Virus record (IMG/VR): IMGVR_UViG_3300034175_000017
Location: 1-64,000 of that record
DNA: 64,000 bases
Direction: 5' to 3' (one strand)
Source: a virus
Part shown: positions 1 through 64,000 of the stretch, in pieces
Layout of the letters: the number at the start of each line of letters is the position of its first letter
Numbering within the stretch: position 1 is the stretch's first letter
Notes under the pieces: model-generated
The model's input: only the letters and a program-made list of their open reading frames with translations
Database searches by the model: none
Told to the model about the DNA's origin: nothing
Position numbers and translations under genes: made by a program

Positions 1-390
1 AGCAGTGCAAGCGTAGTGGATGCCCTTACCCTCGAAAGGGATCGCCCAATCAGGGCGATTGTAATGAGCACCGCACGCCAGAATGAGCGAACGAGTTGAG
101 AGCCGAGTGCCGCAGTCGAGGTGAACCTCAAAACCGTCACGCAGCCGATCAACCGTGCCCTCATGGATCATTGCGCCGAACTTCTTGGCTTGCTTGCAGG
201 CACGCTCGGTCAAGTTGGGACCGCTGATGCCGTCAGGAAAGCCAAGGAAGTTCTCGATGCGAGAGGAAGTGCCAGCCTGCCCGCCAATGTGGTTGGCAAT
301 GAGAAGCGTTTCGAGGCCCTCACAGGCGGCGTTCACTGCGGCAGACAGGCCCGCAGGCCCGCCGCCGATAATCACTACGTCGTATGGCAT
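1..390 (-). CDS. Thioredoxin-reductase-like FAD-dependent oxidoreductase, N-terminal part (runs off window edge; not in ORF track)
   Basis: Manual translation from ATG at 390: MPYDVVIIGGGPAGLSAAVNAACEGLETLLIANHIGGQAGTSSRIENFLGFPDGISGPNL...SLILACGA...GKGIHYACTA. It has the GxGxxG FAD motif and the TrxR-type GGQ..IENxLGFP and ATG-like motifs. ATG overlaps the stop of the upstream ORF. Confidence 0.85.
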   Translation of the reverse strand, partial: MPYDVVIIGGGPAGLSAAVNAACEGLETLLIANHIGGQAGTSSRIENFLGFPDGISGPNLTERACKQAKKFGAMIHEGTVDRLRDGFEVHLDCGTRLSTRSLILACGAHYNRPDWAIPFEGKGIHYACTA

Positions 391-743
391 CACGCCTCCT
401 CAATGTCGCAGGGGTCCAGAAGGACGGTGATTTCTTCGGTCAAGCCCATTTCAGGGTTCTTGAGTAGAAGGTCGAACGCATTCCGCATCGAGCGGGCGAG
501 TTCGGTGCGGGACTGATTGTTGGCGTCAGCGAGGGTCAACATCATGTTGAACCCTGCGACCATGTAACAGCCGGGGCACAGGTCCTGATCGACACGCTGT
601 GCAGGGGTGCGCTCCCCCTGATACTCGTCACGCATCCGACGCTCAAGGTGCTCGGCAATGCGAACACCCATGACGGCACGCTGGCCGTCGTCAATGTGGA
701 TGAGTTGGGGCTTGCCACCGTAAACGCGGGTATCGGCAATCAT
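390..743 (-). CDS. Hypothetical protein (CxxC motif CPGC)
   Basis: ORF 390..770; likely start MIADTR at 743 with GAGG upstream. Confidence 0.6.
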   Translation of the reverse strand: MIADTRVYGGKPQLIHIDDGQRAVMGVRIAEHLERRMRDEYQGERTPAQRVDQDLCPGCYMVAGFNMMLTLADANNQSRTELARSMRNAFDLLLKNPEMGLTEEITVLLDPCDIEEA

Positions 744-826
744 TGGGATATTCCTCTCTTGGGTTTGCACAACGTAGTGCGAAAGGTTGATCTGAACAGG
801 GTGAAAGGTGGAGATTACTTAGTATG

Positions 827-1009
827 TTAGAAAAAGCCCTCCCCAATGACGTATGCCGTTCCCAAAAGAATGACGGCAACGATGCCCACCAACACGCCGG
901 GGTGGACAAGTGGGAGAACGAACGCAAAGAACGTGCTGACCGCTACGCCGATCAGTCCGATCACGAACAGCACGACTAGGCCGAGAAGTATGGCAAGAAT
1001 GGTTTTCAT
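827..1009 (-). CDS. Small membrane protein (2 TM)
   Basis: MKTILAILLGLVVLFVIGLIG..., highly hydrophobic; start overlaps the upstream stop. Confidence 0.65.
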   Translation of the reverse strand: MKTILAILLGLVVLFVIGLIGVAVSTFFAFVLPLVHPGVLVGIVAVILLGTAYVIGEGFF

Positions 1010-1248
1010 CCGAAAGCCCTCATGAGTGCTGCGAAAATGAGGTCGCGCTCCTCTTGCCGATTGGCAGTGAACTTCATACGCTGCTCGTCGCCGCAGCGGG
1101 GGCACTGGTGGCCCTCGTCAAACGTCGCATCGCTCTGCTGCACGTCGTCCTCGTTGTGCTTCCACACAGTGCCGCAGGAGTTGCACTTGTGCTTGTGCTC
1201 ATTGTGTCCAACGCGATGGTCTGCGTCACACAGTTGGTTCACGCTCAT
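1006..1248 (-). CDS. Small zinc-ribbon-like protein
   Basis: HKHKCNSCG...HQCPRCG, two CxxC pairs. Confidence 0.6.
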   Translation of the reverse strand: MSVNQLCDADHRVGHNEHKHKCNSCGTVWKHNEDDVQQSDATFDEGHQCPRCGDEQRMKFTANRQEERDLIFAALMRAFG

Positions 1249-1399
1249 TGGAATGTTCCTTTACTTTAGGAGGGCGTTGTCGCGGACATACACGGTCGCA
1301 CCGGGCAGTCCTTCGGTGATGACGGCCAAGGCACGCTTAGCCTTCAATTCTGCCTGCACAGGGCGGGCGCGGAGGTTGGGGACGTGGGACTTGAACATA

Positions 1400-1606
1400 T
1401 TATTTCGGCTCCAGAGTTACGAAGTCCCTGCCATATCGAATGACAAGGCGTTCGCCGTTCCAATTTCGGACGCGACGGATTTCGCGCCCGAGTTGTGTGT
1501 TGTCGTGAACCATGCGGATCACCATGTCGTAGGCAATCAGCTTGGCCTTATCGAGCGTGTTGCGGTTGACCTCACGACCGAGAAGCGTCTCCGTTAGACG
1601 GAACAT
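1400..1606 (-). CDS. Hypothetical protein
   Basis: MFRLTETLLG... with AAGGAG upstream; packed in the early operon. Confidence 0.5.
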   Translation of the reverse strand: MFRLTETLLGREVNRNTLDKAKLIAYDMVIRMVHDNTQLGREIRRVRNWNGERLVIRYGRDFVTLEPK

Positions 1607-1907
1607 TGAACAACTCCTTGATTTTAAGGAAGCCCTCGCGCTGCTCAATCTTGGCACGGTAGCGTTCCATGCGTCGAACAGCGTGGAAGATGCGAAGGGC
1701 ATCGAACACGCCAAGCATAATCTTGGGCTTGCCTTGCCACTGTCGGCCAAACTCGACGTATGGTTCCTGTCGTGCTTTGCCGGTGAACACCGTGATGTGT
1801 GGCTCGATGTTCTCCTTCGTGTAGAAGTAGGGCCTGTCGCCCGTCCACTTTTCGGGTTCGTGTCGCAGCATGGCGACGACGATGCTAATCGCTGGGTTGA
1901 ATATCAT
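1572..1907 (-). CDS. Hypothetical protein
   Basis: Fits the tiled minus-strand gene array. Confidence 0.55.
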   Translation of the reverse strand: MIFNPAISIVVAMLRHEPEKWTGDRPYFYTKENIEPHITVFTGKARQEPYVEFGRQWQGKPKIMLGVFDALRIFHAVRRMERYRAKIEQREGFLKIKELFNVPSNGDASRS

Positions 1908-2313
1908 AAAGGGACCTCACGATTTTGACCATGTAGTCGATTGCTGCATCGAGCGTGAGAGCAGGGGCTTCGATCAGCCACGCATATTGCCACGCTTCGT
2001 CGGGCATAACAGGTGGCCAGATGGTTGCCTTGAACGCTGGCACACCGCCGACTCTTCCACGCTTGGCGATACCGATTTCTTCCCACGTTGGACGGCTTGG
2101 AACGGGGATATAGCTCTCCGTTTGGCCGTCCCACGTCCGACGAAAGCCGGGGCGTATTACTGCACTTCTCCATGCATTTGACTTGCCGCTAAGGGCGTTG
2201 GTGAAGTGAATTAGGTAAGTGTCCTTACCAATTACTTCGTGGGACCTGATGAATACTTGCCGCTCTTGGTAGTATCCATAAGGGATGAGGCCACTTTCAG
2301 GTAGTGTGAGCAT
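1885..2313 (-). CDS. Hypothetical protein
   Basis: Tiled array; GGAGAAG upstream. Confidence 0.55.
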   Translation of the reverse strand: MLTLPESGLIPYGYYQERQVFIRSHEVIGKDTYLIHFTNALSGKSNAWRSAVIRPGFRRTWDGQTESYIPVPSRPTWEEIGIAKRGRVGGVPAFKATIWPPVMPDEAWQYAWLIEAPALTLDAAIDYMVKIVRSLYDIQPSD

Positions 2314-2491
2314 CGACTTCTCCCGATAAACGCACCACCACGCACTGCGGATTGGGGATGCGGAGCAGATCGCCGGGGTGCATCAGTGCAAGCCGAGCGA
2401 ACGTTGGTGCCCAATCCCATGCAGGAGCAATTGCTTGCGCTGCACGGGTGGCGTTGTCGTAGATGTGGCCGTTGATGAGATACTTACGCAT
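2297..2491 (-). CDS. Hypothetical protein
   Basis: Tiled array with short overlaps. Confidence 0.5.
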   Translation of the reverse strand: MRKYLINGHIYDNATRAAQAIAPAWDWAPTFARLALMHPGDLLRIPNPQCVVVRLSGEVDAHTT

Positions 2492-2777
2492 CTTCGGAGA
2501 CCTTGATACCTTTCAGCATGTTGATGAAGTTTTGGTCGGCCTTGCCTTCGTCCTTGACGAGGCGTTGGAAGTTCTTCGCAGCCCACGAAGCGCGAGGCTT
2601 GTCAGGCCGACCCGGATACTCGGCCAGATAGAACACGGTCTGGCCCATGATGGTGTCGCTGCCGATCACCGTGACGATTTCGCCGTAGTTGGGCGCGGCG
2701 TAGGAGACGGGCTTGAGGTTGTAGACGTTGACCCATGCACCCTTCTTGATGCACACCATTTTCTGTTCACTTGCCAT
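2484..2777 (-). CDS. Hypothetical protein
   Basis: GGAGG SD; tiled array. Confidence 0.6.
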   Translation of the reverse strand: MASEQKMVCIKKGAWVNVYNLKPVSYAAPNYGEIVTVIGSDTIMGQTVFYLAEYPGRPDKPRASWAAKNFQRLVKDEGKADQNFINMLKGIKVSEDA

Positions 2778-3183
2778 TGTCGAGCACCTCCGTGTTCAGG
2801 CCATAAGCATTCGCAATGCTACGAGCGCCGGGGATGAGCCGAGTGAGGAAGTCCTCGGGCACGTTTGCGGCGTTGTCGTGAGCGTGCTGGATGCGCTTAG
2901 CCAGTTCCAGTTCGAGACCTTCGGAAGGTAGGCCAGCCGCTTCCCGAAGTTCCTTGTTAAAGTCGCTGGCGAAGCCGCCAACAAGCAGGTTCTCGAACTC
3001 GGGGCGGTAGAGTTCGTCAGGGATAAGCTGCCCGACGCCGCACTTGAGGCCCGTTTCCGTGCGGTAGCTGCACATGCCATTGGCGTTGAGGGCAGGGGCA
3101 CCTTGGGCAATCACACCTGAGACGGCGGTGTCGAAGATTTCTTGAAGTGAGCGCATGTTGTTCATCCCTTGTGGATTGGGCAC
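2767..3183 (-). CDS. Conserved phage hypothetical protein (C-x-Y-R...C-x-V-G...HD pattern, possible metal binding)
   Basis: QEIFD...MCSYR...KCGVGQLIPD...IQHAHD, a pattern recurrent in phage early proteins. Confidence 0.65.
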   Translation of the reverse strand: MPNPQGMNNMRSLQEIFDTAVSGVIAQGAPALNANGMCSYRTETGLKCGVGQLIPDELYRPEFENLLVGGFASDFNKELREAAGLPSEGLELELAKRIQHAHDNAANVPEDFLTRLIPGARSIANAYGLNTEVLDNGK

Positions 3184-3374
3184 AAGCAGCCTGCCTGCTT
3201 GAACCGCTTGCGTTGCGAGGCGAAGATCACGCGGGAACGTGCCGTTCCATCGGCATGACCGGGGCGAGCGGCGCGGGCACCCTCAACCGTATCGAAGGTG
3301 CGGGCTAACTCGCCCCACGTTCCATCCGGTTGGAGTGCCATGCCGTCATTTTGGACGACGACGTATAAGCTCAT
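3162..3374 (-). CDS. Hypothetical protein
   Basis: MSLYVVVQNDG..., 3' part of ORF 3162..3596. Confidence 0.45.
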   Translation of the reverse strand: MSLYVVVQNDGMALQPDGTWGELARTFDTVEGARAARPGHADGTARSRVIFASQRKRFKQAGCLCPIHKG

Positions 3375-4374
3375 TGTTCGCTTTCTGGATGAGGTGATTG
3401 TGAGGGCGAAACTTGGGTGGCTTAGAAGGCTTCCGCAAGGTAGCCACGTCACGGAGGAAGACTTCGACGCCCCCGAAGTTCTCCAGAGCATTGCGGCGAG
3501 CAACTTCGCGGTCCATGCGGGCAAGTGCCTGCACTTGGCGAGCGTGTTCAGCAACGCCAAACTCCCGACGAACAGGCACGATAACTTCAGCACCACGCCG
3601 AGCCATTGCGATCATTTCGTCGTGCATGAGGTTAGCGAAGCGGCCAGCCTGCGGCCTGCCCACGAACTCACCGCCAAACCCGACAAGCTCAACGCAAGGG
3701 TTCTCGTCAACGAACGCCTTGCCAAGGTCACGCGCAGTGATGGTATCGCACCATCCCCAACCCGCAGGCTTGGGAGGGCCAAACATCTGTGGGGCGTCCT
3801 TGAGTTGGTCAGAGCCATACCCAAGGCCGTGAAAGCTTGAGCATGGGTCTGTAATGACCAGTTGGTCGCCACGCATCATGCAGTTGCGGTCCGCAACGTC
3901 GTTGAAGTTGCGAGCACCGAACCCACGGATTAGTTCTTGCAGTTCCGGGTAGGGGTGGACGATTGCTCCACGCTTGGCGTCGTAGATTTGGTCAATCAGG
4001 CTGTTGAGTTCGTCACGTCGAGGGTGGTAACGAACCTCTGTGAGTTTTTCGAGCACATAGATCGTGCAGCCGTTAAGCTTGATCTTGGCCCGGATGCGGG
4101 GGGCGAACGGATTTGTGGTGGTCATGCAGTAGTCTGCATAAGCGGCGTAGGCTTCGTCGCCGTTGTTGCAGTCCAGCTTCATCACCCACTTGGAGTTGAT
4201 GGGGTAGACCTTGCTGAAATGGCCCTCACCCAAATAGCTCACGCCGAGCACGTCGCACAACTTCTGCATCCGGGTGCGAAACTCGCCGTTGTAAATGTAG
4301 GAGGTGGCGTTGGGGTCGAAATACTTTGCCGGATTGGCGTAGTAGTCCTTAGCGAGCGAAATAATTTTGGACAC
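3346..4374 (-). CDS. Ser/Thr protein kinase, T7 gp0.7-like
   Basis: Gly loop LGEGHFSKVY, VMK lysine, AYAAYADYC, catalytic loop NDVADRNCM and ITDP. These parallel T7 gp0.7 LGNGHFS/VIK/DMHSGNIM/ITDP. Confidence 0.8.
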   Translation of the reverse strand: MSKIISLAKDYYANPAKYFDPNATSYIYNGEFRTRMQKLCDVLGVSYLGEGHFSKVYPINSKWVMKLDCNNGDEAYAAYADYCMTTTNPFAPRIRAKIKLNGCTIYVLEKLTEVRYHPRRDELNSLIDQIYDAKRGAIVHPYPELQELIRGFGARNFNDVADRNCMMRGDQLVITDPCSSFHGLGYGSDQLKDAPQMFGPPKPAGWGWCDTITARDLGKAFVDENPCVELVGFGGEFVGRPQAGRFANLMHDEMIAMARRGAEVIVPVRREFGVAEHARQVQALARMDREVARRNALENFGGVEVFLRDVATLRKPSKPPKFRPHNHLIQKANNELIRRRPK

Positions 4375-4549
4375 GGAGAATCTCCAGCGATTGAGGCTCA
4401 GGGTCAGTGACTATGGGAGCGAAGAAGCATTCCGAGCGGCGCGGCTTGCGGCCAAGCTTGCCCGATAAGTGCTCCACGGCCTCCAGTTGGGAGAGGCCGT
4501 AGCCGGTGGTCCCGCAGGGGGTGGTGACTTGGTAGGCGACAATACGCAT
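4349..4549 (-). CDS. Hypothetical protein
   Basis: MRIVAYQV... with GGAGAG upstream. Confidence 0.45.
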   Translation of the reverse strand: MRIVAYQVTTPCGTTGYGLSQLEAVEHLSGKLGRKPRRSECFFAPIVTDPEPQSLEILRVQNYFAR

Positions 4550-4625
4550 ATCGACTCTCCGATGGAAAGGGCACGCCGTGCAGCGATTGCGACGGCTGCG
4601 TGGGGGTATGTGATGTTGGTGTATT

Positions 4626-4916
4626 TCACCCAAGCTTGCTTTCGTAATAGATGCCGACCAGCACCGAGATTGCGATCAGGGCGGTGAAGCCCATGAATGC
4701 GAACCCGAAGAAGATGGTCGTCCACACCGAGTTGAACAGGAAGGCGAGTGCGAAAAACACAGCGCAGATCGCGGCCACGAACGAGAACACGAATGCCAGT
4801 TCACCGGCAGTGCGAACGCGTCGCGCATTCCGATAGTCGGCCTTGTCGTCATTGAGCATGGCCAAGCTGTTGTAGTGCTCCTCATTGAGGCGGCGGCGAA
4901 GGTCTTTGCGGTCCAT
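4626..4916 (-). CDS. Membrane protein (2 TM)
   Basis: MDRKDLRR... followed by two hydrophobic helices. Confidence 0.6.
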   Translation of the reverse strand: MDRKDLRRRLNEEHYNSLAMLNDDKADYRNARRVRTAGELAFVFSFVAAICAVFFALAFLFNSVWTTIFFGFAFMGFTALIAISVLVGIYYESKLG

Positions 4917-5085
4917 TACTGGTGGTCCTTGATGATGATGGTCAGCATGGAGACGGGCACGCTGACGAGGAAAGCCATGATAAGCGGCATATAGCCATAC
5001 TCGCCAAGCTCGAACGTCATGAAGGAAAGGGCGACCAACGCCACAGCGAGCAGAGTGACCACAATGGTCAGGGCCAGTGCAATTC

Positions 5086-5235
5086 TCATTTGATGTTCGC
5101 CTCAATGCGGTTGCGCTCTGCCGCGATTGCCCGAATGGCGTCGGGGCAGATAACGTGGGTGGAGTTCTTGAGCAGATCAGTCAGGGCGAGCACTACGCGC
5201 TGGCAGTCCGCTTTGTCAGACGGGTGCATTGCCAT
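5086..5235 (-). CDS. Small hypothetical protein
   Basis: MAMHPSDKADC... with GGAG SD. Confidence 0.55.
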   Translation of the reverse strand: MAMHPSDKADCQRVVLALTDLLKNSTHVICPDAIRAIAAERNRIEANIK

Positions 5236-5392
5236 TGTTGTTCTCCAATGAAAACAGTGGACGAGACCACAGCTTGCAAAGCCGGTAGTTGAGCCGCTAC
5301 CGGACGGCACTTAAACATTTATGCAAAAGCGCGCTTGCGCTGCGGGTTACATTGTCCGTCTCCTTTTGGCCGTCGCACTCGGCTTTGGGGTG

Positions 5393-5602
5393 TTAGCCCC
5401 GCACGCACCAACGGTCGTCGGTCATGCGGAGAACTTCTTTCCATTCGCCATTGGGTAGGGCGATGTCGGAAATCTTGGAGGTGACTTGGACGCAGCCCAA
5501 GCGTTGGGATTCGGTGGGGAGCAGTTCTGAACCCATCCAAAAGAGGCCAGCCAGCAGTGTGGCATACATGGAGAGGGCGAGTAGGATGTTGGGGTAGCGC
5601 AT
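5393..5602 (-). CDS. Small membrane-anchored protein
   Basis: MRYPNILLALSMYATLLAGLFW...; AAGGAG SD. Confidence 0.55.
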   Translation of the reverse strand: MRYPNILLALSMYATLLAGLFWMGSELLPTESQRLGCVQVTSKISDIALPNGEWKEVLRMTDDRWCVRG

Positions 5603-5659
5603 GGGATAACTCCTTGAGTTAAGTGACCAGCGCGGGCAGGGCTGGTCACTTAACACAAG

Positions 5660-5810
5660 TTAGTCCGAACCTCTCCAAAAGTTACAGACTGTTCATCCTA
5701 TATATACTCTCTTTTCTTATTATTACTTAGTATAAGAAGAAAAACAGATAAATGATAGAGAGAGTATAAAGACTCTTTTTTCGACCGAACCCATATTTGG
5801 AGGTGGCTGT
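5660..5810. other. AT-rich intergenic region with nested inverted repeats (candidate replication origin or control site)
   Basis: Strongly AT-rich against the GC-rich genome; TATACTCTCT(5703-5712)/AGAGAGTATA(5759-5768) and TTCTTAT(5714-5720)/ATAAGAA(5732-5738). Confidence 0.4.
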
Positions 5811-5839
5811 TTTTCCCAAGAGTTGGCGTAATTTCCCAA

Positions 5840-6385
5840 CTATAGGGCTAATGCACCAAACGCAGCGGCCTGAACCGAGCGATTGCGGCGTCCAGCGGCA
5901 TTTGTGAGGCGGTTGACTTGTCCGTGCGACAGGCCCGTTAGTTTGGCGATATCCGATTGCTTCATCCCACGCTTCCGTAGCTCTAGGAGTGACATTCGGA
6001 CTACATCAGGCACCTTGCCTTTGGTCCACCCCCCATCCTTCATGGCCGCAAGTATGCCTAAGCCCTGATCTAGGCCCATGCACTCCACATTCCTGCGAAT
6101 AGGCTCGCTTGCCTCATCGCCTACATGGTCCCGCAGAAACAGATAGGCCCGGATTGTGGCGGGGGCCTTCCAATGCAGGATGTATCGGGCATGATCTAGC
6201 CCGATGCTCTCCACAAAGGCGACGAGTTCCAGCGCGTCCCACCAATCCAGATGCTTGAACCGGAAATATTGGGCAACGCGCCGGAACTTCTGTGACGCAT
6301 AGCGTTCAGCCGTGGGCAGCAACGCGTCCATGTGGAACGGCAGGGAGTTTGGCGGGCAGGACGACATGGGGAATGCCTGTAGCAT
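5840..6385 (-). CDS. Protein with C-terminal helix-turn-helix (start uncertain)
   Basis: LLELRKRGMKQSDIAKLTGLSHGQVNRL. Confidence 0.7.
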   Translation of the reverse strand: MLQAFPMSSCPPNSLPFHMDALLPTAERYASQKFRRVAQYFRFKHLDWWDALELVAFVESIGLDHARYILHWKAPATIRAYLFLRDHVGDEASEPIRRNVECMGLDQGLGILAAMKDGGWTKGKVPDVVRMSLLELRKRGMKQSDIAKLTGLSHGQVNRLTNAAGRRNRSVQAAAFGALAL

Positions 6386-6480
6386 CCTCGGCGTCGTCAG
6401 CCAAGCGTGTGGCGTGGCGATACGTCATTGGGTTCGGGTTCATGGCGAGGGCGCGTTCTGTGTTCCAGACGATGTAGGAT

Positions 6481-6765
6481 TTACGCATTTCGATATTCCT
6501 CTTTCTTGAGCATGGAGATAGTCGCACGGCCAATGGCCATGACTTGGTTCACCTCACGCCTTTGCTGAACCATCTTGGGACAAGGTGGCTTTGGCTTGGG
6601 CGCAACTGTGATCTTGGGGCGAAGCTTGAGAAGCTTCTTAACGTGGCCCTTACTCGGAGGCGTGTAGGTCCGCGCCTTGTCGAAACATTCCGCCGCATAT
6701 TGCGTATCGCCGCGAGCGTTATCGCGCAGATACGGCCAGACGGCATAAATCTCGGACGTGGACAT
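6481..6765 (-). CDS. Basic hypothetical early protein
   Basis: GGAG SD; first gene after the palindromic site. Confidence 0.55.
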   Translation of the reverse strand: MSTSEIYAVWPYLRDNARGDTQYAAECFDKARTYTPPSKGHVKKLLKLRPKITVAPKPKPPCPKMVQQRREVNQVMAIGRATISMLKKEEYRNA

Positions 6766-6822
6766 TTGGGAAACTCCGCAAAGCCGGAAAAATCCGGGCG
6801 ACCCCTACAAACTGAACAAAAC

Positions 6823-6841
6823 GACTTAAACTGTTTAAGTC
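6823..6841. promoter_or_regulatory. Palindromic operator-like site GACTTAAAC-T-GTTTAAGTC (copy 1)
   Basis: Perfect 9-1-9 inverted repeat, repeated at 6932 and 7684. Confidence 0.7.
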
Positions 6842-6900
6842 TGGCGATGAAGATGCACCACGCGCAGTTGCGCTCATGCACCTACATGGCAAGACTTCTC

Positions 6901-6924
6901 ACCCCCTGCCAGACGGCAGGGGGT
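6901..6924. terminator. GC-rich hairpin downstream of the 233-aa gene (terminator or processing site)
   Basis: ACCCCCTGCC-AGAC-GGCAGGGGGT; no clear U-tract. Confidence 0.45.
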
Positions 6925-6931
6925 GGAAGGG

Positions 6932-6946
6932 CTTAAACTGTTTAAG
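6932..6946. promoter_or_regulatory. Palindromic site CTTAAAC-T-GTTTAAG (copy 2)
   Basis: Identical core to the 6823 and 7684 copies. Confidence 0.7.
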
Positions 6947-6948
6947 TG

Positions 6949-7650
6949 TTAGGCGGCGATTGCTTCCACTTCGGGCTGTGCGGTGACTTCCACGTCACTG
7001 TTTACCGCTTCCACTAGTAGGGCGATTGCATCGTGCGCCGCTTCCCGCTCCTCAAGAGGGGCGGCACGATAGGCGGCAAGTAGGGCTTCCGCCATGCTGG
7101 CAAGGCTAGGGGCTTCCCCTTCCACTGGTGGAACAGGGTTGGCGTTGGCGTTGGCTTCCCCTTCCGAAGCGTCCGCTTGTGCCTTGGCAGCTTCCAATTC
7201 AGCGGCCTTCTTTGCCGCCTTCTTGGCGTCCGCTTCCGCCTTGCGGAAGCCGTTGGCAAGATAATGGATTGAGGACAATCCAGCGAGGACTTGATCCCGC
7301 TGTTCCTCGCTTAGCGTGCTCCACTTTTCAGCGACAAGGCGAGCATTGGAAAAGTAAACTTCCAACCGGCCTTTGGCCTTCTTGCCGTTGTCGCTTGTGC
7401 CTAGCGTCTGCCAACCCGCCGCCACCTTGCTATCGCCGATTAGAGCATCAAGGTTGGCGTTGTCCCGATATACAGCCCGGAACAGTGACGTTCCCCAAGA
7501 CTTAGCCGTGTCGCCAATGGCAGCTTCCGCCTTAACAGTCTGTTCCACGATGGAAGCGGCACTTGCGAGCATTAGCGAACGGCTATCCAGTGCTTCCGTA
7601 TCAAGCACGATTGCGGAGTCGTTGGCGTTGTCGATGATAACTTGCGTCAT
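6949..7650 (-). CDS. Hypothetical protein, first gene of the leftward early operon (Ala-rich, acidic C-terminus)
   Basis: Long clean ORF with protein-like composition. Confidence 0.8.
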   Translation of the reverse strand: MTQVIIDNANDSAIVLDTEALDSRSLMLASAASIVEQTVKAEAAIGDTAKSWGTSLFRAVYRDNANLDALIGDSKVAAGWQTLGTSDNGKKAKGRLEVYFSNARLVAEKWSTLSEEQRDQVLAGLSSIHYLANGFRKAEADAKKAAKKAAELEAAKAQADASEGEANANANPVPPVEGEAPSLASMAEALLAAYRAAPLEEREAAHDAIALLVEAVNSDVEVTAQPEVEAIAA

Positions 7651-7683
7651 TGGATAATTCCCTATGGGATAGTGTGGAAGGAA

Positions 7684-7704
7684 AGACTTAAACTGTTTAA
7701 GTCT
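7684..7704. promoter_or_regulatory. Palindromic site AGACTTAAAC-T-GTTTAAGTCT (copy 3)
   Basis: Perfect 10-1-10 inverted repeat about 34 nt upstream of the 7650 start. Confidence 0.7.
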
Positions 7705-8041
7705 CGTTCCAACTCATGTTGGCGCAATCCTCCCGCCTCCAAAGCAGCCTTGTTAGGGGCGGGGAGGGGGTGCTAGGCCAACGCTCGCACCCTATATAGG
7801 GCACAGCGGCGGCCAACCCGGCGAACCGAGGATTGAAACAACAATGAGAAAGAACGAGTCACCCCCAAATAGTAAAACGTAAGGGAGGCAAAGCGATGGT
7901 CTATCGGGCTAGGGTAAAGACATACCCTAAGCCATAGCTAACCCCTTGAAGGGTAACACAATTTATTCTTTCTTTTCCCCGCCCCTACCTACATTATCCC
8001 TCCTCCCCTCCGAAAATATTTTTCGTCGTTTTACGAAAGAC

Positions 8042-8070
8042 TTGACGTATTCTTTTCTTAAGTCTAGGTT
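8042..8070 (+). promoter_or_regulatory. Putative sigma70-type promoter (leaderless HNH transcript)
   Basis: TTGACG-17nt-TAGGTT, then ATG after 6 nt; no SD. Confidence 0.45.
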
Positions 8071-8076
8071 CTGCTG

Positions 8077-8421
8077 ATGAGCACATATTATGACAAGAAC
8101 CGAGAGATTCGCCTCAAGTATTCCAACGAATACTACCTTCGCACCCGTGACACGAGACGCCCCAACCGTCTCCTTACTGAGGCAAAGAAACGAGCCAAGG
8201 CGTCTGGCCTACCCTTTGACCTAACAATAGATGACATCGTGATCCCAACGATGTGCCCGGTCCTAAATAAGCCAATGGTGTCCGCTAGTTTGGATCGCAA
8301 AGACAACGACAAGGGTTACGTCAAAGGGAACGTATTTGTAATTTCTTTGGAAGCCAATCAGAAGAAGCGGGATTCAAGCATTGCTGACCTTGAAGCAATC
8401 CTTGCATATATGAAATCCTAA
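8077..8421 (+). CDS. HNH-type endonuclease
   Basis: AKKRAK..GLPFDL...CPVL...SLDRKDNDKGYVKGNVFVIS..AN, typical of the phage SLDRID-type HNH family. Confidence 0.8.
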   Translation: MSTYYDKNREIRLKYSNEYYLRTRDTRRPNRLLTEAKKRAKASGLPFDLTIDDIVIPTMCPVLNKPMVSASLDRKDNDKGYVKGNVFVISLEANQKKRDSSIADLEAILAYMKS

Positions 8422-8477
8422 CAACCGCTACATCCATGCCCTTGACAACACGCTGCCCCACAGCCATTCAGCATGGC

Positions 8478-8774
8478 ATGACCCAATCCTTCTCCATCTA
8501 CCAAGGTGACACCTTCCTCGCAGACGCCGTGTATCGGACAGCAGAGGGCGTGCCCATTCCCATCACCCCCGGCCTAATCTCAGCATCCCTCAAGACGCGA
8601 GACGACCGGCACATGCCGATCCAAGTCATACTTGGCGAAGCTGTTGGAACCTATCAGTTGAAAGCAGACACAGAGAACTGGCCCCTCGGTCGAAACTTCT
8701 TGGTTGTCCGATATACGTCTGAGGGTATTGTGCGAACCGCCGAAATGGTTCAGGTAAACGTGGAAGATGCGTAA
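8478..8774 (+). CDS. Virion appendage base/adaptor protein (BppU-N-like beta-sandwich, tentative)
   Basis: MTQSFSIYQGDTF...TENWPLG...; first gene of the fibre module. Confidence 0.55.
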   Translation: MTQSFSIYQGDTFLADAVYRTAEGVPIPITPGLISASLKTRDDRHMPIQVILGEAVGTYQLKADTENWPLGRNFLVVRYTSEGIVRTAEMVQVNVEDA

Positions 8775-8989
8775 TGCCAAACGAAACAATTCTAGTTATC
8801 ACCCAACGGGACGCAACCACGCAACTTGACCCCTTGCCAGTGGGGGGTGTATTGACGCTAACACACGAAGGCGGTTTACCCGGCCCTCCGGGGCCACAAG
8901 GACCAATCGGTCCAACTTTGGTAGTCACCGGCACTGAAGTTTTTGACCCCGGAGACCTGTTGGTCTACCTAGAGAATGGAATGAATTGA
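8774..8989 (+). CDS. Short collagen-like virion protein
   Basis: GLPGPPGPQGPIGP (Gly-X-Y). Confidence 0.65.
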   Translation: MPNETILVITQRDATTQLDPLPVGGVLTLTHEGGLPGPPGPQGPIGPTLVVTGTEVFDPGDLLVYLENGMN

Positions 8990-8990
8990 T

Positions 8991-9503
8991 ATGGCTACCC
9001 TTCAGACCCGCCTTCAAGACCTCGCAACTGCGATTGGCACACAGATCAAGACCATCAAGACGACCGAAGGTCAGCTTACCGCGTTGACGACCGATGCGAA
9101 GACCAGCCTTGTCGCCGCGATCAACGAACTTCAGGCAGAGATCAATGCTGCTGTCGCCGCTTCCGGTGCCACCATCAACGACGCTGCTACGGTATCGACC
9201 ACGCAGACTTACTCGATCACGAAGATTCGTGACCTTGTTTCGACCAGCATTGCAGTTCTGACAACCGGCGCTCCTGCCGCGATGGATACGCTGGACGAAC
9301 TGTCGGCTGCTTTGGGTGATGATGCAAACTTCGCAGCCACCATCACGACTGCTCTGGCCAACCGTGTTCGCTTCGACGCCGTTCAGACCTTGACCGCCCC
9401 ACAGAAGGCACAGGCTAAGGCGAACATCGACGCATACGGCTCGCTGGAACTCGGCAACCCCGACACAGACTTGGTGGCCGTCCTTACTACCGCGATGGCG
9501 TAA
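8991..9503 (+). CDS. Fibre/decoration protein
   Basis: LTTDAKTSLVAAINEL, TYSITKI and APAAMDTLDELSAALGDDANFA phage fibre motifs. Confidence 0.8.
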   Translation: MATLQTRLQDLATAIGTQIKTIKTTEGQLTALTTDAKTSLVAAINELQAEINAAVAASGATINDAATVSTTQTYSITKIRDLVSTSIAVLTTGAPAAMDTLDELSAALGDDANFAATITTALANRVRFDAVQTLTAPQKAQAKANIDAYGSLELGNPDTDLVAVLTTAMA

Positions 9504-9506
9504 CAC

Positions 9507-12500
9507 ATGACGCTTCAGGGTCGCCTTGAAGCGTTTGCGACTGCCGTTGGAGCCAAGTTTAAGGCTATAACTCCACGTTTGCAGCCCGCAGGCGGCACAA
9601 TTGGCCAAGTATTGGCCAAAAATAGTGCAACTGACTTCGATTTTGGGTTCATTACACCCGGAACTGTGCGTTCTGTGGTGCTAACTCAGCCGATTTCGGG
9701 CTTTACGATCACCAATTCGGGCGCTTCCCAATCAACCAACGCCTCTTCGACGTTCGCTTTGGCCGACGATTTGGCTGCTGTTGAGGGTCTTTCGACCCTT
9801 GGTTTCGTCAAGCGCAGTGCCACAAACACTTGGACAACGCAGTCGGCTATCGCTTTGGGCGACCTTGGGACCATCCCCGCCCTCACAATCCTTGGTAACA
9901 TAGGTGGAAGTGCCGCTTCTCCTGCTGCGCTGACTCCAACTGAGGTCACTTCGCTGCTCGATATCTTCACGGCGGGCAAGAAGGGCCTTGTTCCACCCGC
10001 ACCTGCTGTTCCTTCGGGTCTGTTTCTGACCGACTACGGGACTTGGGTCGCTGCGCCCACTGGATCGGGCGGTCCTTCCACTCCAAGCGAGCCGACCTCT
10101 GCTCCTCAGCCGATTGAGTGGGTTCCTGTAACTGCAATAGGGACGGGATCACCACAAACGATCAACCTGACCGCAGCCCTTGCTGCTGACCAAATCTTTG
10201 TCTATGTCCAAGGTCTTCTTCTCGACCCGACCACCGAATACACGGTGAGTGGGGCTGTTCTAACGCTGACTGCGGGCCTTGGTGATATGATTACAGTTCG
10301 GTATCTTAGCTCTACCGCACCTGTTGTGAGCAACGACACGACGCCGAATGCGTTCTCCTTTACTGATGCACCCGGTGTAGCTCTTGGTGCCGTCCAGACT
10401 TCCAACACGATCACTGTTGCTGGTCTTGGTATTGGCATCCCAACTGCTGTGAACATCAGCAACGGCACCTATTCTAAGAATGGTGGCACCTATACCAACG
10501 CTTCGACTTCGGCTGTGAACGGCGACACCTTCTCGGTGCGTCACACGTCATCCGCGCAGAACAGCACGGCGGTCAACACGATCCTCACTATTGGTGGTGT
10601 CAGCGATACGTTCACCTCGACCACCTCTGCGGCTGCTGTGGATGCCACCCCGAACCAGTTTGCGTTCACTGATGTGACCAACGTGGTCGCTAGTTCTGTG
10701 CAGACCTCGAATACTATCACGATCAGCGGCATGACGGCTGGTGCAAGTGCGGCAGTCACGATCACCAACGGCACCTACTCCAAGAACGGTGGAGCCTACA
10801 CTGGTGCTGCTGGAACTGCCTCTGTTGGTGACACCTTCTCGGTGCGTCACACTGCTTCTGCGGCAGGCACGGCCAACACTGACACGACGCTGACCATCGG
10901 CGGTATCAGCGACACTTTTACCTCGACCACTGCTGCTGCTGCACAGGCTGGTGTCCCCGGCATCATCATGAGCAGCGACGTGGAAATGGATCACGACGAC
11001 CTTGCAATGTTTGGTGTCTGCGTTGGCATGCACCAGCGCAATCAGGTCAACATCCTTGCATGGGTCGCTGACTGTCGCGTTCCTACCGGGTCGGCTGCGC
11101 TTCGCGGCGTTCTCAACTATTCCGGCCTGAACCACATCCCTGTTGGGCAGTGGAAGGGCAATACGGGCGGCACCGGCACGACGTGGGCGAATGAAGTCGC
11201 TACGATGACCGGCACTGGCGATCTTCGCATGGCCGACTTCCCTGATGCTGTTGCTGTGACTCGCACGGCCATCATTAACGCGCCAACCAACAACAACATC
11301 ATCATTTCGGGCGGTTCGGCCAGTGTTATCGCTGGTTTCTTGCAGACCCCCGGCGATGCTGCCGATCCTCGCACCGGCCTTCAGCTTGCAATCGACAAGG
11401 TTACTCGCATTGGCTACATGGGCGGCGAGATGGGCACGACCACCAACGAGTATAACTACGGTCACGATATGGCTGCTGCTGAGTATATGCTCAACAACTG
11501 CCCTGTGCCTCTCTTCTTGGTCAGCGGTTCCGAGACCGGCAACATCGTTTCGGGTCCTGCTCAAAGCCAAGACCCCGCGCTCGACCCATATCGTGCAGGC
11601 TTCTTGGCCACGAAGGTCAATCCGGGCGGCGCGTTTATGACCGCTACCGACAAGCGTGCGTCGTATGACCCGACTACGCTGCATTACGCGGTGGTGGGCA
11701 ACTCCACTGGTGCATATGCGTATGTGCGAGGCACGCAGGCCCGCAACCCCGGCACCAACGGTGGTATCTGGACGCCTAGCCCAACTGGTCCTCACTATCA
11801 CCTCGACGTGGTGGCTTCGCTCGCCTCTGTGGGCGCTGTGCTGGATGATCTAATCGCGGAAGCCTACGTTGCACCCTACGTCTTGCCTGCCCCAACTGGT
11901 TTGGTAGCGACTGACGTTCAGAGCACTTCGTTCAAGATCAACATGGCCGAGCTTTCGGGTGCCACGTCCTACGAGTCGTCGGTGAACGGCGGCGCTTGGA
12001 CTGCATTGCCTCGTTCGCGCCTCATCGGTGGCCTTCAGCCTTCGACTGCCAACACAATTAAGCTGCGCGGCATCCGCCCCGGTGCAGTTGGCACGGCCAG
12101 TGCGGACATCACTGTGACGACCACTGCTGCTGCTGCTTTGTGGTCGCCTGATGAGTTGCTCGCGTCCAAGAAGATTGCTCGCTACCGGATGGAAGCTGAT
12201 GCGGCCACCATCGCAGGCGGCACGGCCTCACAGGTCAATGACTTGTGGGGAACTCGTCACATGTTGCAGGCAAACACGGCTTTGCAGCCTGTTGCCACGA
12301 ACACCGCATTCAACGGTGAAGCTCCGGGCTTCTCGGCCAGCAGTGACGAGATGGTTGCAGCCAACGCCTTGATGGGCCTGACCAACAACGTGTTCGTCTT
12401 CATATTGCTGCGTTACAAGGGCGGCAACACCAACGATGGTCGCGTGGTCTCAATGGCTCGCGCTGGCAGCGCAGACTGGGATAACGGCATCATTCCAATG

Positions 12501-12905
12501 TCGATCCGCGCAAACGGTACTTGGTGGGGTTCGTTCTTCGGAGCCAGTTCTGCTGACGGCACCACGCCTCAGACGCCTATTATCGTTTCCTCGTATCTCG
12601 ACAACCTCACCGTCGCCAAGCGCGTCAATGGGTTGCAGATCAGCACGGCCACTGTAACCGCTCGCAATCTGGCGAACACCGCTCGTCTCGGCATCTTCGA
12701 CAACGTGCAGGACGTGGGCACGCAAGAGCCTGCACAGGTCGAGATGGCGGAACTCATCATCTGCAAGGACCTGACGATAGCCGAGGTCGAGAAAATCGAG
12801 GGCTACCTTGCATGGCGTTCGCGTGGCACTGGCAACATCAAGTATAACTCGTTGCTCAACGTCAACCATCCTTACAAGGTGGCCTATCCGCCTGCCGGGT
12901 CTTAA
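9507..12905 (+). CDS. Multidomain fibre protein: fibre N-terminus, 2 Ig-like repeats, nucleoside-hydrolase-fold domain, FN3, LamG-like C-terminus
   Basis: GGTIGQVLAK fibre motif; two ~100-aa repeats; IIMSSDVEMDHDD...PDAV...MGG...EYN...ASYD hydrolase motifs; PAPTGL..Y..GLQPSTAN FN3; C-terminal AELII...KIEGYLAWR. Confidence 0.8.
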   Translation: MTLQGRLEAFATAVGAKFKAITPRLQPAGGTIGQVLAKNSATDFDFGFITPGTVRSVVLTQPISGFTITNSGASQSTNASSTFALADDLAAVEGLSTLGFVKRSATNTWTTQSAIALGDLGTIPALTILGNIGGSAASPAALTPTEVTSLLDIFTAGKKGLVPPAPAVPSGLFLTDYGTWVAAPTGSGGPSTPSEPTSAPQPIEWVPVTAIGTGSPQTINLTAALAADQIFVYVQGLLLDPTTEYTVSGAVLTLTAGLGDMITVRYLSSTAPVVSNDTTPNAFSFTDAPGVALGAVQTSNTITVAGLGIGIPTAVNISNGTYSKNGGTYTNASTSAVNGDTFSVRHTSSAQNSTAVNTILTIGGVSDTFTSTTSAAAVDATPNQFAFTDVTNVVASSVQTSNTITISGMTAGASAAVTITNGTYSKNGGAYTGAAGTASVGDTFSVRHTASAAGTANTDTTLTIGGISDTFTSTTAAAAQAGVPGIIMSSDVEMDHDDLAMFGVCVGMHQRNQVNILAWVADCRVPTGSAALRGVLNYSGLNHIPVGQWKGNTGGTGTTWANEVATMTGTGDLRMADFPDAVAVTRTAIINAPTNNNIIISGGSASVIAGFLQTPGDAADPRTGLQLAIDKVTRIGYMGGEMGTTTNEYNYGHDMAAAEYMLNNCPVPLFLVSGSETGNIVSGPAQSQDPALDPYRAGFLATKVNPGGAFMTATDKRASYDPTTLHYAVVGNSTGAYAYVRGTQARNPGTNGGIWTPSPTGPHYHLDVVASLASVGAVLDDLIAEAYVAPYVLPAPTGLVATDVQSTSFKINMAELSGATSYESSVNGGAWTALPRSRLIGGLQPSTANTIKLRGIRPGAVGTASADITVTTTAAAALWSPDELLASKKIARYRMEADAATIAGGTASQVNDLWGTRHMLQANTALQPVATNTAFNGEAPGFSASSDEMVAANALMGLTNNVFVFILLRYKGGNTNDGRVVSMARAGSADWDNGIIPMSIRANGTWWGSFFGASSADGTTPQTPIIVSSYLDNLTVAKRVNGLQISTATVTARNLANTARLGIFDNVQDVGTQEPAQVEMAELIICKDLTIAEVEKIEGYLAWRSRGTGNIKYNSLLNVNHPYKVAYPPAGS
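10335..10932 (+). repeat. Two tandem ~100-aa Ig-like repeats inside the fibre gene
   Basis: DTTPNAFSFTD...GTYSKNGG...GDTFSVRHT...TIGGVSDTFTSTT, repeated at about 10335 and 10641. Confidence 0.85.
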
Positions 12906-12908
12906 TCC

Positions 12909-14192
12909 ATGAACATTAAGCCGTATCAGATTACGATGAGCGTAGGTGGTGTGCTTGGTCAAACAGCAGCCGGAAATGCACGCCCTCTCACGGCGGCTGA
13001 ACTGACAAACTTCTCGAACACGTTCACGACCACGCTTAAGGGCCTCGTCCCTGCACCGGGCACGTCTACCGGCATGGTGCTCTACGACAATGGAACTTGG
13101 GGTGGCCTGCCTGCTCTTGCGAACGACAGCGTTACCAATCTCAAGCTGGCACAGATGCCCACGCTGACGTTGAAGGGCAATGCCACTGGTGCTCTTGCAA
13201 ATGCGAGCGATCTTACCGTTGCTCAAGTCAATGCGATCCTTCCTGTGTTCACGCAAACGCTCCGTGGTCTTGTCCCACCACCCGGCACAGTAACCGGCAA
13301 GGTGCTGTCAGATAACGGCACTTGGATCACGCCTTCGGGCGGCGGTGGATCGACTGATCCTCTCTGGCTTCCGACTGAATACGTCACTACCAACCCGGCT
13401 AACCCTGCCAGCGGTGTCGTCCTATTTGCCCTCAAGCGTGGCAATCGACGTATCCCCGGATGGGAAGGCACCGATGGTCGTGTTCAGCGCGTGCAGGCGG
13501 CAATAGGCGGTAACAACGTCTATTGGGATCGTGCGACGTGGGGCGCTGCTACCACTTCGGCTATCGGTGTCGGCTGGACCGGCACCCTCACACTCGTAGC
13601 TGGCCCTACCAGCGGCTACCTGAACTCGCTGCCTCGCGGCACGATGACGATTGCCACTGCTGCTGGTATGCTTGATCGACGGACGGCTGTGAACTTCCTG
13701 AACCGTGAAGCGATTTGGGGCGGCTATCATGTGCATATGCGCTTTGGCACTCCTGCTTTGCCAACTGATGCTAAGGTGTTCTTTGGTCTATCGGGCACTG
13801 CTGCTGGCACGGCTTTCACGAACGTCAATCCTTCAACCTTCCTGAATATCTTTGGTGTCGGCAAGGATCAGACGGACACTGCGCTTTCGGTATTCTCGAA
13901 TGACGGCACAGGTGCGGCGACCAAGACGGCTTTGCCTAACACTGGCTCGTTGACCAACATCGCCAATGCCACCTTTCAAGTCGATATTTACACTGTGCCG
14001 GGGGGCGTGGACATTGGTATTCGTGTGCAACGCTACAACAACGCCGATGGCGCGACGACTGTGGACGAGCTTGTGATTGCTACTGACCTTCCAGTAGCGG
14101 CTACCTATAAAGGCGTTCGCTACTGGATGGCCAATACAACGGCGGTGACGCTCACTTTCGCTTACATCCACACCTACATCGAGACGGACTAA
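12909..14192 (+). CDS. Second fibre / receptor-binding protein
   Basis: Repeats FTTTLKGLVPAPG...DNGTW shared with the 9507 gene; SVTNLKLA fibre motif; beta-rich C-terminus. Confidence 0.75.
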   Translation: MNIKPYQITMSVGGVLGQTAAGNARPLTAAELTNFSNTFTTTLKGLVPAPGTSTGMVLYDNGTWGGLPALANDSVTNLKLAQMPTLTLKGNATGALANASDLTVAQVNAILPVFTQTLRGLVPPPGTVTGKVLSDNGTWITPSGGGGSTDPLWLPTEYVTTNPANPASGVVLFALKRGNRRIPGWEGTDGRVQRVQAAIGGNNVYWDRATWGAATTSAIGVGWTGTLTLVAGPTSGYLNSLPRGTMTIATAAGMLDRRTAVNFLNREAIWGGYHVHMRFGTPALPTDAKVFFGLSGTAAGTAFTNVNPSTFLNIFGVGKDQTDTALSVFSNDGTGAATKTALPNTGSLTNIANATFQVDIYTVPGGVDIGIRVQRYNNADGATTVDELVIATDLPVAATYKGVRYWMANTTAVTLTFAYIHTYIETD

Positions 14193-16675
14193 CTGCCGAA
14201 CGTTGGCTTCTGCGGCAGGAACGCGTTGCTTAAGATCAGCCCGCTAATCTCTTCGCGCTGGATGCCGACACCATCCTGATACGGCACGACAGGGTAGCCC
14301 AACTCTTCGACCATCTGCCGGAACCGCTCGTAGGTCACAGACCAACCCTTCGAGATTTCCTTCATGTAGTAGACGTAGTGATCGAATACGTTGCGAAGGT
14401 CAGCCGTGTCAGTTGGCTTGCCGGGGCGAACCTTGTCACTCGACTGCAAGAATGCTGCAACGCTGTTGTTCGCACGAACGACCTGATTGAGGCGCATCTT
14501 GTGCGACTCTGGCAGGGTGTATTCGTTCTGCGTCTGTAGGCGACGAAGCCCTTGCACAGCCCAAGCAGCGATGGCCTCACGCTCTTCTGCGACCAACACC
14601 TTGAAGTAGTCCACGACACGCTCCGAGTCAGGCACCACGCGGTCGAAGTCGAAGATCAACCAGCGACGGGCGAAACCACCTGACGTATCACGCGAGCGCG
14701 GCAAGTGGTTCGACGCGAACCAGTGTGCGGCAATCGGCTTGAACTCAAAGCCATCACGCCCCTTGAACTCGGTAGGCACTTCCTCGCCGCCGACGATCAT
14801 CTTGAACTTATCGCCTGCGATGACTGCTTCCTCTGGCAACTCGCCGCATAGGTTTAGTGTCTTGCCCACCAGCGCGGAAAGCTGGAAGCGTTCGTTCCAC
14901 AATCCCGGTGGCAGGGACGTGCGGCTGTCCTCAGGCATGATCGCCCGCAAGACTTCCATTGCCTGCGACTTGCCGGTGCGTGGCTTGCCATGCAGCAGGA
15001 ACGCACGCTGGTAGCGAGACGCGATGCCGAACAGCGTGGCGGCGAATGCCTCTTGGAGGGCCATTACGCGCTCGTTGTAGTCAGGCTCGTCACCCCATGC
15101 TTGCTCAAGGAACTCCAACCACTTGTGCGCTTCAGTAGCGCGTTCAGGGATGTAGTTGAACGGCATGGTGAACGTCTTACCATACTTGGGCGAGTGGTCA
15201 TGCAGGGTTAGGCTTGAGTCGAGGAACCCGTTAGCGAAGTTCACGCCTTCCTCAAGCTCCGTGGCAAGGTTGCCGCGAACCATGTTCTCAATGGTCTTCG
15301 TCACCGCCTCGTAGTCGTTGTGCCGACGAACGAGAACATTACCTTTCACGGTCTTGGCGACCATCATGTAAATGTCCTTGCGGTCGATGGCCTTGAAGTG
15401 AGCGCCGTTCCACTGCCAGAACTGACCCTGCGAGTGGATGATGTCACCACCTCGATTGATCTCTTCCACGACCTGACGTGCCACCTCTTCGTGGTCGCCT
15501 GCCTGCTCGTTGTCGTCCCGACGCGCAGCCTTGAACTCGGCCTTCAAGTCAGGACGCGACAGATCAAGACCCTCGCCGGATAGACGCTGGATGTTCTTGA
15601 TGAGCGTGTTGAACTCGAACTCCGAGAAGTTCTCGTCCTTGGCGACTTCGGAAATGAGGGTCTGAATGACCTTCATCCGATACTTGGGATCGTCGTTGGT
15701 GTCCTTGGCGATGTTCTCTTCAAGGTAGTCCCGCGCCCGCGTGATATCCCACTTCTGCTTGTTGTTCTTCTCGATCATCGCGGCAATGCCGGGGTGAGCA
15801 AGGTCAGCTTCGGTGAGACCCACGTCCCAATCGTTCGGCAGGGTCTTGCCTGCCTCAACGTCCTTGAGCAGGAACTCGATCAGCTTGCCGACGCCTTTCG
15901 ACGGGTCCATGTCGTCGCCCGACTTGTTCGCCGTGTAGGTTTCCACCCATGAAGCCATCTGCTGCATCGCGTCGGCCAACGGGAAGCGAAGGTTCTTGTC
16001 GATCCCAAGGACCACGCGTGCGAGGTAGCCAGCGTGACGAACCATCTGAATGTCGCGCTCGCCCTGTGGCACCACGTCCAGCGGGCCGGAACGACCACTC
16101 TGTGCAAGGCTGACACCCTTGAGACCAAGCGCATCGCGCAAGATTTTCTCAATGTCCATCGGCATGACGGGGATTTTGTCGAGCACGTCCCACAGATTGA
16201 CGTTCGACGTGTAGGGTTTCTTCGTGTCAGGGTGGATCGAAGGCGGCATGACCATTTGGTTTCCCTTGCCGAGGAACTCGACAATGGACTGGTTCTCGCT
16301 GTCACGCAGCTTGAAGTTGGGTTGACCCTGCCACTTGAAGATCAGGCCCATGCCCTTCTTGCCGATACGCACCCAAGGGGACGTTGGCAGGGCATCACGA
16401 ATGGTCTTCACCATATCCTGATCTTCGGTGTCGATGTCGATGGCACACAGGCCAGATGCAGGACCGAATGGCAGACCGATGTTGGACTGTGGGTATGTCA
16501 CCAGCCAGTGTCCGCGCACTGCCTCGCTTGGCATCACGTCACCGTATTGGGTCCACTCGTTGAGGATCGGTGCCTTGCCTGCACCCTTGCTGGTGCTGTC
16601 AAATCGCTTGAGCGGGATTACAGGAATCCCGGCGTCCCAATAGAGGGCCGCGTTGTCTTGAAAAATATTGGACAT
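14189..16675 (-). CDS. Primase-helicase (Prim-Pol N-terminal domain + D5/P4-type SF3 helicase)
   Basis: VIPL..KAP...NIGL...CAIDID primase-polymerase motifs; Walker A HGKPRTGKS, LNLCGE, FASNHLP, GFARRWLIFDF. Confidence 0.92.
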   Translation of the reverse strand: MSNIFQDNAALYWDAGIPVIPLKRFDSTSKGAGKAPILNEWTQYGDVMPSEAVRGHWLVTYPQSNIGLPFGPASGLCAIDIDTEDQDMVKTIRDALPTSPWVRIGKKGMGLIFKWQGQPNFKLRDSENQSIVEFLGKGNQMVMPPSIHPDTKKPYTSNVNLWDVLDKIPVMPMDIEKILRDALGLKGVSLAQSGRSGPLDVVPQGERDIQMVRHAGYLARVVLGIDKNLRFPLADAMQQMASWVETYTANKSGDDMDPSKGVGKLIEFLLKDVEAGKTLPNDWDVGLTEADLAHPGIAAMIEKNNKQKWDITRARDYLEENIAKDTNDDPKYRMKVIQTLISEVAKDENFSEFEFNTLIKNIQRLSGEGLDLSRPDLKAEFKAARRDDNEQAGDHEEVARQVVEEINRGGDIIHSQGQFWQWNGAHFKAIDRKDIYMMVAKTVKGNVLVRRHNDYEAVTKTIENMVRGNLATELEEGVNFANGFLDSSLTLHDHSPKYGKTFTMPFNYIPERATEAHKWLEFLEQAWGDEPDYNERVMALQEAFAATLFGIASRYQRAFLLHGKPRTGKSQAMEVLRAIMPEDSRTSLPPGLWNERFQLSALVGKTLNLCGELPEEAVIAGDKFKMIVGGEEVPTEFKGRDGFEFKPIAAHWFASNHLPRSRDTSGGFARRWLIFDFDRVVPDSERVVDYFKVLVAEEREAIAAWAVQGLRRLQTQNEYTLPESHKMRLNQVVRANNSVAAFLQSSDKVRPGKPTDTADLRNVFDHYVYYMKEISKGWSVTYERFRQMVEELGYPVVPYQDGVGIQREEISGLILSNAFLPQKPTFGS

Positions 16676-16687
16676 GTATTGCTCCGG

Positions 16688-17062
16688 TTAGATATCGAGT
16701 TCGCGGCGATCAACGCCAATCACAGACTTCTTGCGAGAAATACGGCTGTGAAGAAAACCAATGTCGTGGGTAATCATAGTCAGTGGCTTGCCATCATAAA
16801 TGTCGCTGCGGATATTGTCGATCAGCAGTTCAGCCACCTTGTCGCCGGGTTCAACGTCGTCATACTCTCGCAGCGTTTGCAGAAAGCTACGACGCATCTT
16901 GCGATCCACGAACTTGAGCATGACGGCCACGATGAAACAGCCAATCGCCATGCAGGCGAGGATGATGCTCGGCCATATGGTGTGAAAGGCGTTGTAGCTG
17001 AAGAAGGAGAACGTCGTGTTGGCGATGCCAAGGGTAGAGTAGAACTGTATCATCTTCTTCAT
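16688..17062 (-). CDS. Membrane protein
   Basis: Hydrophobic N-terminal half; overlaps the upstream stop. Confidence 0.6.
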   Translation of the reverse strand: MKKMIQFYSTLGIANTTFSFFSYNAFHTIWPSIILACMAIGCFIVAVMLKFVDRKMRRSFLQTLREYDDVEPGDKVAELLIDNIRSDIYDGKPLTMITHDIGFLHSRISRKKSVIGVDRRELDI

Positions 17063-17562
17063 CGGTAGGGTTCCAATTTGCGGAGGAAAATCTCGCGGTC
17101 CTTTTCACTGCCTACGTCGGCAACGATGCCGATGACGACTTCCATGAACTCTTCCATGCGTTGCGCTGTCGTATTCCGTTCTCGCATCTTTAGCAACTGA
17201 TCGACCAAATTGGCTTTCGTCTTCGTGATTGCAAGGCGGTCGCGGGTCTCAAGACCCTCGCCGGTTCCCATTTCGTTGAGGGCTGTCATCAGGTCGCGGA
17301 TTTCGGTGGTCAGCTTCTGCTGGTCCTCTTCCGAAAGCTTGATGTCCTTCGACGGACGCCCTCGACCAACCTTGGCCTCGACTTGGACTTCCTTTTCGAC
17401 TACCACTTCCTTGATTTCGGGGGCCAGCAGCTTCTTCAAAAGGTCAACGACCTCCTTGTCATACGGACATTCAGGTGCATCGAGCATTGCAAGATTGTCC
17501 TTGAGGGTGTTAAGCCCTGTAAGGACGGCGAGTCGGAGTTGGGGGTAAACTATCATGGACAC
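17059..17562 (-). CDS. Candidate terminase small subunit
   Basis: Helical protein with GRGRPSK DNA-binding motif and coiled coil; divergent neighbour of the large terminase. Confidence 0.4.
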   Translation of the reverse strand: MSMIVYPQLRLAVLTGLNTLKDNLAMLDAPECPYDKEVVDLLKKLLAPEIKEVVVEKEVQVEAKVGRGRPSKDIKLSEEDQQKLTTEIRDLMTALNEMGTGEGLETRDRLAITKTKANLVDQLLKMRERNTTAQRMEEFMEVVIGIVADVGSEKDREIFLRKLEPYR

Positions 17563-17629
17563 CTTCTCTCTCTTATTCTCTCATAACGCAAACTGTTTTT
17601 TGGATAATAATAAGTAATATAGAGAAAAC

Positions 17630-17653
17630 TAGGTTGTAGAGCAACCATTGCCA
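17630..17653 (+). promoter_or_regulatory. Putative late promoter (GGTTG-N5-CAACC then TTGCCA) for terminase
   Basis: Motif shared with 21364, 27746, 28675 and 31857. Confidence 0.5.
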
Positions 17654-17683
17654 TCCCTTTCAATCTCGGTCACAGAGGCCCCC

Positions 17684-19435
17684 ATGTTTGAACAGCTATA
17701 CCAGCAAGCGAAGCTACGGTTCGGTGATTCCAACGCGTCCCAATCTATGGGCGATTGGATGATGTCGAACACGACGATCAAGAAACGACCGTTCTCGTTT
17801 GACGATTACCCATTCCAGAAGGCTATTGCCGACGATATGCACGGCAATCTCTCGGTGAAGAAGTGTTCACAGGTCGGCCTGACCGAAGTGCAGATCAGGA
17901 AGTATCTCGCCATCCTGTCGCGCTCGAACGCCATCAACGGCATCTTCTCGCTGCCGAATGAGAAGATGTTCACCAAGATTTACAACGGTCGTATCAAGCC
18001 GATCCTCGAACAGGATAACGTCTTCAATCCGCCAACGGGTATCAAGCCCACACGGTCGAAGGATCAAATCCAAATCCGAGACAGCTTCGGTTACATCACG
18101 GCTTGCACCGAGGGTGACGCTACCTCCATCTCTGCTGACTTCCTGTTTCACGACGAGTTAGACCTCTCGCCGCAGGAGATAATTGCGCTCTATCAGTCCC
18201 GTCTTCAAGGTTCTGATATGCGTATTACGCAGTCATTCTCCACGCCAAGCTTCGTGAACTACGGCATCGACAAAAACTACAAGCTGACGGACCAGCGCGA
18301 ATACACGATGAAATGCGAGGCGTGCAATCACGTCCAAATCCCACGCTTTGAGCCGAAGTTCATCCACCTCGATCACTTCCCCTTTGATGTGGAGTCGTTC
18401 ACGGAACTGACGGCGCAAGAGATTGCGACCATCGACCTGAGCAATACATATGTTAAGTGCGAGAAGTGCGATGCACGCTTGGACCTGTCGAACGCCGATC
18501 AGCGCGAATGGGTCGCTACGTTCCCAACGCGTCTGAACTTCCGGGGCTATCAGGTTCGCCCCTTCTCGACGCACCGCATCAAGCCGGATTACATCTTCAA
18601 CCAGCTTGCCAACTACCAAGAGCGCAGCTTCACTCGCGGTTTCTACAATACTGTGTTGGGTGAGGAATACACTAGCTCAGACGCGAAGATTCAGCGTGCC
18701 GACGTGGAAGCAGCGATGCAGAAGGGAACGGCCAGTATCCCCAACATCAGCAGCGACGATGCCTGCTTCCTCGGGATCGACGTTGGTATGGCGTGCCATA
18801 TCACGATTTCCAAGGACGATGCGAACGGCTTCCCTGTGTTCGTCCTGTTCGAGACGGTGCCAGCGTCATACCTCGTCCGTCGCGTCGAGGAACTGATGTC
18901 TATCTACAACATCGTGCAGGGTGCCATCGACCGCTTCCCTTACACGAACGAGGCCAACGAACTGCGTGACCTGACGATGAGCCGCATCATGCCGATCCAG
19001 TATCGCGGCAACGCAGGTTTGCAGCCAGTATTCGAGCCTGACACCAAGATCATCTCCCACTACTCGGCCAACAATACGATGGCTCTCGACCGGGTGCGTG
19101 CGCTGGTTTCCAATCGAAAGATGTCTATCTCTGGCTATCAGGGAGCGAAGGAAACAGTCATCGCCCAATTGACTGACATGGTTCGTAATGACGCGCCGGG
19201 TGGTGACGATATGGGTGAGTGGCTGAAGGTCAGCGGCAATGACCACTACATGCACTCGATGGCCTTCAACTTGCTGTCGCGTCGTATTGGTGATCACTTG
19301 TTTGCAACTCAAGGCTCAACCATGCTAACAAGCCCCTCGTTTTTTGGTCAGACCTTTGGTAGTGGCCAAGGTTCACTTGACCTCAACGCGGGGATGAGTA
19401 TGAAATCAATCCAACGTATTTCGAGGTTAGGGTAA
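17684..19435 (+). CDS. terL: Terminase large subunit (lambda GpA family)
   Basis: PFQKAI, KKCSQVGLTE Walker A variant, LFHDELD Walker B, STP, CxxC pairs, FYNTVLG, LGIDVG nuclease motif, DHY. Confidence 0.92.
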   Translation: MFEQLYQQAKLRFGDSNASQSMGDWMMSNTTIKKRPFSFDDYPFQKAIADDMHGNLSVKKCSQVGLTEVQIRKYLAILSRSNAINGIFSLPNEKMFTKIYNGRIKPILEQDNVFNPPTGIKPTRSKDQIQIRDSFGYITACTEGDATSISADFLFHDELDLSPQEIIALYQSRLQGSDMRITQSFSTPSFVNYGIDKNYKLTDQREYTMKCEACNHVQIPRFEPKFIHLDHFPFDVESFTELTAQEIATIDLSNTYVKCEKCDARLDLSNADQREWVATFPTRLNFRGYQVRPFSTHRIKPDYIFNQLANYQERSFTRGFYNTVLGEEYTSSDAKIQRADVEAAMQKGTASIPNISSDDACFLGIDVGMACHITISKDDANGFPVFVLFETVPASYLVRRVEELMSIYNIVQGAIDRFPYTNEANELRDLTMSRIMPIQYRGNAGLQPVFEPDTKIISHYSANNTMALDRVRALVSNRKMSISGYQGAKETVIAQLTDMVRNDAPGGDDMGEWLKVSGNDHYMHSMAFNLLSRRIGDHLFATQGSTMLTSPSFFGQTFGSGQGSLDLNAGMSMKSIQRISRLG

Positions 19436-20938
19436 ATGGCAGGTATCATCGACGGACTAGGCGCTGTTCTCCTGCCCAAGGGTAAGGGGGTCAAGGGCGG
19501 CAAAGGTTTCACGCCGACGTTCAACCCACGTTCGGCAACGATGACTGCTCCGCAGTATCGTGACCACCTCACCGACCTCTACAGTTCGCGCCAATCGAGT
19601 GACAGTCGGTCGCTCATGGCGATCCTCGCCAACATGGACCCTGACGTATCAGCGGCCATGACTGCGTTCCTGTCTATCGCTGGCTCTGTCGATCCTGTTG
19701 TCTATGCCTACAACGAGAAGGACGAGATTGACCCTGAGGGGATCACCCTCGGCCAGCAGTTGCTTGCCTTGCTGACGACGACCAACGATTACACAATTGG
19801 CTACTCGGCCAAGCCCACTGTCGATGCGCTGTGCAACGACCATCGCTACCTCACGCTGCTTCGCGGTGGCACAGCATGCGAACTGGTGCTGGACAAGACT
19901 TATGTCCCGAACGAACTGCGTCTTGTGGACCCGGTTAGCCTTGAGTGGGAACAGCGGCAGAATGGCGTCTACTCGCCCATCCAGCGTCCTGCCAACTCGA
20001 ACGTGCCTATCGACTTGAACATCCCAACGTTCTTCACGTCGAACTTCCATCAGTCGCCGCTCGACCTCTACACCTATTCGACCTTTGTGAGCGCGATCAA
20101 CACTATCGCCTCGCGTCAACAGGTCATCAATGAACTCTACCGGATCATGAAGATCGTCGGCTATCCTCGCGTCGATATCGAAGTGATGGAAGATATGCTG
20201 GCCACCGCTGCGCCGCCTTCCATGCGGACTGACCCTGTGAAGATGCGTGCCTTCGTTGAGAACGAGCTTGGGCGTATTCGCGCAACTATCTCAACACTTG
20301 GCAGCGCCGATGCTTTCGTGCATACGAGCGCAGTCAAGGCTACGATCATCAACGACAAGAACCCGTCAGCGGGTATTCAAATCGACAACGTGATTGAAGT
20401 GTTGAACGCACAAAACCAAGCGGCACTTAAGGTCATGCCTTCCGTGGTCGGCAAGGGGAACAACGGACAGGTCGCTTCAACAGAGGCCCGTCTGTTCGCT
20501 CTCAACGCGGACGCTCTTAATCGGTCGGTGGCAGGATTGTTCACTAAGGCATTGACCTTGGGTGCGCGCTTAAGCGGCTACGCTGGTCGCATTGAAGTTG
20601 TCTTCCCGCCTGTAGAACTTCGTCCTGCGCTTGAGCTTGAACCGCAGAAGACGATGCGTGCCAGCCGCTTGAAGACTGACCTCTCCCTCGGCATCATCAC
20701 CGACATTGAGTATTCGATGGAAATGTATGGTCGCCCACCACTGCCGGGTGCTCCACCTCTGTCGGGCACGAACTTCCTTGACGCCAAGGAAGAAGAAGTT
20801 ACGATGAAGACGGACGACGTTTCATCGAACACCGACTCCTTAGGCCGTAGCCTGAGTGGTGAAGGTGGTAATGGTGTTGCGAAGGACAACGCTGCGAAGA
20901 GCGGCAATACCAAGGCTAAGCCTGCTGGAAAGCTATAA
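19436..20938 (+). CDS. Portal protein
   Basis: 500 aa directly after terL; DPDVSAA; helical character. Confidence 0.8.
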   Translation: MAGIIDGLGAVLLPKGKGVKGGKGFTPTFNPRSATMTAPQYRDHLTDLYSSRQSSDSRSLMAILANMDPDVSAAMTAFLSIAGSVDPVVYAYNEKDEIDPEGITLGQQLLALLTTTNDYTIGYSAKPTVDALCNDHRYLTLLRGGTACELVLDKTYVPNELRLVDPVSLEWEQRQNGVYSPIQRPANSNVPIDLNIPTFFTSNFHQSPLDLYTYSTFVSAINTIASRQQVINELYRIMKIVGYPRVDIEVMEDMLATAAPPSMRTDPVKMRAFVENELGRIRATISTLGSADAFVHTSAVKATIINDKNPSAGIQIDNVIEVLNAQNQAALKVMPSVVGKGNNGQVASTEARLFALNADALNRSVAGLFTKALTLGARLSGYAGRIEVVFPPVELRPALELEPQKTMRASRLKTDLSLGIITDIEYSMEMYGRPPLPGAPPLSGTNFLDAKEEEVTMKTDDVSSNTDSLGRSLSGEGGNGVAKDNAAKSGNTKAKPAGKL

Positions 20939-20939
20939 T

Positions 20940-21362
20940 ATGACCACCATTGCTTGCGACCTCAAATCAATGTCCGGTGACGGATACACTACCAAGGGCG
21001 ATACCATCGTTGGTCACGACGATGAGAAAGTCTTTCGTTTGCCTGACGGCAAGATCGTCGGCGGATCAGGTGACGTGGTAAACATCGCGCACTTCATCGA
21101 GTGGATACAAGAAGACGTGACGGACGAAGGTCCGAAGCTGAGCAAAAACTTTGAAGCCTTAGTTCTCCACCCGGATGGCAAGCTTTACCACTATGACAAT
21201 CGACTTACCCCGAGTCTCTGTCTAGGTCATAGCGCGATTGGTTCGGGTGGAGACTTTGCCTTGACTGCGATGGACATGGGTGGCGACAGCAAGAAGGCTA
21301 TTGAAATGGCGATCTTGCGCGACTTGTCCACTGGCGGTAAGATCACAACTCTCAAATTATAG
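20940..21362 (+). CDS. Ntn-hydrolase (HslV/proteasome beta-like) protease
   Basis: Start MTTIA (Thr1 nucleophile), D/K at the expected positions, GSG, AIGSGG, D..TGG. Confidence 0.85.
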   Translation: MTTIACDLKSMSGDGYTTKGDTIVGHDDEKVFRLPDGKIVGGSGDVVNIAHFIEWIQEDVTDEGPKLSKNFEALVLHPDGKLYHYDNRLTPSLCLGHSAIGSGGDFALTAMDMGGDSKKAIEMAILRDLSTGGKITTLKL

Positions 21363-21363
21363 A

Positions 21364-21388
21364 GTGGTTGCCCAACAACCACTGGACT
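21364..21388 (+). promoter_or_regulatory. Putative late promoter GTGGTTG-N5-CAACCAC-TGGACT
   Basis: Perfect 7-5-7 inverted repeat upstream of the head protease/capsid operon. Confidence 0.55.
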
Positions 21389-21419
21389 CCTGACATCACT
21401 CCGTAATACAGGCCACAAC

Positions 21420-22577
21420 ATGAAGCAGTTACCAATGACCGCCGAGCTTTCGGCACTGATTAAAAGTCGGGTGGGCGAGGACGTTGACACGTCCAATCTC
21501 GCGGTCTTTGAAACGATTGCTCTCAATACGAAGCCCCTACCCGGCAAGCGTGGCACCATTTGGGAAAACGCAGTTGTTAAGCCGGTCACTCTAGCGCAGA
21601 TGGTGGACTACATCATTTCGGGAAACCACCTCCCGTTGATTGCAGACCATGAATTGTTTGGTGCCCCCAAGGGCCGGTTCTTCGACGCCGCGCTGTTCTC
21701 GGACAGCAACAGCCTAGACGATCTGGAAATGCGGGCGCTGTTCTATTTGGACGAAACTGAGGCTGTCACCATTGCCAAGCTGAACGCAGGTTCGCTTGAC
21801 GAAGTATCGGTCTCGTTCCTTCCTACTGCGTTTCTCTGTTCCGATTGCGGGTTTGACTATTTCTCGCAGGGTGATATGGACAACATCGACTCTCGGACTT
21901 GTGATCTCGGTCACACCTTGGGTTCTGATGGCGTCCACGCAGAGATGGTTGGGCTTAATCAGTTTGTTGAGCTTAGTTTGGTTGCACGCGGTGCAGCAGA
22001 CAAGCCTAAAATAGTTGGCAAAAGTAATTCAAAGCTTGCGCCTGAATCTGTCTATCGCCTAGCGGCGAAAGGTTTTGCAACCGATCGCCTCGTTTTACAG
22101 GCGTCAATTAAGAAAGTAGACGACATGGATACCACTGTTCTTGTGACCAACCTTGCCGAAGTTACGGGCAAGTTTGCTGTCAGCGAAGCCGACAAGGCCC
22201 GCCTGACGACTGAACTTTCGGAAGTGAAGGGCAAGCTGACAACTGCTGAAGCTGATGTCGCTCGTCTCACGACCGAACTCGCCGCCGCCGTTTCCGCGCA
22301 GCCTGCAAAGCCTGCCGATTACGACACCGCCGTTGCAGGCAACACGGCTGCGGTCGCGTTCTTGCAAGAGCAGCTAAACGGCCTCTTGGTCGCCAGCGGC
22401 AAGCCGAAGCTTGAGGGTGATGCGCTTCCTAAGGAAGTGTCTGAACTCAAGGCGTCAATCACCGAGCACACCAATAACCTCACTGCTATCATCCCTACGG
22501 GTGGTGTTTCGCAGAGCGGCACTGGTGCCTCAACCGAGCCGAAGGTCGATTACTCGAACTTCTCGGTTCGTCGTTAA
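21420..22577 (+). CDS. Prohead protease / scaffold
   Basis: LIADH...GRFF...EVSVSF...CSDCG...ELSLVARGA, then coiled-coil scaffold C-terminus. Confidence 0.85.
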   Translation: MKQLPMTAELSALIKSRVGEDVDTSNLAVFETIALNTKPLPGKRGTIWENAVVKPVTLAQMVDYIISGNHLPLIADHELFGAPKGRFFDAALFSDSNSLDDLEMRALFYLDETEAVTIAKLNAGSLDEVSVSFLPTAFLCSDCGFDYFSQGDMDNIDSRTCDLGHTLGSDGVHAEMVGLNQFVELSLVARGAADKPKIVGKSNSKLAPESVYRLAAKGFATDRLVLQASIKKVDDMDTTVLVTNLAEVTGKFAVSEADKARLTTELSEVKGKLTTAEADVARLTTELAAAVSAQPAKPADYDTAVAGNTAAVAFLQEQLNGLLVASGKPKLEGDALPKEVSELKASITEHTNNLTAIIPTGGVSQSGTGASTEPKVDYSNFSVRR

Positions 22578-22599
22578 TCTGAAACAAGGATAAGAGCAC

Positions 22600-23028
22600 A
22601 TGGCTTACACTGGTTCCGGCGTCGTCGCCAGCGGGTTCCCTCAGACCGCTGACAAGTTCACTTTCACCTACTACCTGACGGGCGCGTTCGCTGACGAGAA
22701 TGCTGTCCGTGCCACAGAAGGCAAGGCTGTTTCTCAGGACACCGCCGCTGCCAGTTCTGTGAAGCTTGCTGCCAACGGCGAGCGCATCTTTGGTCGCGTT
22801 TACGTTGCCGAGCGGCGTGCGATCTTGGGCTTCAACACGGCTTCCATCCAGCGGAAGTTCAAGGAGAAGCTTCCTGCCGCAGTCGGCCACGGCATCGGTC
22901 TCGGTGCTTCGGTTGTCGGCGCGGGTAATGGTCTCGTTCGTCTCGCTGCTGCTGGTGCAGAAGCGGGTAGCGCGGGCAACATCGTAGTCGAGACGGGTGA
23001 CAATTACGTCGTCGTCGAGCAGTTCTAA
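22600..23028 (+). CDS. Capsid decoration/cement protein
   Basis: Small beta-rich Ala/Gly protein between scaffold and major capsid. Confidence 0.7.
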   Translation: MAYTGSGVVASGFPQTADKFTFTYYLTGAFADENAVRATEGKAVSQDTAAASSVKLAANGERIFGRVYVAERRAILGFNTASIQRKFKEKLPAAVGHGIGLGASVVGAGNGLVRLAAAGAEAGSAGNIVVETGDNYVVVEQF

Positions 23029-23040
23029 GGGATACCGAAC

Positions 23041-24243
23041 ATGACTAATCTGCTTTCCATTGTTAAGGGTCGTCAGCCAGCCGAGACGCTGCTTGCCGGT
23101 CTGCGGGACGAGAACCGCGCCGCCTCTTTGTCTGCCGGTCAGAACCTGATCGCCAAGGCAAAGGAAGCTCGCGTCAGCGTTCCTGATTACCTTCGTCTGG
23201 CCGTTGACACGACCACGGGCAAGTTTGCCGGTGCGTCCGCTGACGGCTTTGAGGTCGCACTCGCGTTCCTGAACCTCCCGGTCAAGGAAGACTTCAGCAA
23301 AGGCATTCTGCTTGAAGCTGCTGCCGAAGCGTTTACGACCTTCCCCGGCACGCGTGCCCTCTTCCCTGCCGTGATCGACACACAGGTTCAGTGGCGCTAC
23401 CGTCAGGATCAGATCGAAGACGTGACCAACTTGGTCTCGCAGAGCCGCAACATCAGCGGCGTCGAGATGATTACGACTGTGGTTGACGACCGCCCTGAGG
23501 ACTACCAGCAGGTCGGCGTTATCGCGGAAGGTGCGAACATCCCCGTTCGTGCGCTTCGCACCAGCGAGAAGGGCGTCAAGTTCTTCAAGTTCGGTGGCGG
23601 TATCGAGTTCACCTATGAGTTCGAGCGTCGGGCTTCGCTGGACATCATCAACCCATACGCTGCGCGTATGGAGCGTGAAGTTCAGATCGGTCAGACTGCC
23701 ATCGCCACGGCGATGCTCATCAACGGCGACGGCGTGAACGGCGCTGCCCCTGTGGTGAATGCGAGTGACCTCGCCCTGTCGCTCCCTGAGTCGGGTCGTC
23801 CTGTTGCTGCGGCTGGCCGCATCAATTGGGAAATCTTCCTGACGTGGCTCGTTCGTCGCGCACAGACGGGTGCTCCGATTGATACCATCGTAGGCAACTA
23901 CGACATGTATCTTGAGTGGGTCCGCATGTTCGCCACGCCTTCGGCCAACTCGGGTGCTCCGCAGATTCAGGCGCTTCAGGCGGCGGGTGTGCAGGTTGCA
24001 ATCGACAACCCGAACTTCCCGCTGAACGTGCGTTTCGCGCTCAGCACCACGGCCCCCGCCGCGAAGCTCATCGGCTTCATCAAGTCGGAGACCTTGGAGG
24101 AGTTGGTTGAGAATGGTTCGGATATCGAAGAGTCGATCCGCGCCATCGAGAACCAAAAGGTTCGTTACTTCAAGACCACCAACAAGGGCTATCGTTTGAT
24201 CTTCAACGACACCCGGTCGGTCCTCAACCTCAACGCCGCATAA
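23041..24243 (+). CDS. Major capsid protein (HK97 fold)
   Basis: VIAEGANIP...KFGGGIEFTYE...LINGDG; high-expression codon bias; followed by a terminator. Confidence 0.9.
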   Translation: MTNLLSIVKGRQPAETLLAGLRDENRAASLSAGQNLIAKAKEARVSVPDYLRLAVDTTTGKFAGASADGFEVALAFLNLPVKEDFSKGILLEAAAEAFTTFPGTRALFPAVIDTQVQWRYRQDQIEDVTNLVSQSRNISGVEMITTVVDDRPEDYQQVGVIAEGANIPVRALRTSEKGVKFFKFGGGIEFTYEFERRASLDIINPYAARMEREVQIGQTAIATAMLINGDGVNGAAPVVNASDLALSLPESGRPVAAAGRINWEIFLTWLVRRAQTGAPIDTIVGNYDMYLEWVRMFATPSANSGAPQIQALQAAGVQVAIDNPNFPLNVRFALSTTAPAAKLIGFIKSETLEELVENGSDIEESIRAIENQKVRYFKTTNKGYRLIFNDTRSVLNLNAA

Positions 24244-24260
24244 GCGTTGACATCTAACGG

Positions 24261-24286
24261 GAAAGGGGGCTAAGGCCCCCTTTCTT
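24261..24286 (+). terminator. Intrinsic terminator after the capsid gene
   Basis: GAAAGGGGGC-TAAG-GCCCCCTTTC then TT. Confidence 0.8.
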
Positions 24287-24319
24287 GTATCTGTTACAAG
24301 TCCTTGCAAGGAGAATACA

Positions 24320-24709
24320 ATGCCCCGTAAGCCTGAAGACACGAAGCTTCCAGAGAACGCTTCGCCCACCGATTTGAATGCCAACAACAACACCCGCGCC
24401 GAAGAGTTCGAGCTTAACCGCACGACCGACACGGACAGCGGCGAAGTCCTTGAGAACTCCACCGGCTCCAACTCGGTCGATGGCGAAGACAGTTCCAAGG
24501 AAGGACGCGACGGCGGTCCTCCCCCTCCCGGCACCGACAACTCGACTGCCGAGCGCATCAAGGTGAAGACCTCGGGTGCTTTCCTGTTCCACGACCCGTT
24601 CAGCAACACAACCGTGGACAACAGTGACGACGGCGGCAACAAGGACGGCGTGCTTCGTTCTGCACTTGTGCAGGGTGCGCTTGACGACGGTCGGCTGGTC
24701 GAAGCCTAA
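24320..24709 (+). CDS. Acidic low-complexity head-associated protein
   Basis: AGGAG SD; directly after the capsid gene. Confidence 0.65.
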   Translation: MPRKPEDTKLPENASPTDLNANNNTRAEEFELNRTTDTDSGEVLENSTGSNSVDGEDSSKEGRDGGPPPPGTDNSTAERIKVKTSGAFLFHDPFSNTTVDNSDDGGNKDGVLRSALVQGALDDGRLVEA

Positions 24710-25422
24710 TGCTGCGTAGCGGAAACGCTGCCAGCTTTCTCGTAGAGTTCCCGTCAGGTGCGCCTGACGGGAATCTCTCTTGGACGCTATTGGGGCCTGA
24801 TGGAACGCTTCTGACGAGCGGCTCTATCAACACGCCTGACAATGCCGTCTCTGAACAGATTGTAGTTCCCGGCCAGTATAACACGCTCCCGGCTGGTGAG
24901 CTTACTTCTTACCGTGATCTGACGTGGACCTATTCAAAGGGCGGCGCAATCATCAACGGTGAAGAGCGTTACACGCTTCAAGGCCGAGTGCCTTACGGTG
25001 CCACCCCTCAGGGTGTTCGCAACAAGTTGGGTGTCGATCCACACGATCTGCCTGACGACGAGATAGACTTGGTGAAGGCATACTACGATTATGGTGTGCT
25101 CGTCGCACGCACAGCCTTCCCTGACGTGATTACCGTGCCGCAGCAGGACATACGCATTCGAGACGCGATAGAGGCGCTGGCGGCGCTTGTGCTGGTTCCT
25201 AGCATGCAAGTTCGCATTGCCTCGAAAGAGAGCAGCGGCACTGATACGTTCCAGCGTCAGAAGATTGATTGGGCGCTACTCGCTGATAACCTCAACGCCA
25301 TCGTTGTGGGCGGTGCGCTCATTCTCGATCCGGCGTTCGATGAGACGGCAGGCTTCGGGGCTGTGTTCATTCTTGCTTCGCCAACCACCGATGCCATCAC
25401 CGCAGAGGGAGCGGTGGGTTAA
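24709..25422 (+). CDS. Head-tail adaptor (putative)
   Basis: YGATPQGVRNKLGV...LPDDEI, gp15/gp6-like helical domain; position. Confidence 0.6.
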   Translation: MLRSGNAASFLVEFPSGAPDGNLSWTLLGPDGTLLTSGSINTPDNAVSEQIVVPGQYNTLPAGELTSYRDLTWTYSKGGAIINGEERYTLQGRVPYGATPQGVRNKLGVDPHDLPDDEIDLVKAYYDYGVLVARTAFPDVITVPQQDIRIRDAIEALAALVLVPSMQVRIASKESSGTDTFQRQKIDWALLADNLNAIVVGGALILDPAFDETAGFGAVFILASPTTDAITAEGAVG

Positions 25423-25889
25423 TCCCCACGCTCATGCGCTATCTCGGTGCGCTTCACTTCCAAACCAATGGTCCGGTAGTTACGGATTTCTGATTGAGCC
25501 ATCGGCAGCATGCTGAAGTTGCTGATGACCAACTCGCTGACTTCATCGCCATTGTCCATGTTCAGCAGCTTGATCTTCGCGCCTTCGTAGAAGTAACCAT
25601 GTATGGCGTCGATGAGTTCGATCTCGTCCAGCAAGTTCAGGTCTCGGTAGCTTGACACAGCAAGAGCAACCCGGATCGCCCACAGACCGCCGTTCTCGTC
25701 AAACGAGAAGCCGTCTAATCCTACCAGCGTGTGCTTCGGTAGTTCGTTCTCGTCGTTGCGGCTCTCAAAGTTGTGCCACTCCAAGAAGCCGTGCGTGCCT
25801 CGGGCGTTCAACTCATCAATCGTGTCGGTGACGTGCCGCATGATTGACTTGTAGACAGGTTCGATTACGGAGGGACGCGGAGAAGACAT
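25419..25889 (-). CDS. Tail terminator / tail completion protein (putative, antisense)
   Basis: Acidic 156-aa alpha/beta protein inside the neck region. Confidence 0.5.
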   Translation of the reverse strand: MSSPRPSVIEPVYKSIMRHVTDTIDELNARGTHGFLEWHNFESRNDENELPKHTLVGLDGFSFDENGGLWAIRVALAVSSYRDLNLLDEIELIDAIHGYFYEGAKIKLLNMDNGDEVSELVISNFSMLPMAQSEIRNYRTIGLEVKRTEIAHERGD

Positions 25890-26801
25890 TTGGCGAGACT
25901 TTCACAAAGTGCTGTTGTTATTCGTTTCGTCCTTGGCAAGGGCCTTGTCAAGGCTCGTCAGCGTTACGACGACACCGCTCGCGCTATCTTCCGTCGCGTT
26001 ACTCTTGAATATGCCGAGGGTGCTTACGAGGAAATGCGTAAGAACCTACAGGCCACTGTCGAGGCCGACGTTCGAGCAGAGCTTGTTCACATGGCCCTCC
26101 TGTTCCGTCGTCACATCATCGGAGCCGCAGGCACCAAGACTACGCCATCTGGCGGATTAGATACCGTCACGAAAGGGTCCGGTGCTCCACGCCAAACTCT
26201 AAGTTCTATGCTTCCTGCGTGGGCACCTCGCAATGCTGAGTATCTTCAGCGCAAGCGCACTGCCACAGGTGGCGTAGGATGGTTCGACAATCGCGGCTGG
26301 AAAGAGTCGCAGTATGACGCCCGATACTCTAGCCGTGTTAGCCGCAAGCCGGGTAGGGCAGCTATGCACGGTTTGCTGTTTCGTGAAATGCGGCAGGATA
26401 CTTGGGAGACTATGTTCGGTCCCATCAGCGTTCGCTTCTATCGTCAGCGCAAGCTGGAATCCACAGATGGCGTTGCCAACTTGGGTGTCGCCAAGAAGAA
26501 GAATATGCAGGTGCAGATCGGCAGCATCCAAGTGCGGGCGCTTGGCCGCATCACGCCTGCAATGCTCCCCGGCTTCACGTCAGGAGACGTGCGAGCAAGT
26601 GTCGCAGGCAATCCAGAGTTGATAAAGCTGGTGTATGGTTATGACCCACAACTTGCTCTGCGCTTGGGTCAAATGAACAACGGTGTGTATCGTCCTACCC
26701 TTGAGCCGTTCCTTGGCTTCTTCCTCACCCGCTCGCTGCCGTATGCAGTGAACGAGCGGCTGAGGAAGGGTGTTCTCAAGACTGCATTTAGATCGTCATA
26801 G
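25890..26801 (+). CDS. Neck / tail-completion protein (HK97 gp10-like, putative)
   Basis: Basic; WAPRNAEYLQRKR and YRPTLEPFL motifs. Confidence 0.55.
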   Translation: MARLSQSAVVIRFVLGKGLVKARQRYDDTARAIFRRVTLEYAEGAYEEMRKNLQATVEADVRAELVHMALLFRRHIIGAAGTKTTPSGGLDTVTKGSGAPRQTLSSMLPAWAPRNAEYLQRKRTATGGVGWFDNRGWKESQYDARYSSRVSRKPGRAAMHGLLFREMRQDTWETMFGPISVRFYRQRKLESTDGVANLGVAKKKNMQVQIGSIQVRALGRITPAMLPGFTSGDVRASVAGNPELIKLVYGYDPQLALRLGQMNNGVYRPTLEPFLGFFLTRSLPYAVNERLRKGVLKTAFRSS

Positions 26802-27192
26802 CGCGATTGATCGCGGCTACAGCAGCATGGACATCAGCATGACCAGCCGCAAGGTTCTTCACGCCCTCATCACCCACCTTCGGTGGAGTAGGCTGACTAC
26901 CCTTACCACCGCCAAGTGCAGCGTTAAGAAGAAGAGCCATAGAGTTGTGACGTGCAAGGGACTGCGAAGTAGTGAACCCTAGCTTCAACTGAAGCTTAGC
27001 TTGGATTTCACGCCGAGCTAGGCTCCAGTATATTCCATCAAGATCGGATTCTACGCAGTCGAATCCCCAACAGACGGCATCTCCGAAGTCGAGGGACTCG
27101 AACCATTCGGTAATGGCACTGATGGGGCTGGCATCATTGCTTGAAACTGGACGCTGAGGTTTGCCAGACCCGTGGTCCGCTTGGCGAAAAAA
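26788..27192 (-). CDS. Tail assembly chaperone GT extension (reached by -1 frameshift)
   Basis: Protein-like -1 frame with no good start of its own, open across the slippery heptamer TTTTTTC. Confidence 0.6.
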   Translation of the reverse strand, partial: FFRQADHGSGKPQRPVSSNDASPISAITEWFESLDFGDAVCWGFDCVESDLDGIYWSLARREIQAKLQLKLGFTTSQSLARHNSMALLLNAALGGGKGSQPTPPKVGDEGVKNLAAGHADVHAAVAAINRAMTI

Positions 27193-27524
27193 TACAGGGC
27201 ATGCTCCGCTGCCCACATAAGCATCCGCTCAATTACTTCACCATCAAGATCAACTTGATCCGGCTTGATGAGGTCGGCCTCAGGGTCCGTGATGATTTGG
27301 TTCTTGTCGGTGAGGCAGCGGCGGATGACGTAATCCTGTGTGAAGGGATCGTTCATGAGCAAAGCCATTGCCGTCTGAGGATCAGGCAGCATCCGACGAA
27401 TGTCCATCTCAAGACCGTAGGTCATCTTGAGGGGAGCTTTGCCGGTCTCTGGAGGGAAGGTGAAGAACAACTCAGGACGGGGCATATCCTTGAGTGCTTG
27501 AAGAGTTGCGGCCTGATCGTCCAT
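27051..27524 (-). CDS. Tail assembly chaperone G (putative)
   Basis: 157-aa protein containing in-frame TAT TTT TTC (YFF). Confidence 0.65.
   Translation of the reverse strand: MDDQAATLQALKDMPRPELFFTFPPETGKAPLKMTYGLEMDIRRMLPDPQTAMALLMNDPFTQDYVIRRCLTDKNQIITDPEADLIKPDQVDLDGEVIERMLMWAAEHALYFFAKRTTGLANLSVQFQAMMPAPSVPLPNGSSPSTSEMPSVGDSTA
27186..27192 (-). other. Programmed -1 ribosomal frameshift slippery site T TTT TTC
   Basis: X XXY YYZ heptamer in the correct phase, linking ORF 27051..27524 to the frame ending at 26788. Confidence 0.6.
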
Positions 27525-27724
27525 TATTCTTTCTCCGATACGACCATTCGCTTGACGAACTTGGCAATGGCCTCGTTCAGCGAAATGTTCTGCTTCATGC
27601 CGAGTGTGAGAAGCTCATTGACCTTTGCGTTCAAGTTGGTATTGTCGGCGCGTGCAAGGTCACTCATCTCGCTGTATCTCGCAAGCGGCACCCTGATTGT
27701 GAAACTACGGTGTGATTCAGCCAT
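27524..27724 (-). CDS. Ribbon-helix-helix (Arc-like) DNA-binding protein
   Basis: SFTIRVPLARYSEMSDLARADNTNLNAKVNELL. Confidence 0.8.
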   Translation of the reverse strand: MAESHRSFTIRVPLARYSEMSDLARADNTNLNAKVNELLTLGMKQNISLNEAIAKFVKRMVVSEKE

Positions 27725-27735
27725 TATATCTTCCA

Positions 27736-27770
27736 GCGGTTATCTGTGGTTGTCTTCGTCTCTATTGAGT
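27736..27770 (+). promoter_or_regulatory. Tandem GYGGTTR sites and putative late promoter between the RHH gene and major tail gene
   Basis: GCGGTTA(27736) and GTGGTTG(27746), then 12 nt, then TTGAGT(27765). Confidence 0.5.
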
Positions 27771-27833
27771 AAAACTCGAAAGAAGGCAAGGGACAATTAC
27801 CAAACACCCGCGAGTTTCAAATAGGAGCCACAC

Positions 27834-28682
27834 ATGGCCGACGTTCAGAAGTCTGCATTTTCTCTCTCCTCGGCCACGATCATGCTTGGCCGTGCATTTC
27901 AAGACGATGTTTTTGGTTTGAAGCCTGCCACCGATTCTGTCGGTATGGTCTCGGAAGTCAGCATCGGCATCGACAGTTCTATTACGGAACTGTTGAACGG
28001 CGTGCAGCAAGTTGCTGTTGACGCCAAGCGCACAGGCGTTTCGGCGTCGATCACTGGCAACGTGTTCGAGTTTACTGCTCAGAACTTTATGCGTTCGCAG
28101 GCAATGTCGGGCACGGCCACTCAGGTCAAGCGCGGCGTTCTGTCTGCTGACGTTGCTGGCGGTGCGGTTTCACTCTCGGTTACGTCTGACCCAATTCCGG
28201 GTGAAGCTGCCTCGGCCATCACGGCGATCAGCGACATTCCATCGGGTTCGACTATCCTGATCCAGCGCACTGGTGGTGAGACCGACTATGTGTTCCCGAC
28301 CAAGACTTCGGCTGCTGCCACCGGCACTGGTCCGTATGTTCTGCCGATTGCTGCTCCGTATGCAATCCCTACCGGCACCACCTTCAAGGCCGGTGATCGC
28401 GTGTGGGTTGTTTCGCCTGTTGGTGTTGGCGATATGGATGCGGACGCACTCTTCTGTGCGAAGATTGTCGGCACCCTGTCGGGCTACGACCGTCCTGTGA
28501 TGTATATCGCACCGAAGGTTCGCATGGTTCGCGGTTTCCAAGTCTCGTTCAACGAGACGGCATACAGTTCTATGCCTTGGGAAATGCGTCCTCTGAACCT
28601 GTCGGCTGGTGAAGTGTCCTCGTCTGCCCGTCTTGGCGACATCGGCACCCGCCGCACCGGACTGCTCTACGTCGGCGGTTAA
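27834..28682 (+). CDS. Major tail (tube) protein
   Basis: 282 aa, beta-rich, AGGAG SD, high-expression codons, followed by a terminator. Confidence 0.8.
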   Translation: MADVQKSAFSLSSATIMLGRAFQDDVFGLKPATDSVGMVSEVSIGIDSSITELLNGVQQVAVDAKRTGVSASITGNVFEFTAQNFMRSQAMSGTATQVKRGVLSADVAGGAVSLSVTSDPIPGEAASAITAISDIPSGSTILIQRTGGETDYVFPTKTSAAATGTGPYVLPIAAPYAIPTGTTFKAGDRVWVVSPVGVGDMDADALFCAKIVGTLSGYDRPVMYIAPKVRMVRGFQVSFNETAYSSMPWEMRPLNLSAGEVSSSARLGDIGTRRTGLLYVGG

Positions 28683-28706
28683 TCTGTTACCCATTGACTG
28701 AACTTG

Positions 28707-28742
28707 AGGGGCGTTGCATTAGTGCAGCGCCCCTTTTGTTTG
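28707..28742 (+). terminator. Intrinsic terminator after the tail tube gene
   Basis: AGGGGCGTTGCA-TTAG-TGCAGCGCCCCT followed by TTTGTTT. Confidence 0.85.
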
Positions 28743-28750
28743 GACCGTAG

Positions 28751-29245
28751 ATGCACACCATTCCTGTTGAACACGTCAAGGACTCGCATCAGCTAATCGC
28801 TGAGGGGCGAGTAGACTTGTTCACCCTCACTCCTTCTGGCGGATCGGGCAACGTCAACTTCAAAGCCGACAACGATGTAACCTATCGCGGCATCGTTTAC
28901 ACTGGCCTGCCAATGACCTTGAGTGGTGAGAAGCGCACGGCAGAGACCGGCCTCAATATGCCCAAGCTCACTATCGGTCAGACCGACATTGACTTGTCGC
29001 TGTTCAAGCCAATGATCTATGACGGCTACCTCGACAACGCTGTGATCGTAAAATCCACGGTGCTGACCAACAACCTCATCAACAACGCGAACATCCGTGA
29101 GCTTCGCACCTACCGCGTCAAGCGCGTTGAGCAGTATTCCCGCACGCAGATCATCATGCAGCTTGCCACGCTGTCGGACAGCCTCGGCTTCATGATGCCC
29201 TATCGACAGTATCTCCCACCCGCATTCCCCACGGTGAAGCTGTGA
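28751..29245 (+). CDS. Minor tail protein L-like
   Basis: VDLFTL...YRGIVY..LP...PKLTI...QLAT...MPYRQ. Confidence 0.7.
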   Translation: MHTIPVEHVKDSHQLIAEGRVDLFTLTPSGGSGNVNFKADNDVTYRGIVYTGLPMTLSGEKRTAETGLNMPKLTIGQTDIDLSLFKPMIYDGYLDNAVIVKSTVLTNNLINNANIRELRTYRVKRVEQYSRTQIIMQLATLSDSLGFMMPYRQYLPPAFPTVKL

Positions 29246-29724
29246 CCCTAGAAGACCTCAAGTATGAGCACCTCCAAGCCATTCCTTTCACTGAGATTGG
29301 TGATCGCGATTGCTACGAATTGTGCCGTGACTTCTTCCGCGAGAACTTCAAGATCGAGCTAACGCCCTATGTGCGTCCGCACGATTGGGAGTCCGACAGC
29401 CTCGACCTGATCCGCATGTTCCACGACAACGAGGGCTTCGACAGCATCACCGATTGGCGTCCCAAGGACCTTCGCCCCGGCGACGTGCTGGCAATGTCTA
29501 TCAACGAAAGCAACCCGAACCACCTTGCAATCTATGTGGGGGATGACAAAATCCTTCATCACCTGTATGGGCGCATGTCGCGCATTGAACCGCTGCACGG
29601 CTTCTGGCGTAACCACACGTCATTTATCCTTCGACACAAGGACGTTCCTGATCTAAGGCCCGTCTATCCCGATGTAGATTATATGGAATTGCTCCGTGCT
29701 AGAAACACTCCTCCAGCCGAATGA
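29242..29724 (+). CDS. NlpC/P60 tail-tip protein (lambda K C-terminal domain)
   Basis: DCYELCRDFF...PGDV...NHLAIYVGDDKILHH. Confidence 0.9.
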   Translation: MTLEDLKYEHLQAIPFTEIGDRDCYELCRDFFRENFKIELTPYVRPHDWESDSLDLIRMFHDNEGFDSITDWRPKDLRPGDVLAMSINESNPNHLAIYVGDDKILHHLYGRMSRIEPLHGFWRNHTSFILRHKDVPDLRPVYPDVDYMELLRARNTPPAE

Positions 29725-30028
29725 TCCTATCGAACGGTGCGGTCTCGTCCTAAAGGATGGGTCCTACGTTGAGATAGAAAACATCGCAGATGACCCAGTA
29801 ATAAGCTACGAGATGAGTCCCATTGAGGTGCTCCCTTACTTGACAGGGGATAGCATCATCGGCACATGGCACACTCATCCCTTCTCCCCGCCGCGTCTCA
29901 GCGGTGAGGACTATGTTGGGTTCATGGGCTGGCCGCACCTCACTCATCACGTCATTGGCGTGGAGAATGGTGAGGTCAAGGTGAAGTCCTACTACATCAA
30001 GAATGGAGCTATTCTCGAATGCGATTAA
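29696..30028 (+). CDS. JAB/MPN metalloprotease (lambda K N-terminal domain)
   Basis: ERCGLV...WHTHP....LSGED JAMM motif. Confidence 0.88.
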   Translation: MLETLLQPNDPIERCGLVLKDGSYVEIENIADDPVISYEMSPIEVLPYLTGDSIIGTWHTHPFSPPRLSGEDYVGFMGWPHLTHHVIGVENGEVKVKSYYIKNGAILECD

Positions 30029-30567
30029 TCTTCCACGGCATTCTCAGGGACCTATTCGGTCCAGAGGCACGGATGGAAGCATCGTCTATCAAAGAGGCGG
30101 TGGAAGGATTCTCACGTCAGGTAGATTGGCCCAAGGACCTTCGGGTTGATATTGTCGGCTACCGTGACGAACATAAGCTTCTCACCGAACGTCCAGATGA
30201 AATCAACATCATGCCCTCGCTGCATGGCGGCGGCGGCAAGTTCGGTCAGATTATCATGGGTGCCGTAGTCGTGGCTATCGGTGCTGTTGTCTTCTTCACT
30301 CTCAGCCCCACAGTCGGCATTTCGCTGATGATTTCGGGCGGCATGATGATGGCACAAGGCGTGGTGGGCTTGTTCTTCAAGTCCCCTAAGATGGATAAGT
30401 CCGTCGATCCCGAAGACTCAAAATATCTCGGCATCAACCGAAATACTACGGCGGCACGAACGCCGATCACAATGGCGTGGGGTCGTGTCAATCTTTACCC
30501 CCACTGGCTAAGCTTGCAGTCCGACAGCAATCAACTGTCGCATGGAGCTTTCCCTGTTACTCCTTAA
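30019..30567 (+). CDS. Tail assembly protein I
   Basis: Ubiquitin-like N-terminus ending LHGGG, TM-like segment, NT...PI..WG. Confidence 0.85.
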   Translation: MRLIFHGILRDLFGPEARMEASSIKEAVEGFSRQVDWPKDLRVDIVGYRDEHKLLTERPDEINIMPSLHGGGGKFGQIIMGAVVVAIGAVVFFTLSPTVGISLMISGGMMMAQGVVGLFFKSPKMDKSVDPEDSKYLGINRNTTAARTPITMAWGRVNLYPHWLSLQSDSNQLSHGAFPVTP

Positions 30568-30579
30568 AGGATCATATAT

Positions 30580-31857
30580 ATGCGAAGCGGAACTACAGAC
30601 AGTCTTGAGGAACTGAAGGCATGGGCAACACCCGCTCAAAGCCGCATCATCGACGCTATCCAAAGCGCGAACGGAAACAGGCGGGAAGCAGCGCGGGCGT
30701 TGGGTCTCCATCACAGCGTCGTCCAGCGGGCTATCAAACGCGTGAAGAAGAACGCAGCAGCGCACGGCTTCTCACCGGAGCATGGCTTGGAGCGGGTGAT
30801 CCCGGCACCGTTCGTAGCGCGTGGCCACTCGACAATGGACAAGGTGGACCCGGAGACGGGCGAGCGTCGAATGATGTTGCAGTGGACGAAGACTCGTCTG
30901 GACGACACACAGTGGGTTGAGAAGGTCGAGCAGGGCATCGCTGCCTTTGTCGAAGGCATCGAACACAACATCGTCATCCCTGACGCGCCACTTGACGCCG
31001 ACGATGACATCATTCCTTGGATTCAGATCGGTGACGCTCACTTGGGTATGCTCGCTCATGAAGCCGAGACCGGCGCGAACTTCGACCTCAAGATCGCAGA
31101 GCGTGAACTGCTCACCGCCATTGCGATGCTGATTGCTGAAATGAAGCCTGTAAAGCGCATGGTCATCAACGACCTTGGCGACTTCACCCACTACGAGAAC
31201 ATGAAGGGCGAGACGGAGCACAGCGGTAACAAGCTGGACTACGATGGCCGCTTCCCCAAGATGATCGACGTTTACTCCCGCGTTATGCGGACCATCGTGG
31301 ACCTTGCGCTCACGAAGGCCGAGACAGTGGACATCATCATCAATCAGGGCAATCACTCCCGCACGAATGACATTTGGATGGCTGTCCTTCTGCGCGAGGT
31401 CTATGGTGCTTCTGGCCGCGTCAACGTGCTCAACAACCATTCGCCCTTCATCGGCTACCGAATGGGCAACACGTTCGTAATGACCCACCACAGCGACAAG
31501 ACTCGCCCCAACAAGCTGGCACAGGTGATGACCAGTGACTTCCGTCGTGACTTCGGTGAGACCGAGTTTCACTACATCGACATTGGTCACATCCACCACC
31601 ACATGCGCTCTGTCGAGCATCCCGAAGTTATCATTGAGAGCTTCGGCATCCTAGCGTCCAAGGACGCCTACGCACACGACAACGGCTATCGCTCACGTCA
31701 GTCGATCACGGTCATCAATCGCAGCCGCAAGTATGGTGAGATTGGTCGTCGCCTTCTGCCGATCCAGCAGGTTCGTGATCGTATTCGTGCGATTGCAGAA
31801 GCCAGCGGCAAGGCAGTTCCTTACATGCCACAGCCGATTAAGTCCTTCACCGTATAG
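30580..31857 (+). CDS. HTH + calcineurin-like metallophosphoesterase
   Basis: GNRREAARALGLHHSVV HTH; GDAHLG, DLGDFTH, GNH, HHSD, GHIHH. Confidence 0.85.
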   Translation: MRSGTTDSLEELKAWATPAQSRIIDAIQSANGNRREAARALGLHHSVVQRAIKRVKKNAAAHGFSPEHGLERVIPAPFVARGHSTMDKVDPETGERRMMLQWTKTRLDDTQWVEKVEQGIAAFVEGIEHNIVIPDAPLDADDDIIPWIQIGDAHLGMLAHEAETGANFDLKIAERELLTAIAMLIAEMKPVKRMVINDLGDFTHYENMKGETEHSGNKLDYDGRFPKMIDVYSRVMRTIVDLALTKAETVDIIINQGNHSRTNDIWMAVLLREVYGASGRVNVLNNHSPFIGYRMGNTFVMTHHSDKTRPNKLAQVMTSDFRRDFGETEFHYIDIGHIHHHMRSVEHPEVIIESFGILASKDAYAHDNGYRSRQSITVINRSRKYGEIGRRLLPIQQVRDRIRAIAEASGKAVPYMPQPIKSFTV

Positions 31858-31881
31858 CGGTTGCCCACTGACCCCTTGATT
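31857..31881 (+). promoter_or_regulatory. Putative late promoter for the tape measure operon
   Basis: GCGGTTG-N12-TTGATT. Confidence 0.5.
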
Positions 31882-31911
31882 TCGCCATGCTTTATCTGAA
31901 AAGGATAGGGC

Positions 31912-34900
31912 ATGGCGAAACCATATGAACAAGATGTCGTTTTAGACGCTGACGGCAAGCCGCTCTTTTCGGCTATGGATATTTTTCAACGTCGCGTTGA
32001 TGCTATCCAGAAGACAATCACCAACATTCAGAAGGACAGCTACAAGACCGTAGCTGACCTCAACAAGACCCTCGACGCCAACGTCAAGTCATTGCGCGAT
32101 GCGATGAATGGTCTGCGTGCAGTCAGCACGCCCAAGGCTACCCGAGACCGAGACTATACTGCTGCCCTCAAGGCCGAAGCCAATGCGGTCAAGGACACTG
32201 ATCGTGTTGTTAAGGGTGCCCTTCGGGAGCAGGCCGAGCTTCGCAAGAAGGGCTATGACGAAGCCCGCGCCTTTACGCTAAAGGAAGCCAAGGATCGTCA
32301 AGCGGCCAGCCGTGAGACTACTCAGCGTATTGCTGCTGACGAGCGTGAGGGTGCCCGCATCGTTGCAGAAAATAATCGTCGCCGGGTGCAGCAGGAGATT
32401 GAAACTCAGAAGCTCATCCGTGCTTCGCGTATCAGCGCAGCGCGTGACGAAGCTGTTGCAAACGCCAAGAGCATTCAGGATTCCAATGCTCTGACGCGTG
32501 CGCGTGTTGACAACATGAACAAGATGCAGATATTTCGTCAGGCGCAGAAGACCGAGACGAACCCCGAGCAGCTTCGCGCACTGGCACAGCTTATTGCGAT
32601 GGAGAAGGCGCGTGGCCAAGCTCTTGAGCAGAACATGCGGACCTTTGAAGCGGCTAATCGTCGCATGTCCGGTCTCGACAACAAGACACAGAAGGCCCTT
32701 GCGCCTGCTGCCGCGCAGCGTGACGTGCAGATTTACGGTATATCCAACGCACGCAGCCGTGCTGTTGACGCGCAGACCCTAGCCACGCAGAACTTGCTGA
32801 ACGCCGCTTCCGAGCGTGAGCGTGTTACTGCCCTGCAAAGTCTCGACCTTGCGCGTGCCAAGCTCGCTGCCATTGAGCGTATGGTCGCCAAGGAGAACCA
32901 ACTGGCTGCTGCCGCCGAGCGCGTGAAGAAGGCCGACGAGCGGGCTGCTGCTGGCGATGCAAACCTTAGCGGTCGCAGTCAGAAGATGCTGGCCAATCGC
33001 TATGCGACGGATGCCATTGCTTCGCTTGGTCCGCAGCAGGCTTTGAATGCTGCCTTGGGTCGTCAGCTTATTGCACAGAACGCTCTCAAGGGTGCCGTTG
33101 GTCAGCAGCAAGTCGCTGCTCAACGCCTGCTTGGTATTGAGGACGCTCGCGTTGCTGCTATTGAGCGTCAGATTGCCGCAGCCAGCCGTCGTGCGGCTCA
33201 AGATGCACGCGAAGCTGCGCGAGGTGCGCCCGGTCCTGAGAAAGAGAACCCGCTTAAGCGCATCCTGTCACCCGGCTACGCTGTCTCAGCTATCGCACGC
33301 ACCGGAGTTTACGGAGCGGCTGCTGGTGCGGCTTACGGCGCGTTCAACGCGGCACAATCCGGTCTGTCGAACACCATCGAAATCGAAGACGAGATGGTCA
33401 AGCTACAGGCCATTGCCAATGCGACCGATACGCAGATGCAAACGCTGCGTGGGTCGATCTTCGCTATCGGTGAAACGTCGCGGTTCGCCACGACTGATCT
33501 TATCAAGATTTCACAGACCCTCGCACAGGCTGGTGTCGCCGCTGGTGACATGCAGAAGGTGCTGGCATCTGTCACCACGCTCGCTACCGCATCAGGTTCC
33601 ACGCCTGAGGAAGCTGTGCAGCTTGTCACGTCGGCCCTTGGATCGTTCCAGTTGTCGGCCAGCGAGAGCAGCCGCGTTGCTGACCTGATGACTGAAGCTC
33701 TGAACCGCACCAAGTTGACGGTGCAGCAGGTTGGTCAGGCCATCCAGTATGTCGGTGCCACCGCATACGAGCAGAACATCAGCCTTGAGCAGTTGCTTGC
33801 CACTGTTGGTTCCGTCGCACAGGCTGGTATCAAGAGCGGTTCCACCATCGGCACCGGCTTCCGTCAGTTCCTTGTGGACTTGCAGGACCCAAGCAAGAAG
33901 CTCACCGAGCAGCTTACGCTTCTCAAGCTAACCTCGGCTGACATTGACGTGAGCGTGCGTGGCTTGCCTGCTGTGCTCGACACGCTGCGTAACGCTGGCT
34001 TCGGTGCCTCACAGGCTTACGCTGGTCTTGAGACCCGCGCTGCTGCGTTCTACCTGACCGCGAAGAACAACGTGGACGTGGCTGACCAGTTGCAGTTGTC
34101 GTTCTCGTATTCGACGGCTGCGTTGGTAGCTAACGAGCGTGCGATGAACTCGGTCACGGCTCAGTGGCAGCGGTTCAAGAACATCGTCGGCCAGCAGTTT
34201 ACAGAAGATATGCAGGGCGTCGTCAGTCAGATGGAGAATACTCTCCGTTGGATCAGCGATAAGCTTGTGCAGTCCGAGAAGTTGTTAGACGAGCGTCAGG
34301 GTCGTCGTGACAAGGGTCAGGAGAAGTTCTATGAAATGGACATCACTGGCGGCTACAGCAACACCGAAGGTTTGGCTGGTGGTCTCAATAGCCTGATCTC
34401 TCTCGTCTCTACGAACGATAGTGTTGCTCAGTGGTTCGTTGATATTCAGAAGAGCAGCGACGGAGCTAGTGCTGCTTCGGAGCGTCTCGGCACGCAGATC
34501 AACGAGACCAGCGGTAAGATTGATGAGCACAAGCAGCGGGTTACTGAACTCGACAAGGAGCTTATTCGTCTCATCACGCAGAAGGATACTCTGCGGAACA
34601 ACGACACACGCTCTGCTGCGGAGACTGCTACTCTTACGTCGCGCTTCGTTGGTCTTGCCAATCAGTTGACCGTAACGGGCAATCGTTACGATGATCTTGT
34701 GCAGGCTGCTCGTCGGTATCGGCTTGAGCAGTTGCGCCTTATGGGTGTCGAGCTTCAGGTCCAGCAGCTACAGCTTGGCCAGCAGTCACGTGAGTCCCGC
34801 AGCAACTTGCGGACTAATCTTTATCAGATCAACAACAACGCCGAAGTCATGGCGGCTCTCAACCCGCAAGAGCGCGGCGCGGTAAAGGGTCTGTATAATA

Positions 34901-37281
34901 GCGAAGTTGGTAGTCAGGCGTTCACGGCTAACTTGGGTATTCTTTCGGCTGCTGTTGAGCGTCTTGGAAAGACCAATCAATCTGTTGCCAATGTGTTGTC
35001 GCGTGGTCTCAATCCTGCCGGAACCTACGCACAATCTACCGCGCAGCTTGGTGCTATTGCTCCTGCTCTTGGTGCGGCTCGCGCTGGTCAGACCGGAGCA
35101 GGTGCTCAACTGAACACCGGCTATACAAATATCTCGGCCATCATTGAGCAGCTTGGTTCGCAAACCAACGGTTCGCCTGAGAAGCGTAGGCTCACTGGAC
35201 AGGGCAACGCCATTCTCAACGAGATGGACACCCTCATCAATCGTAGGCTTGCCCAAAATCCTAACGCTGGTGAGAACCGCACCTACCTGCTTGGGATGCA
35301 GCAGGAAGTTACCAGCTTTCGCACGCAGCTTCGTGCTCTTAATTCCGCTACGGCAGAGGAAGTGGCGACCGGCAAGAAGCTCGCACGCGAGCGCACGCAG
35401 CAGGAGCGTAGGGCGGGTGCCGAAGCACGTCGCGCTGATAGCGAAGCTGCTAAGGGGCCAGCGATCACACAGGCACAGTTTGACGAAGTGCTTGCTCGCG
35501 TCACTGGTATGCCGCTTGGTAGCGGACAGCGCACTGCCGCCGAGCAGAATGACTTGCATCGCCGGGGCAAGACCCGCGCTACTGCTGATACATCCTCTCA
35601 CTCCAAGCCGGGTGGTATCGCCCGCGACGTGAGGACCGGAGCGATCAGCGATGCTCGCGGTGAGCAGCTTGAGGAAGCTGTTCGTGCCGAGTTTAAGCGT
35701 GCCTACGGCATCGACGTTTATGTGAAGTATGAGAATGGGCGAGGCAAGAACAACGGCACCGCTCCGCACCTTCATGGCAACACCCTGCCCGGTCAGAATC
35801 GCATCAAGCCGGGTAGCGAAAGCCGTGGTGCCAGCGAGCAGTTCCAGTATGACACGGCGATGGATCAGGCGCAGCTTGAGCTTGATCGCAAGGGGCTTGC
35901 CGAGTCCCTGAAGCAGATGGCCACGGCCACTACCAGCGAGACCTTTGACGCTGCTGCTGCAAGCGCACAGAAGGCGTTGGAGCGCGTCAATCAGAACCTC
36001 AAGGACATCGCTGGCAACGAACTGGCTTCGGCTGGTATCGCCAATACATCTGACCCTCGCTGGCAAGCGAAGATGGCTCAAGTCGATCAGGCTATCGCGC
36101 AGAACATTGAAGCCTATCAGCGGCAGATCACTGACGGCTTGCTCAAGAGTTTCAAGGCTACCGTGAAGCGTGTGCAGGAGTCCTTTGAGGCTTCGCTGAA
36201 GCCATCACAGAATACCCTCGCAATCGCACAGGCGAGCGCGTCAGGGCTGAACAACTATACGATGCGTAACCGTGTGCCAGAGCAGACGCGCATTCTTGCT
36301 GACGCCCGCGTAGCACAAGCCCAAGAGGGCGCGCAGCGTGCCGAGTTGCAGCAGCTTCCGGGTCGTATCGCTGGTGAGGAAGCTGCGCTTGCAGATTTGA
36401 AGTCGCGTGCTGAGAAAACTAGCGGCCTCGACCTCGACCGTATCAACGCACAGATCGAAGAGACCAACAACAACCTCGCCAACCTTCGCACAACGCGTGA
36501 GGCGCTGGCTGCTTCGCTTGGTGTTGAGGGCTTGCTGCCACAGACTTTAAGTCAGGGCGTCAGTCAGGCGATTGCTGCCTACAAAGAAATGAACAACATG
36601 AATCAAACGTTCACGCAGACGCTGAACGGTGAGATGTTGGGCGGCATCACGACTATCGGTGACGCTTTCCAGAATATGTTCAGCGGTATCATCAGCGGTT
36701 CGCAGAGTGTGCTTGGTGCTATTGGTGGATTTGCCAAGGCGATCATGAGCGCGATCACACAGATCGTGACGAAGATCATTGCGACCAAGATCATCAGCCT
36801 GATGTTCAGCATCTTCGGCGGTTCGCTTGGTGGTGATCCCTTCTCGGCAAGCAACGCTGGTCCGGTCAATATCGACTCCAGTTCTGTTGCTAGTCTTGTG
36901 CCGTCATTCGCTGGCTATCATGGTGGTCAAGTTCCCGGCTTTGCTGGCGGCGGTCAAGTAATGGGTGGCCACGATATGCGCGACAGCACGCTTGCTAAGC
37001 TGTCGAAGAAAGAGTTCGTCGTTCGTCGCGCAGCCGTCGAGAGCGTTGGCACAGATTTTATGCACAAGCTCAACAAGCGGGGTGCTGCTGCGCTTGACAG
37101 CACGAAGGACACGCCGCCTATTGCCGTAGCCGCGCAACAGTCGGTCAACGTCTGGATGGTCAAGCCTGACGAGAAGCCTTCGATGGGACCGCAGGACGTT
37201 CTTGTCACTTGGCAGAACGACGTGCTAAGCAATGGCGAGTCACGTCGCCTCATTCAGCATGTTGCTAGGGATTCTCGTTAA
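31912..37281 (+). CDS. Tape measure protein with embedded M15-like peptidase domain
   Basis: 1789 aa, Ala/Gln-rich helical; TP901-type core (LAQAG...ADLM..A.N.T...GT.FR); C-terminal FAGGG..LSKKEFVVR. Confidence 0.92.
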   Translation: MAKPYEQDVVLDADGKPLFSAMDIFQRRVDAIQKTITNIQKDSYKTVADLNKTLDANVKSLRDAMNGLRAVSTPKATRDRDYTAALKAEANAVKDTDRVVKGALREQAELRKKGYDEARAFTLKEAKDRQAASRETTQRIAADEREGARIVAENNRRRVQQEIETQKLIRASRISAARDEAVANAKSIQDSNALTRARVDNMNKMQIFRQAQKTETNPEQLRALAQLIAMEKARGQALEQNMRTFEAANRRMSGLDNKTQKALAPAAAQRDVQIYGISNARSRAVDAQTLATQNLLNAASERERVTALQSLDLARAKLAAIERMVAKENQLAAAAERVKKADERAAAGDANLSGRSQKMLANRYATDAIASLGPQQALNAALGRQLIAQNALKGAVGQQQVAAQRLLGIEDARVAAIERQIAAASRRAAQDAREAARGAPGPEKENPLKRILSPGYAVSAIARTGVYGAAAGAAYGAFNAAQSGLSNTIEIEDEMVKLQAIANATDTQMQTLRGSIFAIGETSRFATTDLIKISQTLAQAGVAAGDMQKVLASVTTLATASGSTPEEAVQLVTSALGSFQLSASESSRVADLMTEALNRTKLTVQQVGQAIQYVGATAYEQNISLEQLLATVGSVAQAGIKSGSTIGTGFRQFLVDLQDPSKKLTEQLTLLKLTSADIDVSVRGLPAVLDTLRNAGFGASQAYAGLETRAAAFYLTAKNNVDVADQLQLSFSYSTAALVANERAMNSVTAQWQRFKNIVGQQFTEDMQGVVSQMENTLRWISDKLVQSEKLLDERQGRRDKGQEKFYEMDITGGYSNTEGLAGGLNSLISLVSTNDSVAQWFVDIQKSSDGASAASERLGTQINETSGKIDEHKQRVTELDKELIRLITQKDTLRNNDTRSAAETATLTSRFVGLANQLTVTGNRYDDLVQAARRYRLEQLRLMGVELQVQQLQLGQQSRESRSNLRTNLYQINNNAEVMAALNPQERGAVKGLYNSEVGSQAFTANLGILSAAVERLGKTNQSVANVLSRGLNPAGTYAQSTAQLGAIAPALGAARAGQTGAGAQLNTGYTNISAIIEQLGSQTNGSPEKRRLTGQGNAILNEMDTLINRRLAQNPNAGENRTYLLGMQQEVTSFRTQLRALNSATAEEVATGKKLARERTQQERRAGAEARRADSEAAKGPAITQAQFDEVLARVTGMPLGSGQRTAAEQNDLHRRGKTRATADTSSHSKPGGIARDVRTGAISDARGEQLEEAVRAEFKRAYGIDVYVKYENGRGKNNGTAPHLHGNTLPGQNRIKPGSESRGASEQFQYDTAMDQAQLELDRKGLAESLKQMATATTSETFDAAAASAQKALERVNQNLKDIAGNELASAGIANTSDPRWQAKMAQVDQAIAQNIEAYQRQITDGLLKSFKATVKRVQESFEASLKPSQNTLAIAQASASGLNNYTMRNRVPEQTRILADARVAQAQEGAQRAELQQLPGRIAGEEAALADLKSRAEKTSGLDLDRINAQIEETNNNLANLRTTREALAASLGVEGLLPQTLSQGVSQAIAAYKEMNNMNQTFTQTLNGEMLGGITTIGDAFQNMFSGIISGSQSVLGAIGGFAKAIMSAITQIVTKIIATKIISLMFSIFGGSLGGDPFSASNAGPVNIDSSSVASLVPSFAGYHGGQVPGFAGGGQVMGGHDMRDSTLAKLSKKEFVVRRAAVESVGTDFMHKLNKRGAAALDSTKDTPPIAVAAQQSVNVWMVKPDEKPSMGPQDVLVTWQNDVLSNGESRRLIQHVARDSR

Positions 37282-37679
37282 TGGCCGAAACGTTCAACTT
37301 CTGTCCTAATGGTCAAGTGCCAGAAACGCTTCCGCGTGAACTGACCAGTGCCATGACTATGAACGGATGGACTTTCGTATCCAAGCCGACGACCCCTTAT
37401 GTTCGCAAGTTCCGAGTGAAGCTGCACGGCCTACGCTGGTTTCTAAACACAAACGGTTTGTATGATGTAGCGTCGTCACAAGATGTCAACGCCAAACTAT
37501 TGGAGGAGTTCTATGAGCGTCATGAAACGTGGAATCCGTTTAATTGGGTTCATCCTCATCGCGGCACTATGCTTGTACGGTTTGCCAGCCCTGTTATTGT
37601 TCCTGCTGCTCTCCCAGCAAGCGGAGGCTTTATTGAACCTGTTGAAGTAAACTTCGTTCACCACAATCCGGGCTACTAA
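37281..37679 (+). CDS. Minor tail protein M / distal tail protein
   Basis: METF-like start, LEEFYERH..WNPFNW.HP; follows the tape measure gene. Confidence 0.75.
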   Translation: MAETFNFCPNGQVPETLPRELTSAMTMNGWTFVSKPTTPYVRKFRVKLHGLRWFLNTNGLYDVASSQDVNAKLLEEFYERHETWNPFNWVHPHRGTMLVRFASPVIVPAALPASGGFIEPVEVNFVHHNPGY

Positions 37680-37681
37680 TC

Positions 37682-38233
37682 ATGGTTTCTCTTAAGACAG
37701 TTGGTGAGCGTTTCTATCATCACTTTGAAGTCATTGATAATGGCACAGGATTTGTGCGCGGCATCTTGTCTGAGACTGAACAGCAGTCGCAGCCATCGTA
37801 TGTGTTCGTTGCACCACGTCACGTCTTCCGCACGCCGCACCCTACGGCCTTGCGCCCCGGCATGGCTATTCGTGATCGCATCGGTGACGTGTTCATTGTT
37901 GGCGTCAACGGCCCCTCGGAGCGTCGTGAGGGAACACTGTGGCAGAGCTTCCGTCTGATGCAGGCCACTGGCCAATACACTTGGACTCGCCGCCGCAGGA
38001 TCATGGACCCTATCACCAAGACGCTGCGCGAGAACGGCGTAGAAGACAAGGGCCTGATATGGGCTGCGCTTGAAGCACTGGACCGTGAGGTTACTGACCG
38101 TGAGATGCGTCAGAACTTTGAGCAGCGCCGCGTCATCACTGGTGCGAACATCCAAGCTGGCGACTTGATTGACAACCAAGCCATTACCAAAGTAGACACG
38201 CAGCTAGGTTTGAGGATAGGAGTTCTCACCTAG
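37682..38233 (+). CDS. Virion structural protein (possible head-closure protein)
   Basis: Beta-rich 183 aa in the tail operon. Confidence 0.55.
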   Translation: MVSLKTVGERFYHHFEVIDNGTGFVRGILSETEQQSQPSYVFVAPRHVFRTPHPTALRPGMAIRDRIGDVFIVGVNGPSERREGTLWQSFRLMQATGQYTWTRRRRIMDPITKTLRENGVEDKGLIWAALEALDREVTDREMRQNFEQRRVITGANIQAGDLIDNQAITKVDTQLGLRIGVLT

Positions 38234-38245
38234 TCTCGTTAAGGT

Positions 38246-41200
38246 GTGCGTGTGTCGATTCAGGTTTTCAAAGGTGCAAAGGGTGGACAGAGCAGCGGCT
38301 CCGGTAGCAGCTTCGTGCAGACTGCCGACAACCTGCGTTCCGAGGATACGTTTGAAGGACTGATGGGCGTCTGCATCGGCCCTATCAAGGGACCAACGAA
38401 GGGCCTCAAGTCTGTGAAGCTCGACGGCACTGCTGTCCAGAGCGAGAACGGTGAAAGCAACTTCCCCGGCTTCATCACTATTATGTCGGACGGCAACCCT
38501 GCCAACCACCCTGAGAAGCCTATTCTTCGTCTCGGTGCTGGTGCTGCTCCTACGCCTGTCAATCTTGCTCTGACTAACCCACCCAACGGCACGTCGCAGT
38601 GGGTAACGAAGACTGTCAACAACATTGCACCTGACTATATCGACCTGCGTTTCATTGCCAATCAACTGTTCACGCAGAACAAGCAGGGCGTCTATAACGG
38701 CACCGCCAGTATTGAAATTGAAATGAAGCCAACTGGCTCGGCAACATGGGTTAATCCTATGGCCTATGCTGCTGGTGTTCCTGCTGGAACGCAAATGCAG
38801 ACTTCGATTGTTGGGTTGGTCGCTCAAGTTTATTTCAACGACTCCTATAATCAGAATGCTCAGACCGGCTATGCTGCTCAGCGAGCCTTTCAGATCACCG
38901 GCAAGACGGGTAGCCCATCTGTGCATGAGCTTCGCATGTGGGTGCCTTCGACCGGCGCGTATGCGAACCGCACTTGGGACATTCGCTGCCGTCTCGTTGA
39001 GAAAGACAGCGTTGACGCTGATCCGATCTTTGAGAAGCGCAACATCAATTGGGAGTCGGCTGCTGCCGTCTATCAGGATGAGATTGGCGAAGAGGAAGAT
39101 TGGCGCGGCGTCTCTTGGCTTCAGATTTACGGCAAGGCATCGAACCAACTTTCGGGCGTGCCTGACGTTGAGGTCGAGACCGACGCAAAGATCGTCTCTG
39201 TGCCGCCGACTTCGATCTTCAACCCTGAGACCCGCGTCTACAACGCTGGCATTTGGGATGGCTCTTGGGCGAAGGGCTGGACGAACGATCCGGCTTGGGT
39301 CATCAATGACATTATCTCTGACGAACTGAGCGGCATTTCCCTGCTCGCACCCGGCTCGTATCTAAACAAGTGGGATGCGCTGGAAGCGTCCAAGTGGTTC
39401 AGTGAGATGGTGCCTGACGGCAAGGGCGGCGTGCATCCTCGCTACAGCCTCAACGTCGTTGCCAACCAGCAGATGAAGGCCGAAGAGTTTGTTCGCTACA
39501 TGGCGGGCGCTGTAGGCGGCTTTGCGTGGGACGAAGGTGACGGCCAGTGGAGGATGAAGGTCGATAAGCCTGACAATCCCGTTGACCTGTTCACGCTTGA
39601 CAATATCGAAGGTGACTTTGTTTACAGTCACAGCGACGTGGATTCGCGCTTCAACGATTACACCGGCACGTTTCTCAATGCCGAGATGGACTATCAGGAA
39701 GATACGGTTCATCTCTACGACAATAACAGCATTGCGCTGATTGGGCACAAACCATCCAGCATTGCACTGGTGGGCTGCACCAATCGTCAAGAAGCGATGC
39801 GTCGTCTGATGATCCGTCTGCGCTCGTCTGTGAATGAGACACGGCTTGTCAGCTTCACTACGAACCGTCGTGGCCGCAACATCGAACAGCTTTCCACGAT
39901 CCTCGTAGCGGACGGCCACCTTGGCGATCAGGCCAAGCGCACCACTGGTCGCACGATCACTGTGGCTGCTGATCGCATGTCGATCATCGTGCGCGACCCT
40001 TTGCGTCTTGAGCTTAACATTCCCTACAAGCTCAAGTTCGCTTATATGAATCCGCTGTATAATCCTGCGAGCACGACGCAGCCAACGAACTCGGATTGGA
40101 CGAAGCCGACGATTGTTGCAGAGCGCAATGTCACCAACAACTTCGCACAGCGCGGCTCGGTCACGACCATCTATCTTGACGCTGCATTGCCTGCTGGTCT
40201 GCCAGACAACCTCGCCATTGCGCTTGAGGCTGCAACGCTTGTTACCCTGCCGCTGCTGTATCGCGTGACGAACGTAGAATACAGCGACGATGGCGAGCGC
40301 GTGACGATCAGCGCACTGGAAGTGGACACTGGCAAGTGGGCTGCTTCTGATGGCGTGAGCAACGTCAACACTGTCTATCAGACTTTGCGGGGCAACGTGC
40401 CAACCCCGTTGCTACCGCCTGACAACACGCTGCTGCGCGTCATGGTGACGGAAGCTGTGCAGGGTCAGAACGTCAGCCTCACCGCCAACTGGCAGCGTCC
40501 TTCAGGCGCACAGGTCAGCGGCTTCCGCGTCACCTACTCGGTGAATGGTGGCGTTGAGCAAGTGCTCACTGAGAAGACCACGCTGACAAGTGCTGACTTA
40601 GTGAACCCACCTGATGGCACCTATATCTTCAATGTTTATACGATCAATCGTAGTGGTGCGCGTTCTGCGCCCCTAGTTGGCACGGCTGTTGTCGATGCCA
40701 ATACGATTACTGCGGCTCAGGTCTTCTACTCGGGTGGCCAGCAGACGCTTGAAGACTTGCGTCCTGCTACGCCGGGTGCCACACGTAACAATCCACGCGG
40801 CGCATGGGCCAGCAATACTGACTACTTTGTGGGCGACATCTTCAGCCACCAAGGTGTGAGCTACATGGTTACTGCGGACCACAGGTCTACTGGAACTGTG
40901 CCGACCTTTGAGAAGATCGTTCTCTTTGTGGATCGCGGTGCTCCGGGTCTGAATACTGCGACGGTCTATCTGTATCAGCGCAAGGCTACTACGCCTGATC
41001 TACCAACAACTGCTGCGACCTACACGTTTTCGTCGGGTGTTCTTACCGGACACAACAACGGTTGGGTGCGAACAATCCCCACCACCAATGGTCTGCCGTT
41101 GTGGGTTACTGTCGCGTCAGCAAGCAACGACACGAACTCTGACATCATCCAGCCAAACGAGTGGGCTGGTGCCACGATTCTTGCACAGGATGGTCCTCCC

Positions 41201-43708
41201 GGCACTGGCAGCGAAGGCCCCGCTGGTCTCAACGTGGCGACGGTGTTCTTGTATAGGCGTTCGCCTGTTACAACTGTGCCGACGAAGCCGACAACGAATC
41301 TGACTTTTACGTTCGCTACGGGTCTGCTGTCTGGCGATCTTCAGGGCTGGCAGCAGACTGTTCCAACCAACGACGGCAACCTGCTTTACGTCACCACTGT
41401 TACCGCCTCGTCAGCAGACCCCACAGACGTTATTCCGGGGGCCGAGTGGGCTGCGCCTACTGTCATGGCCCAAAACGGTGCTGGTGGCTCACAGGGCTTG
41501 AACAACGCCATTGTCTACATCTACCAGCGTGCGACCAATGCTCCTACCTTGCCAACGTTAGGCGTGACCTACACGTTCTCGTCGGGTGTTGTGGCCAATC
41601 TCAACAACGGTTGGCAGGCTACCATTCCAAACGACAACGGCTTGCCGTTGTGGGTTGCTGTCGCCACGGCAAGCAACGTCAATACGACAGACACCATTGC
41701 TGCGACTGAGTGGACGGCTCCACAGATTTTGGTCGCCAGTGCCAGCGGTAGTCAGGGGCCATCGGGTATCAGCGTTGCGACTGTGTTCCTCTACAAGCGT
41801 GCCGCTTCGATCCCAACCAAGCCAACTTTGAACACGACCCTCACGTTCCAAACCGGCGTGCTGTCTGGCGATCTTCAGGGCTGGACGCAAGCTGTGCCCA
41901 CAGTCAACGCGGCTAACGATCCCCTGTATGTGACCACGGCCACTGCTGCTGCTGCTGCTGCGACGGACACGATCGCTCCTACCGAGTGGGCCACTCCTAC
42001 GGTCATGGCATCGAATGGTTTGAATGGCTCTGTCATCAAGCTGACGGCTGACCAGCAGGCGTTCCTTTTCTTGGACAACGTGGCTGTCAATCCTAACCAG
42101 CTAATCACGCTGACGGCTACGCCGCAGAATGCCAGCGAGACTATAACGTGGACGGTCTCGCCCAACGTGACGCTCAATGGAACGGGCAACACTCGCACGC
42201 TTTCGCTCGCCAACTTCGGCGGCAACCTGCAAGTGACGGTGACTGCCAAAGGAAACCTCACCAACATCACAGATACGTTCACGATCATTCGCACCGACAG
42301 GTCTACGGCTGCTGCTGGTGCAGACGTTACCTCGCTCAACACCGCGCTTGGTGACGGCAATCGCGTGCGCTTCTCCTTAATGGAGGGCGGCACTAACGGT
42401 TGGGCACCTTTGCTCGCTGTCGCTAACAATGTTTATTTTGACAAGCAAGTAATAGATGGTCGTGCTTTTATCGTAGGCACGACTCGCTTTGGTGCTGCTG
42501 GAACTGAAACAGCTAGTATCGGAACTAAGTTAGCGGTAGCACCAATTCCTGTTCGTCCTTTTGAACGTCTTAGTGTTTCAGCTTACATTGGCATTGATGC
42601 ACAAGGTCAAAATCGTGCTTGGAACTTTGTGATTTGGTGGGTTGATGCCAACGGTAACGGCATAACCAATACTTCAATTGCAAGTGGAACCGGAGGCACT
42701 CCTCTACTTTACAAGCCAGCAGCCTTTGTAAACGTGCCTGCCAATGCTTATTATGCTTGGCTTGAAGTCTATGCTGGTGCAGGCGGTGGCCCTGCTGGCG
42801 ACATGATTACCTACATCGGTGAACCAATGGTGACGACTGCTGGTTCGTCTCAGACTGTGCATCCTAACTTCACGCCGGGTCCCGGCAACGAGATGGGTGC
42901 TGACGTTACCGCGAACTCGCAGGTGACTTCAGAATACACGGTTACAACTGTAACGCTCAATGCCAATAGCAGCGGTGTTCTTGACGCGGGTCAGTTTCCT
43001 GTCACGTTGGCTCTGCCTAAGGTGCTCAAAGGCGGTCAGTTAGTGACGACCAGCGGGGATACTACCTACGCTATTTCCGGCCAGACTCCCGCTTTATCCG
43101 GTATCTCTGTTGACAACGGCGCTGGCAGTCCATCGAAGGGCCAAGTCACTCTTCCTAACACTGTGACAGGCAGCGGCAGCTTCACGCTGAACATTTACTA
43201 CAAGGGCACGCTTGTTTCGGCTCACCCTGTAGCTGTAGCTAAACAGAACGCGGTTTATGTGCCGCCACCTGTTACTCCTCCTCCCACAGGTGGAACAGGA
43301 TCAGGCGCTGCTGTCTATATGCCGACGAACGTAACGGCAGTAGCGGGAACACCGGCTGTCACTGCGGCTGCTCCTGTCTATGTGGGTTCGGGCAAGACGT
43401 TGGTGTGCAACTTGAGTGCTCAATATTCCTGCTTCGGTATCACTAGGTCCACGCGTCTTGTGGCGAAGTTCCAGTATTCTCCTGCGGGAGCCAATAGCTG
43501 GACGGACATTGGGCCATATGCCACCGGAAGTGTTACCTCTACGGATCAAGAAGGAAACCTAAATGACTATGGTGAGCTAACTATGGTTCAATCGGTCGCG
43601 CCTGCTGCGGGAAACTATGACGTTCGCCTCAATTTCTACAAAGCCTTGACCGCGAATGCGCTTCGCCTAGAACCAAACTCCGATGGTTATGCGAATGGTA
43701 ATGGCTAA
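38246..43708 (+). CDS. Tail tip / host specificity protein J with fibre-like repeats
   Basis: GAKGG...DNLRSED...GPIKG...WDGSW..WTNDPAW...GCTNRQEA.R, FN3 domain, 4 internal repeats. Confidence 0.92.
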   Translation: MRVSIQVFKGAKGGQSSGSGSSFVQTADNLRSEDTFEGLMGVCIGPIKGPTKGLKSVKLDGTAVQSENGESNFPGFITIMSDGNPANHPEKPILRLGAGAAPTPVNLALTNPPNGTSQWVTKTVNNIAPDYIDLRFIANQLFTQNKQGVYNGTASIEIEMKPTGSATWVNPMAYAAGVPAGTQMQTSIVGLVAQVYFNDSYNQNAQTGYAAQRAFQITGKTGSPSVHELRMWVPSTGAYANRTWDIRCRLVEKDSVDADPIFEKRNINWESAAAVYQDEIGEEEDWRGVSWLQIYGKASNQLSGVPDVEVETDAKIVSVPPTSIFNPETRVYNAGIWDGSWAKGWTNDPAWVINDIISDELSGISLLAPGSYLNKWDALEASKWFSEMVPDGKGGVHPRYSLNVVANQQMKAEEFVRYMAGAVGGFAWDEGDGQWRMKVDKPDNPVDLFTLDNIEGDFVYSHSDVDSRFNDYTGTFLNAEMDYQEDTVHLYDNNSIALIGHKPSSIALVGCTNRQEAMRRLMIRLRSSVNETRLVSFTTNRRGRNIEQLSTILVADGHLGDQAKRTTGRTITVAADRMSIIVRDPLRLELNIPYKLKFAYMNPLYNPASTTQPTNSDWTKPTIVAERNVTNNFAQRGSVTTIYLDAALPAGLPDNLAIALEAATLVTLPLLYRVTNVEYSDDGERVTISALEVDTGKWAASDGVSNVNTVYQTLRGNVPTPLLPPDNTLLRVMVTEAVQGQNVSLTANWQRPSGAQVSGFRVTYSVNGGVEQVLTEKTTLTSADLVNPPDGTYIFNVYTINRSGARSAPLVGTAVVDANTITAAQVFYSGGQQTLEDLRPATPGATRNNPRGAWASNTDYFVGDIFSHQGVSYMVTADHRSTGTVPTFEKIVLFVDRGAPGLNTATVYLYQRKATTPDLPTTAATYTFSSGVLTGHNNGWVRTIPTTNGLPLWVTVASASNDTNSDIIQPNEWAGATILAQDGPPGTGSEGPAGLNVATVFLYRRSPVTTVPTKPTTNLTFTFATGLLSGDLQGWQQTVPTNDGNLLYVTTVTASSADPTDVIPGAEWAAPTVMAQNGAGGSQGLNNAIVYIYQRATNAPTLPTLGVTYTFSSGVVANLNNGWQATIPNDNGLPLWVAVATASNVNTTDTIAATEWTAPQILVASASGSQGPSGISVATVFLYKRAASIPTKPTLNTTLTFQTGVLSGDLQGWTQAVPTVNAANDPLYVTTATAAAAAATDTIAPTEWATPTVMASNGLNGSVIKLTADQQAFLFLDNVAVNPNQLITLTATPQNASETITWTVSPNVTLNGTGNTRTLSLANFGGNLQVTVTAKGNLTNITDTFTIIRTDRSTAAAGADVTSLNTALGDGNRVRFSLMEGGTNGWAPLLAVANNVYFDKQVIDGRAFIVGTTRFGAAGTETASIGTKLAVAPIPVRPFERLSVSAYIGIDAQGQNRAWNFVIWWVDANGNGITNTSIASGTGGTPLLYKPAAFVNVPANAYYAWLEVYAGAGGGPAGDMITYIGEPMVTTAGSSQTVHPNFTPGPGNEMGADVTANSQVTSEYTVTTVTLNANSSGVLDAGQFPVTLALPKVLKGGQLVTTSGDTTYAISGQTPALSGISVDNGAGSPSKGQVTLPNTVTGSGSFTLNIYYKGTLVSAHPVAVAKQNAVYVPPPVTPPPTGGTGSGAAVYMPTNVTAVAGTPAVTAAAPVYVGSGKTLVCNLSAQYSCFGITRSTRLVAKFQYSPAGANSWTDIGPYATGSVTSTDQEGNLNDYGELTMVQSVAPAAGNYDVRLNFYKALTANALRLEPNSDGYANGNG
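40945..42022 (+). repeat. Four ~90-aa repeats in J
   Basis: GLNxATVyLYqR...P..PT...TF..G.l....GW...P..nG..LwV......D.I...EW..P. Confidence 0.85.
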
Positions 43709-44012
43709 GATGAAAAAGTGGCTGGTCTTTGACGAAGATGGGAAGATGCATCAGGTTCTAACGAACCCCGGCGAGGACCCGCCAGAGGGGCACATCGTTC
43801 GTGCCACGACGAAGCATACGACTGATCCTGCCTGTGAATGGTTCGACCTTGAGAAGGGCCGTTGGGTCAAGGACAACGCCAAGCGTGAGAAACTGGATAA
43901 AGAAAATCGCCGTAGCGGCGTGACAAGAGGCGAGTTGGTTGATAGGGTGGAAGCTCTGGAAGCCCAAGTCGCAACCCTGTTGGAGAGGATCAATGCCCAA
44001 GGTCAAGCGTAA
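43701..44012 (+). CDS. Tail fibre assembly chaperone-like protein
   Basis: Follows J; WFDLEKGRWV plus C-terminal coiled coil. Confidence 0.6.
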   Translation: MAKMKKWLVFDEDGKMHQVLTNPGEDPPEGHIVRATTKHTTDPACEWFDLEKGRWVKDNAKREKLDKENRRSGVTRGELVDRVEALEAQVATLLERINAQGQA

Positions 44013-44283
44013 CCCTGTCGCAGCCTCGCTGCGTTTGCCTATTAACAGACCCAAGGTCGTGAAAGACAAGCGGCGTAAGGTATTAAATCTGATACACAAA
44101 AAAGAGGGGGCTTTCGCCCCCTCTTCCTTTATCTGCGGAACGACTGTGTATCTCCGAAGCGTCGGATCATTTCTCCTGACGCTCCCTTGGTCGGTCGGTC
44201 GTCAACAAGATTGCCGGTCTCGTTCGCGTCCGCGAGGATGCCGAGGCAGGCCCGCGCATGACCGACATGATGCACGCCGCTGA
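43993..44283 (+). CDS. Small basic ArfA-like protein whose frame runs through a terminator
   Basis: GGAGAGG SD; MPKVKRNPVAASLRLPINRPKVVKDKRRK; no stop before the hairpin at 44102. Confidence 0.4.
   Translation: MPKVKRNPVAASLRLPINRPKVVKDKRRKVLNLIHKKEGAFAPSSFICGTTVYLRSVGSFLLTLPWSVGRQQDCRSRSRPRGCRGRPAHDRHDARR
44098..44130. terminator. Terminator between convergent tail and replication operons (strong on -, weaker on +)
   Basis: AAGAGGGGGC-TTTC-GCCCCCTCTT, A-run on the left and CCTTT on the right. Confidence 0.8.
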
Positions 44284-44809
44284 TAGGATCGAAGTCCTCA
44301 CCATCAAGAAGCTGATAAAGATGCCGAATGGCAGCCGCGATATAAACCCGGTAGAGAACGGGGTTGTCACGCCAGTTGTATGGGCCATACTTCTTCGCTC
44401 CGTCCATCATTGCCTGCGACTCATAGAGTAGCGCGGCACCGGGGATAAGCGACAGGTCTGGCTTCGTCAATCCGATCAGGTCCTTGGGGTTCACGCCGGT
44501 TGTCAGCGGCTCCGTCGAGTTGTCAGCTTCACCAGCATAGGTGAAATCACCAATCACGTTGGGACCAACGCCGTTGTCAATCGCAAGAGTGACATCGTGC
44601 GAGTATGCCTCAATCTCTTCGGCAGGGATCGGCTCTGGCATGTGCGAGATACCGACAGCCTGCAAGGCGGCGAGAGGATCGAACGGCTGCTCGTCGCTGA
44701 TGACTTCCGTCAGTTCCAAATCGGGCAACTGAACAGGAGCCTTACCGGCTGCTTCCAGATCGTCGGCCTCGGCTTCGCTGCCGAGGTGCATGTATTGGGA
44801 ATCGCTCAT
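44129..44809 (-). CDS. dATP/dGTP diphosphohydrolase domain protein (DUF5664) with acidic N-terminus
   Basis: [13 protein letters not shown]...GAKKYG.YNWR...A.RHL...GED.DP.SG.HH.GHA.AC..IL.DA; ATGA overlap with thyA. Confidence 0.85.
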
Positions 44810-45807
44810 ACTGAAACTTCCGCTTTGATTGAGGGGAGGGGGCTGTAGTTGAAGAGTTGAATATCTTCCGAGTTCAGGTCGAAGATGTCCTTGTCGCCAA
44901 CAACCTTGAGTGACGGAAAGGGTGTTGGGTTTCGTGACAACTGTTCCTTCGCCTGCTCGACGTGGTTGGCATACAGGTGAAGATCGCCAAAGGTGTGGAT
45001 GAACTCGCCCACACCCAAGCCAACTTCGCGGGCAATCAAGTGCGTCAACAGCGCGTAGGATGCGAGGTTGAAGGGCACGCCAAGAAAGATGTCGGCGGAT
45101 CGTTGATACAACTGACATGAGAGCTTTCCATCCTTGACGTAGAACTGGAACAGGGCGTGGCAGGGACGCAAGCGCATGCTGTCAATGTCAGCCACGTTCC
45201 ATGCGCTGACGATATGGCCGCGATCATTTGGCTTCTCGATCAAGCTCTTGATGACGTTGGAGATTTGGTCGATCACAAGAGGCTTCTGGATAGACCAATC
45301 CATACCCATGAACTCGGTCTCTCCGCGCTCTACGGTCGTTCGATTGGTTTCCCAAGCCCGCCACTGTTTACCATACACAGGGCCAAGCTCGCAGTTCTCG
45401 TCGCACCACTCGTCCCAAATGTGAACGCCCTTCTCTTGCAGAGGCAAGGCGCTGGTGCTGCCTGACAGCATCCACAACAGTTCCTCTACGACGCCACGAA
45501 AGAACACCTTCTTCGTGGTCAGCAGAGGAAACTCGTCCTCAATGTCGAACCGCATCTGCCGTCCGAACGTCGAGAAGGTGCCAGTGCCTGTGCGATCTTC
45601 GCGTGGCGTAGGGTCTTCCTCATGCAGATCGACTAGCTCTTGGAGCAGGCCGAGATACTGTAGCTCGCCGTGGTAGGGGCGATTGCCGTTGCGTAGCTGC
45701 GAAGCGTCCACCTGAATGACAGACGACCCGGCAACAGGCTGGAACACGCCGCCGTTGGGGTCAACGATGGCCGGTCCACCCGACATGATTAGAGGATGCT
45801 TTTTCAT
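44806..45807 (-). CDS. thyA: Thymidylate synthase
   Basis: [47 protein letters not shown]. Confidence 0.97.
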
Positions 45808-46193
45808 TACGCGACCTCTGGCAGGAAGTAACCCGGCATTGGATCAGGACGACCCTTGCGCGGGATTGAATAGAGGATCAGGGTGCCGCCGTCACGACCA
45901 GTGGCCATGATGTGCGTGCCTGCCTCATAGTCTGCGCGTGCCTTGATAATGGCGGGGTTGTCATTGTCCCAACCTAGCAGCGTGGCAGAACGACGAGCAA
46001 CAGTGTGCTTCCGAATGTCAGGGCGACCAAGGCCACCATAACGCTCTTCGGCTGTGACGACGCGCTCTTGCTGGCTGTTGATGACCGAGAACACTTCGTC
46101 AACGCTGACACCTACGGAGGTGGCAGTCTTGAAAGGGGAGCGGGTCTGCTTGTAACGCACAAGTATGTCCGCGATGACTTCGGGGGTAAGCAT
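45807..46193 (-). CDS. Hypothetical protein (possible N-terminal HTH)
   Basis: AGGAG SD; [16 protein letters not shown]. Confidence 0.6.
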
Positions 46194-46260
46194 TTCTAAA
46201 TCTCCTGTGATACAGCCAGATACAACTAAGCTCTGCTACTGCAAAACGAATATCAGGCTA

Positions 46261-48021
46261 TTACTCAGTATTACCTAAGTCGATCACATGATCGGCTGCT
46301 GCCACGCCGCGATGCGTGACGAGGATGACTTGCTTGAGGTGGCCCTTGTCGAGCAGCGCAGCCATTGCTTCGGCCACTGCTTCACGTCGGCTCTCGTCAG
46401 CAAAAGCATCCATTTCATCCCCAAGAAACACAGGGAAGGTCTCAACGACGAGCACCTGCCCAAGCGCAAGACGAAGGGCGATGTTGGCGACGGTCTCGTT
46501 GCCGCCAGATAGGGTCTCGATACTTTGACCGTTGACCGTTATCTCCATGTCGTCGTCAACAATTACTTCGGAATACTTTCCGTTGGTCATATCGTTTAGG
46601 AGACGCGAAGCGACTCGACTAAGAGACGGAGCAAGGAGCGCCTTGAGCGTGGCCCTTGCATCTGCAAGGCTAGTTGCTCCTTCTCGGAATGCGTCAGCAA
46701 GTCGCAGGGCTTCCGCGATTTCTGCCGAGGTTTTTTCGTATCGGTCTTGCTGCACTTGGTAATCATTGAGTAGCCTTTCATAGTAGCGAGCGTCAAACAG
46801 CCGTGTCTTGAGAGCGTCCAAATCTGCTGCGGTGGGCACGTCACCCATGAGAGCAAGGTCACGCTTGGCGTTGGCGTTGATTACACGCTGACCTTCGGCA
46901 CGCTTGGTTAAGGCATCAAAGCCGTTCCACTGTGCGATCAGGTTATTCACTGAGTGCAGTTCTTCGTTCACGTCTTGTGTCTTAGGCAATGCCGCCAGTT
47001 CTGCGCGAGCCTTGTTGGAGTCCTCGATCAACCGCATCATCTGACCGTGACGACGTATCTCTTCTCGCGTCAGGTCAGGACCATCAGGCATAGTGACATG
47101 ACCAACCCCCGGCACGAAGTTGTCGCCGCAGGTGGGGCAGGTGACAGCATTCTCAGCAAGGGCATGATAGGCTAGACGCTCGACAGCTTTCTCAAGCTGC
47201 TCTGGCGTATATTCGTTCTCAGTCTGCTCAACGATCTGTGCTTGGAGAGCTTTTCGTTGAGCCTCGACGCGCTTGTGCTTGTCCTGTCGGGCTATCAAAA
47301 CCTCACGTTCACCGTCCTTCGGGCGCACACCATCGGGCTTAGGGATTTCTTTCTCGGGTCGAATAAGCTCGCGTAGTTTTTGTGCCAGCTTGTAGCGATC
47401 TTCATCCTGCGCGTATTCCAGCCCAAGGTCGCTGCTGGTTTCATAGTCGTCGGGCTTGACCGGCTTCTCGGGCACGAAAAGCTGTCGCGTCAGCGCCTCG
47501 GCCTCGCGCTTGTAGGTCGCAGCCTCGTTCTTCACAGCCTTCTCAACCTGCTCGTTGCTGGTAAGGCCCACGACTTCATCGACCATGCGCTTGCGCTCGG
47601 CTGGTCGCATGGCTCCGAAGATGTCAGCCTTCTTCTGCACGCTGGCATTGCACACGTCGAACACGGACAGGCCGTAGCCCATCAGTTCGATGATCTTCTT
47701 GTTGACAGCATCAGCACCAACGGCCAGCACCTCTCCGGTGGTGTCCGTAATGGTTTCCTTCTTGCTAGAGCGTGCGATTGTGTAGTCAGCACCCTTGATG
47801 TTGACAACGCCTGACGCATCAAGCTTCTTGTAATCTGACGCTGGCCCTCGTAGGGCGGCTTTCCCGTAAAGCAGGAAGCGGGACATCTCGATGGAGCCGA
47901 AGGTCTTGCCAACTCCATTGGGTCCGATGACGGCGGTGAGGCCCGGTTGTGGTTCAAACTTCCCTTCCAAGGCAACTTGGTTTATAGGGAAGGCAACCGA
48001 GTAGGTGATATTTTTCAGCAT
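46261..48021 (-). CDS. SbcC/Rad50-like (T4 gp46-like) ATPase
   Basis: GPNGVGKT Walker A, Q-loop, Zn hook CPTC, LSGGNE signature, FLGDEMD, VTH. Confidence 0.92.
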   Translation of the reverse strand: MLKNITYSVAFPINQVALEGKFEPQPGLTAVIGPNGVGKTFGSIEMSRFLLYGKAALRGPASDYKKLDASGVVNIKGADYTIARSSKKETITDTTGEVLAVGADAVNKKIIELMGYGLSVFDVCNASVQKKADIFGAMRPAERKRMVDEVVGLTSNEQVEKAVKNEAATYKREAEALTRQLFVPEKPVKPDDYETSSDLGLEYAQDEDRYKLAQKLRELIRPEKEIPKPDGVRPKDGEREVLIARQDKHKRVEAQRKALQAQIVEQTENEYTPEQLEKAVERLAYHALAENAVTCPTCGDNFVPGVGHVTMPDGPDLTREEIRRHGQMMRLIEDSNKARAELAALPKTQDVNEELHSVNNLIAQWNGFDALTKRAEGQRVINANAKRDLALMGDVPTAADLDALKTRLFDARYYERLLNDYQVQQDRYEKTSAEIAEALRLADAFREGATSLADARATLKALLAPSLSRVASRLLNDMTNGKYSEVIVDDDMEITVNGQSIETLSGGNETVANIALRLALGQVLVVETFPVFLGDEMDAFADESRREAVAEAMAALLDKGHLKQVILVTHRGVAAADHVIDLGNTE

Positions 48022-48107
48022 GAGATTTCCATAGCAACCACTTCCTATCATTGATATGTTTTTTTCTTCTATTACTAAGTATAATACATAAAAGAAAGCC
48101 TTATAAA

Positions 48108-48722
48108 ATGAACCTCCCCGTATTTTATGACCGACTCCGCAAAGGGAAACTGCTTGGGCCGGTGTTGGATGCGGACGAGTTCGAGGGGACCAGCGAGATT
48201 GTCAACGCAGCATTGGTGCGGGGTGTTGGCCTAGCACAATTGGCTTACATGCTGGCGACGACCTACCATGAGACCAACGGCACCATGCAGCCGATCAAGG
48301 AACTCGGTGGACACGGCTATCTCACTCGTATGTATGACCCTCGCGGCACGCGCCCCACGTTGGCGAAGCGCAACGGAAACATTTATCCCGGCGACGGAAT
48401 CAAGTATGCTGGTCGCGGTTTTGTGCAGTTGACGTGGCGCGGGAACTACGCTCGCGTCGGTGCGCTGTTGAAGATTGACCTTGTGAACAACCCCGACCTT
48501 GCTATGACGCTGCCGGTCGCCGCTCGTATTCTCGTTGAGGGGATGATGGCCGGATGGTTTACGGGCGTGTCGCTGACGAAGCGACTGCCTGCCAAAGGTA
48601 AGGCTACTCGCGCACAGTTCGTGCTTGCACGTCCTATCATCAACGGAACGGACAAAGCCGACAAGATCGCTGGCTATGCCATGATCTTCCAAGAGGACTT
48701 AATTGTAGCGGGGATGTCATGA
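48108..48722 (+). CDS. Endolysin, glycoside hydrolase family 19
   Basis: LAYMLATTYHET...PIKE...YAGRGFVQLTWRGNY...IINGTDKA. Confidence 0.92.
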   Translation: MNLPVFYDRLRKGKLLGPVLDADEFEGTSEIVNAALVRGVGLAQLAYMLATTYHETNGTMQPIKELGGHGYLTRMYDPRGTRPTLAKRNGNIYPGDGIKYAGRGFVQLTWRGNYARVGALLKIDLVNNPDLAMTLPVAARILVEGMMAGWFTGVSLTKRLPAKGKATRAQFVLARPIINGTDKADKIAGYAMIFQEDLIVAGMS

Positions 48723-48901
48723 CACCACTCGAATGGCTGCTGATACTATCCATCGGTAAACTGGTGGTTGGCTCGCTGCTTACCCTAGTCCTTTGGGAGA
48801 GCTTGCAAAAGTTCAAAAAGTCAATATTGACAATCGTCACAATCTTAACGGTTGCTAATATCTTTTGTATCTACATCCTCATTGAGATTTTGTTTCCATG
48901 A
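48719..48901 (+). CDS. Small 2-TM protein (holin/antiholin candidate)
   Basis: Hydrophobic; inside the lysis cassette. Confidence 0.5.
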   Translation: MTPLEWLLILSIGKLVVGSLLTLVLWESLQKFKKSILTIVTILTVANIFCIYILIEILFP

Positions 48902-49293
48902 TTTCGCCACCTGCCACACTCAAGAGCCGCTACGGATGGACGCTTGTTGCGTTTGCTCTGGCTGCATTCACTGTCGCCGCCTTCGTGGGCTGGCAACTCT
49001 ATGAGACTGCGCCGCGTGCGTGGTGCGCTCTTGCGGAAGCTACGTCTCCTGAGAACACGAACGCGTGTCTCGCTGTTCTGCTCAAGCTCATTGACATGAA
49101 GGACCATGCGCTCATTGGTCTCATGTCCATCCTCGGCATCACTGTGGTCAGCATCCTTGCTGTCGCCTTGGGCCTTCGCATTTCTGCGGCTGGCCCCGGT
49201 GCCACCTCAATCAACGTTGGTGCCAGCGACACTACCGTTCAGAATGAAGACGTTTCGCTGACTGTCCCCACCCCTCCCTCAGAGTCCAAATAA
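48898..49293 (+). CDS. Holin candidate
   Basis: Two TM helices; between endolysin and spanins. Confidence 0.6.
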   Translation: MISPPATLKSRYGWTLVAFALAAFTVAAFVGWQLYETAPRAWCALAEATSPENTNACLAVLLKLIDMKDHALIGLMSILGITVVSILAVALGLRISAAGPGATSINVGASDTTVQNEDVSLTVPTPPSESK

Positions 49294-49294
49294 A

Positions 49295-49738
49295 ATGGCA
49301 TTGTCTATCAAATCCATCCTCGGCGGCTCACTCTGGAAAGCCGCTACCATCGTTGCCTTTCTCGCTTCGCTCGTTGTCGGCTACTTCCTGATTCAATCAG
49401 GGTTCGAGAACAAGCAGATCACCAAGGAGCGCGACCGTCTTGCATTGACGATCACCGATCCCAAGACCGGCTACATCGCACGGCTCACACAGGCTAATGC
49501 GAACGTGGTGATCTTGCAGAAGGCTATCGAGACGCAGAACATCGCGTTTACGAAGCAGTCTGAGGCGTCGAAGGTTGAACTACGACGCTTGACAAAGGAA
49601 CTCGCCTTGGCCCAAGCAAAGTCGCGTGAGGCTGAACGTCGCCTAGCGGAGTTCATGTCACGGAAACCACAGGGTGCTACCTTGCAGGACCGGATCACCG
49701 ACATTGATAACCGAGTTCTGAAAGACCTGAAACGATGA
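49295..49738 (+). CDS. i-spanin (Rz-like)
   Basis: N-terminal TM plus periplasmic coiled coil. Confidence 0.8.
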   Translation: MALSIKSILGGSLWKAATIVAFLASLVVGYFLIQSGFENKQITKERDRLALTITDPKTGYIARLTQANANVVILQKAIETQNIAFTKQSEASKVELRRLTKELALAQAKSREAERRLAEFMSRKPQGATLQDRITDIDNRVLKDLKR

Positions 49739-50025
49739 AAGCCGCCTTCCTTCTACCTCTATTGCTGTTGTCAGCCTGTGCTACCAAGCAGGCAGCAGTG
49801 CCAGAGCCGATCATCAAGACGGTAACAGTCAACGTGCCGGTGTCGCAAGCGTGCGTCCCGAAGACGATGACAGCACCGCCAACCTACGTTGATACTGACG
49901 AGGCTTTGCTTGCAGCTAAGGATGCAGCAGAGCGTTATCAGCTTGTCTACGCTGGTCGCATGCAGCGCGTAGCGCGGCTAGGCGAAGTAGAACCAGTGAT
50001 CGCGTCATGCCCGAAGGAAAAGTAA
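49735..50025 (+). CDS. o-spanin lipoprotein (Rz1-like)
   Basis: Lipobox LSAC; Pro/Cys-rich. Confidence 0.85.
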   Translation: MKAAFLLPLLLLSACATKQAAVPEPIIKTVTVNVPVSQACVPKTMTAPPTYVDTDEALLAAKDAAERYQLVYAGRMQRVARLGEVEPVIASCPKEK

Positions 50026-50415
50026 GTGCCCGAAACCGAGGATTACCGGGAGTTGCGTGATAAGGTCGCCTCGCTTGAGCTTGCTACTGCCGAGAACCGG
50101 CATGCCCTCGCTAACAGCCGTCAGATTCTTGACGTAAAGCTGGACAAGATCACTGGCGACATCACCGACTTGAAGAATGCCCTAAAGTGGGCCGGTGGTC
50201 TCATCATATCTTTGATGCTGTCGTTCATGGCGTGGGCTGCACTTCAGCAGTATAACGCCAACGAGTCGCAGAAGAAGGATTTGCAAGAGCAAGTCTCGCT
50301 CCTCAAGACGCAAGATCAAGCGGCCAAGGAGCGAGACATGATACTCAAACAGATTCAGGCACAGCAGGGTGGGTCAATAGTTCGTATTGACCCTGATCCT
50401 ACGCCACGCCAGTAG
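50026..50415 (+). CDS. Single-TM coiled-coil protein (hemolysin XhlA-like / lysis accessory)
   Basis: Coiled coil - TM - coiled coil. Confidence 0.6.
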   Translation: MPETEDYRELRDKVASLELATAENRHALANSRQILDVKLDKITGDITDLKNALKWAGGLIISLMLSFMAWAALQQYNANESQKKDLQEQVSLLKTQDQAAKERDMILKQIQAQQGGSIVRIDPDPTPRQ

Positions 50416-50851
50416 AAGAGAAGCGGCCTTCGCCGCGCTCGGTCTCTTCTGTGTCAATGAAATCGACTTCATCAATCTCGGCCCGTAGCACTGGCGCTGT
50501 AACAGCCTGCGCTACGCGGTCGCCACGCTTGATATAGAAATCTTCCAGACCCAAGTTGGTCAACAGCACCATGATTTCACCACGGTAGTCGCTGTCAACA
50601 GTCCCCGGCCCATTCGTAACGAAGATACCTTTCGAGGCCAGCCCGCCCCTTGAGCGTATCTGAATCTCGTAGCCTTCGGGGACCACCATTCGGATGCCGG
50701 TGGCGACGACCTTTGTCGCGCCTCTTGCGACCATCACGTCCTCTGCGGACGACAGGTCCATCCCCGCCGAACCCTCTGTTTGGTAACGTGGGAAGGGTAG
50801 GCCCGCCCCATGCGGCAGGACTTCCAGCTTCACTTTGATTGTGCTCTGCAT
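50399..50851 (-). CDS. dut: dUTPase (trimeric)
   Basis: SAGMDL, RSRGGLA, GTVDSDYRGE, RVAQ, RGEGRFSSTG. Confidence 0.96.
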   Translation of the reverse strand: MQSTIKVKLEVLPHGAGLPFPRYQTEGSAGMDLSSAEDVMVARGATKVVATGIRMVVPEGYEIQIRSRGGLASKGIFVTNGPGTVDSDYRGEIMVLLTNLGLEDFYIKRGDRVAQAVTAPVLRAEIDEVDFIDTEETERGEGRFSSTGVA

Positions 50852-51042
50852 AGGTATTCTCCATCCATTCGATACCAGTGGTCACAGCCGATGCTAGTCT
50901 TTGTGGCGTGTGAACATCTAGCGATAGTTGATACGATGCCCCCTCAGGGGGGCGGTGACTGCTGATGCGGATTACCGCTCTGTTCCAATCACGCGGGAAC
51001 AGGATGACGTAACGACTGTCAGATCGTGCAACCAACGAGGAT

Positions 51043-52071
51043 TCAACCCTCGCTGGTATTCCCATCTGTCTCGCCTTGTCGAACAGCTTCAGGGCTACCG
51101 TCATGCTGTTCTGCGGTGGTGTCTTCATAAGGCAGGCGCTCCTTAATGAAATCCCGAACCTTGGGATCGAGCTTAGCGATACGCTCGGACAAGATTTTAT
51201 TCCAGTCAAAATCTGCAAGTGACGCAGTAACCTTTGTCGGTTGCTCATCGACCTTCACCCTCTTTTGGGTGACTGCCAGCGCGTCTAGGTCAGGCAAATC
51301 CTCGCCGGGTTTCAGCAGGACGCGAACATGCTTGCCCTTAAAATCGTCAGCAGGGCGGCTACGCGCCTCGTCAGCCGTGATTGTCAGGTAGAGACGGCCC
51401 GCAGGGTCCTCACCGTGGCTGTAGGGCTGTAGCGAGCCTGTGCAGATGACTTCTCCATACCTGCCGGGGACATGATAGTGGCCGCTCCACAGTGGCACGT
51501 CACCGAAGGCAGCGCGAAGCTCCTTGATGGGCACAAAGTGCTTGTCTTTCTCGGCGTCGAACAGGGTCAGGTCCCAATGCCCTACCACTGTAAGGATGCC
51601 GGTCTCACCTGCGAGGTCTGAAACTTGCTCGTCGGCTCTGCGGTCCCATTCCCAAGGAAAGAGGGCTACTGATTTGACGACCATTGGCCGACGAGCAATT
51701 AAGAGATTCTCATAACGACCTCCCAAGCGTTCTTCAAGGTCGTGGAAGGCCCCCACAGCGGTTGTGTTGCGAGGCATGTCGTGGTTGCCAGCCATCATGA
51801 CGTAAGTCACGTCAGGGTTATTAAGGGCTGCGCTTACTAAGGCTTGCTGTGTCTCTGTAACTACTGCGTAGCCTACATAAGGATGATCGAAGAGGTCTCC
51901 GACCATGATAATGAGGTCTGCGTCCACCTCAAGGCGGTCGCGGAAGTCTTGGAACTGGCTGGCCTCACGCTTTCCCCTGTTACGCAGCGACACACCCTGC
52001 TCGAACTTCTTGCCAAGGTGGGGGTCTCCGATCAGGTGAACGCGCAGGCCGTCAGGCAGCACGAAGTCCAT
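51043..52071 (-). CDS. SbcD/Mre11-like (T4 gp47-like) nuclease
   Basis: GDPHLG, GDLFD, GNHD, GHWD, SGHYH. Confidence 0.9.
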   Translation of the reverse strand: MDFVLPDGLRVHLIGDPHLGKKFEQGVSLRNRGKREASQFQDFRDRLEVDADLIIMVGDLFDHPYVGYAVVTETQQALVSAALNNPDVTYVMMAGNHDMPRNTTAVGAFHDLEERLGGRYENLLIARRPMVVKSVALFPWEWDRRADEQVSDLAGETGILTVVGHWDLTLFDAEKDKHFVPIKELRAAFGDVPLWSGHYHVPGRYGEVICTGSLQPYSHGEDPAGRLYLTITADEARSRPADDFKGKHVRVLLKPGEDLPDLDALAVTQKRVKVDEQPTKVTASLADFDWNKILSERIAKLDPKVRDFIKERLPYEDTTAEQHDGSPEAVRQGETDGNTSEG

Positions 52072-52292
52072 TAGGCTTTCCGCTTCTTCGGCTTACCATG
52101 ACGATCCAGCACGATCCAAGAGCGCGGACGGCTCTGTAGGTGAGGGATGGTGTTGATGCAGTCCTGTAGGTTCTCGTAGGACTCGGTGGTCGCGTAGATT
52201 TTGCGCCCGTTCTTGCTGACATACCGCCAACGCCACTTGTCTTTCAGCAGACCCGAGGGGTAGACGTAGAACTGTCCTTGAATGTCATCCAT
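52071..52292 (-). CDS. YegP/DUF1508-like protein
   Basis: WRWRYVSKNGRKIY.T.ESY....DC. Confidence 0.7.
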   Translation of the reverse strand: MDDIQGQFYVYPSGLLKDKWRWRYVSKNGRKIYATTESYENLQDCINTIPHLQSRPRSWIVLDRHGKPKKRKA

Positions 52293-52858
52293 TACAGCAC
52301 CTCACTTGGAATGAAACGGGACTTGATGTGCATGAGCATATCAATCTGATACGCGCAGTCATGCAGACCATTGTGTGCGTCACCCTCGTTGACGACGCGG
52401 CCCTCCAAGTCAGGATGCTCCGGGTTGCCGATCAGACCAGCGGCGAAGCTGTTGAGGTCACGCGCATAGCGAAAGTGATACGGCATCTTCATATCCAAGG
52501 ACTCCAAGGCGTCCGCAAGGAACGCAAAGTCGAAGGAGAGAGGCTTGCTCCAGAAGCGATAGCCGTTGGCAGGCGCACCATCAGTGGAGAACTTCACGAA
52601 GTCCTCATACACAGGACGTGCAGGCTCGGAGCGCATGATGATGCTCTCGTAGACCTTGCGGTTACGACCATTCCAGAACTCACGCGTGCTGTCGCTCCAC
52701 CCTCGGAAGGGGAGCGGCATAGGACAGCGGTCGAACATGCCCCCTAGCTCGCCGGTCTCGTAGTTGAACTTGATAGCAGAAACTTGGATGATCCCTGACG
52801 TGTGGGGGTTGGTGCCCATCGTCTCAATATCAACCATCACGTCAGTCATATTTTCCAC
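52292..52858 (-). CDS. DEDD 3'-5' exonuclease (DUF5051-like)
   Basis: VMVDIETMG...SFDF...RD...AHNGLHDC. Confidence 0.88.
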   Translation of the reverse strand: MENMTDVMVDIETMGTNPHTSGIIQVSAIKFNYETGELGGMFDRCPMPLPFRGWSDSTREFWNGRNRKVYESIIMRSEPARPVYEDFVKFSTDGAPANGYRFWSKPLSFDFAFLADALESLDMKMPYHFRYARDLNSFAAGLIGNPEHPDLEGRVVNEGDAHNGLHDCAYQIDMLMHIKSRFIPSEVL

Positions 52859-53262
52859 GGCTGCAAATCCTTAAACTTAATGGATCGCTTACCGTCTTCG
52901 ATGAGCGATGAATATTGAAGGCAAGACATAACAAACCATTGCCCTAATTCATAGGAGAAAATGTAGAATTGATAGCTGTGGGAGCCTCGCTTGGCCTCAC
53001 GAATAGCAGCCTGATGCTGTCCGTCTTGTATCGCACCAAAGGGGAAGCTCACGCCTTTCAGCGTGGACTTCACCTCGGCATAGTGCAGCGGATCAACAGG
53101 TGACGAGACAAGGAAGTCAGAAGGCTTCTTGAAATCGCTGATGTTCTTGACGCCGGGGTTCAGGGCCATCAAGTCCTTGCGATCACGAAGACGCTGGACG
53201 TGCCCCTTGGCAGACCAGTGTCGTTCAAATGCCCTCTCGGCTTCCTTGCCGTCGTTTTTCAT
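52846..53262 (-). CDS. RecU-like Holliday junction resolvase (PD-(D/E)xK)
   Basis: GKEAE...PSDF...AEVKST...F..IQ..Q. Confidence 0.8.
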   Translation of the reverse strand: MKNDGKEAERAFERHWSAKGHVQRLRDRKDLMALNPGVKNISDFKKPSDFLVSSPVDPLHYAEVKSTLKGVSFPFGAIQDGQHQAAIREAKRGSHSYQFYIFSYELGQWFVMSCLQYSSLIEDGKRSIKFKDLQPWKI

Positions 53263-53516
53263 GATCGGAAGTCGTCAGCAGTTTCAGGGACCGTCCGTGA
53301 CGCTGCGATAGCTCCGCGAATATACAGGCCAAACGCCGTGCCGATCTGCATCATCAGCATGGCTTGACGGTCCTGCCGCTGCCACCATGCAAGGTTGAAG
53401 TCCCACAGGGCCACAGCCACAATCAGGTAGGGCACCACTAGGATCAGGAAAGCGAGGATCGCATAGCCGATCAGCCGTCCCGTCATTTCAGGGCTTATCT
53501 TCATGTAAACATCCAA
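53259..53516 (-). CDS. Small membrane protein
   Basis: Two hydrophobic segments. Confidence 0.55.
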   Translation of the reverse strand: MDVYMKISPEMTGRLIGYAILAFLILVVPYLIVAVALWDFNLAWWQRQDRQAMLMMQIGTAFGLYIRGAIAASRTVPETADDFRS

Positions 53517-56101
53517 TCCAAAAGGGTTTCAATCTGTGGTTCGTCAAGGGCCTTACCCTCATACTCCTTGCCGATCACACCTTCAATAGCCGAAGCCTCG
53601 TCCAACTCGATCTGCGTCATCTTAGGATCGGTCTTGGAGAATGGCCGGAAGGTGCGTCCCATTGCAACGGTGCAGTGGAGCGGCAAGGTCTTCACAATGT
53701 CAGGGTGAGTGGTCATAGCCTCACGCAGGACGGGGATGAAGGCAGGCACGTCACGCTTATTCACGCTGAACACAAGCTCGTCGTGAATAGGCATCATCAA
53801 GCGAGCCTTGATGTCAGTTTCGATCAGCTTGGGCTTGAGGTTGAGCAGAGTGCGCTTGGCCAACGTGGCACAGGTGCCTTGGATTTCTGCGTTCACCACC
53901 TGATTGCGAGCACGGCCCTGTATCTTACGGATGGCCTTCTCGGCATAGTTCTGCATCCCCGGCGCAGCCGTGATCTGCATGAACTTGTCCTTCATCTGCC
54001 TGCCCCACTCGCTCGTCGTCTCGAAACGATTGCGGCGGTGCCCGTCAGGGAGAATGACGTAGCCGTGCTCTGCTGCGAACTGGTGCCGCCCGACACGCCA
54101 CGCTTCCTCGTCAGGGAAACGCTCACGATACTTGTCTACGGCGTCCCAATGCTCTTTGTCTGACCAACCAAGGTTTGCCGCCACCGTGGAAAGAGCACCC
54201 GAATACCAGTAGGAGAAGTTAATCCCCTTTCCGACAGCAGTGCCCCGCGCCCACTTGTGAAAGTCCGAAGGTGAAAGGGTCTGACCGGACATATCAACGA
54301 GCGTTCGATTGTTGGGGTTTCGGCCATACTTGAACTCCTTGAACTCTTCCTCAGTCAGCCCCGGCAGGGTCTTGACCGACAATCCATCGACTGCTGCGCC
54401 CGAGTGCATGTCTCCATAGGGCAACTGCCCATAGACCTTGCGAAATCCCTCGCCGCCAGACAGTTCACCAATGAGGACCAACTCGATGGCAGACCAGTCA
54501 GCGGAAACGACGACGCTATCGTCATCATCAGCAAGATAGAACCCTCGGATATATGCGGACTCTCCCAACTTGGCGAGTTGCATAGGGTTTGGGAACGACG
54601 TGGCAAGTCGTCGCGTGGCAAGCTGTGAGGAAAGGCTAGGATAGACACGGCTGGTATCGGGGTCCATAAGTTGAGTGTAGGGCGTCAGATACAGCTTCAT
54701 GCGCTGGTCAATGTCGGCCATTAGCTGAATGGACTCCATCAAGTCCATCTTCTGCTGGTCAACCAACTTCAATCTGATCTTACCGCGAGCGTCACCGTCC
54801 GACTGCACCTTGCCATGCTCATACACGATAGGCAGGCCAGCCAGATCATACATCAGCACACGCATAGTCTGCCAGTAGCCGAGGTTCAGCTTGCCAGCAG
54901 GCACGGCCATGTTGTTCTCTGCCGCCCATCCATTGCCGACAGGGTTGGCAGTCTGGAAGCACTGCGTGAAGTCATCGTCGCTGTCATCTGAACGTGCCCA
55001 CAATTCAATCTGATTGCGCTTCTTCATCCAGTGCGTAGCATACCAATCTTCCTTCTCCATCAGCTTCTCATTGGGCTTGCCGGGGAAGGGGAGCATGGCC
55101 TTGACCTGTGCTTTGAACTTGCGAAGCAGCTTCGCCATTTCCTCGCGCTCAATGTCACGACGCTTGAAGACTTCAACAAGGTTAAGTCGAATACCTTCCA
55201 ACCATGCGTCAGCATAGAGGTAGATCATCGGGTTCTCGGTCAACAAGAACGCCTTGAGCGCAGCCGGATTAGTCTTGAGCATGTCGTTGAACATGCGACG
55301 GAAGTGTAGCACCGCCCAATAGGCATCGTCGGCACCGTAGGCCACGACTTGCTCACCAGTAAGCTCGCCCATGTGGTTCGCGCCGTTCTCTTTCAGCACT
55401 TCGTCATAGGTCTTCTGCTTCACACCGTAGGCGCTGAACGTCAGCTTCTTAAGTGAGTAGCCGTAAGCAATACTGTCAACGAATCCGTTGTAGTTGTGAG
55501 CAGACTTACTCTCTTTGGCTGTAAACTTTCCAAGGAGTTCTTGCTGCTTGGCGTTCGGGCTGGCCCCACGCTCATAACTAGCCCATTCCGTGACGATAGG
55601 TGCTGCGAGCGTCTTGGAGAAAGCGTAGGGGAGCGGCGTTTGCGCGAACGTGGTGAGGTCATATTCGTCAGGTCCATGATGGGACACCGCCATCTGCATG
55701 GTGCAGATCACGTTGTCGAGTTGAACACCCAAGCACTGGTTGAACATCACCAGTTCAAAGGGAGCGTTATGAGCGATGCACAAGGCATCCTTGCTTGCTG
55801 CTTCCAGCACCTCAAGCGCCACGCTCTGCTGCAAGCGGTTCGCTTCGTCAGCGTGAGCGAGGTTGAAATAGTATGCGGTGTCGCTGCCCTCGACGTAGGT
55901 CGAGAAGCCGGTCATCACAGTGCGGCGGTGGTCAAAGACGTGCCGCTTCTTGTTGTTATAGATTTCGAGACCCGGATGCCGGTTCTCGTCCTGCGTCTCG
56001 CAGTCAAGGCCATACACCTCGCACGTTGCAAGCTCTGCCTTAATGGCGTCGAGCGTCTCACGCGGGGTATTGGCGTCAACGAGGACTGACTTGATGCTCA
56101 T
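53501..56101 (-). CDS. polA: DNA polymerase family A with 3'-5' exonuclease
   Basis: LDCET, AHNAPFE, YGADD exonuclease motifs; TRRL...PNPMQ, ADWSAIEL (motif A), KGINF..WY (motif B), IQGT, IHDELVF (motif C). Confidence 0.95.
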   Translation of the reverse strand: MSIKSVLVDANTPRETLDAIKAELATCEVYGLDCETQDENRHPGLEIYNNKKRHVFDHRRTVMTGFSTYVEGSDTAYYFNLAHADEANRLQQSVALEVLEAASKDALCIAHNAPFELVMFNQCLGVQLDNVICTMQMAVSHHGPDEYDLTTFAQTPLPYAFSKTLAAPIVTEWASYERGASPNAKQQELLGKFTAKESKSAHNYNGFVDSIAYGYSLKKLTFSAYGVKQKTYDEVLKENGANHMGELTGEQVVAYGADDAYWAVLHFRRMFNDMLKTNPAALKAFLLTENPMIYLYADAWLEGIRLNLVEVFKRRDIEREEMAKLLRKFKAQVKAMLPFPGKPNEKLMEKEDWYATHWMKKRNQIELWARSDDSDDDFTQCFQTANPVGNGWAAENNMAVPAGKLNLGYWQTMRVLMYDLAGLPIVYEHGKVQSDGDARGKIRLKLVDQQKMDLMESIQLMADIDQRMKLYLTPYTQLMDPDTSRVYPSLSSQLATRRLATSFPNPMQLAKLGESAYIRGFYLADDDDSVVVSADWSAIELVLIGELSGGEGFRKVYGQLPYGDMHSGAAVDGLSVKTLPGLTEEEFKEFKYGRNPNNRTLVDMSGQTLSPSDFHKWARGTAVGKGINFSYWYSGALSTVAANLGWSDKEHWDAVDKYRERFPDEEAWRVGRHQFAAEHGYVILPDGHRRNRFETTSEWGRQMKDKFMQITAAPGMQNYAEKAIRKIQGRARNQVVNAEIQGTCATLAKRTLLNLKPKLIETDIKARLMMPIHDELVFSVNKRDVPAFIPVLREAMTTHPDIVKTLPLHCTVAMGRTFRPFSKTDPKMTQIELDEASAIEGVIGKEYEGKALDEPQIETLLDWMFT

Positions 56102-56234
56102 TTCGGGTTCCATTTCGGTAAGCTCTTGCCCTTGAGGGCAGCGTAGTCAGAGCAGGTAGGGGAGACACAGAGCACTCTGCTGCCTTCGACCACGCGAAGG
56201 TGCCGAGGGTGTAGGTAGTCGGTGTGCGTAGCCT

Positions 56235-56456
56235 TCACGTCCGCACCCATTGATCGTTAAGATGCGCTGGCTTGCCGGGGATAGTTTCATGCCGGATGCG
56301 ACCGGCCTCGCGCTCACGCTGTAGCAGGCTGTTGGTAGCGTTCTCAAGGTCGTCAATGGGCACGTTGGCACGCTGCAAGGCACGCCGAATGTCAGCGTGG
56401 GTGAAGGTGCCTGTTGCCATGAGAGACAGGGCTGCTCGCTCTTGTGCTGGTGTCAT
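56235..56456 (-). CDS. Small winged-helix-like protein
   Basis: FTHADI...LLQREREAGRI. Confidence 0.55.
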   Translation of the reverse strand: MTPAQERAALSLMATGTFTHADIRRALQRANVPIDDLENATNSLLQREREAGRIRHETIPGKPAHLNDQWVRT

Positions 56457-56818
56457 TGTGGTAACGCCGATCCTGTTGGCTTCGCGGCCTGCTTGGCACG
56501 AATCTTCTGCATGATAAGTGGGTTAGAGATACGCTTCATTTCGGTGTTAGCAGCACCATTAAGATTGATATTGTTGGCGTTGCACAGAGCAGCAAGAGTA
56601 ATCATCACACCGCCTACCTCTTGCACAGGATTTCCAGTAGGACGATCAAACACATAGTCCACCAGTGCATGAGCACGCTCACGCGTGAACTCTGGCGTGG
56701 TCTGTGCCAGTTCCAACGCCTCTTCGGTAAAGCGGTCAGCACGTTCTAGCGTGTCACTACTAATAGCTCGACCAAAACAAATGTCTGTCCATGCTTTCAC
56801 TCGGGTCTGTAAGGTCAT
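56453..56818 (-). CDS. MazG-like NTP pyrophosphohydrolase
   Basis: RFTEEALEL...QEVGGVMITLAAL all-alpha NTP-PPase pattern. Confidence 0.7.
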   Translation of the reverse strand: MTLQTRVKAWTDICFGRAISSDTLERADRFTEEALELAQTTPEFTRERAHALVDYVFDRPTGNPVQEVGGVMITLAALCNANNINLNGAANTEMKRISNPLIMQKIRAKQAAKPTGSALPQ

Positions 56819-57597
56819 AGAAAGAACTCCGTCAATCGTTGGTGTGCGGCCATTCGGTTAAGCTCGCCATTCTTAATGCCGCCCTCAAGCTCATCGTCTG
56901 GCACGTCCTCAAAGTAGGTGACAGTCAGCATGGCTTGGAGCAGGTTCACGTTCTCTTGGTCTTGGAGCCAAGCGATAACTCCGGGCTTGAAGGGTAGCCC
57001 AACAAACCCCGCAGGATTTCCTTGGGCAATGGCCCGCTCGATCTGCGCCCAATGATCTTCCATCGCCTCCCACCGCTTGTGTCCGAAGTTGGGGATGCCT
57101 TTAATGTTGTCGCTGGTGTCACCGTTCATCGCCTTGTAGAGAGGAACCCACCGCGCTGGCACGCCCTTGGTGTTGACACCAACGAGGGTGACACCCGGTA
57201 GGTGCGCGAGTTGCGCGTAGTCCATATCATTAGAGTGTATATTGACGGGAACGCCCTTACTGGAAAGTCGTCGGGTGAGTGTGCTGATAACATCATCTGC
57301 TTCCCATCCATAGACTTCGACCTGTGTTGCGGTGGACATGGTGAGTATCTCTTTCCAGAGCTTCACCTGTGCGAATACGTCCATAGCCGCAGGCTCGCGG
57401 TTGGTCTTGTAGAGCGGGTAGATCGCCTGACGGCGCTCGTTGTGCTTATACCCATCCCACACCCAAATCTCGGTGCCTTTAGGCTTGGCAATGGTGGCCT
57501 CGTAGCGTTGGCGAAGCGTCATTGGTGAGGCTGGCCCCACCTGCTGCTTCTCCATTGCCCGACGCATGACGTTGTTGCCGTCATAAAGGTTAATCAT
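56815..57597 (-). CDS. 5'-3' exonuclease / flap endonuclease (RNase H)
   Basis: DGNN, WDG, YKTNR, EADD, SNDMD, GDTSDNIKGIP.FG. Confidence 0.92.
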   Translation of the reverse strand: MINLYDGNNVMRRAMEKQQVGPASPMTLRQRYEATIAKPKGTEIWVWDGYKHNERRQAIYPLYKTNREPAAMDVFAQVKLWKEILTMSTATQVEVYGWEADDVISTLTRRLSSKGVPVNIHSNDMDYAQLAHLPGVTLVGVNTKGVPARWVPLYKAMNGDTSDNIKGIPNFGHKRWEAMEDHWAQIERAIAQGNPAGFVGLPFKPGVIAWLQDQENVNLLQAMLTVTYFEDVPDDELEGGIKNGELNRMAAHQRLTEFFL

Positions 57598-57772
57598 CGG
57601 TCTTCTCCGCATCTTCCACCACTTCACGTTGCATGACGATACGATGGCTAGGCTGTGGAGAGTTAGCGAGGGTCGCCACTACCTGATAACCCTCACGACC
57701 AAGCTCGTTGAGAGCACGTTCGGTAGGAGACTGCACGATCTTAAACTCGAACCAAGGCATAGGTCTCTCCAA
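57590..57772 (-). CDS. DUF4177-like small protein
   Basis: FEFKIV...LNELGREGYQVV. Confidence 0.65.
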   Translation of the reverse strand: MERPMPWFEFKIVQSPTERALNELGREGYQVVATLANSPQPSHRIVMQREVVEDAEKTDD

Positions 57773-57806
57773 GAAAAAAAGGGGAGGGAGTTGCCCCCCT
57801 CCCCTT
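57772..57806 (-). terminator. Intrinsic terminator after the SSB gene
   Basis: AAGGGGAGGG..CCCTCCCCTT stem with T-run on the minus strand. Confidence 0.8.
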
Positions 57807-57828
57807 CAAGGACGTAAGGGATTGAACC

Positions 57829-58485
57829 TTACGAAGTTGCTTCACCGATCAGGACGAACTCAACGACGCCCCACTCGTTGCCCTTGGAATTGACCTGACC
57901 CTTGTGGCGGATGGTCACATCCACGGTCGAGTTCTGCAAGCCCTTCTTGCGAAGCTCGTTGTAGAACTTCGTCCAGAACTTCACGCCGGTAATCGCCGGG
58001 GTGATGCCGATGCGCTGGCCCTCGGAGACGCCGCCTGCATCTGCAAGCAACTCGGCAGGGATTTCGACAGTCTGATAAGGACCGTCCACCTTGTCGTTCT
58101 GAGCGCGAAGCTGAGCAGTGGCCTGCTCAAAGTTCTGACCCTGCGAGGTCATGCGTCCGTCATACGACTTGATGAAAGTCGTCTGGCCTGCCCGGTTGGC
58201 ACGAACCGACAAGATCGGCTGCACTTCGGAAAGGTCGATACGGACGGTAGCCTCCGTGAACATCTTCGCCTTGGCATCGCCAAGACGGAAGCCGCTGTCC
58301 TTGACGGTCAGGTATTCATCAACCTGAATGCCTGCGCTGTCAGCGATGCTGTCGAGCGTGGGCCGCGAGGACTCGTTGGAAACGGCGGGAACATTGGAGG
58401 GGGTCTGAAGCGCGGGAGCCTGAAAGTTAGCCGAAGCGTCTTCGGCCTGTGACATGACGCGCTCAAGTGCAGAGGGATTAGCCAT
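57829..58485 (-). CDS. Single-stranded DNA-binding protein (putative)
   Basis: 218-aa beta-rich protein with high-expression codons in the replication module, with its own terminator. Confidence 0.55.
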   Translation of the reverse strand: MANPSALERVMSQAEDASANFQAPALQTPSNVPAVSNESSRPTLDSIADSAGIQVDEYLTVKDSGFRLGDAKAKMFTEATVRIDLSEVQPILSVRANRAGQTTFIKSYDGRMTSQGQNFEQATAQLRAQNDKVDGPYQTVEIPAELLADAGGVSEGQRIGITPAITGVKFWTKFYNELRKKGLQNSTVDVTIRHKGQVNSKGNEWGVVEFVLIGEATS

Positions 58486-58731
58486 TCTGTTTTCCTATCA
58501 AGTTTGTTGTTGGTATCGGTATCGGGTAGAAGCCTGTATTTAGGCCGAGGTGTCTGAGTTAGCAAGCCCTCCTGTTGAATGTTACCGGGTATTAGTTACC
58601 CGCCGACCATCAGATTGCACTGACAAGGGCCTTCTTCGCACACCTTGCACGACACTGGCTTGCTCAAACAGGTGCCGATGGTGCTGGCCTTGAAGCCACG
58701 CGTGCCGGTGCCTCGACAGTGAGGACAGTTC

Positions 58732-59256
58732 TTATCGCCTTTCACGGAGAATCCTTTCTTCTGTAAGCAGTTGGTTCCAAACGTGACCACGCAAGGGTGC
58801 GTAACCATCACCCATCACAGCCAGTTGCAGCCGCTTCTCTGGCAGATACACAGCAGCGAACTTGGGATCATCCGTCGCTAGGTTCGTGATGTTATCCAGA
58901 ATATCAGCATACTTGATGTTCTGTGCCTGCGGCGTGATGATGGCCAGCTTATCTCGCTGATACTTGGCACGCTGTGTGCGGTTCAAAGCAGGCTGCTTGG
59001 CATTGGTGACTTGCAACACCAGCGTAGATACCTGTGGTCCGAACCGACGCTGAATATCGAAGATGTCGTAGGGCGTATCTTCAACCACGTCATGCAGCGC
59101 ACCGGCTACGAGCGTCGTCAGGTCCACACCACGAACCATCGTGGCAAGTGTATGCACCACAGCGCGTGGATGCACGCTGTAGGGCTTGCCAGACAGCTTT
59201 CGTATCTGTCCAGCGTGTGCCTGCTCCATGAATTGAATTGCATCGCGTAGGATCAT
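58732..59256 (-). CDS. HD-domain (p)ppGpp hydrolase, SpoT/Mesh1-like small alarmone hydrolase
   Basis: AHAGQIRKLSGKPYSVHP..V...ALHDVVEDT...V.QVT...IKYADILDN. Confidence 0.88.
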   Translation of the reverse strand: MILRDAIQFMEQAHAGQIRKLSGKPYSVHPRAVVHTLATMVRGVDLTTLVAGALHDVVEDTPYDIFDIQRRFGPQVSTLVLQVTNAKQPALNRTQRAKYQRDKLAIITPQAQNIKYADILDNITNLATDDPKFAAVYLPEKRLQLAVMGDGYAPLRGHVWNQLLTEERILRERR

Positions 59257-59831
59257 AGTTGTCCTCCTAGTTCGGTGGGGAAGAGGTCCGAGAAACGAGC
59301 ACGGAACTCATGATAGGCGCGACCGGGGTCCCAACTGCCAAGATCGACGTAAGCGATATATTGATCGAACTCGACGCCGTTCAGAATGGCATGCTCTTCG
59401 GGGTTCTGGCCGCGAAGATACTTCATTTCGAGGCCGAGCATCACCCGGTCAACAAAATGCACCTGCTCCGACAGCGGGTAGACGAACTTGAAGCGGTCGG
59501 CCATCGCGGTCTCGATCTTCACTTCCAAGGTCTTGAAGAGAGGAACTGCAACCTTGAGCGGCGTCACAATGTCGTTCGTGAATGCCTCTGCGGTGTCGTG
59601 CATCAGCGCCGAGTAGCTCTGAGTAGGATCAATCGCATCCATGATGAGCGAGGCATTCACGGCGTGCTGTGCAACCGAATAGAAGTGTGGTAGCTGCCCT
59701 GCAAAGCGGCAGATGTTCGCTAGTGGGCGAGCAATGTCGTCCAGACCGACGATAGCTAGTTCAGGCTGCTCGTATGAGAAGCGTTGGCCGCTCAAGAGCG
59801 TGATGCCGTCAGTAAGTTGAAGCTGTTCCAT
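59253..59831 (-). CDS. HD-domain 5'-deoxynucleotidase (YfdR/YfbR-like)
   Basis: DIA..L..ICRFAG....YSVAQH...LMHDTAEA..DI.TPLK. Confidence 0.88.
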   Translation of the reverse strand: MEQLQLTDGITLLSGQRFSYEQPELAIVGLDDIARPLANICRFAGQLPHFYSVAQHAVNASLIMDAIDPTQSYSALMHDTAEAFTNDIVTPLKVAVPLFKTLEVKIETAMADRFKFVYPLSEQVHFVDRVMLGLEMKYLRGQNPEEHAILNGVEFDQYIAYVDLGSWDPGRAYHEFRARFSDLFPTELGGQL

Positions 59832-59853
59832 AGGTTGTCTCCGTTTTGAGGGC

Positions 59854-59883
59854 AAAAAGATAGGGGCCACTCGGCCCCTATCT
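59854..59883 (-). terminator. Intrinsic terminator after the OMP gene
   Basis: AGATAGGGGCC-ACTC-GGCCCCTATCT with T5 on the minus strand. Confidence 0.8.
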
Positions 59884-59903
59884 CTCTAACAATGTGCTAC
59901 GGC

Positions 59904-60401
59904 TTAGAACCTAAGTCCGAGGCCGACGAGTGCTTCATGACGGCCAGCGTTGCGCTGGAAGTCACTGTATCGGTATTCAATCTTGGAATACAAGCCCCGA
60001 CCGCTTGCAATTTCAGCACCGCCGCCGACGCGCAGCCCTTCAAGGGTGCGGAAGTCATTGGGTGAGCGAACGTCACGCAGTGGGCGCAGCGAGGCATAAC
60101 CTGCCGTGCCGTAGAGCAACAAGTTGTCCGAAGCAGCGACACCCAAGCGCACAGCGGCACCCAAGTCCTTGCGGTCGAACACGTTGTTGGCATTGACCTC
60201 GGCACCTACCGTCAGGCGATCACCGAGAGGCAAATCAACGCCAGCATTGGCACCGTAGTTGATCGTGCTGTCGCGGAAGCGGTTCAGATCATCCAGACCA
60301 GCCGTCACGTCGATGCGAGGGCCGGTGAAGTTGCTGTTTGGTGCGGCAACGGCAGGAGTGGCAGCAAAGAGGGCTGCAAGAACGAGAAAAAATGACTTCA
60401 T
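59904..60401 (-). CDS. Outer-membrane 8-stranded beta-barrel protein (Omp25/RopB/porin-family)
   Basis: Signal peptide, FTGPRI, G.D..GAE, LLYGTAGY, KIEYRYSD, C-terminal GLGLRF. Confidence 0.88.
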   Translation of the reverse strand: MKSFFLVLAALFAATPAVAAPNSNFTGPRIDVTAGLDDLNRFRDSTINYGANAGVDLPLGDRLTVGAEVNANNVFDRKDLGAAVRLGVAASDNLLLYGTAGYASLRPLRDVRSPNDFRTLEGLRVGGGAEIASGRGLYSKIEYRYSDFQRNAGRHEALVGLGLRF

Positions 60402-60402
60402 G

Positions 60403-60747
60403 TTATTGTTCCTTTCCAATGGCTTGTTCGATTGTCCGTATCACAACTTCATCAGCGATACGGTAGCACAGAACAGCAAGCTGTTCATAATACACACACG
60501 TCATGTCCACGATTTGGGTCATTTGTGTGCGCGTTGCGATGAAACGCACAGGTATTGTGCGATCCTTGTATAGGTCGCCGGTCTTGGGATCAACCCATTG
60601 ACCGACAGCCGGTTTCATGATGGTTAAACCACCTGAAATGTTTCTGACCTTTTCGTCCCATATCCGGTGATACCGAAGGTAAAAGGGACGACCGTCATTG
60701 CGTGTCGTGGGGACCAGTATCTCCCACAGGTAGGTGGGGTCATCCAC
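60403..60747 (-). CDS. Conserved phage hypothetical protein
   Basis: LWEILVP...H..WD..V..ISGGLTI....G.W...IPVR...YEQ.AV; GTG start overlaps the upstream stop. Confidence 0.6.
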   Translation of the reverse strand: MDDPTYLWEILVPTTRNDGRPFYLRYHRIWDEKVRNISGGLTIMKPAVGQWVDPKTGDLYKDRTIPVRFIATRTQMTQIVDMTCVYYEQLAVLCYRIADEVVIRTIEQAIGKEQ

Positions 60748-60979
60748 GGCGGCGCTTCGCAGCCTGCTTCTTGTCAACGACATTGAGGATGCCAGCGACA
60801 CCGAAGAAGGCTCCTGCAATGCCCAAGAGAATGACGACAGGACCGTAGAGCGGCAGCAACACTAGCCACCACGACCAATCAATCTTGCCGAGTAGCTTGA
60901 GGGTGACAAAGACGATGGTCAGCAGGCCAAGAAAGCCGATGCCGCCGCTCGATGCTGATGAGGTGGTAGGTGTGGTCAT
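60740..60979 (-). CDS. Small membrane protein
   Basis: GIGFLGLLTIVFVTLKLLGKIDWSWWLVLLPLY, a common phage membrane motif. Confidence 0.75.
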   Translation of the reverse strand: MTTPTTSSASSGGIGFLGLLTIVFVTLKLLGKIDWSWWLVLLPLYGPVVILLGIAGAFFGVAGILNVVDKKQAAKRRRG

Positions 60980-61611
60980 TATTTTGTTTCCTTTCGTGAT
61001 TGATTTTCGGCCCACTTGCCCTGCTCGTCGTAGTCGAAGGTGCGCTTGAACAGCGTCTTCGACGGACCATGATACATGACGATGCCCTCAGGGTTCATGA
61101 AGCCGGGGACCAGCTTGGACCCGGCGAGGCTAAGGTCGATCAGAGCGTTGTCGAACACGCCAGCGTGTGACAGGTAGCCCTCGAACAGGACAGGCACCAC
61201 GTCCACGCGGTCAGGCAGTTCAACGCCACGCCAGCGAGGATTGAAGAGGGCAAAACGCTTCTCGGTCAGACCGTAGTTGCGCTGGATGCCTGCACCATAC
61301 CACTCACCGAAGTGACGACCGGCACCGAGTGTCTCGACAAAGCCTCGCGCATTGTCAGCAACGAAACGAGCGAAGCCAGCATGATCGCCGGTCTTGCTGG
61401 TATCGAGCAGACGATTGCGGCTTCCGGCGAACACCGAATAGACCACATTTTCGTGCATAAGCACTGCTACAGCAGGCCCATACTTGATGTTAGGGGACAT
61501 CGTGTCTTCAGGGACGATGTTGATCTGTGCGTTGCTGCCGTCGATCTTCTCGCTGATCGTCCAATCGTGGCTGAAGCGGGTTAGCTTGGGGAATGGTTCA
61601 AAGGCGCTCAT
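60979..61611 (-). CDS. RNA ligase (Rnl2-like nucleotidyltransferase)
   Basis: EKIDGSN (motif I), FGEWYG.GIQ, FALFN, VVPVL, EGIV, K. Confidence 0.88.
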   Translation of the reverse strand: MSAFEPFPKLTRFSHDWTISEKIDGSNAQINIVPEDTMSPNIKYGPAVAVLMHENVVYSVFAGSRNRLLDTSKTGDHAGFARFVADNARGFVETLGAGRHFGEWYGAGIQRNYGLTEKRFALFNPRWRGVELPDRVDVVPVLFEGYLSHAGVFDNALIDLSLAGSKLVPGFMNPEGIVMYHGPSKTLFKRTFDYDEQGKWAENQSRKETK

Positions 61612-61796
61612 TGGATTTGATCCTCAGGTGTAAGTGAATGTTGAATCTCAAGGTAGAGGCGTTGCACTTCCAGTGCGGCCATTCCTACCTCACGCTCAGC
61701 GTCTTGCTGACGCTGGTATGCCTGTCCTTGCTCGAATGCGATGCCTAGCATCTCCTGTATCTTGTTGAAAACTTCTTCCATGTTCACTCCAAACAA
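61608..61796 (-). CDS. Hypothetical protein (start uncertain)
   Basis: Short helical ORF before the RNA ligase. Confidence 0.5.
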   Translation of the reverse strand: MFGVNMEEVFNKIQEMLGIAFEQGQAYQRQQDAEREVGMAALEVQRLYLEIQHSLTPEDQIQ

Positions 61797-61828
61797 AGAG
61801 GCCCACCTACATGGGGTAGGTGGGCCTC
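61791..61828 (-). terminator. Intrinsic terminator after the GH5 gene
   Basis: GAGGCCCACCTAC-ATGGG-GTAGGTGGGCCTC with TTTGTTT on the minus strand. Confidence 0.85.
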
Positions 61829-61854
61829 AAATGCACTAATAATGTGAGATGTTA

Positions 61855-63708
61855 CTAAGTAAGAGCTGCCTTGGCGGCAGTGATCTTGTCGGTCAATCCC
61901 TTGACCTGAGCATCGCGGGTTGCAACCAGCGCCTCAAGCTCCTTGATGCGAGCATCGCGGGGATCAGTCGTTGGCGGCGGCGGTGTCACAGGTGGTGGTG
62001 GAGCCGTGTCAGCGGCCAACGTGACCGAGTTCCAAGAGTCCACCCATCCGCTGTCACCCTCGGCATCGAAGGCAGTAACGCGGCCCTTGATGGGCTTGCC
62101 AAGATGCTCCGCTGGGATGGTCAGCCGTGGTGTATCGCCCGATGCCAACGTGACGCCGTTGCTGCGTGCCTCATAAAAGCGACGAACAATCGGCTGGCCG
62201 TTCCAATCGGCACCTTCGATGGTCACGTCCTTCGTGCCAGCGACGACGCTGATGTAGGTCTGCGCCTTAGCAGTAGGAACGGTGTTGGTCGTTGGAGCAA
62301 CAGGCGGCGGGGCTGGTGGGAGCGGTTCGCCTGCCATATCGGTGATCCAGTTGGAAATGGTTGTGGTCGAAGTGACCAGCCCGCCCGTCAGGTTCCCAAT
62401 GATGATGTCAGACTGCTCTTGATTGCCCGCAACCCACGACGACTGATCGTTGGTCTCGGCTACGTTGTCCAGCTTGATCGGACGCTCCACCGTGAAGGTG
62501 AAGTTACCAGCCTGCGTGATACGCACGGTGCCAGAGTTTTCGTTGGCCGGAACATATACGATGCCGGTCTTGGCAGCGAACATATCCGCAACAGACTTGG
62601 TGAAGTCCGCAGCGTTCACCGTGTTCTGATAGGTGATGGTGAACGACTGATCGACCTTGCCGTTGGCGACCTCAAACGTCAGCCCTTGGTTCTGTCCCTC
62701 GTTCAGCGTGTCGCTTCCGACGCGGCGAACAGTAAGACGGGACTCGACAGGGGTAGGCGCAATCACAACAGGCGTTCCGGGGACAGCCGTGAAGTAATTC
62801 TTGAGCAGACCGAAGGCAGACGAGTCGGCTGTTCCGGGCTTGGACAGATACAACTCGTAGTCGGCAGGCCACCAAGCACCAACGGACCATGCAGTGCCGC
62901 CGATGGTGTTCGCCACCATGTAATCGAGCATGTTCTTCTCGGCGTCCAGCCAACGTGCGTCGTTGCTAGGCACACCGAACTCACCGATCATGCCACGGAA
63001 GTTGTTGGCCTTGATCCAATCGACAAACTTCTTGAGCTTGTCCACGCCGACCATCGGGTAAGCGCCCTCGCCGTCATAGCTATACTTGTAGCTGCCGGAG
63101 CTATCCCGGTCGAGATACTGGTGAGCCTGATAGACGAGGTTGTTGGCTGGATCGTTGACGATGAACGTCGGGTCCCAAGAGTGAGCACCGGACCAGTTGT
63201 CACCCTCGATATAGATCGTGTGGGTGGTGTCCACTTCGCGGATCGCATTAATCGCAGCCTGTGCTGCAACCTTCCAAGCCGTTGCCGAGGGCATGTTGTT
63301 CGGCTCGTTCATCACGTCGTAGCCCTCAAGGGCCGGATGATTTTTCACTGCTGACGCCATCTTTCGCCAGAAGTCAGCGAGGTTGGCAGCGGTGGGTCCA
63401 CCCGTCGAGCCGATAGCGTTGCCGCCGTGGCGTGCGTAGCTGTGGTTGTCGATGAACAGGGTCATACCGAGTGTCTGTGCGTCGTTCAGCACGCGGGTCA
63501 TGAGCGCAAGCTCTGCGGTATTGAGTGGACCGTTCAGAACGTTCTGCATGCGGTCCCAAATGAACGGCAGGCGGAACCACAGGATGCCCTTGTTCTTGTA
63601 GTAGAGCAACTCGTCGTAGGTGGGGTAATGGTATTGCTGATCGTGGATGCCAGCGGTGCCGCCGAACTCGGCACCGGAAATGTTGGCGGAAATAAGCTGA
63701 TGAGCCAT
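61855..63708 (-). CDS. GH5 endoglucanase (cellulase-like) with C-terminal Ig-like modules and coiled coil
   Basis: NISGAEFG, FRLPF.W.RMQ, DNHSYAR, NEP (acid/base), HQYLD, IGEFG (nucleophile), W..G.WW. Confidence 0.92.
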   Translation of the reverse strand: MAHQLISANISGAEFGGTAGIHDQQYHYPTYDELLYYKNKGILWFRLPFIWDRMQNVLNGPLNTAELALMTRVLNDAQTLGMTLFIDNHSYARHGGNAIGSTGGPTAANLADFWRKMASAVKNHPALEGYDVMNEPNNMPSATAWKVAAQAAINAIREVDTTHTIYIEGDNWSGAHSWDPTFIVNDPANNLVYQAHQYLDRDSSGSYKYSYDGEGAYPMVGVDKLKKFVDWIKANNFRGMIGEFGVPSNDARWLDAEKNMLDYMVANTIGGTAWSVGAWWPADYELYLSKPGTADSSAFGLLKNYFTAVPGTPVVIAPTPVESRLTVRRVGSDTLNEGQNQGLTFEVANGKVDQSFTITYQNTVNAADFTKSVADMFAAKTGIVYVPANENSGTVRITQAGNFTFTVERPIKLDNVAETNDQSSWVAGNQEQSDIIIGNLTGGLVTSTTTISNWITDMAGEPLPPAPPPVAPTTNTVPTAKAQTYISVVAGTKDVTIEGADWNGQPIVRRFYEARSNGVTLASGDTPRLTIPAEHLGKPIKGRVTAFDAEGDSGWVDSWNSVTLAADTAPPPPVTPPPPTTDPRDARIKELEALVATRDAQVKGLTDKITAAKAALT

Positions 63709-63776
63709 CAAGGTTCTCCATTGTGTGTGACGTGTAGGATATAGGGCATCACACCCTACACGTCCAGAAACACAGG

Positions 63777-64000
63777 TTATATTCCGCAGGTTCCGCCGCC
63801 GGTCAGGTCACAAACGTCGTGCGTCTGCTCAACATATTCCTGACCGTCATGCTTCACTGCTTCCGAGTATGGAACAGGAGTGAGAGGCTGACCGCCACGA
63901 CTACCATCAGGGTAGCAAGTGAAGCCGCGCAGACGGTGAGCGTAGCGAGCCAAGGTAGATGCGAACTCATCGACTTTATCCTCGTTGTTCAACTCGCTGC
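63777..64000 (-). CDS. Ribonucleotide reductase, C-terminal end (class II NrdJ-like; truncated by window)
   Basis: LRGFTCYPDGSRGGQPL and C-terminal Cys pair CDLTGGGTCG. Confidence 0.85.
   Translation of the reverse strand, partial: SELNNEDKVDEFASTLARYAHRLRGFTCYPDGSRGGQPLTPVPYSEAVKHDGQEYVEQTHDVCDLTGGGTCGI

Follow-up and report, generated by a model that had tools for sequence, protein, structure and literature searches.

A nucleoside-hydrolase-fold domain embedded in a modular fibre-like protein of a biocrust soil siphophage

The window analyzed here, a stretch of 64,000 nucleotides from the genome of an ~81-kb siphophage of biocrust soil, encodes a 1132-aa fibre-like protein with an internal domain of the inosine-uridine nucleoside hydrolase (IU-NH, here NH) fold. 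The resemblance of this domain to the IU-NH family is far beyond chance and is not visible to direct HMM search. Its position in a fibre suggests a so far undescribed phage way to recognise or trim a host-surface sugar. Based on the sequence and a structure model, we tentatively read the domain as an exposed, Ca2+-dependent hydrolase that recognises ribosyl groups and acts on a glycan of the host surface, and give this reading a little less than an even chance.

Fold and homology of the embedded domain

The AF2 model of the domain (aa 481-788) reached a pLDDT of 94.2 and a pTM of 0.92. Foldseek searches with this model returned top matches that were all NH or XopQ proteins (probability 1.00, E down to 1.7e-13), and VIA-align gave Z values of 26-28 to XopQ and all classical NH structures over domain residues 1-308, with a best value of 27.9 at an rmsd of 2.8 A over 272 residues. 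The first-pass annotation of this DNA, made from the letters alone, had assigned the domain to the IU-NH family and had named a different predicted fold as the outcome that would speak against it; the fold of the model is the NH alpha/beta fold, and the assignment is further backed by transitive homology.

Another check proposed at that time, a search with PF01156, was negative: the model scored neither the full protein (P0001) nor the isolated domain (P0002), even at E<=10 (curated cut-off 34.2 bits). Across the whole 81-kb record it gave no match at E<=1, while the same model had matches in 8 of 14 control genomes. Pfam, NCBIfam and PHROGs held nothing for the domain, and a phmmer search of the PDB returned noise only (antibody light chains). 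Relatives were found by exhaustive phmmer search, with 1240 representatives at E<=1e-3, 325 at <=1e-10 and 4 at <=1e-30. They are annotated as IU-NH, and PF01156 matched 24/27 members of one alignment of the family (A1) and 50/63 of another (A2), the phage domain being among the misses. Searched against the PDB, the A1 profile matched 33 sequences at E<=1 (best 8.4e-11), all of which were NH enzymes, XopQ-type effectors or unnamed entries recurring among the NH-fold structural matches. Since it is these intermediates that link the domain to the IU-NH family, the homology is transitive, not direct.

The fibre-like protein and its genomic context

The 1132-aa ORF described in the first-pass annotation is present in the ORF list, and the interval given there for the domain, 10955-11870, agrees with the structured domain as placed here. 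The modules of the protein and its neighbouring genes are as follows.

8436..9503, + strand: three upstream appendage-module genes (112 aa; 71 aa with a short collagen-like G-X-Y run; 170-aa fibre protein), from ORFs
9507..12905, + strand: gene of the 1132-aa modular fibre-like protein, from the ORF list and translation
9507..9638, + strand: N-terminal ~44 residues, probable attachment helix, common to the upstream 170-aa fibre protein (BLASTP)
9861..10085, + strand: fibre module aa 119-193 (...KGLVP.P...D.GTW), common to the downstream 427-aa ORF (BLASTP)
10341..10946, + strand: two tandem ~100-aa beta-rich repeats, aa 279-378 and 379-480 (self-comparison; phrog_4924 covers 320-422)
10947..11870, + strand: IU-nucleoside-hydrolase-fold domain, aa 481-788 (AF2, Foldseek, VIA-align, transitive HMM homology)
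11895..12137, + strand: linker and beta-rich module aa 797-877, possibly FN3 (the alignment with the relatives P0003 and P0004 continues through aa 877)
12114..12902, + strand: C-terminal module aa 870-1132, candidate sugar-binding tip (homology to post-NH regions of relatives)
12909..14192, + strand: 427-aa fibre-like gene, the last of the module (ORF; fibre module in common with the 1132-aa protein)

Together, these tightly coupled genes form a five-gene fibre module: the three upstream genes overlap or are spaced by 1-3 bases, and the 427-aa gene starts 4 bases past the end of the 1132-aa ORF, stop included (3-base gap). An antisense primase gene sets the module apart from the head and tail operons, and a J-like central fibre is encoded at 38246-43708. 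In a promoter and terminator scan of 7600-14500, sites were no more frequent than in shuffles. Sequencing runs with matching words comprised 7 DNA runs with biocrust or soil labels, all from 2020, of which two may be the source sample and two hold less than a tenth of the words; no RNA run was listed.

Several lines of evidence place the protein among phage fibres. PHROG profiles match it at aa 10-54 (phrog_22680) and at aa 320-422 (phrog_4924, 'short tail fiber protein'). Its N-terminus shares 11/20 identical residues with that of the 170-aa protein (ORF 8991-9503; BLASTP, E 8e-4), which itself matches phrog_4757 at 5e-43 along with many tail-fibre PHROGs and has homologues annotated 'tail fiber' or 'head fiber'. 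With aa 1-280 as the tblastn query, matches were confined to aa 1-44 and occurred in 9 Caulobacter jumbo-phage records, in the gene directly after the homologue of the 170-aa gene. The module at aa 119-193 is 41% identical over 75 aa to a part of the 427-aa protein (BLASTP, E 1e-11), where a second copy was found at E 1e-6; the 427-aa protein had no PHROG match. The tail-fibre PHROG matches of the neighbouring protein, the common helix and the common fibre module support the view of the first-pass annotation that the NH domain sits within a modular appendage protein, encoded here in a cluster of phage appendage genes. This gene context points to incorporation into the virion, where the protein would serve as a fibre on the side of the tail or on the head.

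The modules around the NH domain are characterized to different degrees. The ~100-aa repeats on its 5' side, candidates for the Ig-like fold named in the first-pass annotation, are real (60% identity, E 3e-33) and had no Pfam or PDB match. The beta-rich module at aa 797-877 is a possible FN3 domain as judged from sequence: it had no Pfam match in the 1132-aa protein itself, and the corresponding stretch of P0003 gave a sub-threshold match to Pfam fn3 (E 3e-4, 21.4 bits against a cut-off of 25). The C-terminal module is homologous to the post-NH regions of three relatives (P0006, E 6e-14; P0008, E 6e-15; P0108). Its language-model features resemble phage clusters, some with Laminin_G_3, and its candidate LamG label rests on this similarity and on the usual appearance of such domains. 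The AF2 model of this module, from a single sequence, had a mean pLDDT of 32.2. A near-length search gave no relatives of it, a search of shorter proteins gave only a 90-aa fragment of the 1132-aa protein itself, and neither the sequence nor a profile of four such C-terminal regions had a PDB match; among 151 proteins, this profile matched only its three other members.

Distribution among phages and bacteria

The two closest relatives, P0003 and P0004, are both phage-borne and have different flanking modules. P0003 lies on a 66.6-kb contig with at least 7 further genes in common with this phage. The gene for P0004, on a Sphingomicrobium MAG contig, begins 4 bases past the end of a tape-measure gene (1657 aa) and lies between the genes for the major tail protein and the endolysin. 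In these two proteins and in the 1132-aa protein, the NH domain travels with the beta-rich module that follows it, and the pair is joined to differing N-terminal parts. Further partners of this cassette are a SASA carbohydrate esterase in P0003, Calx-beta in P0004 and Laminin_G_3 in 9/63 relatives. A comparable exchange is seen in P0005 and P0007, which have 44 identical N-terminal residues and different distal parts. The six closest copies of the NH domain form one clade (support 0.97).

Searches for the domain in phage collections were negative. In INPHARED, the NH domain was not found by megablast or tblastn. Peptide-pattern searches of IMG/VR, a method that finds close relatives only, yielded 219 candidate stretches with the isolated domain and 245 with alignment A3, of which none was confirmed. 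Because the window's own record or near copies of it may be left out of the INPHARED and IMG/VR searches, and because the patterns find close relatives only, these results are weak evidence of rarity. In BFVD, the 5 matches at E<=0.001 were all giant-virus proteins and none came from phages. The statement of the first-pass annotation that no phage appendage with this fold had been described holds for the literature, BFVD, INPHARED (tblastn) and PHROGs, and the literature search found no NH-fold enzyme acting on polysaccharide. Nucleoside hydrolases in phage genomes are listed, in the available text of two reports, among nucleotide-metabolism genes and not among fibres (PMC4591317, PMC9228384).

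Active site and proposed function

All motifs quoted in the first-pass annotation occur in the translation (SSDVEMDHDD at aa 489-498, MGG at 638-640, EYN at 648-650 and YD at 720-721), and the DTDxxxDxDD subtype proposed there was recovered as well; it has a two-residue-longer Asp loop and the consensus DTDxxxDxDD...MGG...ExN...WD. Three elements could be mapped onto the C. fasciculata enzyme.

10971..11000, + strand: Asp loop S489-S-D491-V-E-M-D495-H-D497-D498 (mapped onto 1mas via the A1 profile)
11442..11456, + strand: ExN ribose-binding motif, T-N-E648-Y-N650 (aligns to E-F-N of 1mas)
11664..11669, + strand: Y720-D721, equivalent of the His-Asp pair of the C. fasciculata enzyme (aligns to H-D of 1mas)

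The hallmark DXDXXXDD is not matched, as Ser takes the place of its first Asp and two extra residues lengthen the loop; D491, D497 and D498 are the equivalents of its second to fourth Asp, and the loop reads as the DXXXDXDD variant (D491-V-E-M-D495-H-D497-D498). Over 157 family domain instances, the position of S489 is Asp in 118 and Ser in 8, so the earlier remark that the first Asp is replaced by Ser is correct in alignment terms. Asp occupies the position of D491 (the Asp10 equivalent) in 152 instances, that of D495 in 146, and those of D497 and D498 in 139 each. In the ExN motif, Glu is found in 130 and Asn (the Asn168 equivalent) in 153 instances. The position of Y720 is W in 123, Y in 16 and F in 10. 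The position of D721, which aligns to the Ca2+-ligand Asp242 of the C. fasciculata enzyme, is Asp in 130.

According to Glowacki et al. (bioRxiv 10.1101/574913), the second and fourth Asp of the hallmark bind Ca2+ and the third binds ribose, while the first is a 'nearly conserved' residue marking the motif. The positions expected to serve Ca2+ binding, ribose binding and water activation (D491, D497, D498, E648, N650 and D721) are kept in the phage domain. Because the Ca2+ ligands and the ribose binder are all kept, Ser at the first position is no argument for a dead site. ExN and GN are described as ribosyl-binding motifs, with ExN binding the ribosyl ring (PMC10526354). No GN is aligned in the phage domain, since in the profile alignment its loop in front of ExN lacks four residues.

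In our preferred reading as a glycan hydrolase, the domain would recognise a ribofuranosyl-type sugar and most likely cleave its glycosidic bond on a host surface polymer. D491, D498 and D721, together with the backbone carbonyl of G602, would bind Ca2+; the ion would chelate the cis-diol of the sugar, whose remaining hydroxyls D497, N650 and E648 would hold. D491 would activate the attacking water, and Y720 would stack on or assist the leaving group, which would be the next sugar (an O-glycoside, as for XopQ) and not a nucleobase. An NH pocket closes around one ribose only, so the enzyme would work as an exo-glycosidase that modifies the receptor by removing terminal or side-branch residues and would leave polymer backbones uncut. 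The C-terminal module may supply glycan binding, and the J-like central fibre would make the final receptor contact. In favour of this reading, XopQ sets a precedent for O-glycoside cleavage by the NH fold, the exported RusNH is active on pNP-ribofuranoside, and the phage cassette is joined to other modules related to sugars or adhesion. That the domain represents a new class of receptor-modifying enzyme, namely a Ca2+-dependent O-ribofuranosidase of the NH fold, carried by virion fibres and trimming ribofuranosyl (or related furanosyl) residues off host surface glycans, is a narrower claim, which we consider doubtful. Several observations speak against the hydrolase reading: PF01156 does not score the domain, the first hallmark Asp is lost, no GN is aligned, and the Glu166 equivalent E648 is Thr in P0003 and Ser in P0004, so that strict constraint does not extend to all of the sugar-binding residues.

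Alternatively, the domain may be a Ca2+-dependent lectin, which as a receptor-binding domain would grip a cis-diol sugar (ribofuranose or similar) on the host surface without turnover. The kept Ca2+ and sugar-holding residues fit such a role, as do the altered catalytic and hallmark features, including Tyr in place of the leaving-group His, and the replacement of E648. For the related effectors HopQ1/XopQ, no activity on nucleosides had been seen for years (PMC3608555, as far as its available text goes), yet ADP-ribose was bound (title of 4p5f). However, the proposed water-activating D491 is Asp not only in nearly all family instances but also in all six clade members. In addition, XopQ, a PF01156 member with the same motif variant, is described as a very efficient enzyme cleaving the ribose-ribose O-glycosidic bond of 2'cADPR (bioRxiv 10.64898/2026.06.15.732069). 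We regard binding alone as unlikely.

In the 1132-aa protein, unrelated globular modules follow one another, and direct HMM detection of the NH domain fails; both would suit a relic, intact in structure and idle in function, that gives the fibre length or rigidity. This is quite improbable in view of the three closest copies, in which D491, D495, D497, D498, N650, D654 and D721 are all invariant at 53-57% overall identity, and of the presence of the cassette in at least three different fibre architectures, which suggests selection for its action.

With respect to the substrate, the two distant bacterial relatives sampled point elsewhere than to glycans. The context of one (L005) has tandem NH genes near an NAD synthase and a uridine-kinase-family gene, and that of the other (L007) has a LacI regulator; no glycan-degradation signal was found in either context, and both suggest nucleoside or ribose salvage rather than glycan degradation. 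These contexts, and the fact that known NH enzymes act on small molecules, weigh against the glycan hydrolase. The contexts would suit a small-molecule nucleosidase displayed outside the cell that splits free nucleosides, or ribosides like them, close to the host surface, in parallel to the Bacillus exosporium inosine hydrolase. The annotation and Pfam scoring of the relatives as IU-NH and an N-terminal hydrophobic leader in 66/150 of them (by a crude hydropathy test) are in line with this idea. A phage particle would have no obvious gain from such an activity, though, and the cassette occurs together with adhesion and esterase modules of the kind usual in receptor-binding proteins, which makes a displayed nucleosidase improbable to about the same degree as the relic.

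The antisense primase gene between the fibre module and the head and tail operons could also be taken to mean that the protein is no part of the virion but a soluble enzyme of several domains that is set free at lysis and acts on the host matrix. This is very unlikely, given an N-terminal helix in common with a protein homologous to annotated tail or head fibres, a fibre motif in common with the next gene, and the position of P0004 directly after a tape-measure gene. Slimmer still is the chance of a counter-defence role before fibre assembly, in which the domain would destroy an ADP-ribose-derived (Thoeris-type) signal in the infected cell: XopQ, which inhibits type VI Thoeris (bioRxiv 10.64898/2026.06.15.732069), has the same DXXXDXDD variant and is the top structural match, tied with classical NH, but the domain is embedded between extracellular-type modules of a late structural gene, its nearest relatives are fibre or leader-peptide proteins, and it has no special kinship to XopQ (family profile 1.6e-4, against 8e-11 to 1e-9 for classical NH; no match of the phage-clade profile at E<=1).

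Implications

The known glycan-specific enzymes that serve in typing, biofilm removal and host-range engineering come mainly from phage receptor-binding proteins, whose catalytic folds are few. If the glycan hydrolase reading is true, an NH-fold fibre module would extend this short list by one fold and, with Ca2+-assisted ribosyl hydrolysis, by one chemistry, and would point to ribofuranose-type sugars as phage receptors in soil Alphaproteobacteria-like hosts. An O-ribofuranosidase, if that more doubtful step is also true, would be the first enzyme of the NH fold acting on polysaccharide and, after XopQ, a second independent case of an N-ribohydrolase site repurposed for O-glycosides in host-parasite conflict. 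With ~310 residues, the domain would offer a tractable test of whether the N- to O-glycoside shift recently reported for XopQ is a wider property of the fold. Independent of its function, it illustrates that a well-known enzyme family can escape its own Pfam model in phage proteins; since the domain is invisible to PF01156, similar modules are probably missed in viromes.

Relation to known systems

Classical NH enzymes are free cytosolic tetramers or dimers. Those of C. fasciculata (1mas/2mas) and E. coli (RihA/RihB/YeiK) have the same whole-domain fold as the phage domain (Z 26-27.6, rmsd ~3 A, 270-280 residues), which keeps equivalents of their Ca2+/ribose Asp residues, of ExN and of the C-terminal Asp. 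In contrast to them, the phage domain is only 12-16% identical, is not scored by PF01156, has an Asp loop two residues longer with an extra conserved Asp and Ser as its first residue, lacks an aligned GN, carries Tyr instead of the leaving-group His, and sits inside a 1132-aa fibre-like protein instead of being a free enzyme.

The XopQ/HopQ1 effectors (4kl0, 4p5f, 7jlu) are nominally the best structural match, with Z 27.9 and 17-18% identity, although this Z is tied with classical NH. Their Asp motif is reported as the DXXXDXDD variant (PMC3608555), which the phage domain has as well. In sequence, however, it is no closer to XopQ than to other NH, and XopQ works as a separate effector protein within plant cells, where its substrate is a small cyclic nucleotide, whereas the phage domain is one of several modules strung along a presumably extracellular fibre.

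A further parallel is RusNH (BT2808) of the ribose-utilisation locus of Bacteroides thetaiotaomicron, described as an exported (periplasmic) NH with an additional Asp within the hallmark that is active on pNP-beta-D-ribofuranoside and weakly on nucleosides (bioRxiv 10.1101/574913). The wider family of the phage domain also often has leaders and the extra Asp, a likeness drawn from the published description of BT2808. RusNH is a single-domain bacterial enzyme of a nutrient-uptake locus, unlike the multi-module phage protein.

A display of the NH fold on a dormant biological particle is found in Bacillus, whose exosporium carries an inosine-uridine nucleoside hydrolase, a free enzyme acting on a small-molecule germinant and not a fibre domain. 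The structure 2c40, the B. anthracis NH enzyme, matched the domain model with Z 26.5.

In its design, the 1132-aa protein would follow the same logic as tailspike depolymerases and fibre-borne SGNH/SASA esterases, in which an anchor at the N-terminus is combined with distal modules that can be exchanged and with an enzyme, borne on the particle, that is directed at carbohydrates; its sister protein P0003 has a SASA esterase domain in the same chain. Depolymerases are usually trimeric beta-helix proteins, unlike the beads-on-a-string architecture seen here. Compared with such enzyme-bearing receptor-binding proteins, the NH catalytic fold is new for this role in the literature and databases searched.

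A diverged nucleoside hydrolase domain in a fibre-like protein

The ORF at 9507-12905 (+) encodes a fibre-like protein of 1132 residues (P0001), in whose translation we found all the motifs quoted by the first-pass annotation as marking an inosine-uridine nucleoside-hydrolase (NH) domain. Residues 481-797 gave no match against Pfam, NCBIfam or PHROGs, and a phmmer search of the PDB returned noise only. Nor was a direct HMM match obtained: PF01156 matched neither the domain nor anything else in the whole phage record at E ≤ 1, the same model giving matches in 8/14 control genomes.

An exhaustive phmmer search over 1.84 billion representatives returned 1240 relatives of the domain at E ≤ 1e-3, 325 at ≤ 1e-10 and four at ≤ 1e-30. 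The alignment of the phage domain with 26 stand-alone relatives has the consensus I.DTD...D.DD, MGG, E.N and WD; PF01156 is matched at E ≤ 0.01 by 24 of these 27 members, the phage domain being among the three misses, and by 50/63 members of a larger alignment. Against the PDB, the family profile found 33 sequences at E ≤ 1 (best 8.4e-11), consisting of nucleoside hydrolases and XopQ-type effectors, plus unnamed entries seen again among the structural matches with the NH fold. The AlphaFold2 model built from the 63-sequence alignment reached a mean pLDDT of 94.2 and a pTM of 0.92. NH-fold entries exclusively occupy the top of its Foldseek list (E down to 1.7e-13, probability 1.00). VIA-align gave Z 27.9 for XopQ (rmsd 2.8 Å, 272 residues) and Z 26-27.6 for RihA, YeiK, trypanosomal IAG-NH enzymes and 1mas/2mas, with all matches spanning model residues 1-308. 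In independent agreement, 29 of the 30 clusters nearest by language-model features belong to the PF01156 set, the top score being 0.95. The earlier assignment is borne out by these intermediates, the model and both structural comparisons: transitive homology, predicted structure and language-model features together identify the domain at 10947-11870 as an IU-NH superfamily member that has diverged strongly. We consider the fold assignment and the phage context solid; the function is what we infer.

Active-site residues

Phage residues were placed on 1mas, the Crithidia fasciculata NH structure, in two steps, first through the printed alignment between the family profile and 1mas, then by aligning the phage domain with that profile. 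The C. fasciculata numbering (Asp10, Asp14, Asp15, Thr126, Asn160, Glu166, Asn168, His241 and Asp242) agrees with the chain indices of the alignment at an offset of one. Conservation was tallied over 157 domain instances in 151 proteins.

Active-site positions of 1mas, their counterparts in P0001 and residues in the family (of 157)
Asp8: S489; Asp 118, Ser 8
Asp10: D491; Asp 152
Extra Asp in the Asp loop: D495; Asp 146
Asp14: D497; Asp 139
Asp15: D498; Asp 139
Thr126 (backbone): G602
Glu166: E648; Glu 130
Asn168: N650; Asn 153
His241: Y720; Trp 123, Tyr 16, Phe 10
Asp242: D721; Asp 130

The first-pass annotation was right that the first Asp is Ser, as S489 stands at the Asp8 position in the profile alignment. 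According to a figure legend of Glowacki et al. (bioRxiv 10.1101/574913), however, the Ca2+ ligands of the DXDXXXDD motif are its second and fourth Asp and the ribose binder is the third, the first being merely ‘nearly conserved’, so that by sequence the Ser removes no metal or sugar ligand. Compared with classical NH enzymes, the phage loop from D491 to D497 is two residues longer and includes the extra D495; a longer motif, DXDXXXXXDD, occurs in some fungal enzymes, as stated in the review PMC10526354, which also describes binding of the ribosyl ring by ExN and GN motifs. The GN motif has no aligned counterpart in the phage domain in the profile alignment to 1mas, and E648 is replaced by Thr in the relative P0003 and by Ser in the relative P0004, both of which count against a fully canonical site. 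Other near-invariant positions are the family’s own, namely R586 (153 of 157), S/T614 (155), D617 (149) and K631 (142). K631 pairs with an Arg of 1mas; the other three are without a conserved counterpart there, and S/T614 and D617 sit within a ten-residue insertion peculiar to the family.

A probable appendage gene module

The gene of P0001 belongs to a module that an opposite-strand primase gene sets apart from the genes for terminase, head and tail:

8077-8421 (+), HNH/endonuclease VII-like gene directly upstream of the module (phrog_3322, 5e-24)
8436-14192 (+), appendage module of five genes, neighbours overlapping or separated by 1-3 bases
8774-8989 (+), 71-aa ORF with five consecutive G-X-Y triplets, overlapping the stop of the preceding gene

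The products are, in order, 112 aa, 71 aa with the short collagen-like run, 170 aa, 1132 aa and 427 aa long, and the HNH/endonuclease VII-like gene possibly marks a junction that is mobile or prone to recombination. In P0001, two repeats of ~100 aa (60% identical) lie upstream of the NH domain; downstream follow a module of ~80 residues that travels with it and a C-terminal module of ~260 residues.

The 1132-aa protein shares an N-terminal helix with the 170-aa protein (11/20 identical, E 8e-4) and a fibre module with the 427-aa protein (E 1e-11). The 170-aa protein matches phrog_4757 (5e-43) and many tail-fibre PHROGs, and its homologues are annotated as ‘tail fiber protein’ in some phages and as ‘head fiber protein’ in Gordonia phages. 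The jumbo Caulobacter phage CcrSC has a pair, gp125/gp126 (L002 9001-9923), of a homologue of the 170-aa gene followed by a gene whose start matches the first 44 residues of P0001, located between capsid and tail genes. Phages of the phiCbK type bear a head filament, of which this pair may form the base. Shared modules, fibre-annotated homologues and the position of the CcrSC pair argue that the 1132-aa protein is very probably a virion appendage, of head or tail.

Relatives and module shuffling

Like P0001, the relatives P0003 and P0004 are phage-borne. P0003 (57% identity in the NH domain) is encoded on a 66.6-kb metagenome contig (L006) that has at least seven other genes in common with this phage, among them that for the DNA polymerase (49% identity). 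Ahead of its NH domain, P0003 has a SASA carbohydrate-esterase domain and a cadherin-like match below threshold. Upstream of P0003, a separate 163-aa gene (L006:7911-8402) matches P0001 residues 200-274 (44% identity, E 1e-10), so that a piece of the P0001 N-terminal region forms a gene of its own on that contig. P0004 (53% identity) has a Calx-beta domain ahead of the NH domain. It is encoded in an uncultured Sphingomicrobium MAG, on a contig of 147 kb, where its gene begins 4 bases past the end of a tape-measure gene (1657 aa), with a major tail protein upstream and an endolysin downstream. P0001, P0003 and P0004 align only over the NH domain and the module after it, as far as aa 877.

A FastTree tree was built from 156 domain instances after one short row had been left out, with an arbitrary midpoint root. 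In it P0002, the NH stretch of P0001, forms one clade with P0003 and P0004 (support 1.0), and these three together with P0005, P0006 and P0008 make up a clade that has exactly those six members (0.97). The C-terminal module of P0001 recurs in P0006, in P0008 and, at greater distance, in P0108. The N-termini of P0005 and P0007 have 44 identical residues in common, and 152 of their first 240 positions agree, whereas their NH domains lie in different parts of the tree, P0007 falling outside the six-member clade; the C-terminal end of P0007, unlike that of P0005, matches a ‘virion structural protein’ PHROG (4.8e-28). The pattern suggests that modules have been exchanged on a shared anchor.

Most proteins of the wider family have several domains, with a median length of 589 aa, more than 120 residues past the NH domain in 87/150 relatives, an N-terminal hydrophobic leader in 66/150 (by a crude hydropathy test) and Laminin_G_3 in 9/63. 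A Bacteroidaceae MAG carries tandem NH paralogues of 346 and 344 aa (L005:9923-12034), both above the PF01156 cut-off, and the nearby NAD synthase and uridine-kinase-family genes suggest riboside salvage.

Phage genome and sample

The full IMG/VR record, of which the window is the first 64 kb, comprises 81,356 bases (97% complete by CheckV), with genes for large terminase, portal, major head protein, primase, tape-measure protein, J-like central tail fibre, DNA polymerase and endolysin. Terminases of several siphophages of ~80 kb that form a loose group (Pseudoalteromonas KB12-38, Caulobacter Seuss, Achromobacter JWF, Xylophilus Lumi, Acinetobacter TCUP2199) show 36-43% identity to its own. 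DNA of the 1132-aa gene is contained in sequencing runs labelled biocrust or soil metagenome, all from 2020, two of which may be the source sample. The endolysin (48051-48722) is 37% identical to that of the Sphingomicrobium prophage region (L004:16632-17321); this likeness and the shared NH cassette give a weak hint of an alphaproteobacterial host of Sphingomonadales type. The J-like fibre gene contains an 89-nt direct repeat (41279-41367 and 41813-41901; 73% identity, 534 bases apart), indicating an internal domain duplication. A 618-aa ORF at 61855-63711 (-) has phrog_25311, of unknown function, as its sole PHROG match (3.6e-11).

Likeness to XopQ

Read from D491, the Asp loop is DXXXDXDD, a variant that Li et al. 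(PMC3608555) describe as a peculiarity of HopQ1/XopQ which true nucleoside hydrolases lack; they detected no nucleosidase activity for HopQ1. According to Roth et al. (bioRxiv 10.64898/2026.06.15.732069), XopQ splits 2'cADPR at its O-glycosidic ribose-ribose bond (kcat/Km 1.4e7 per M per s); the authors speak of a new class of O-glycosyl hydrolase, with N-glycosyl hydrolases as its source, and show that XopQ can disable type VI Thoeris. XopQ is thus a precedent for O-riboside chemistry in the NH fold. It is no sign of special kinship to the phage domain: the family profile scores XopQ at 1.6e-4, poorer than classical enzymes, the phage-clade profile reaches RihA alone (0.026) and not XopQ at E ≤ 1, and the structural Z-scores of XopQ and classical NH enzymes are tied.

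Possible function

As the best-supported reading, held at somewhat less than even confidence, P0001 would carry an exposed, Ca2+-dependent hydrolase that recognises ribosyl and acts on a host surface glycan in an exo-type, receptor-modifying manner. The kept catalytic set, the O-riboside precedents of XopQ and RusNH, the fibre context and the esterase, adhesion and lectin-type companions of the NH cassette speak for it. Against it count the missing GN motif and the variable Glu, the fact that both distant bacterial relatives sampled have salvage-like surroundings, and our finding no polysaccharide-active NH enzyme in the literature.

The altered features of the site would also suit a lectin that only binds, which is unlikely but the foremost rival; the conserved D491 and the efficiency of XopQ count against it. 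An idle structural relic is improbable in view of the active-site residues kept among the closest copies and of the different fibre architectures that contain the cassette; similarly improbable is an external small-molecule nucleosidase, with salvage-like contexts on its side and the adhesion and esterase companions of the cassette on the other. Release of a non-virion enzyme at lysis fits poorly with the shared N-terminal helix and fibre module and is very doubtful. Least probable is an intracellular counter-defence enzyme of the XopQ kind, for which the Thoeris precedent speaks and the profile scores do not.

Returning to the fibre-borne hydrolase, our literature searches yielded no description of an NH-fold domain in a phage appendage, and the phage papers found there present nucleoside hydrolases as metabolic genes only. 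BFVD held no phage match to the domain, no PHROG family covers the NH domain in any of 11 proteins tested, and INPHARED gave nothing by tblastn with the domain. An enzyme-bearing phage receptor-binding protein is a known kind of system; judged from sequence and model, the NH catalytic fold would be new for that role.
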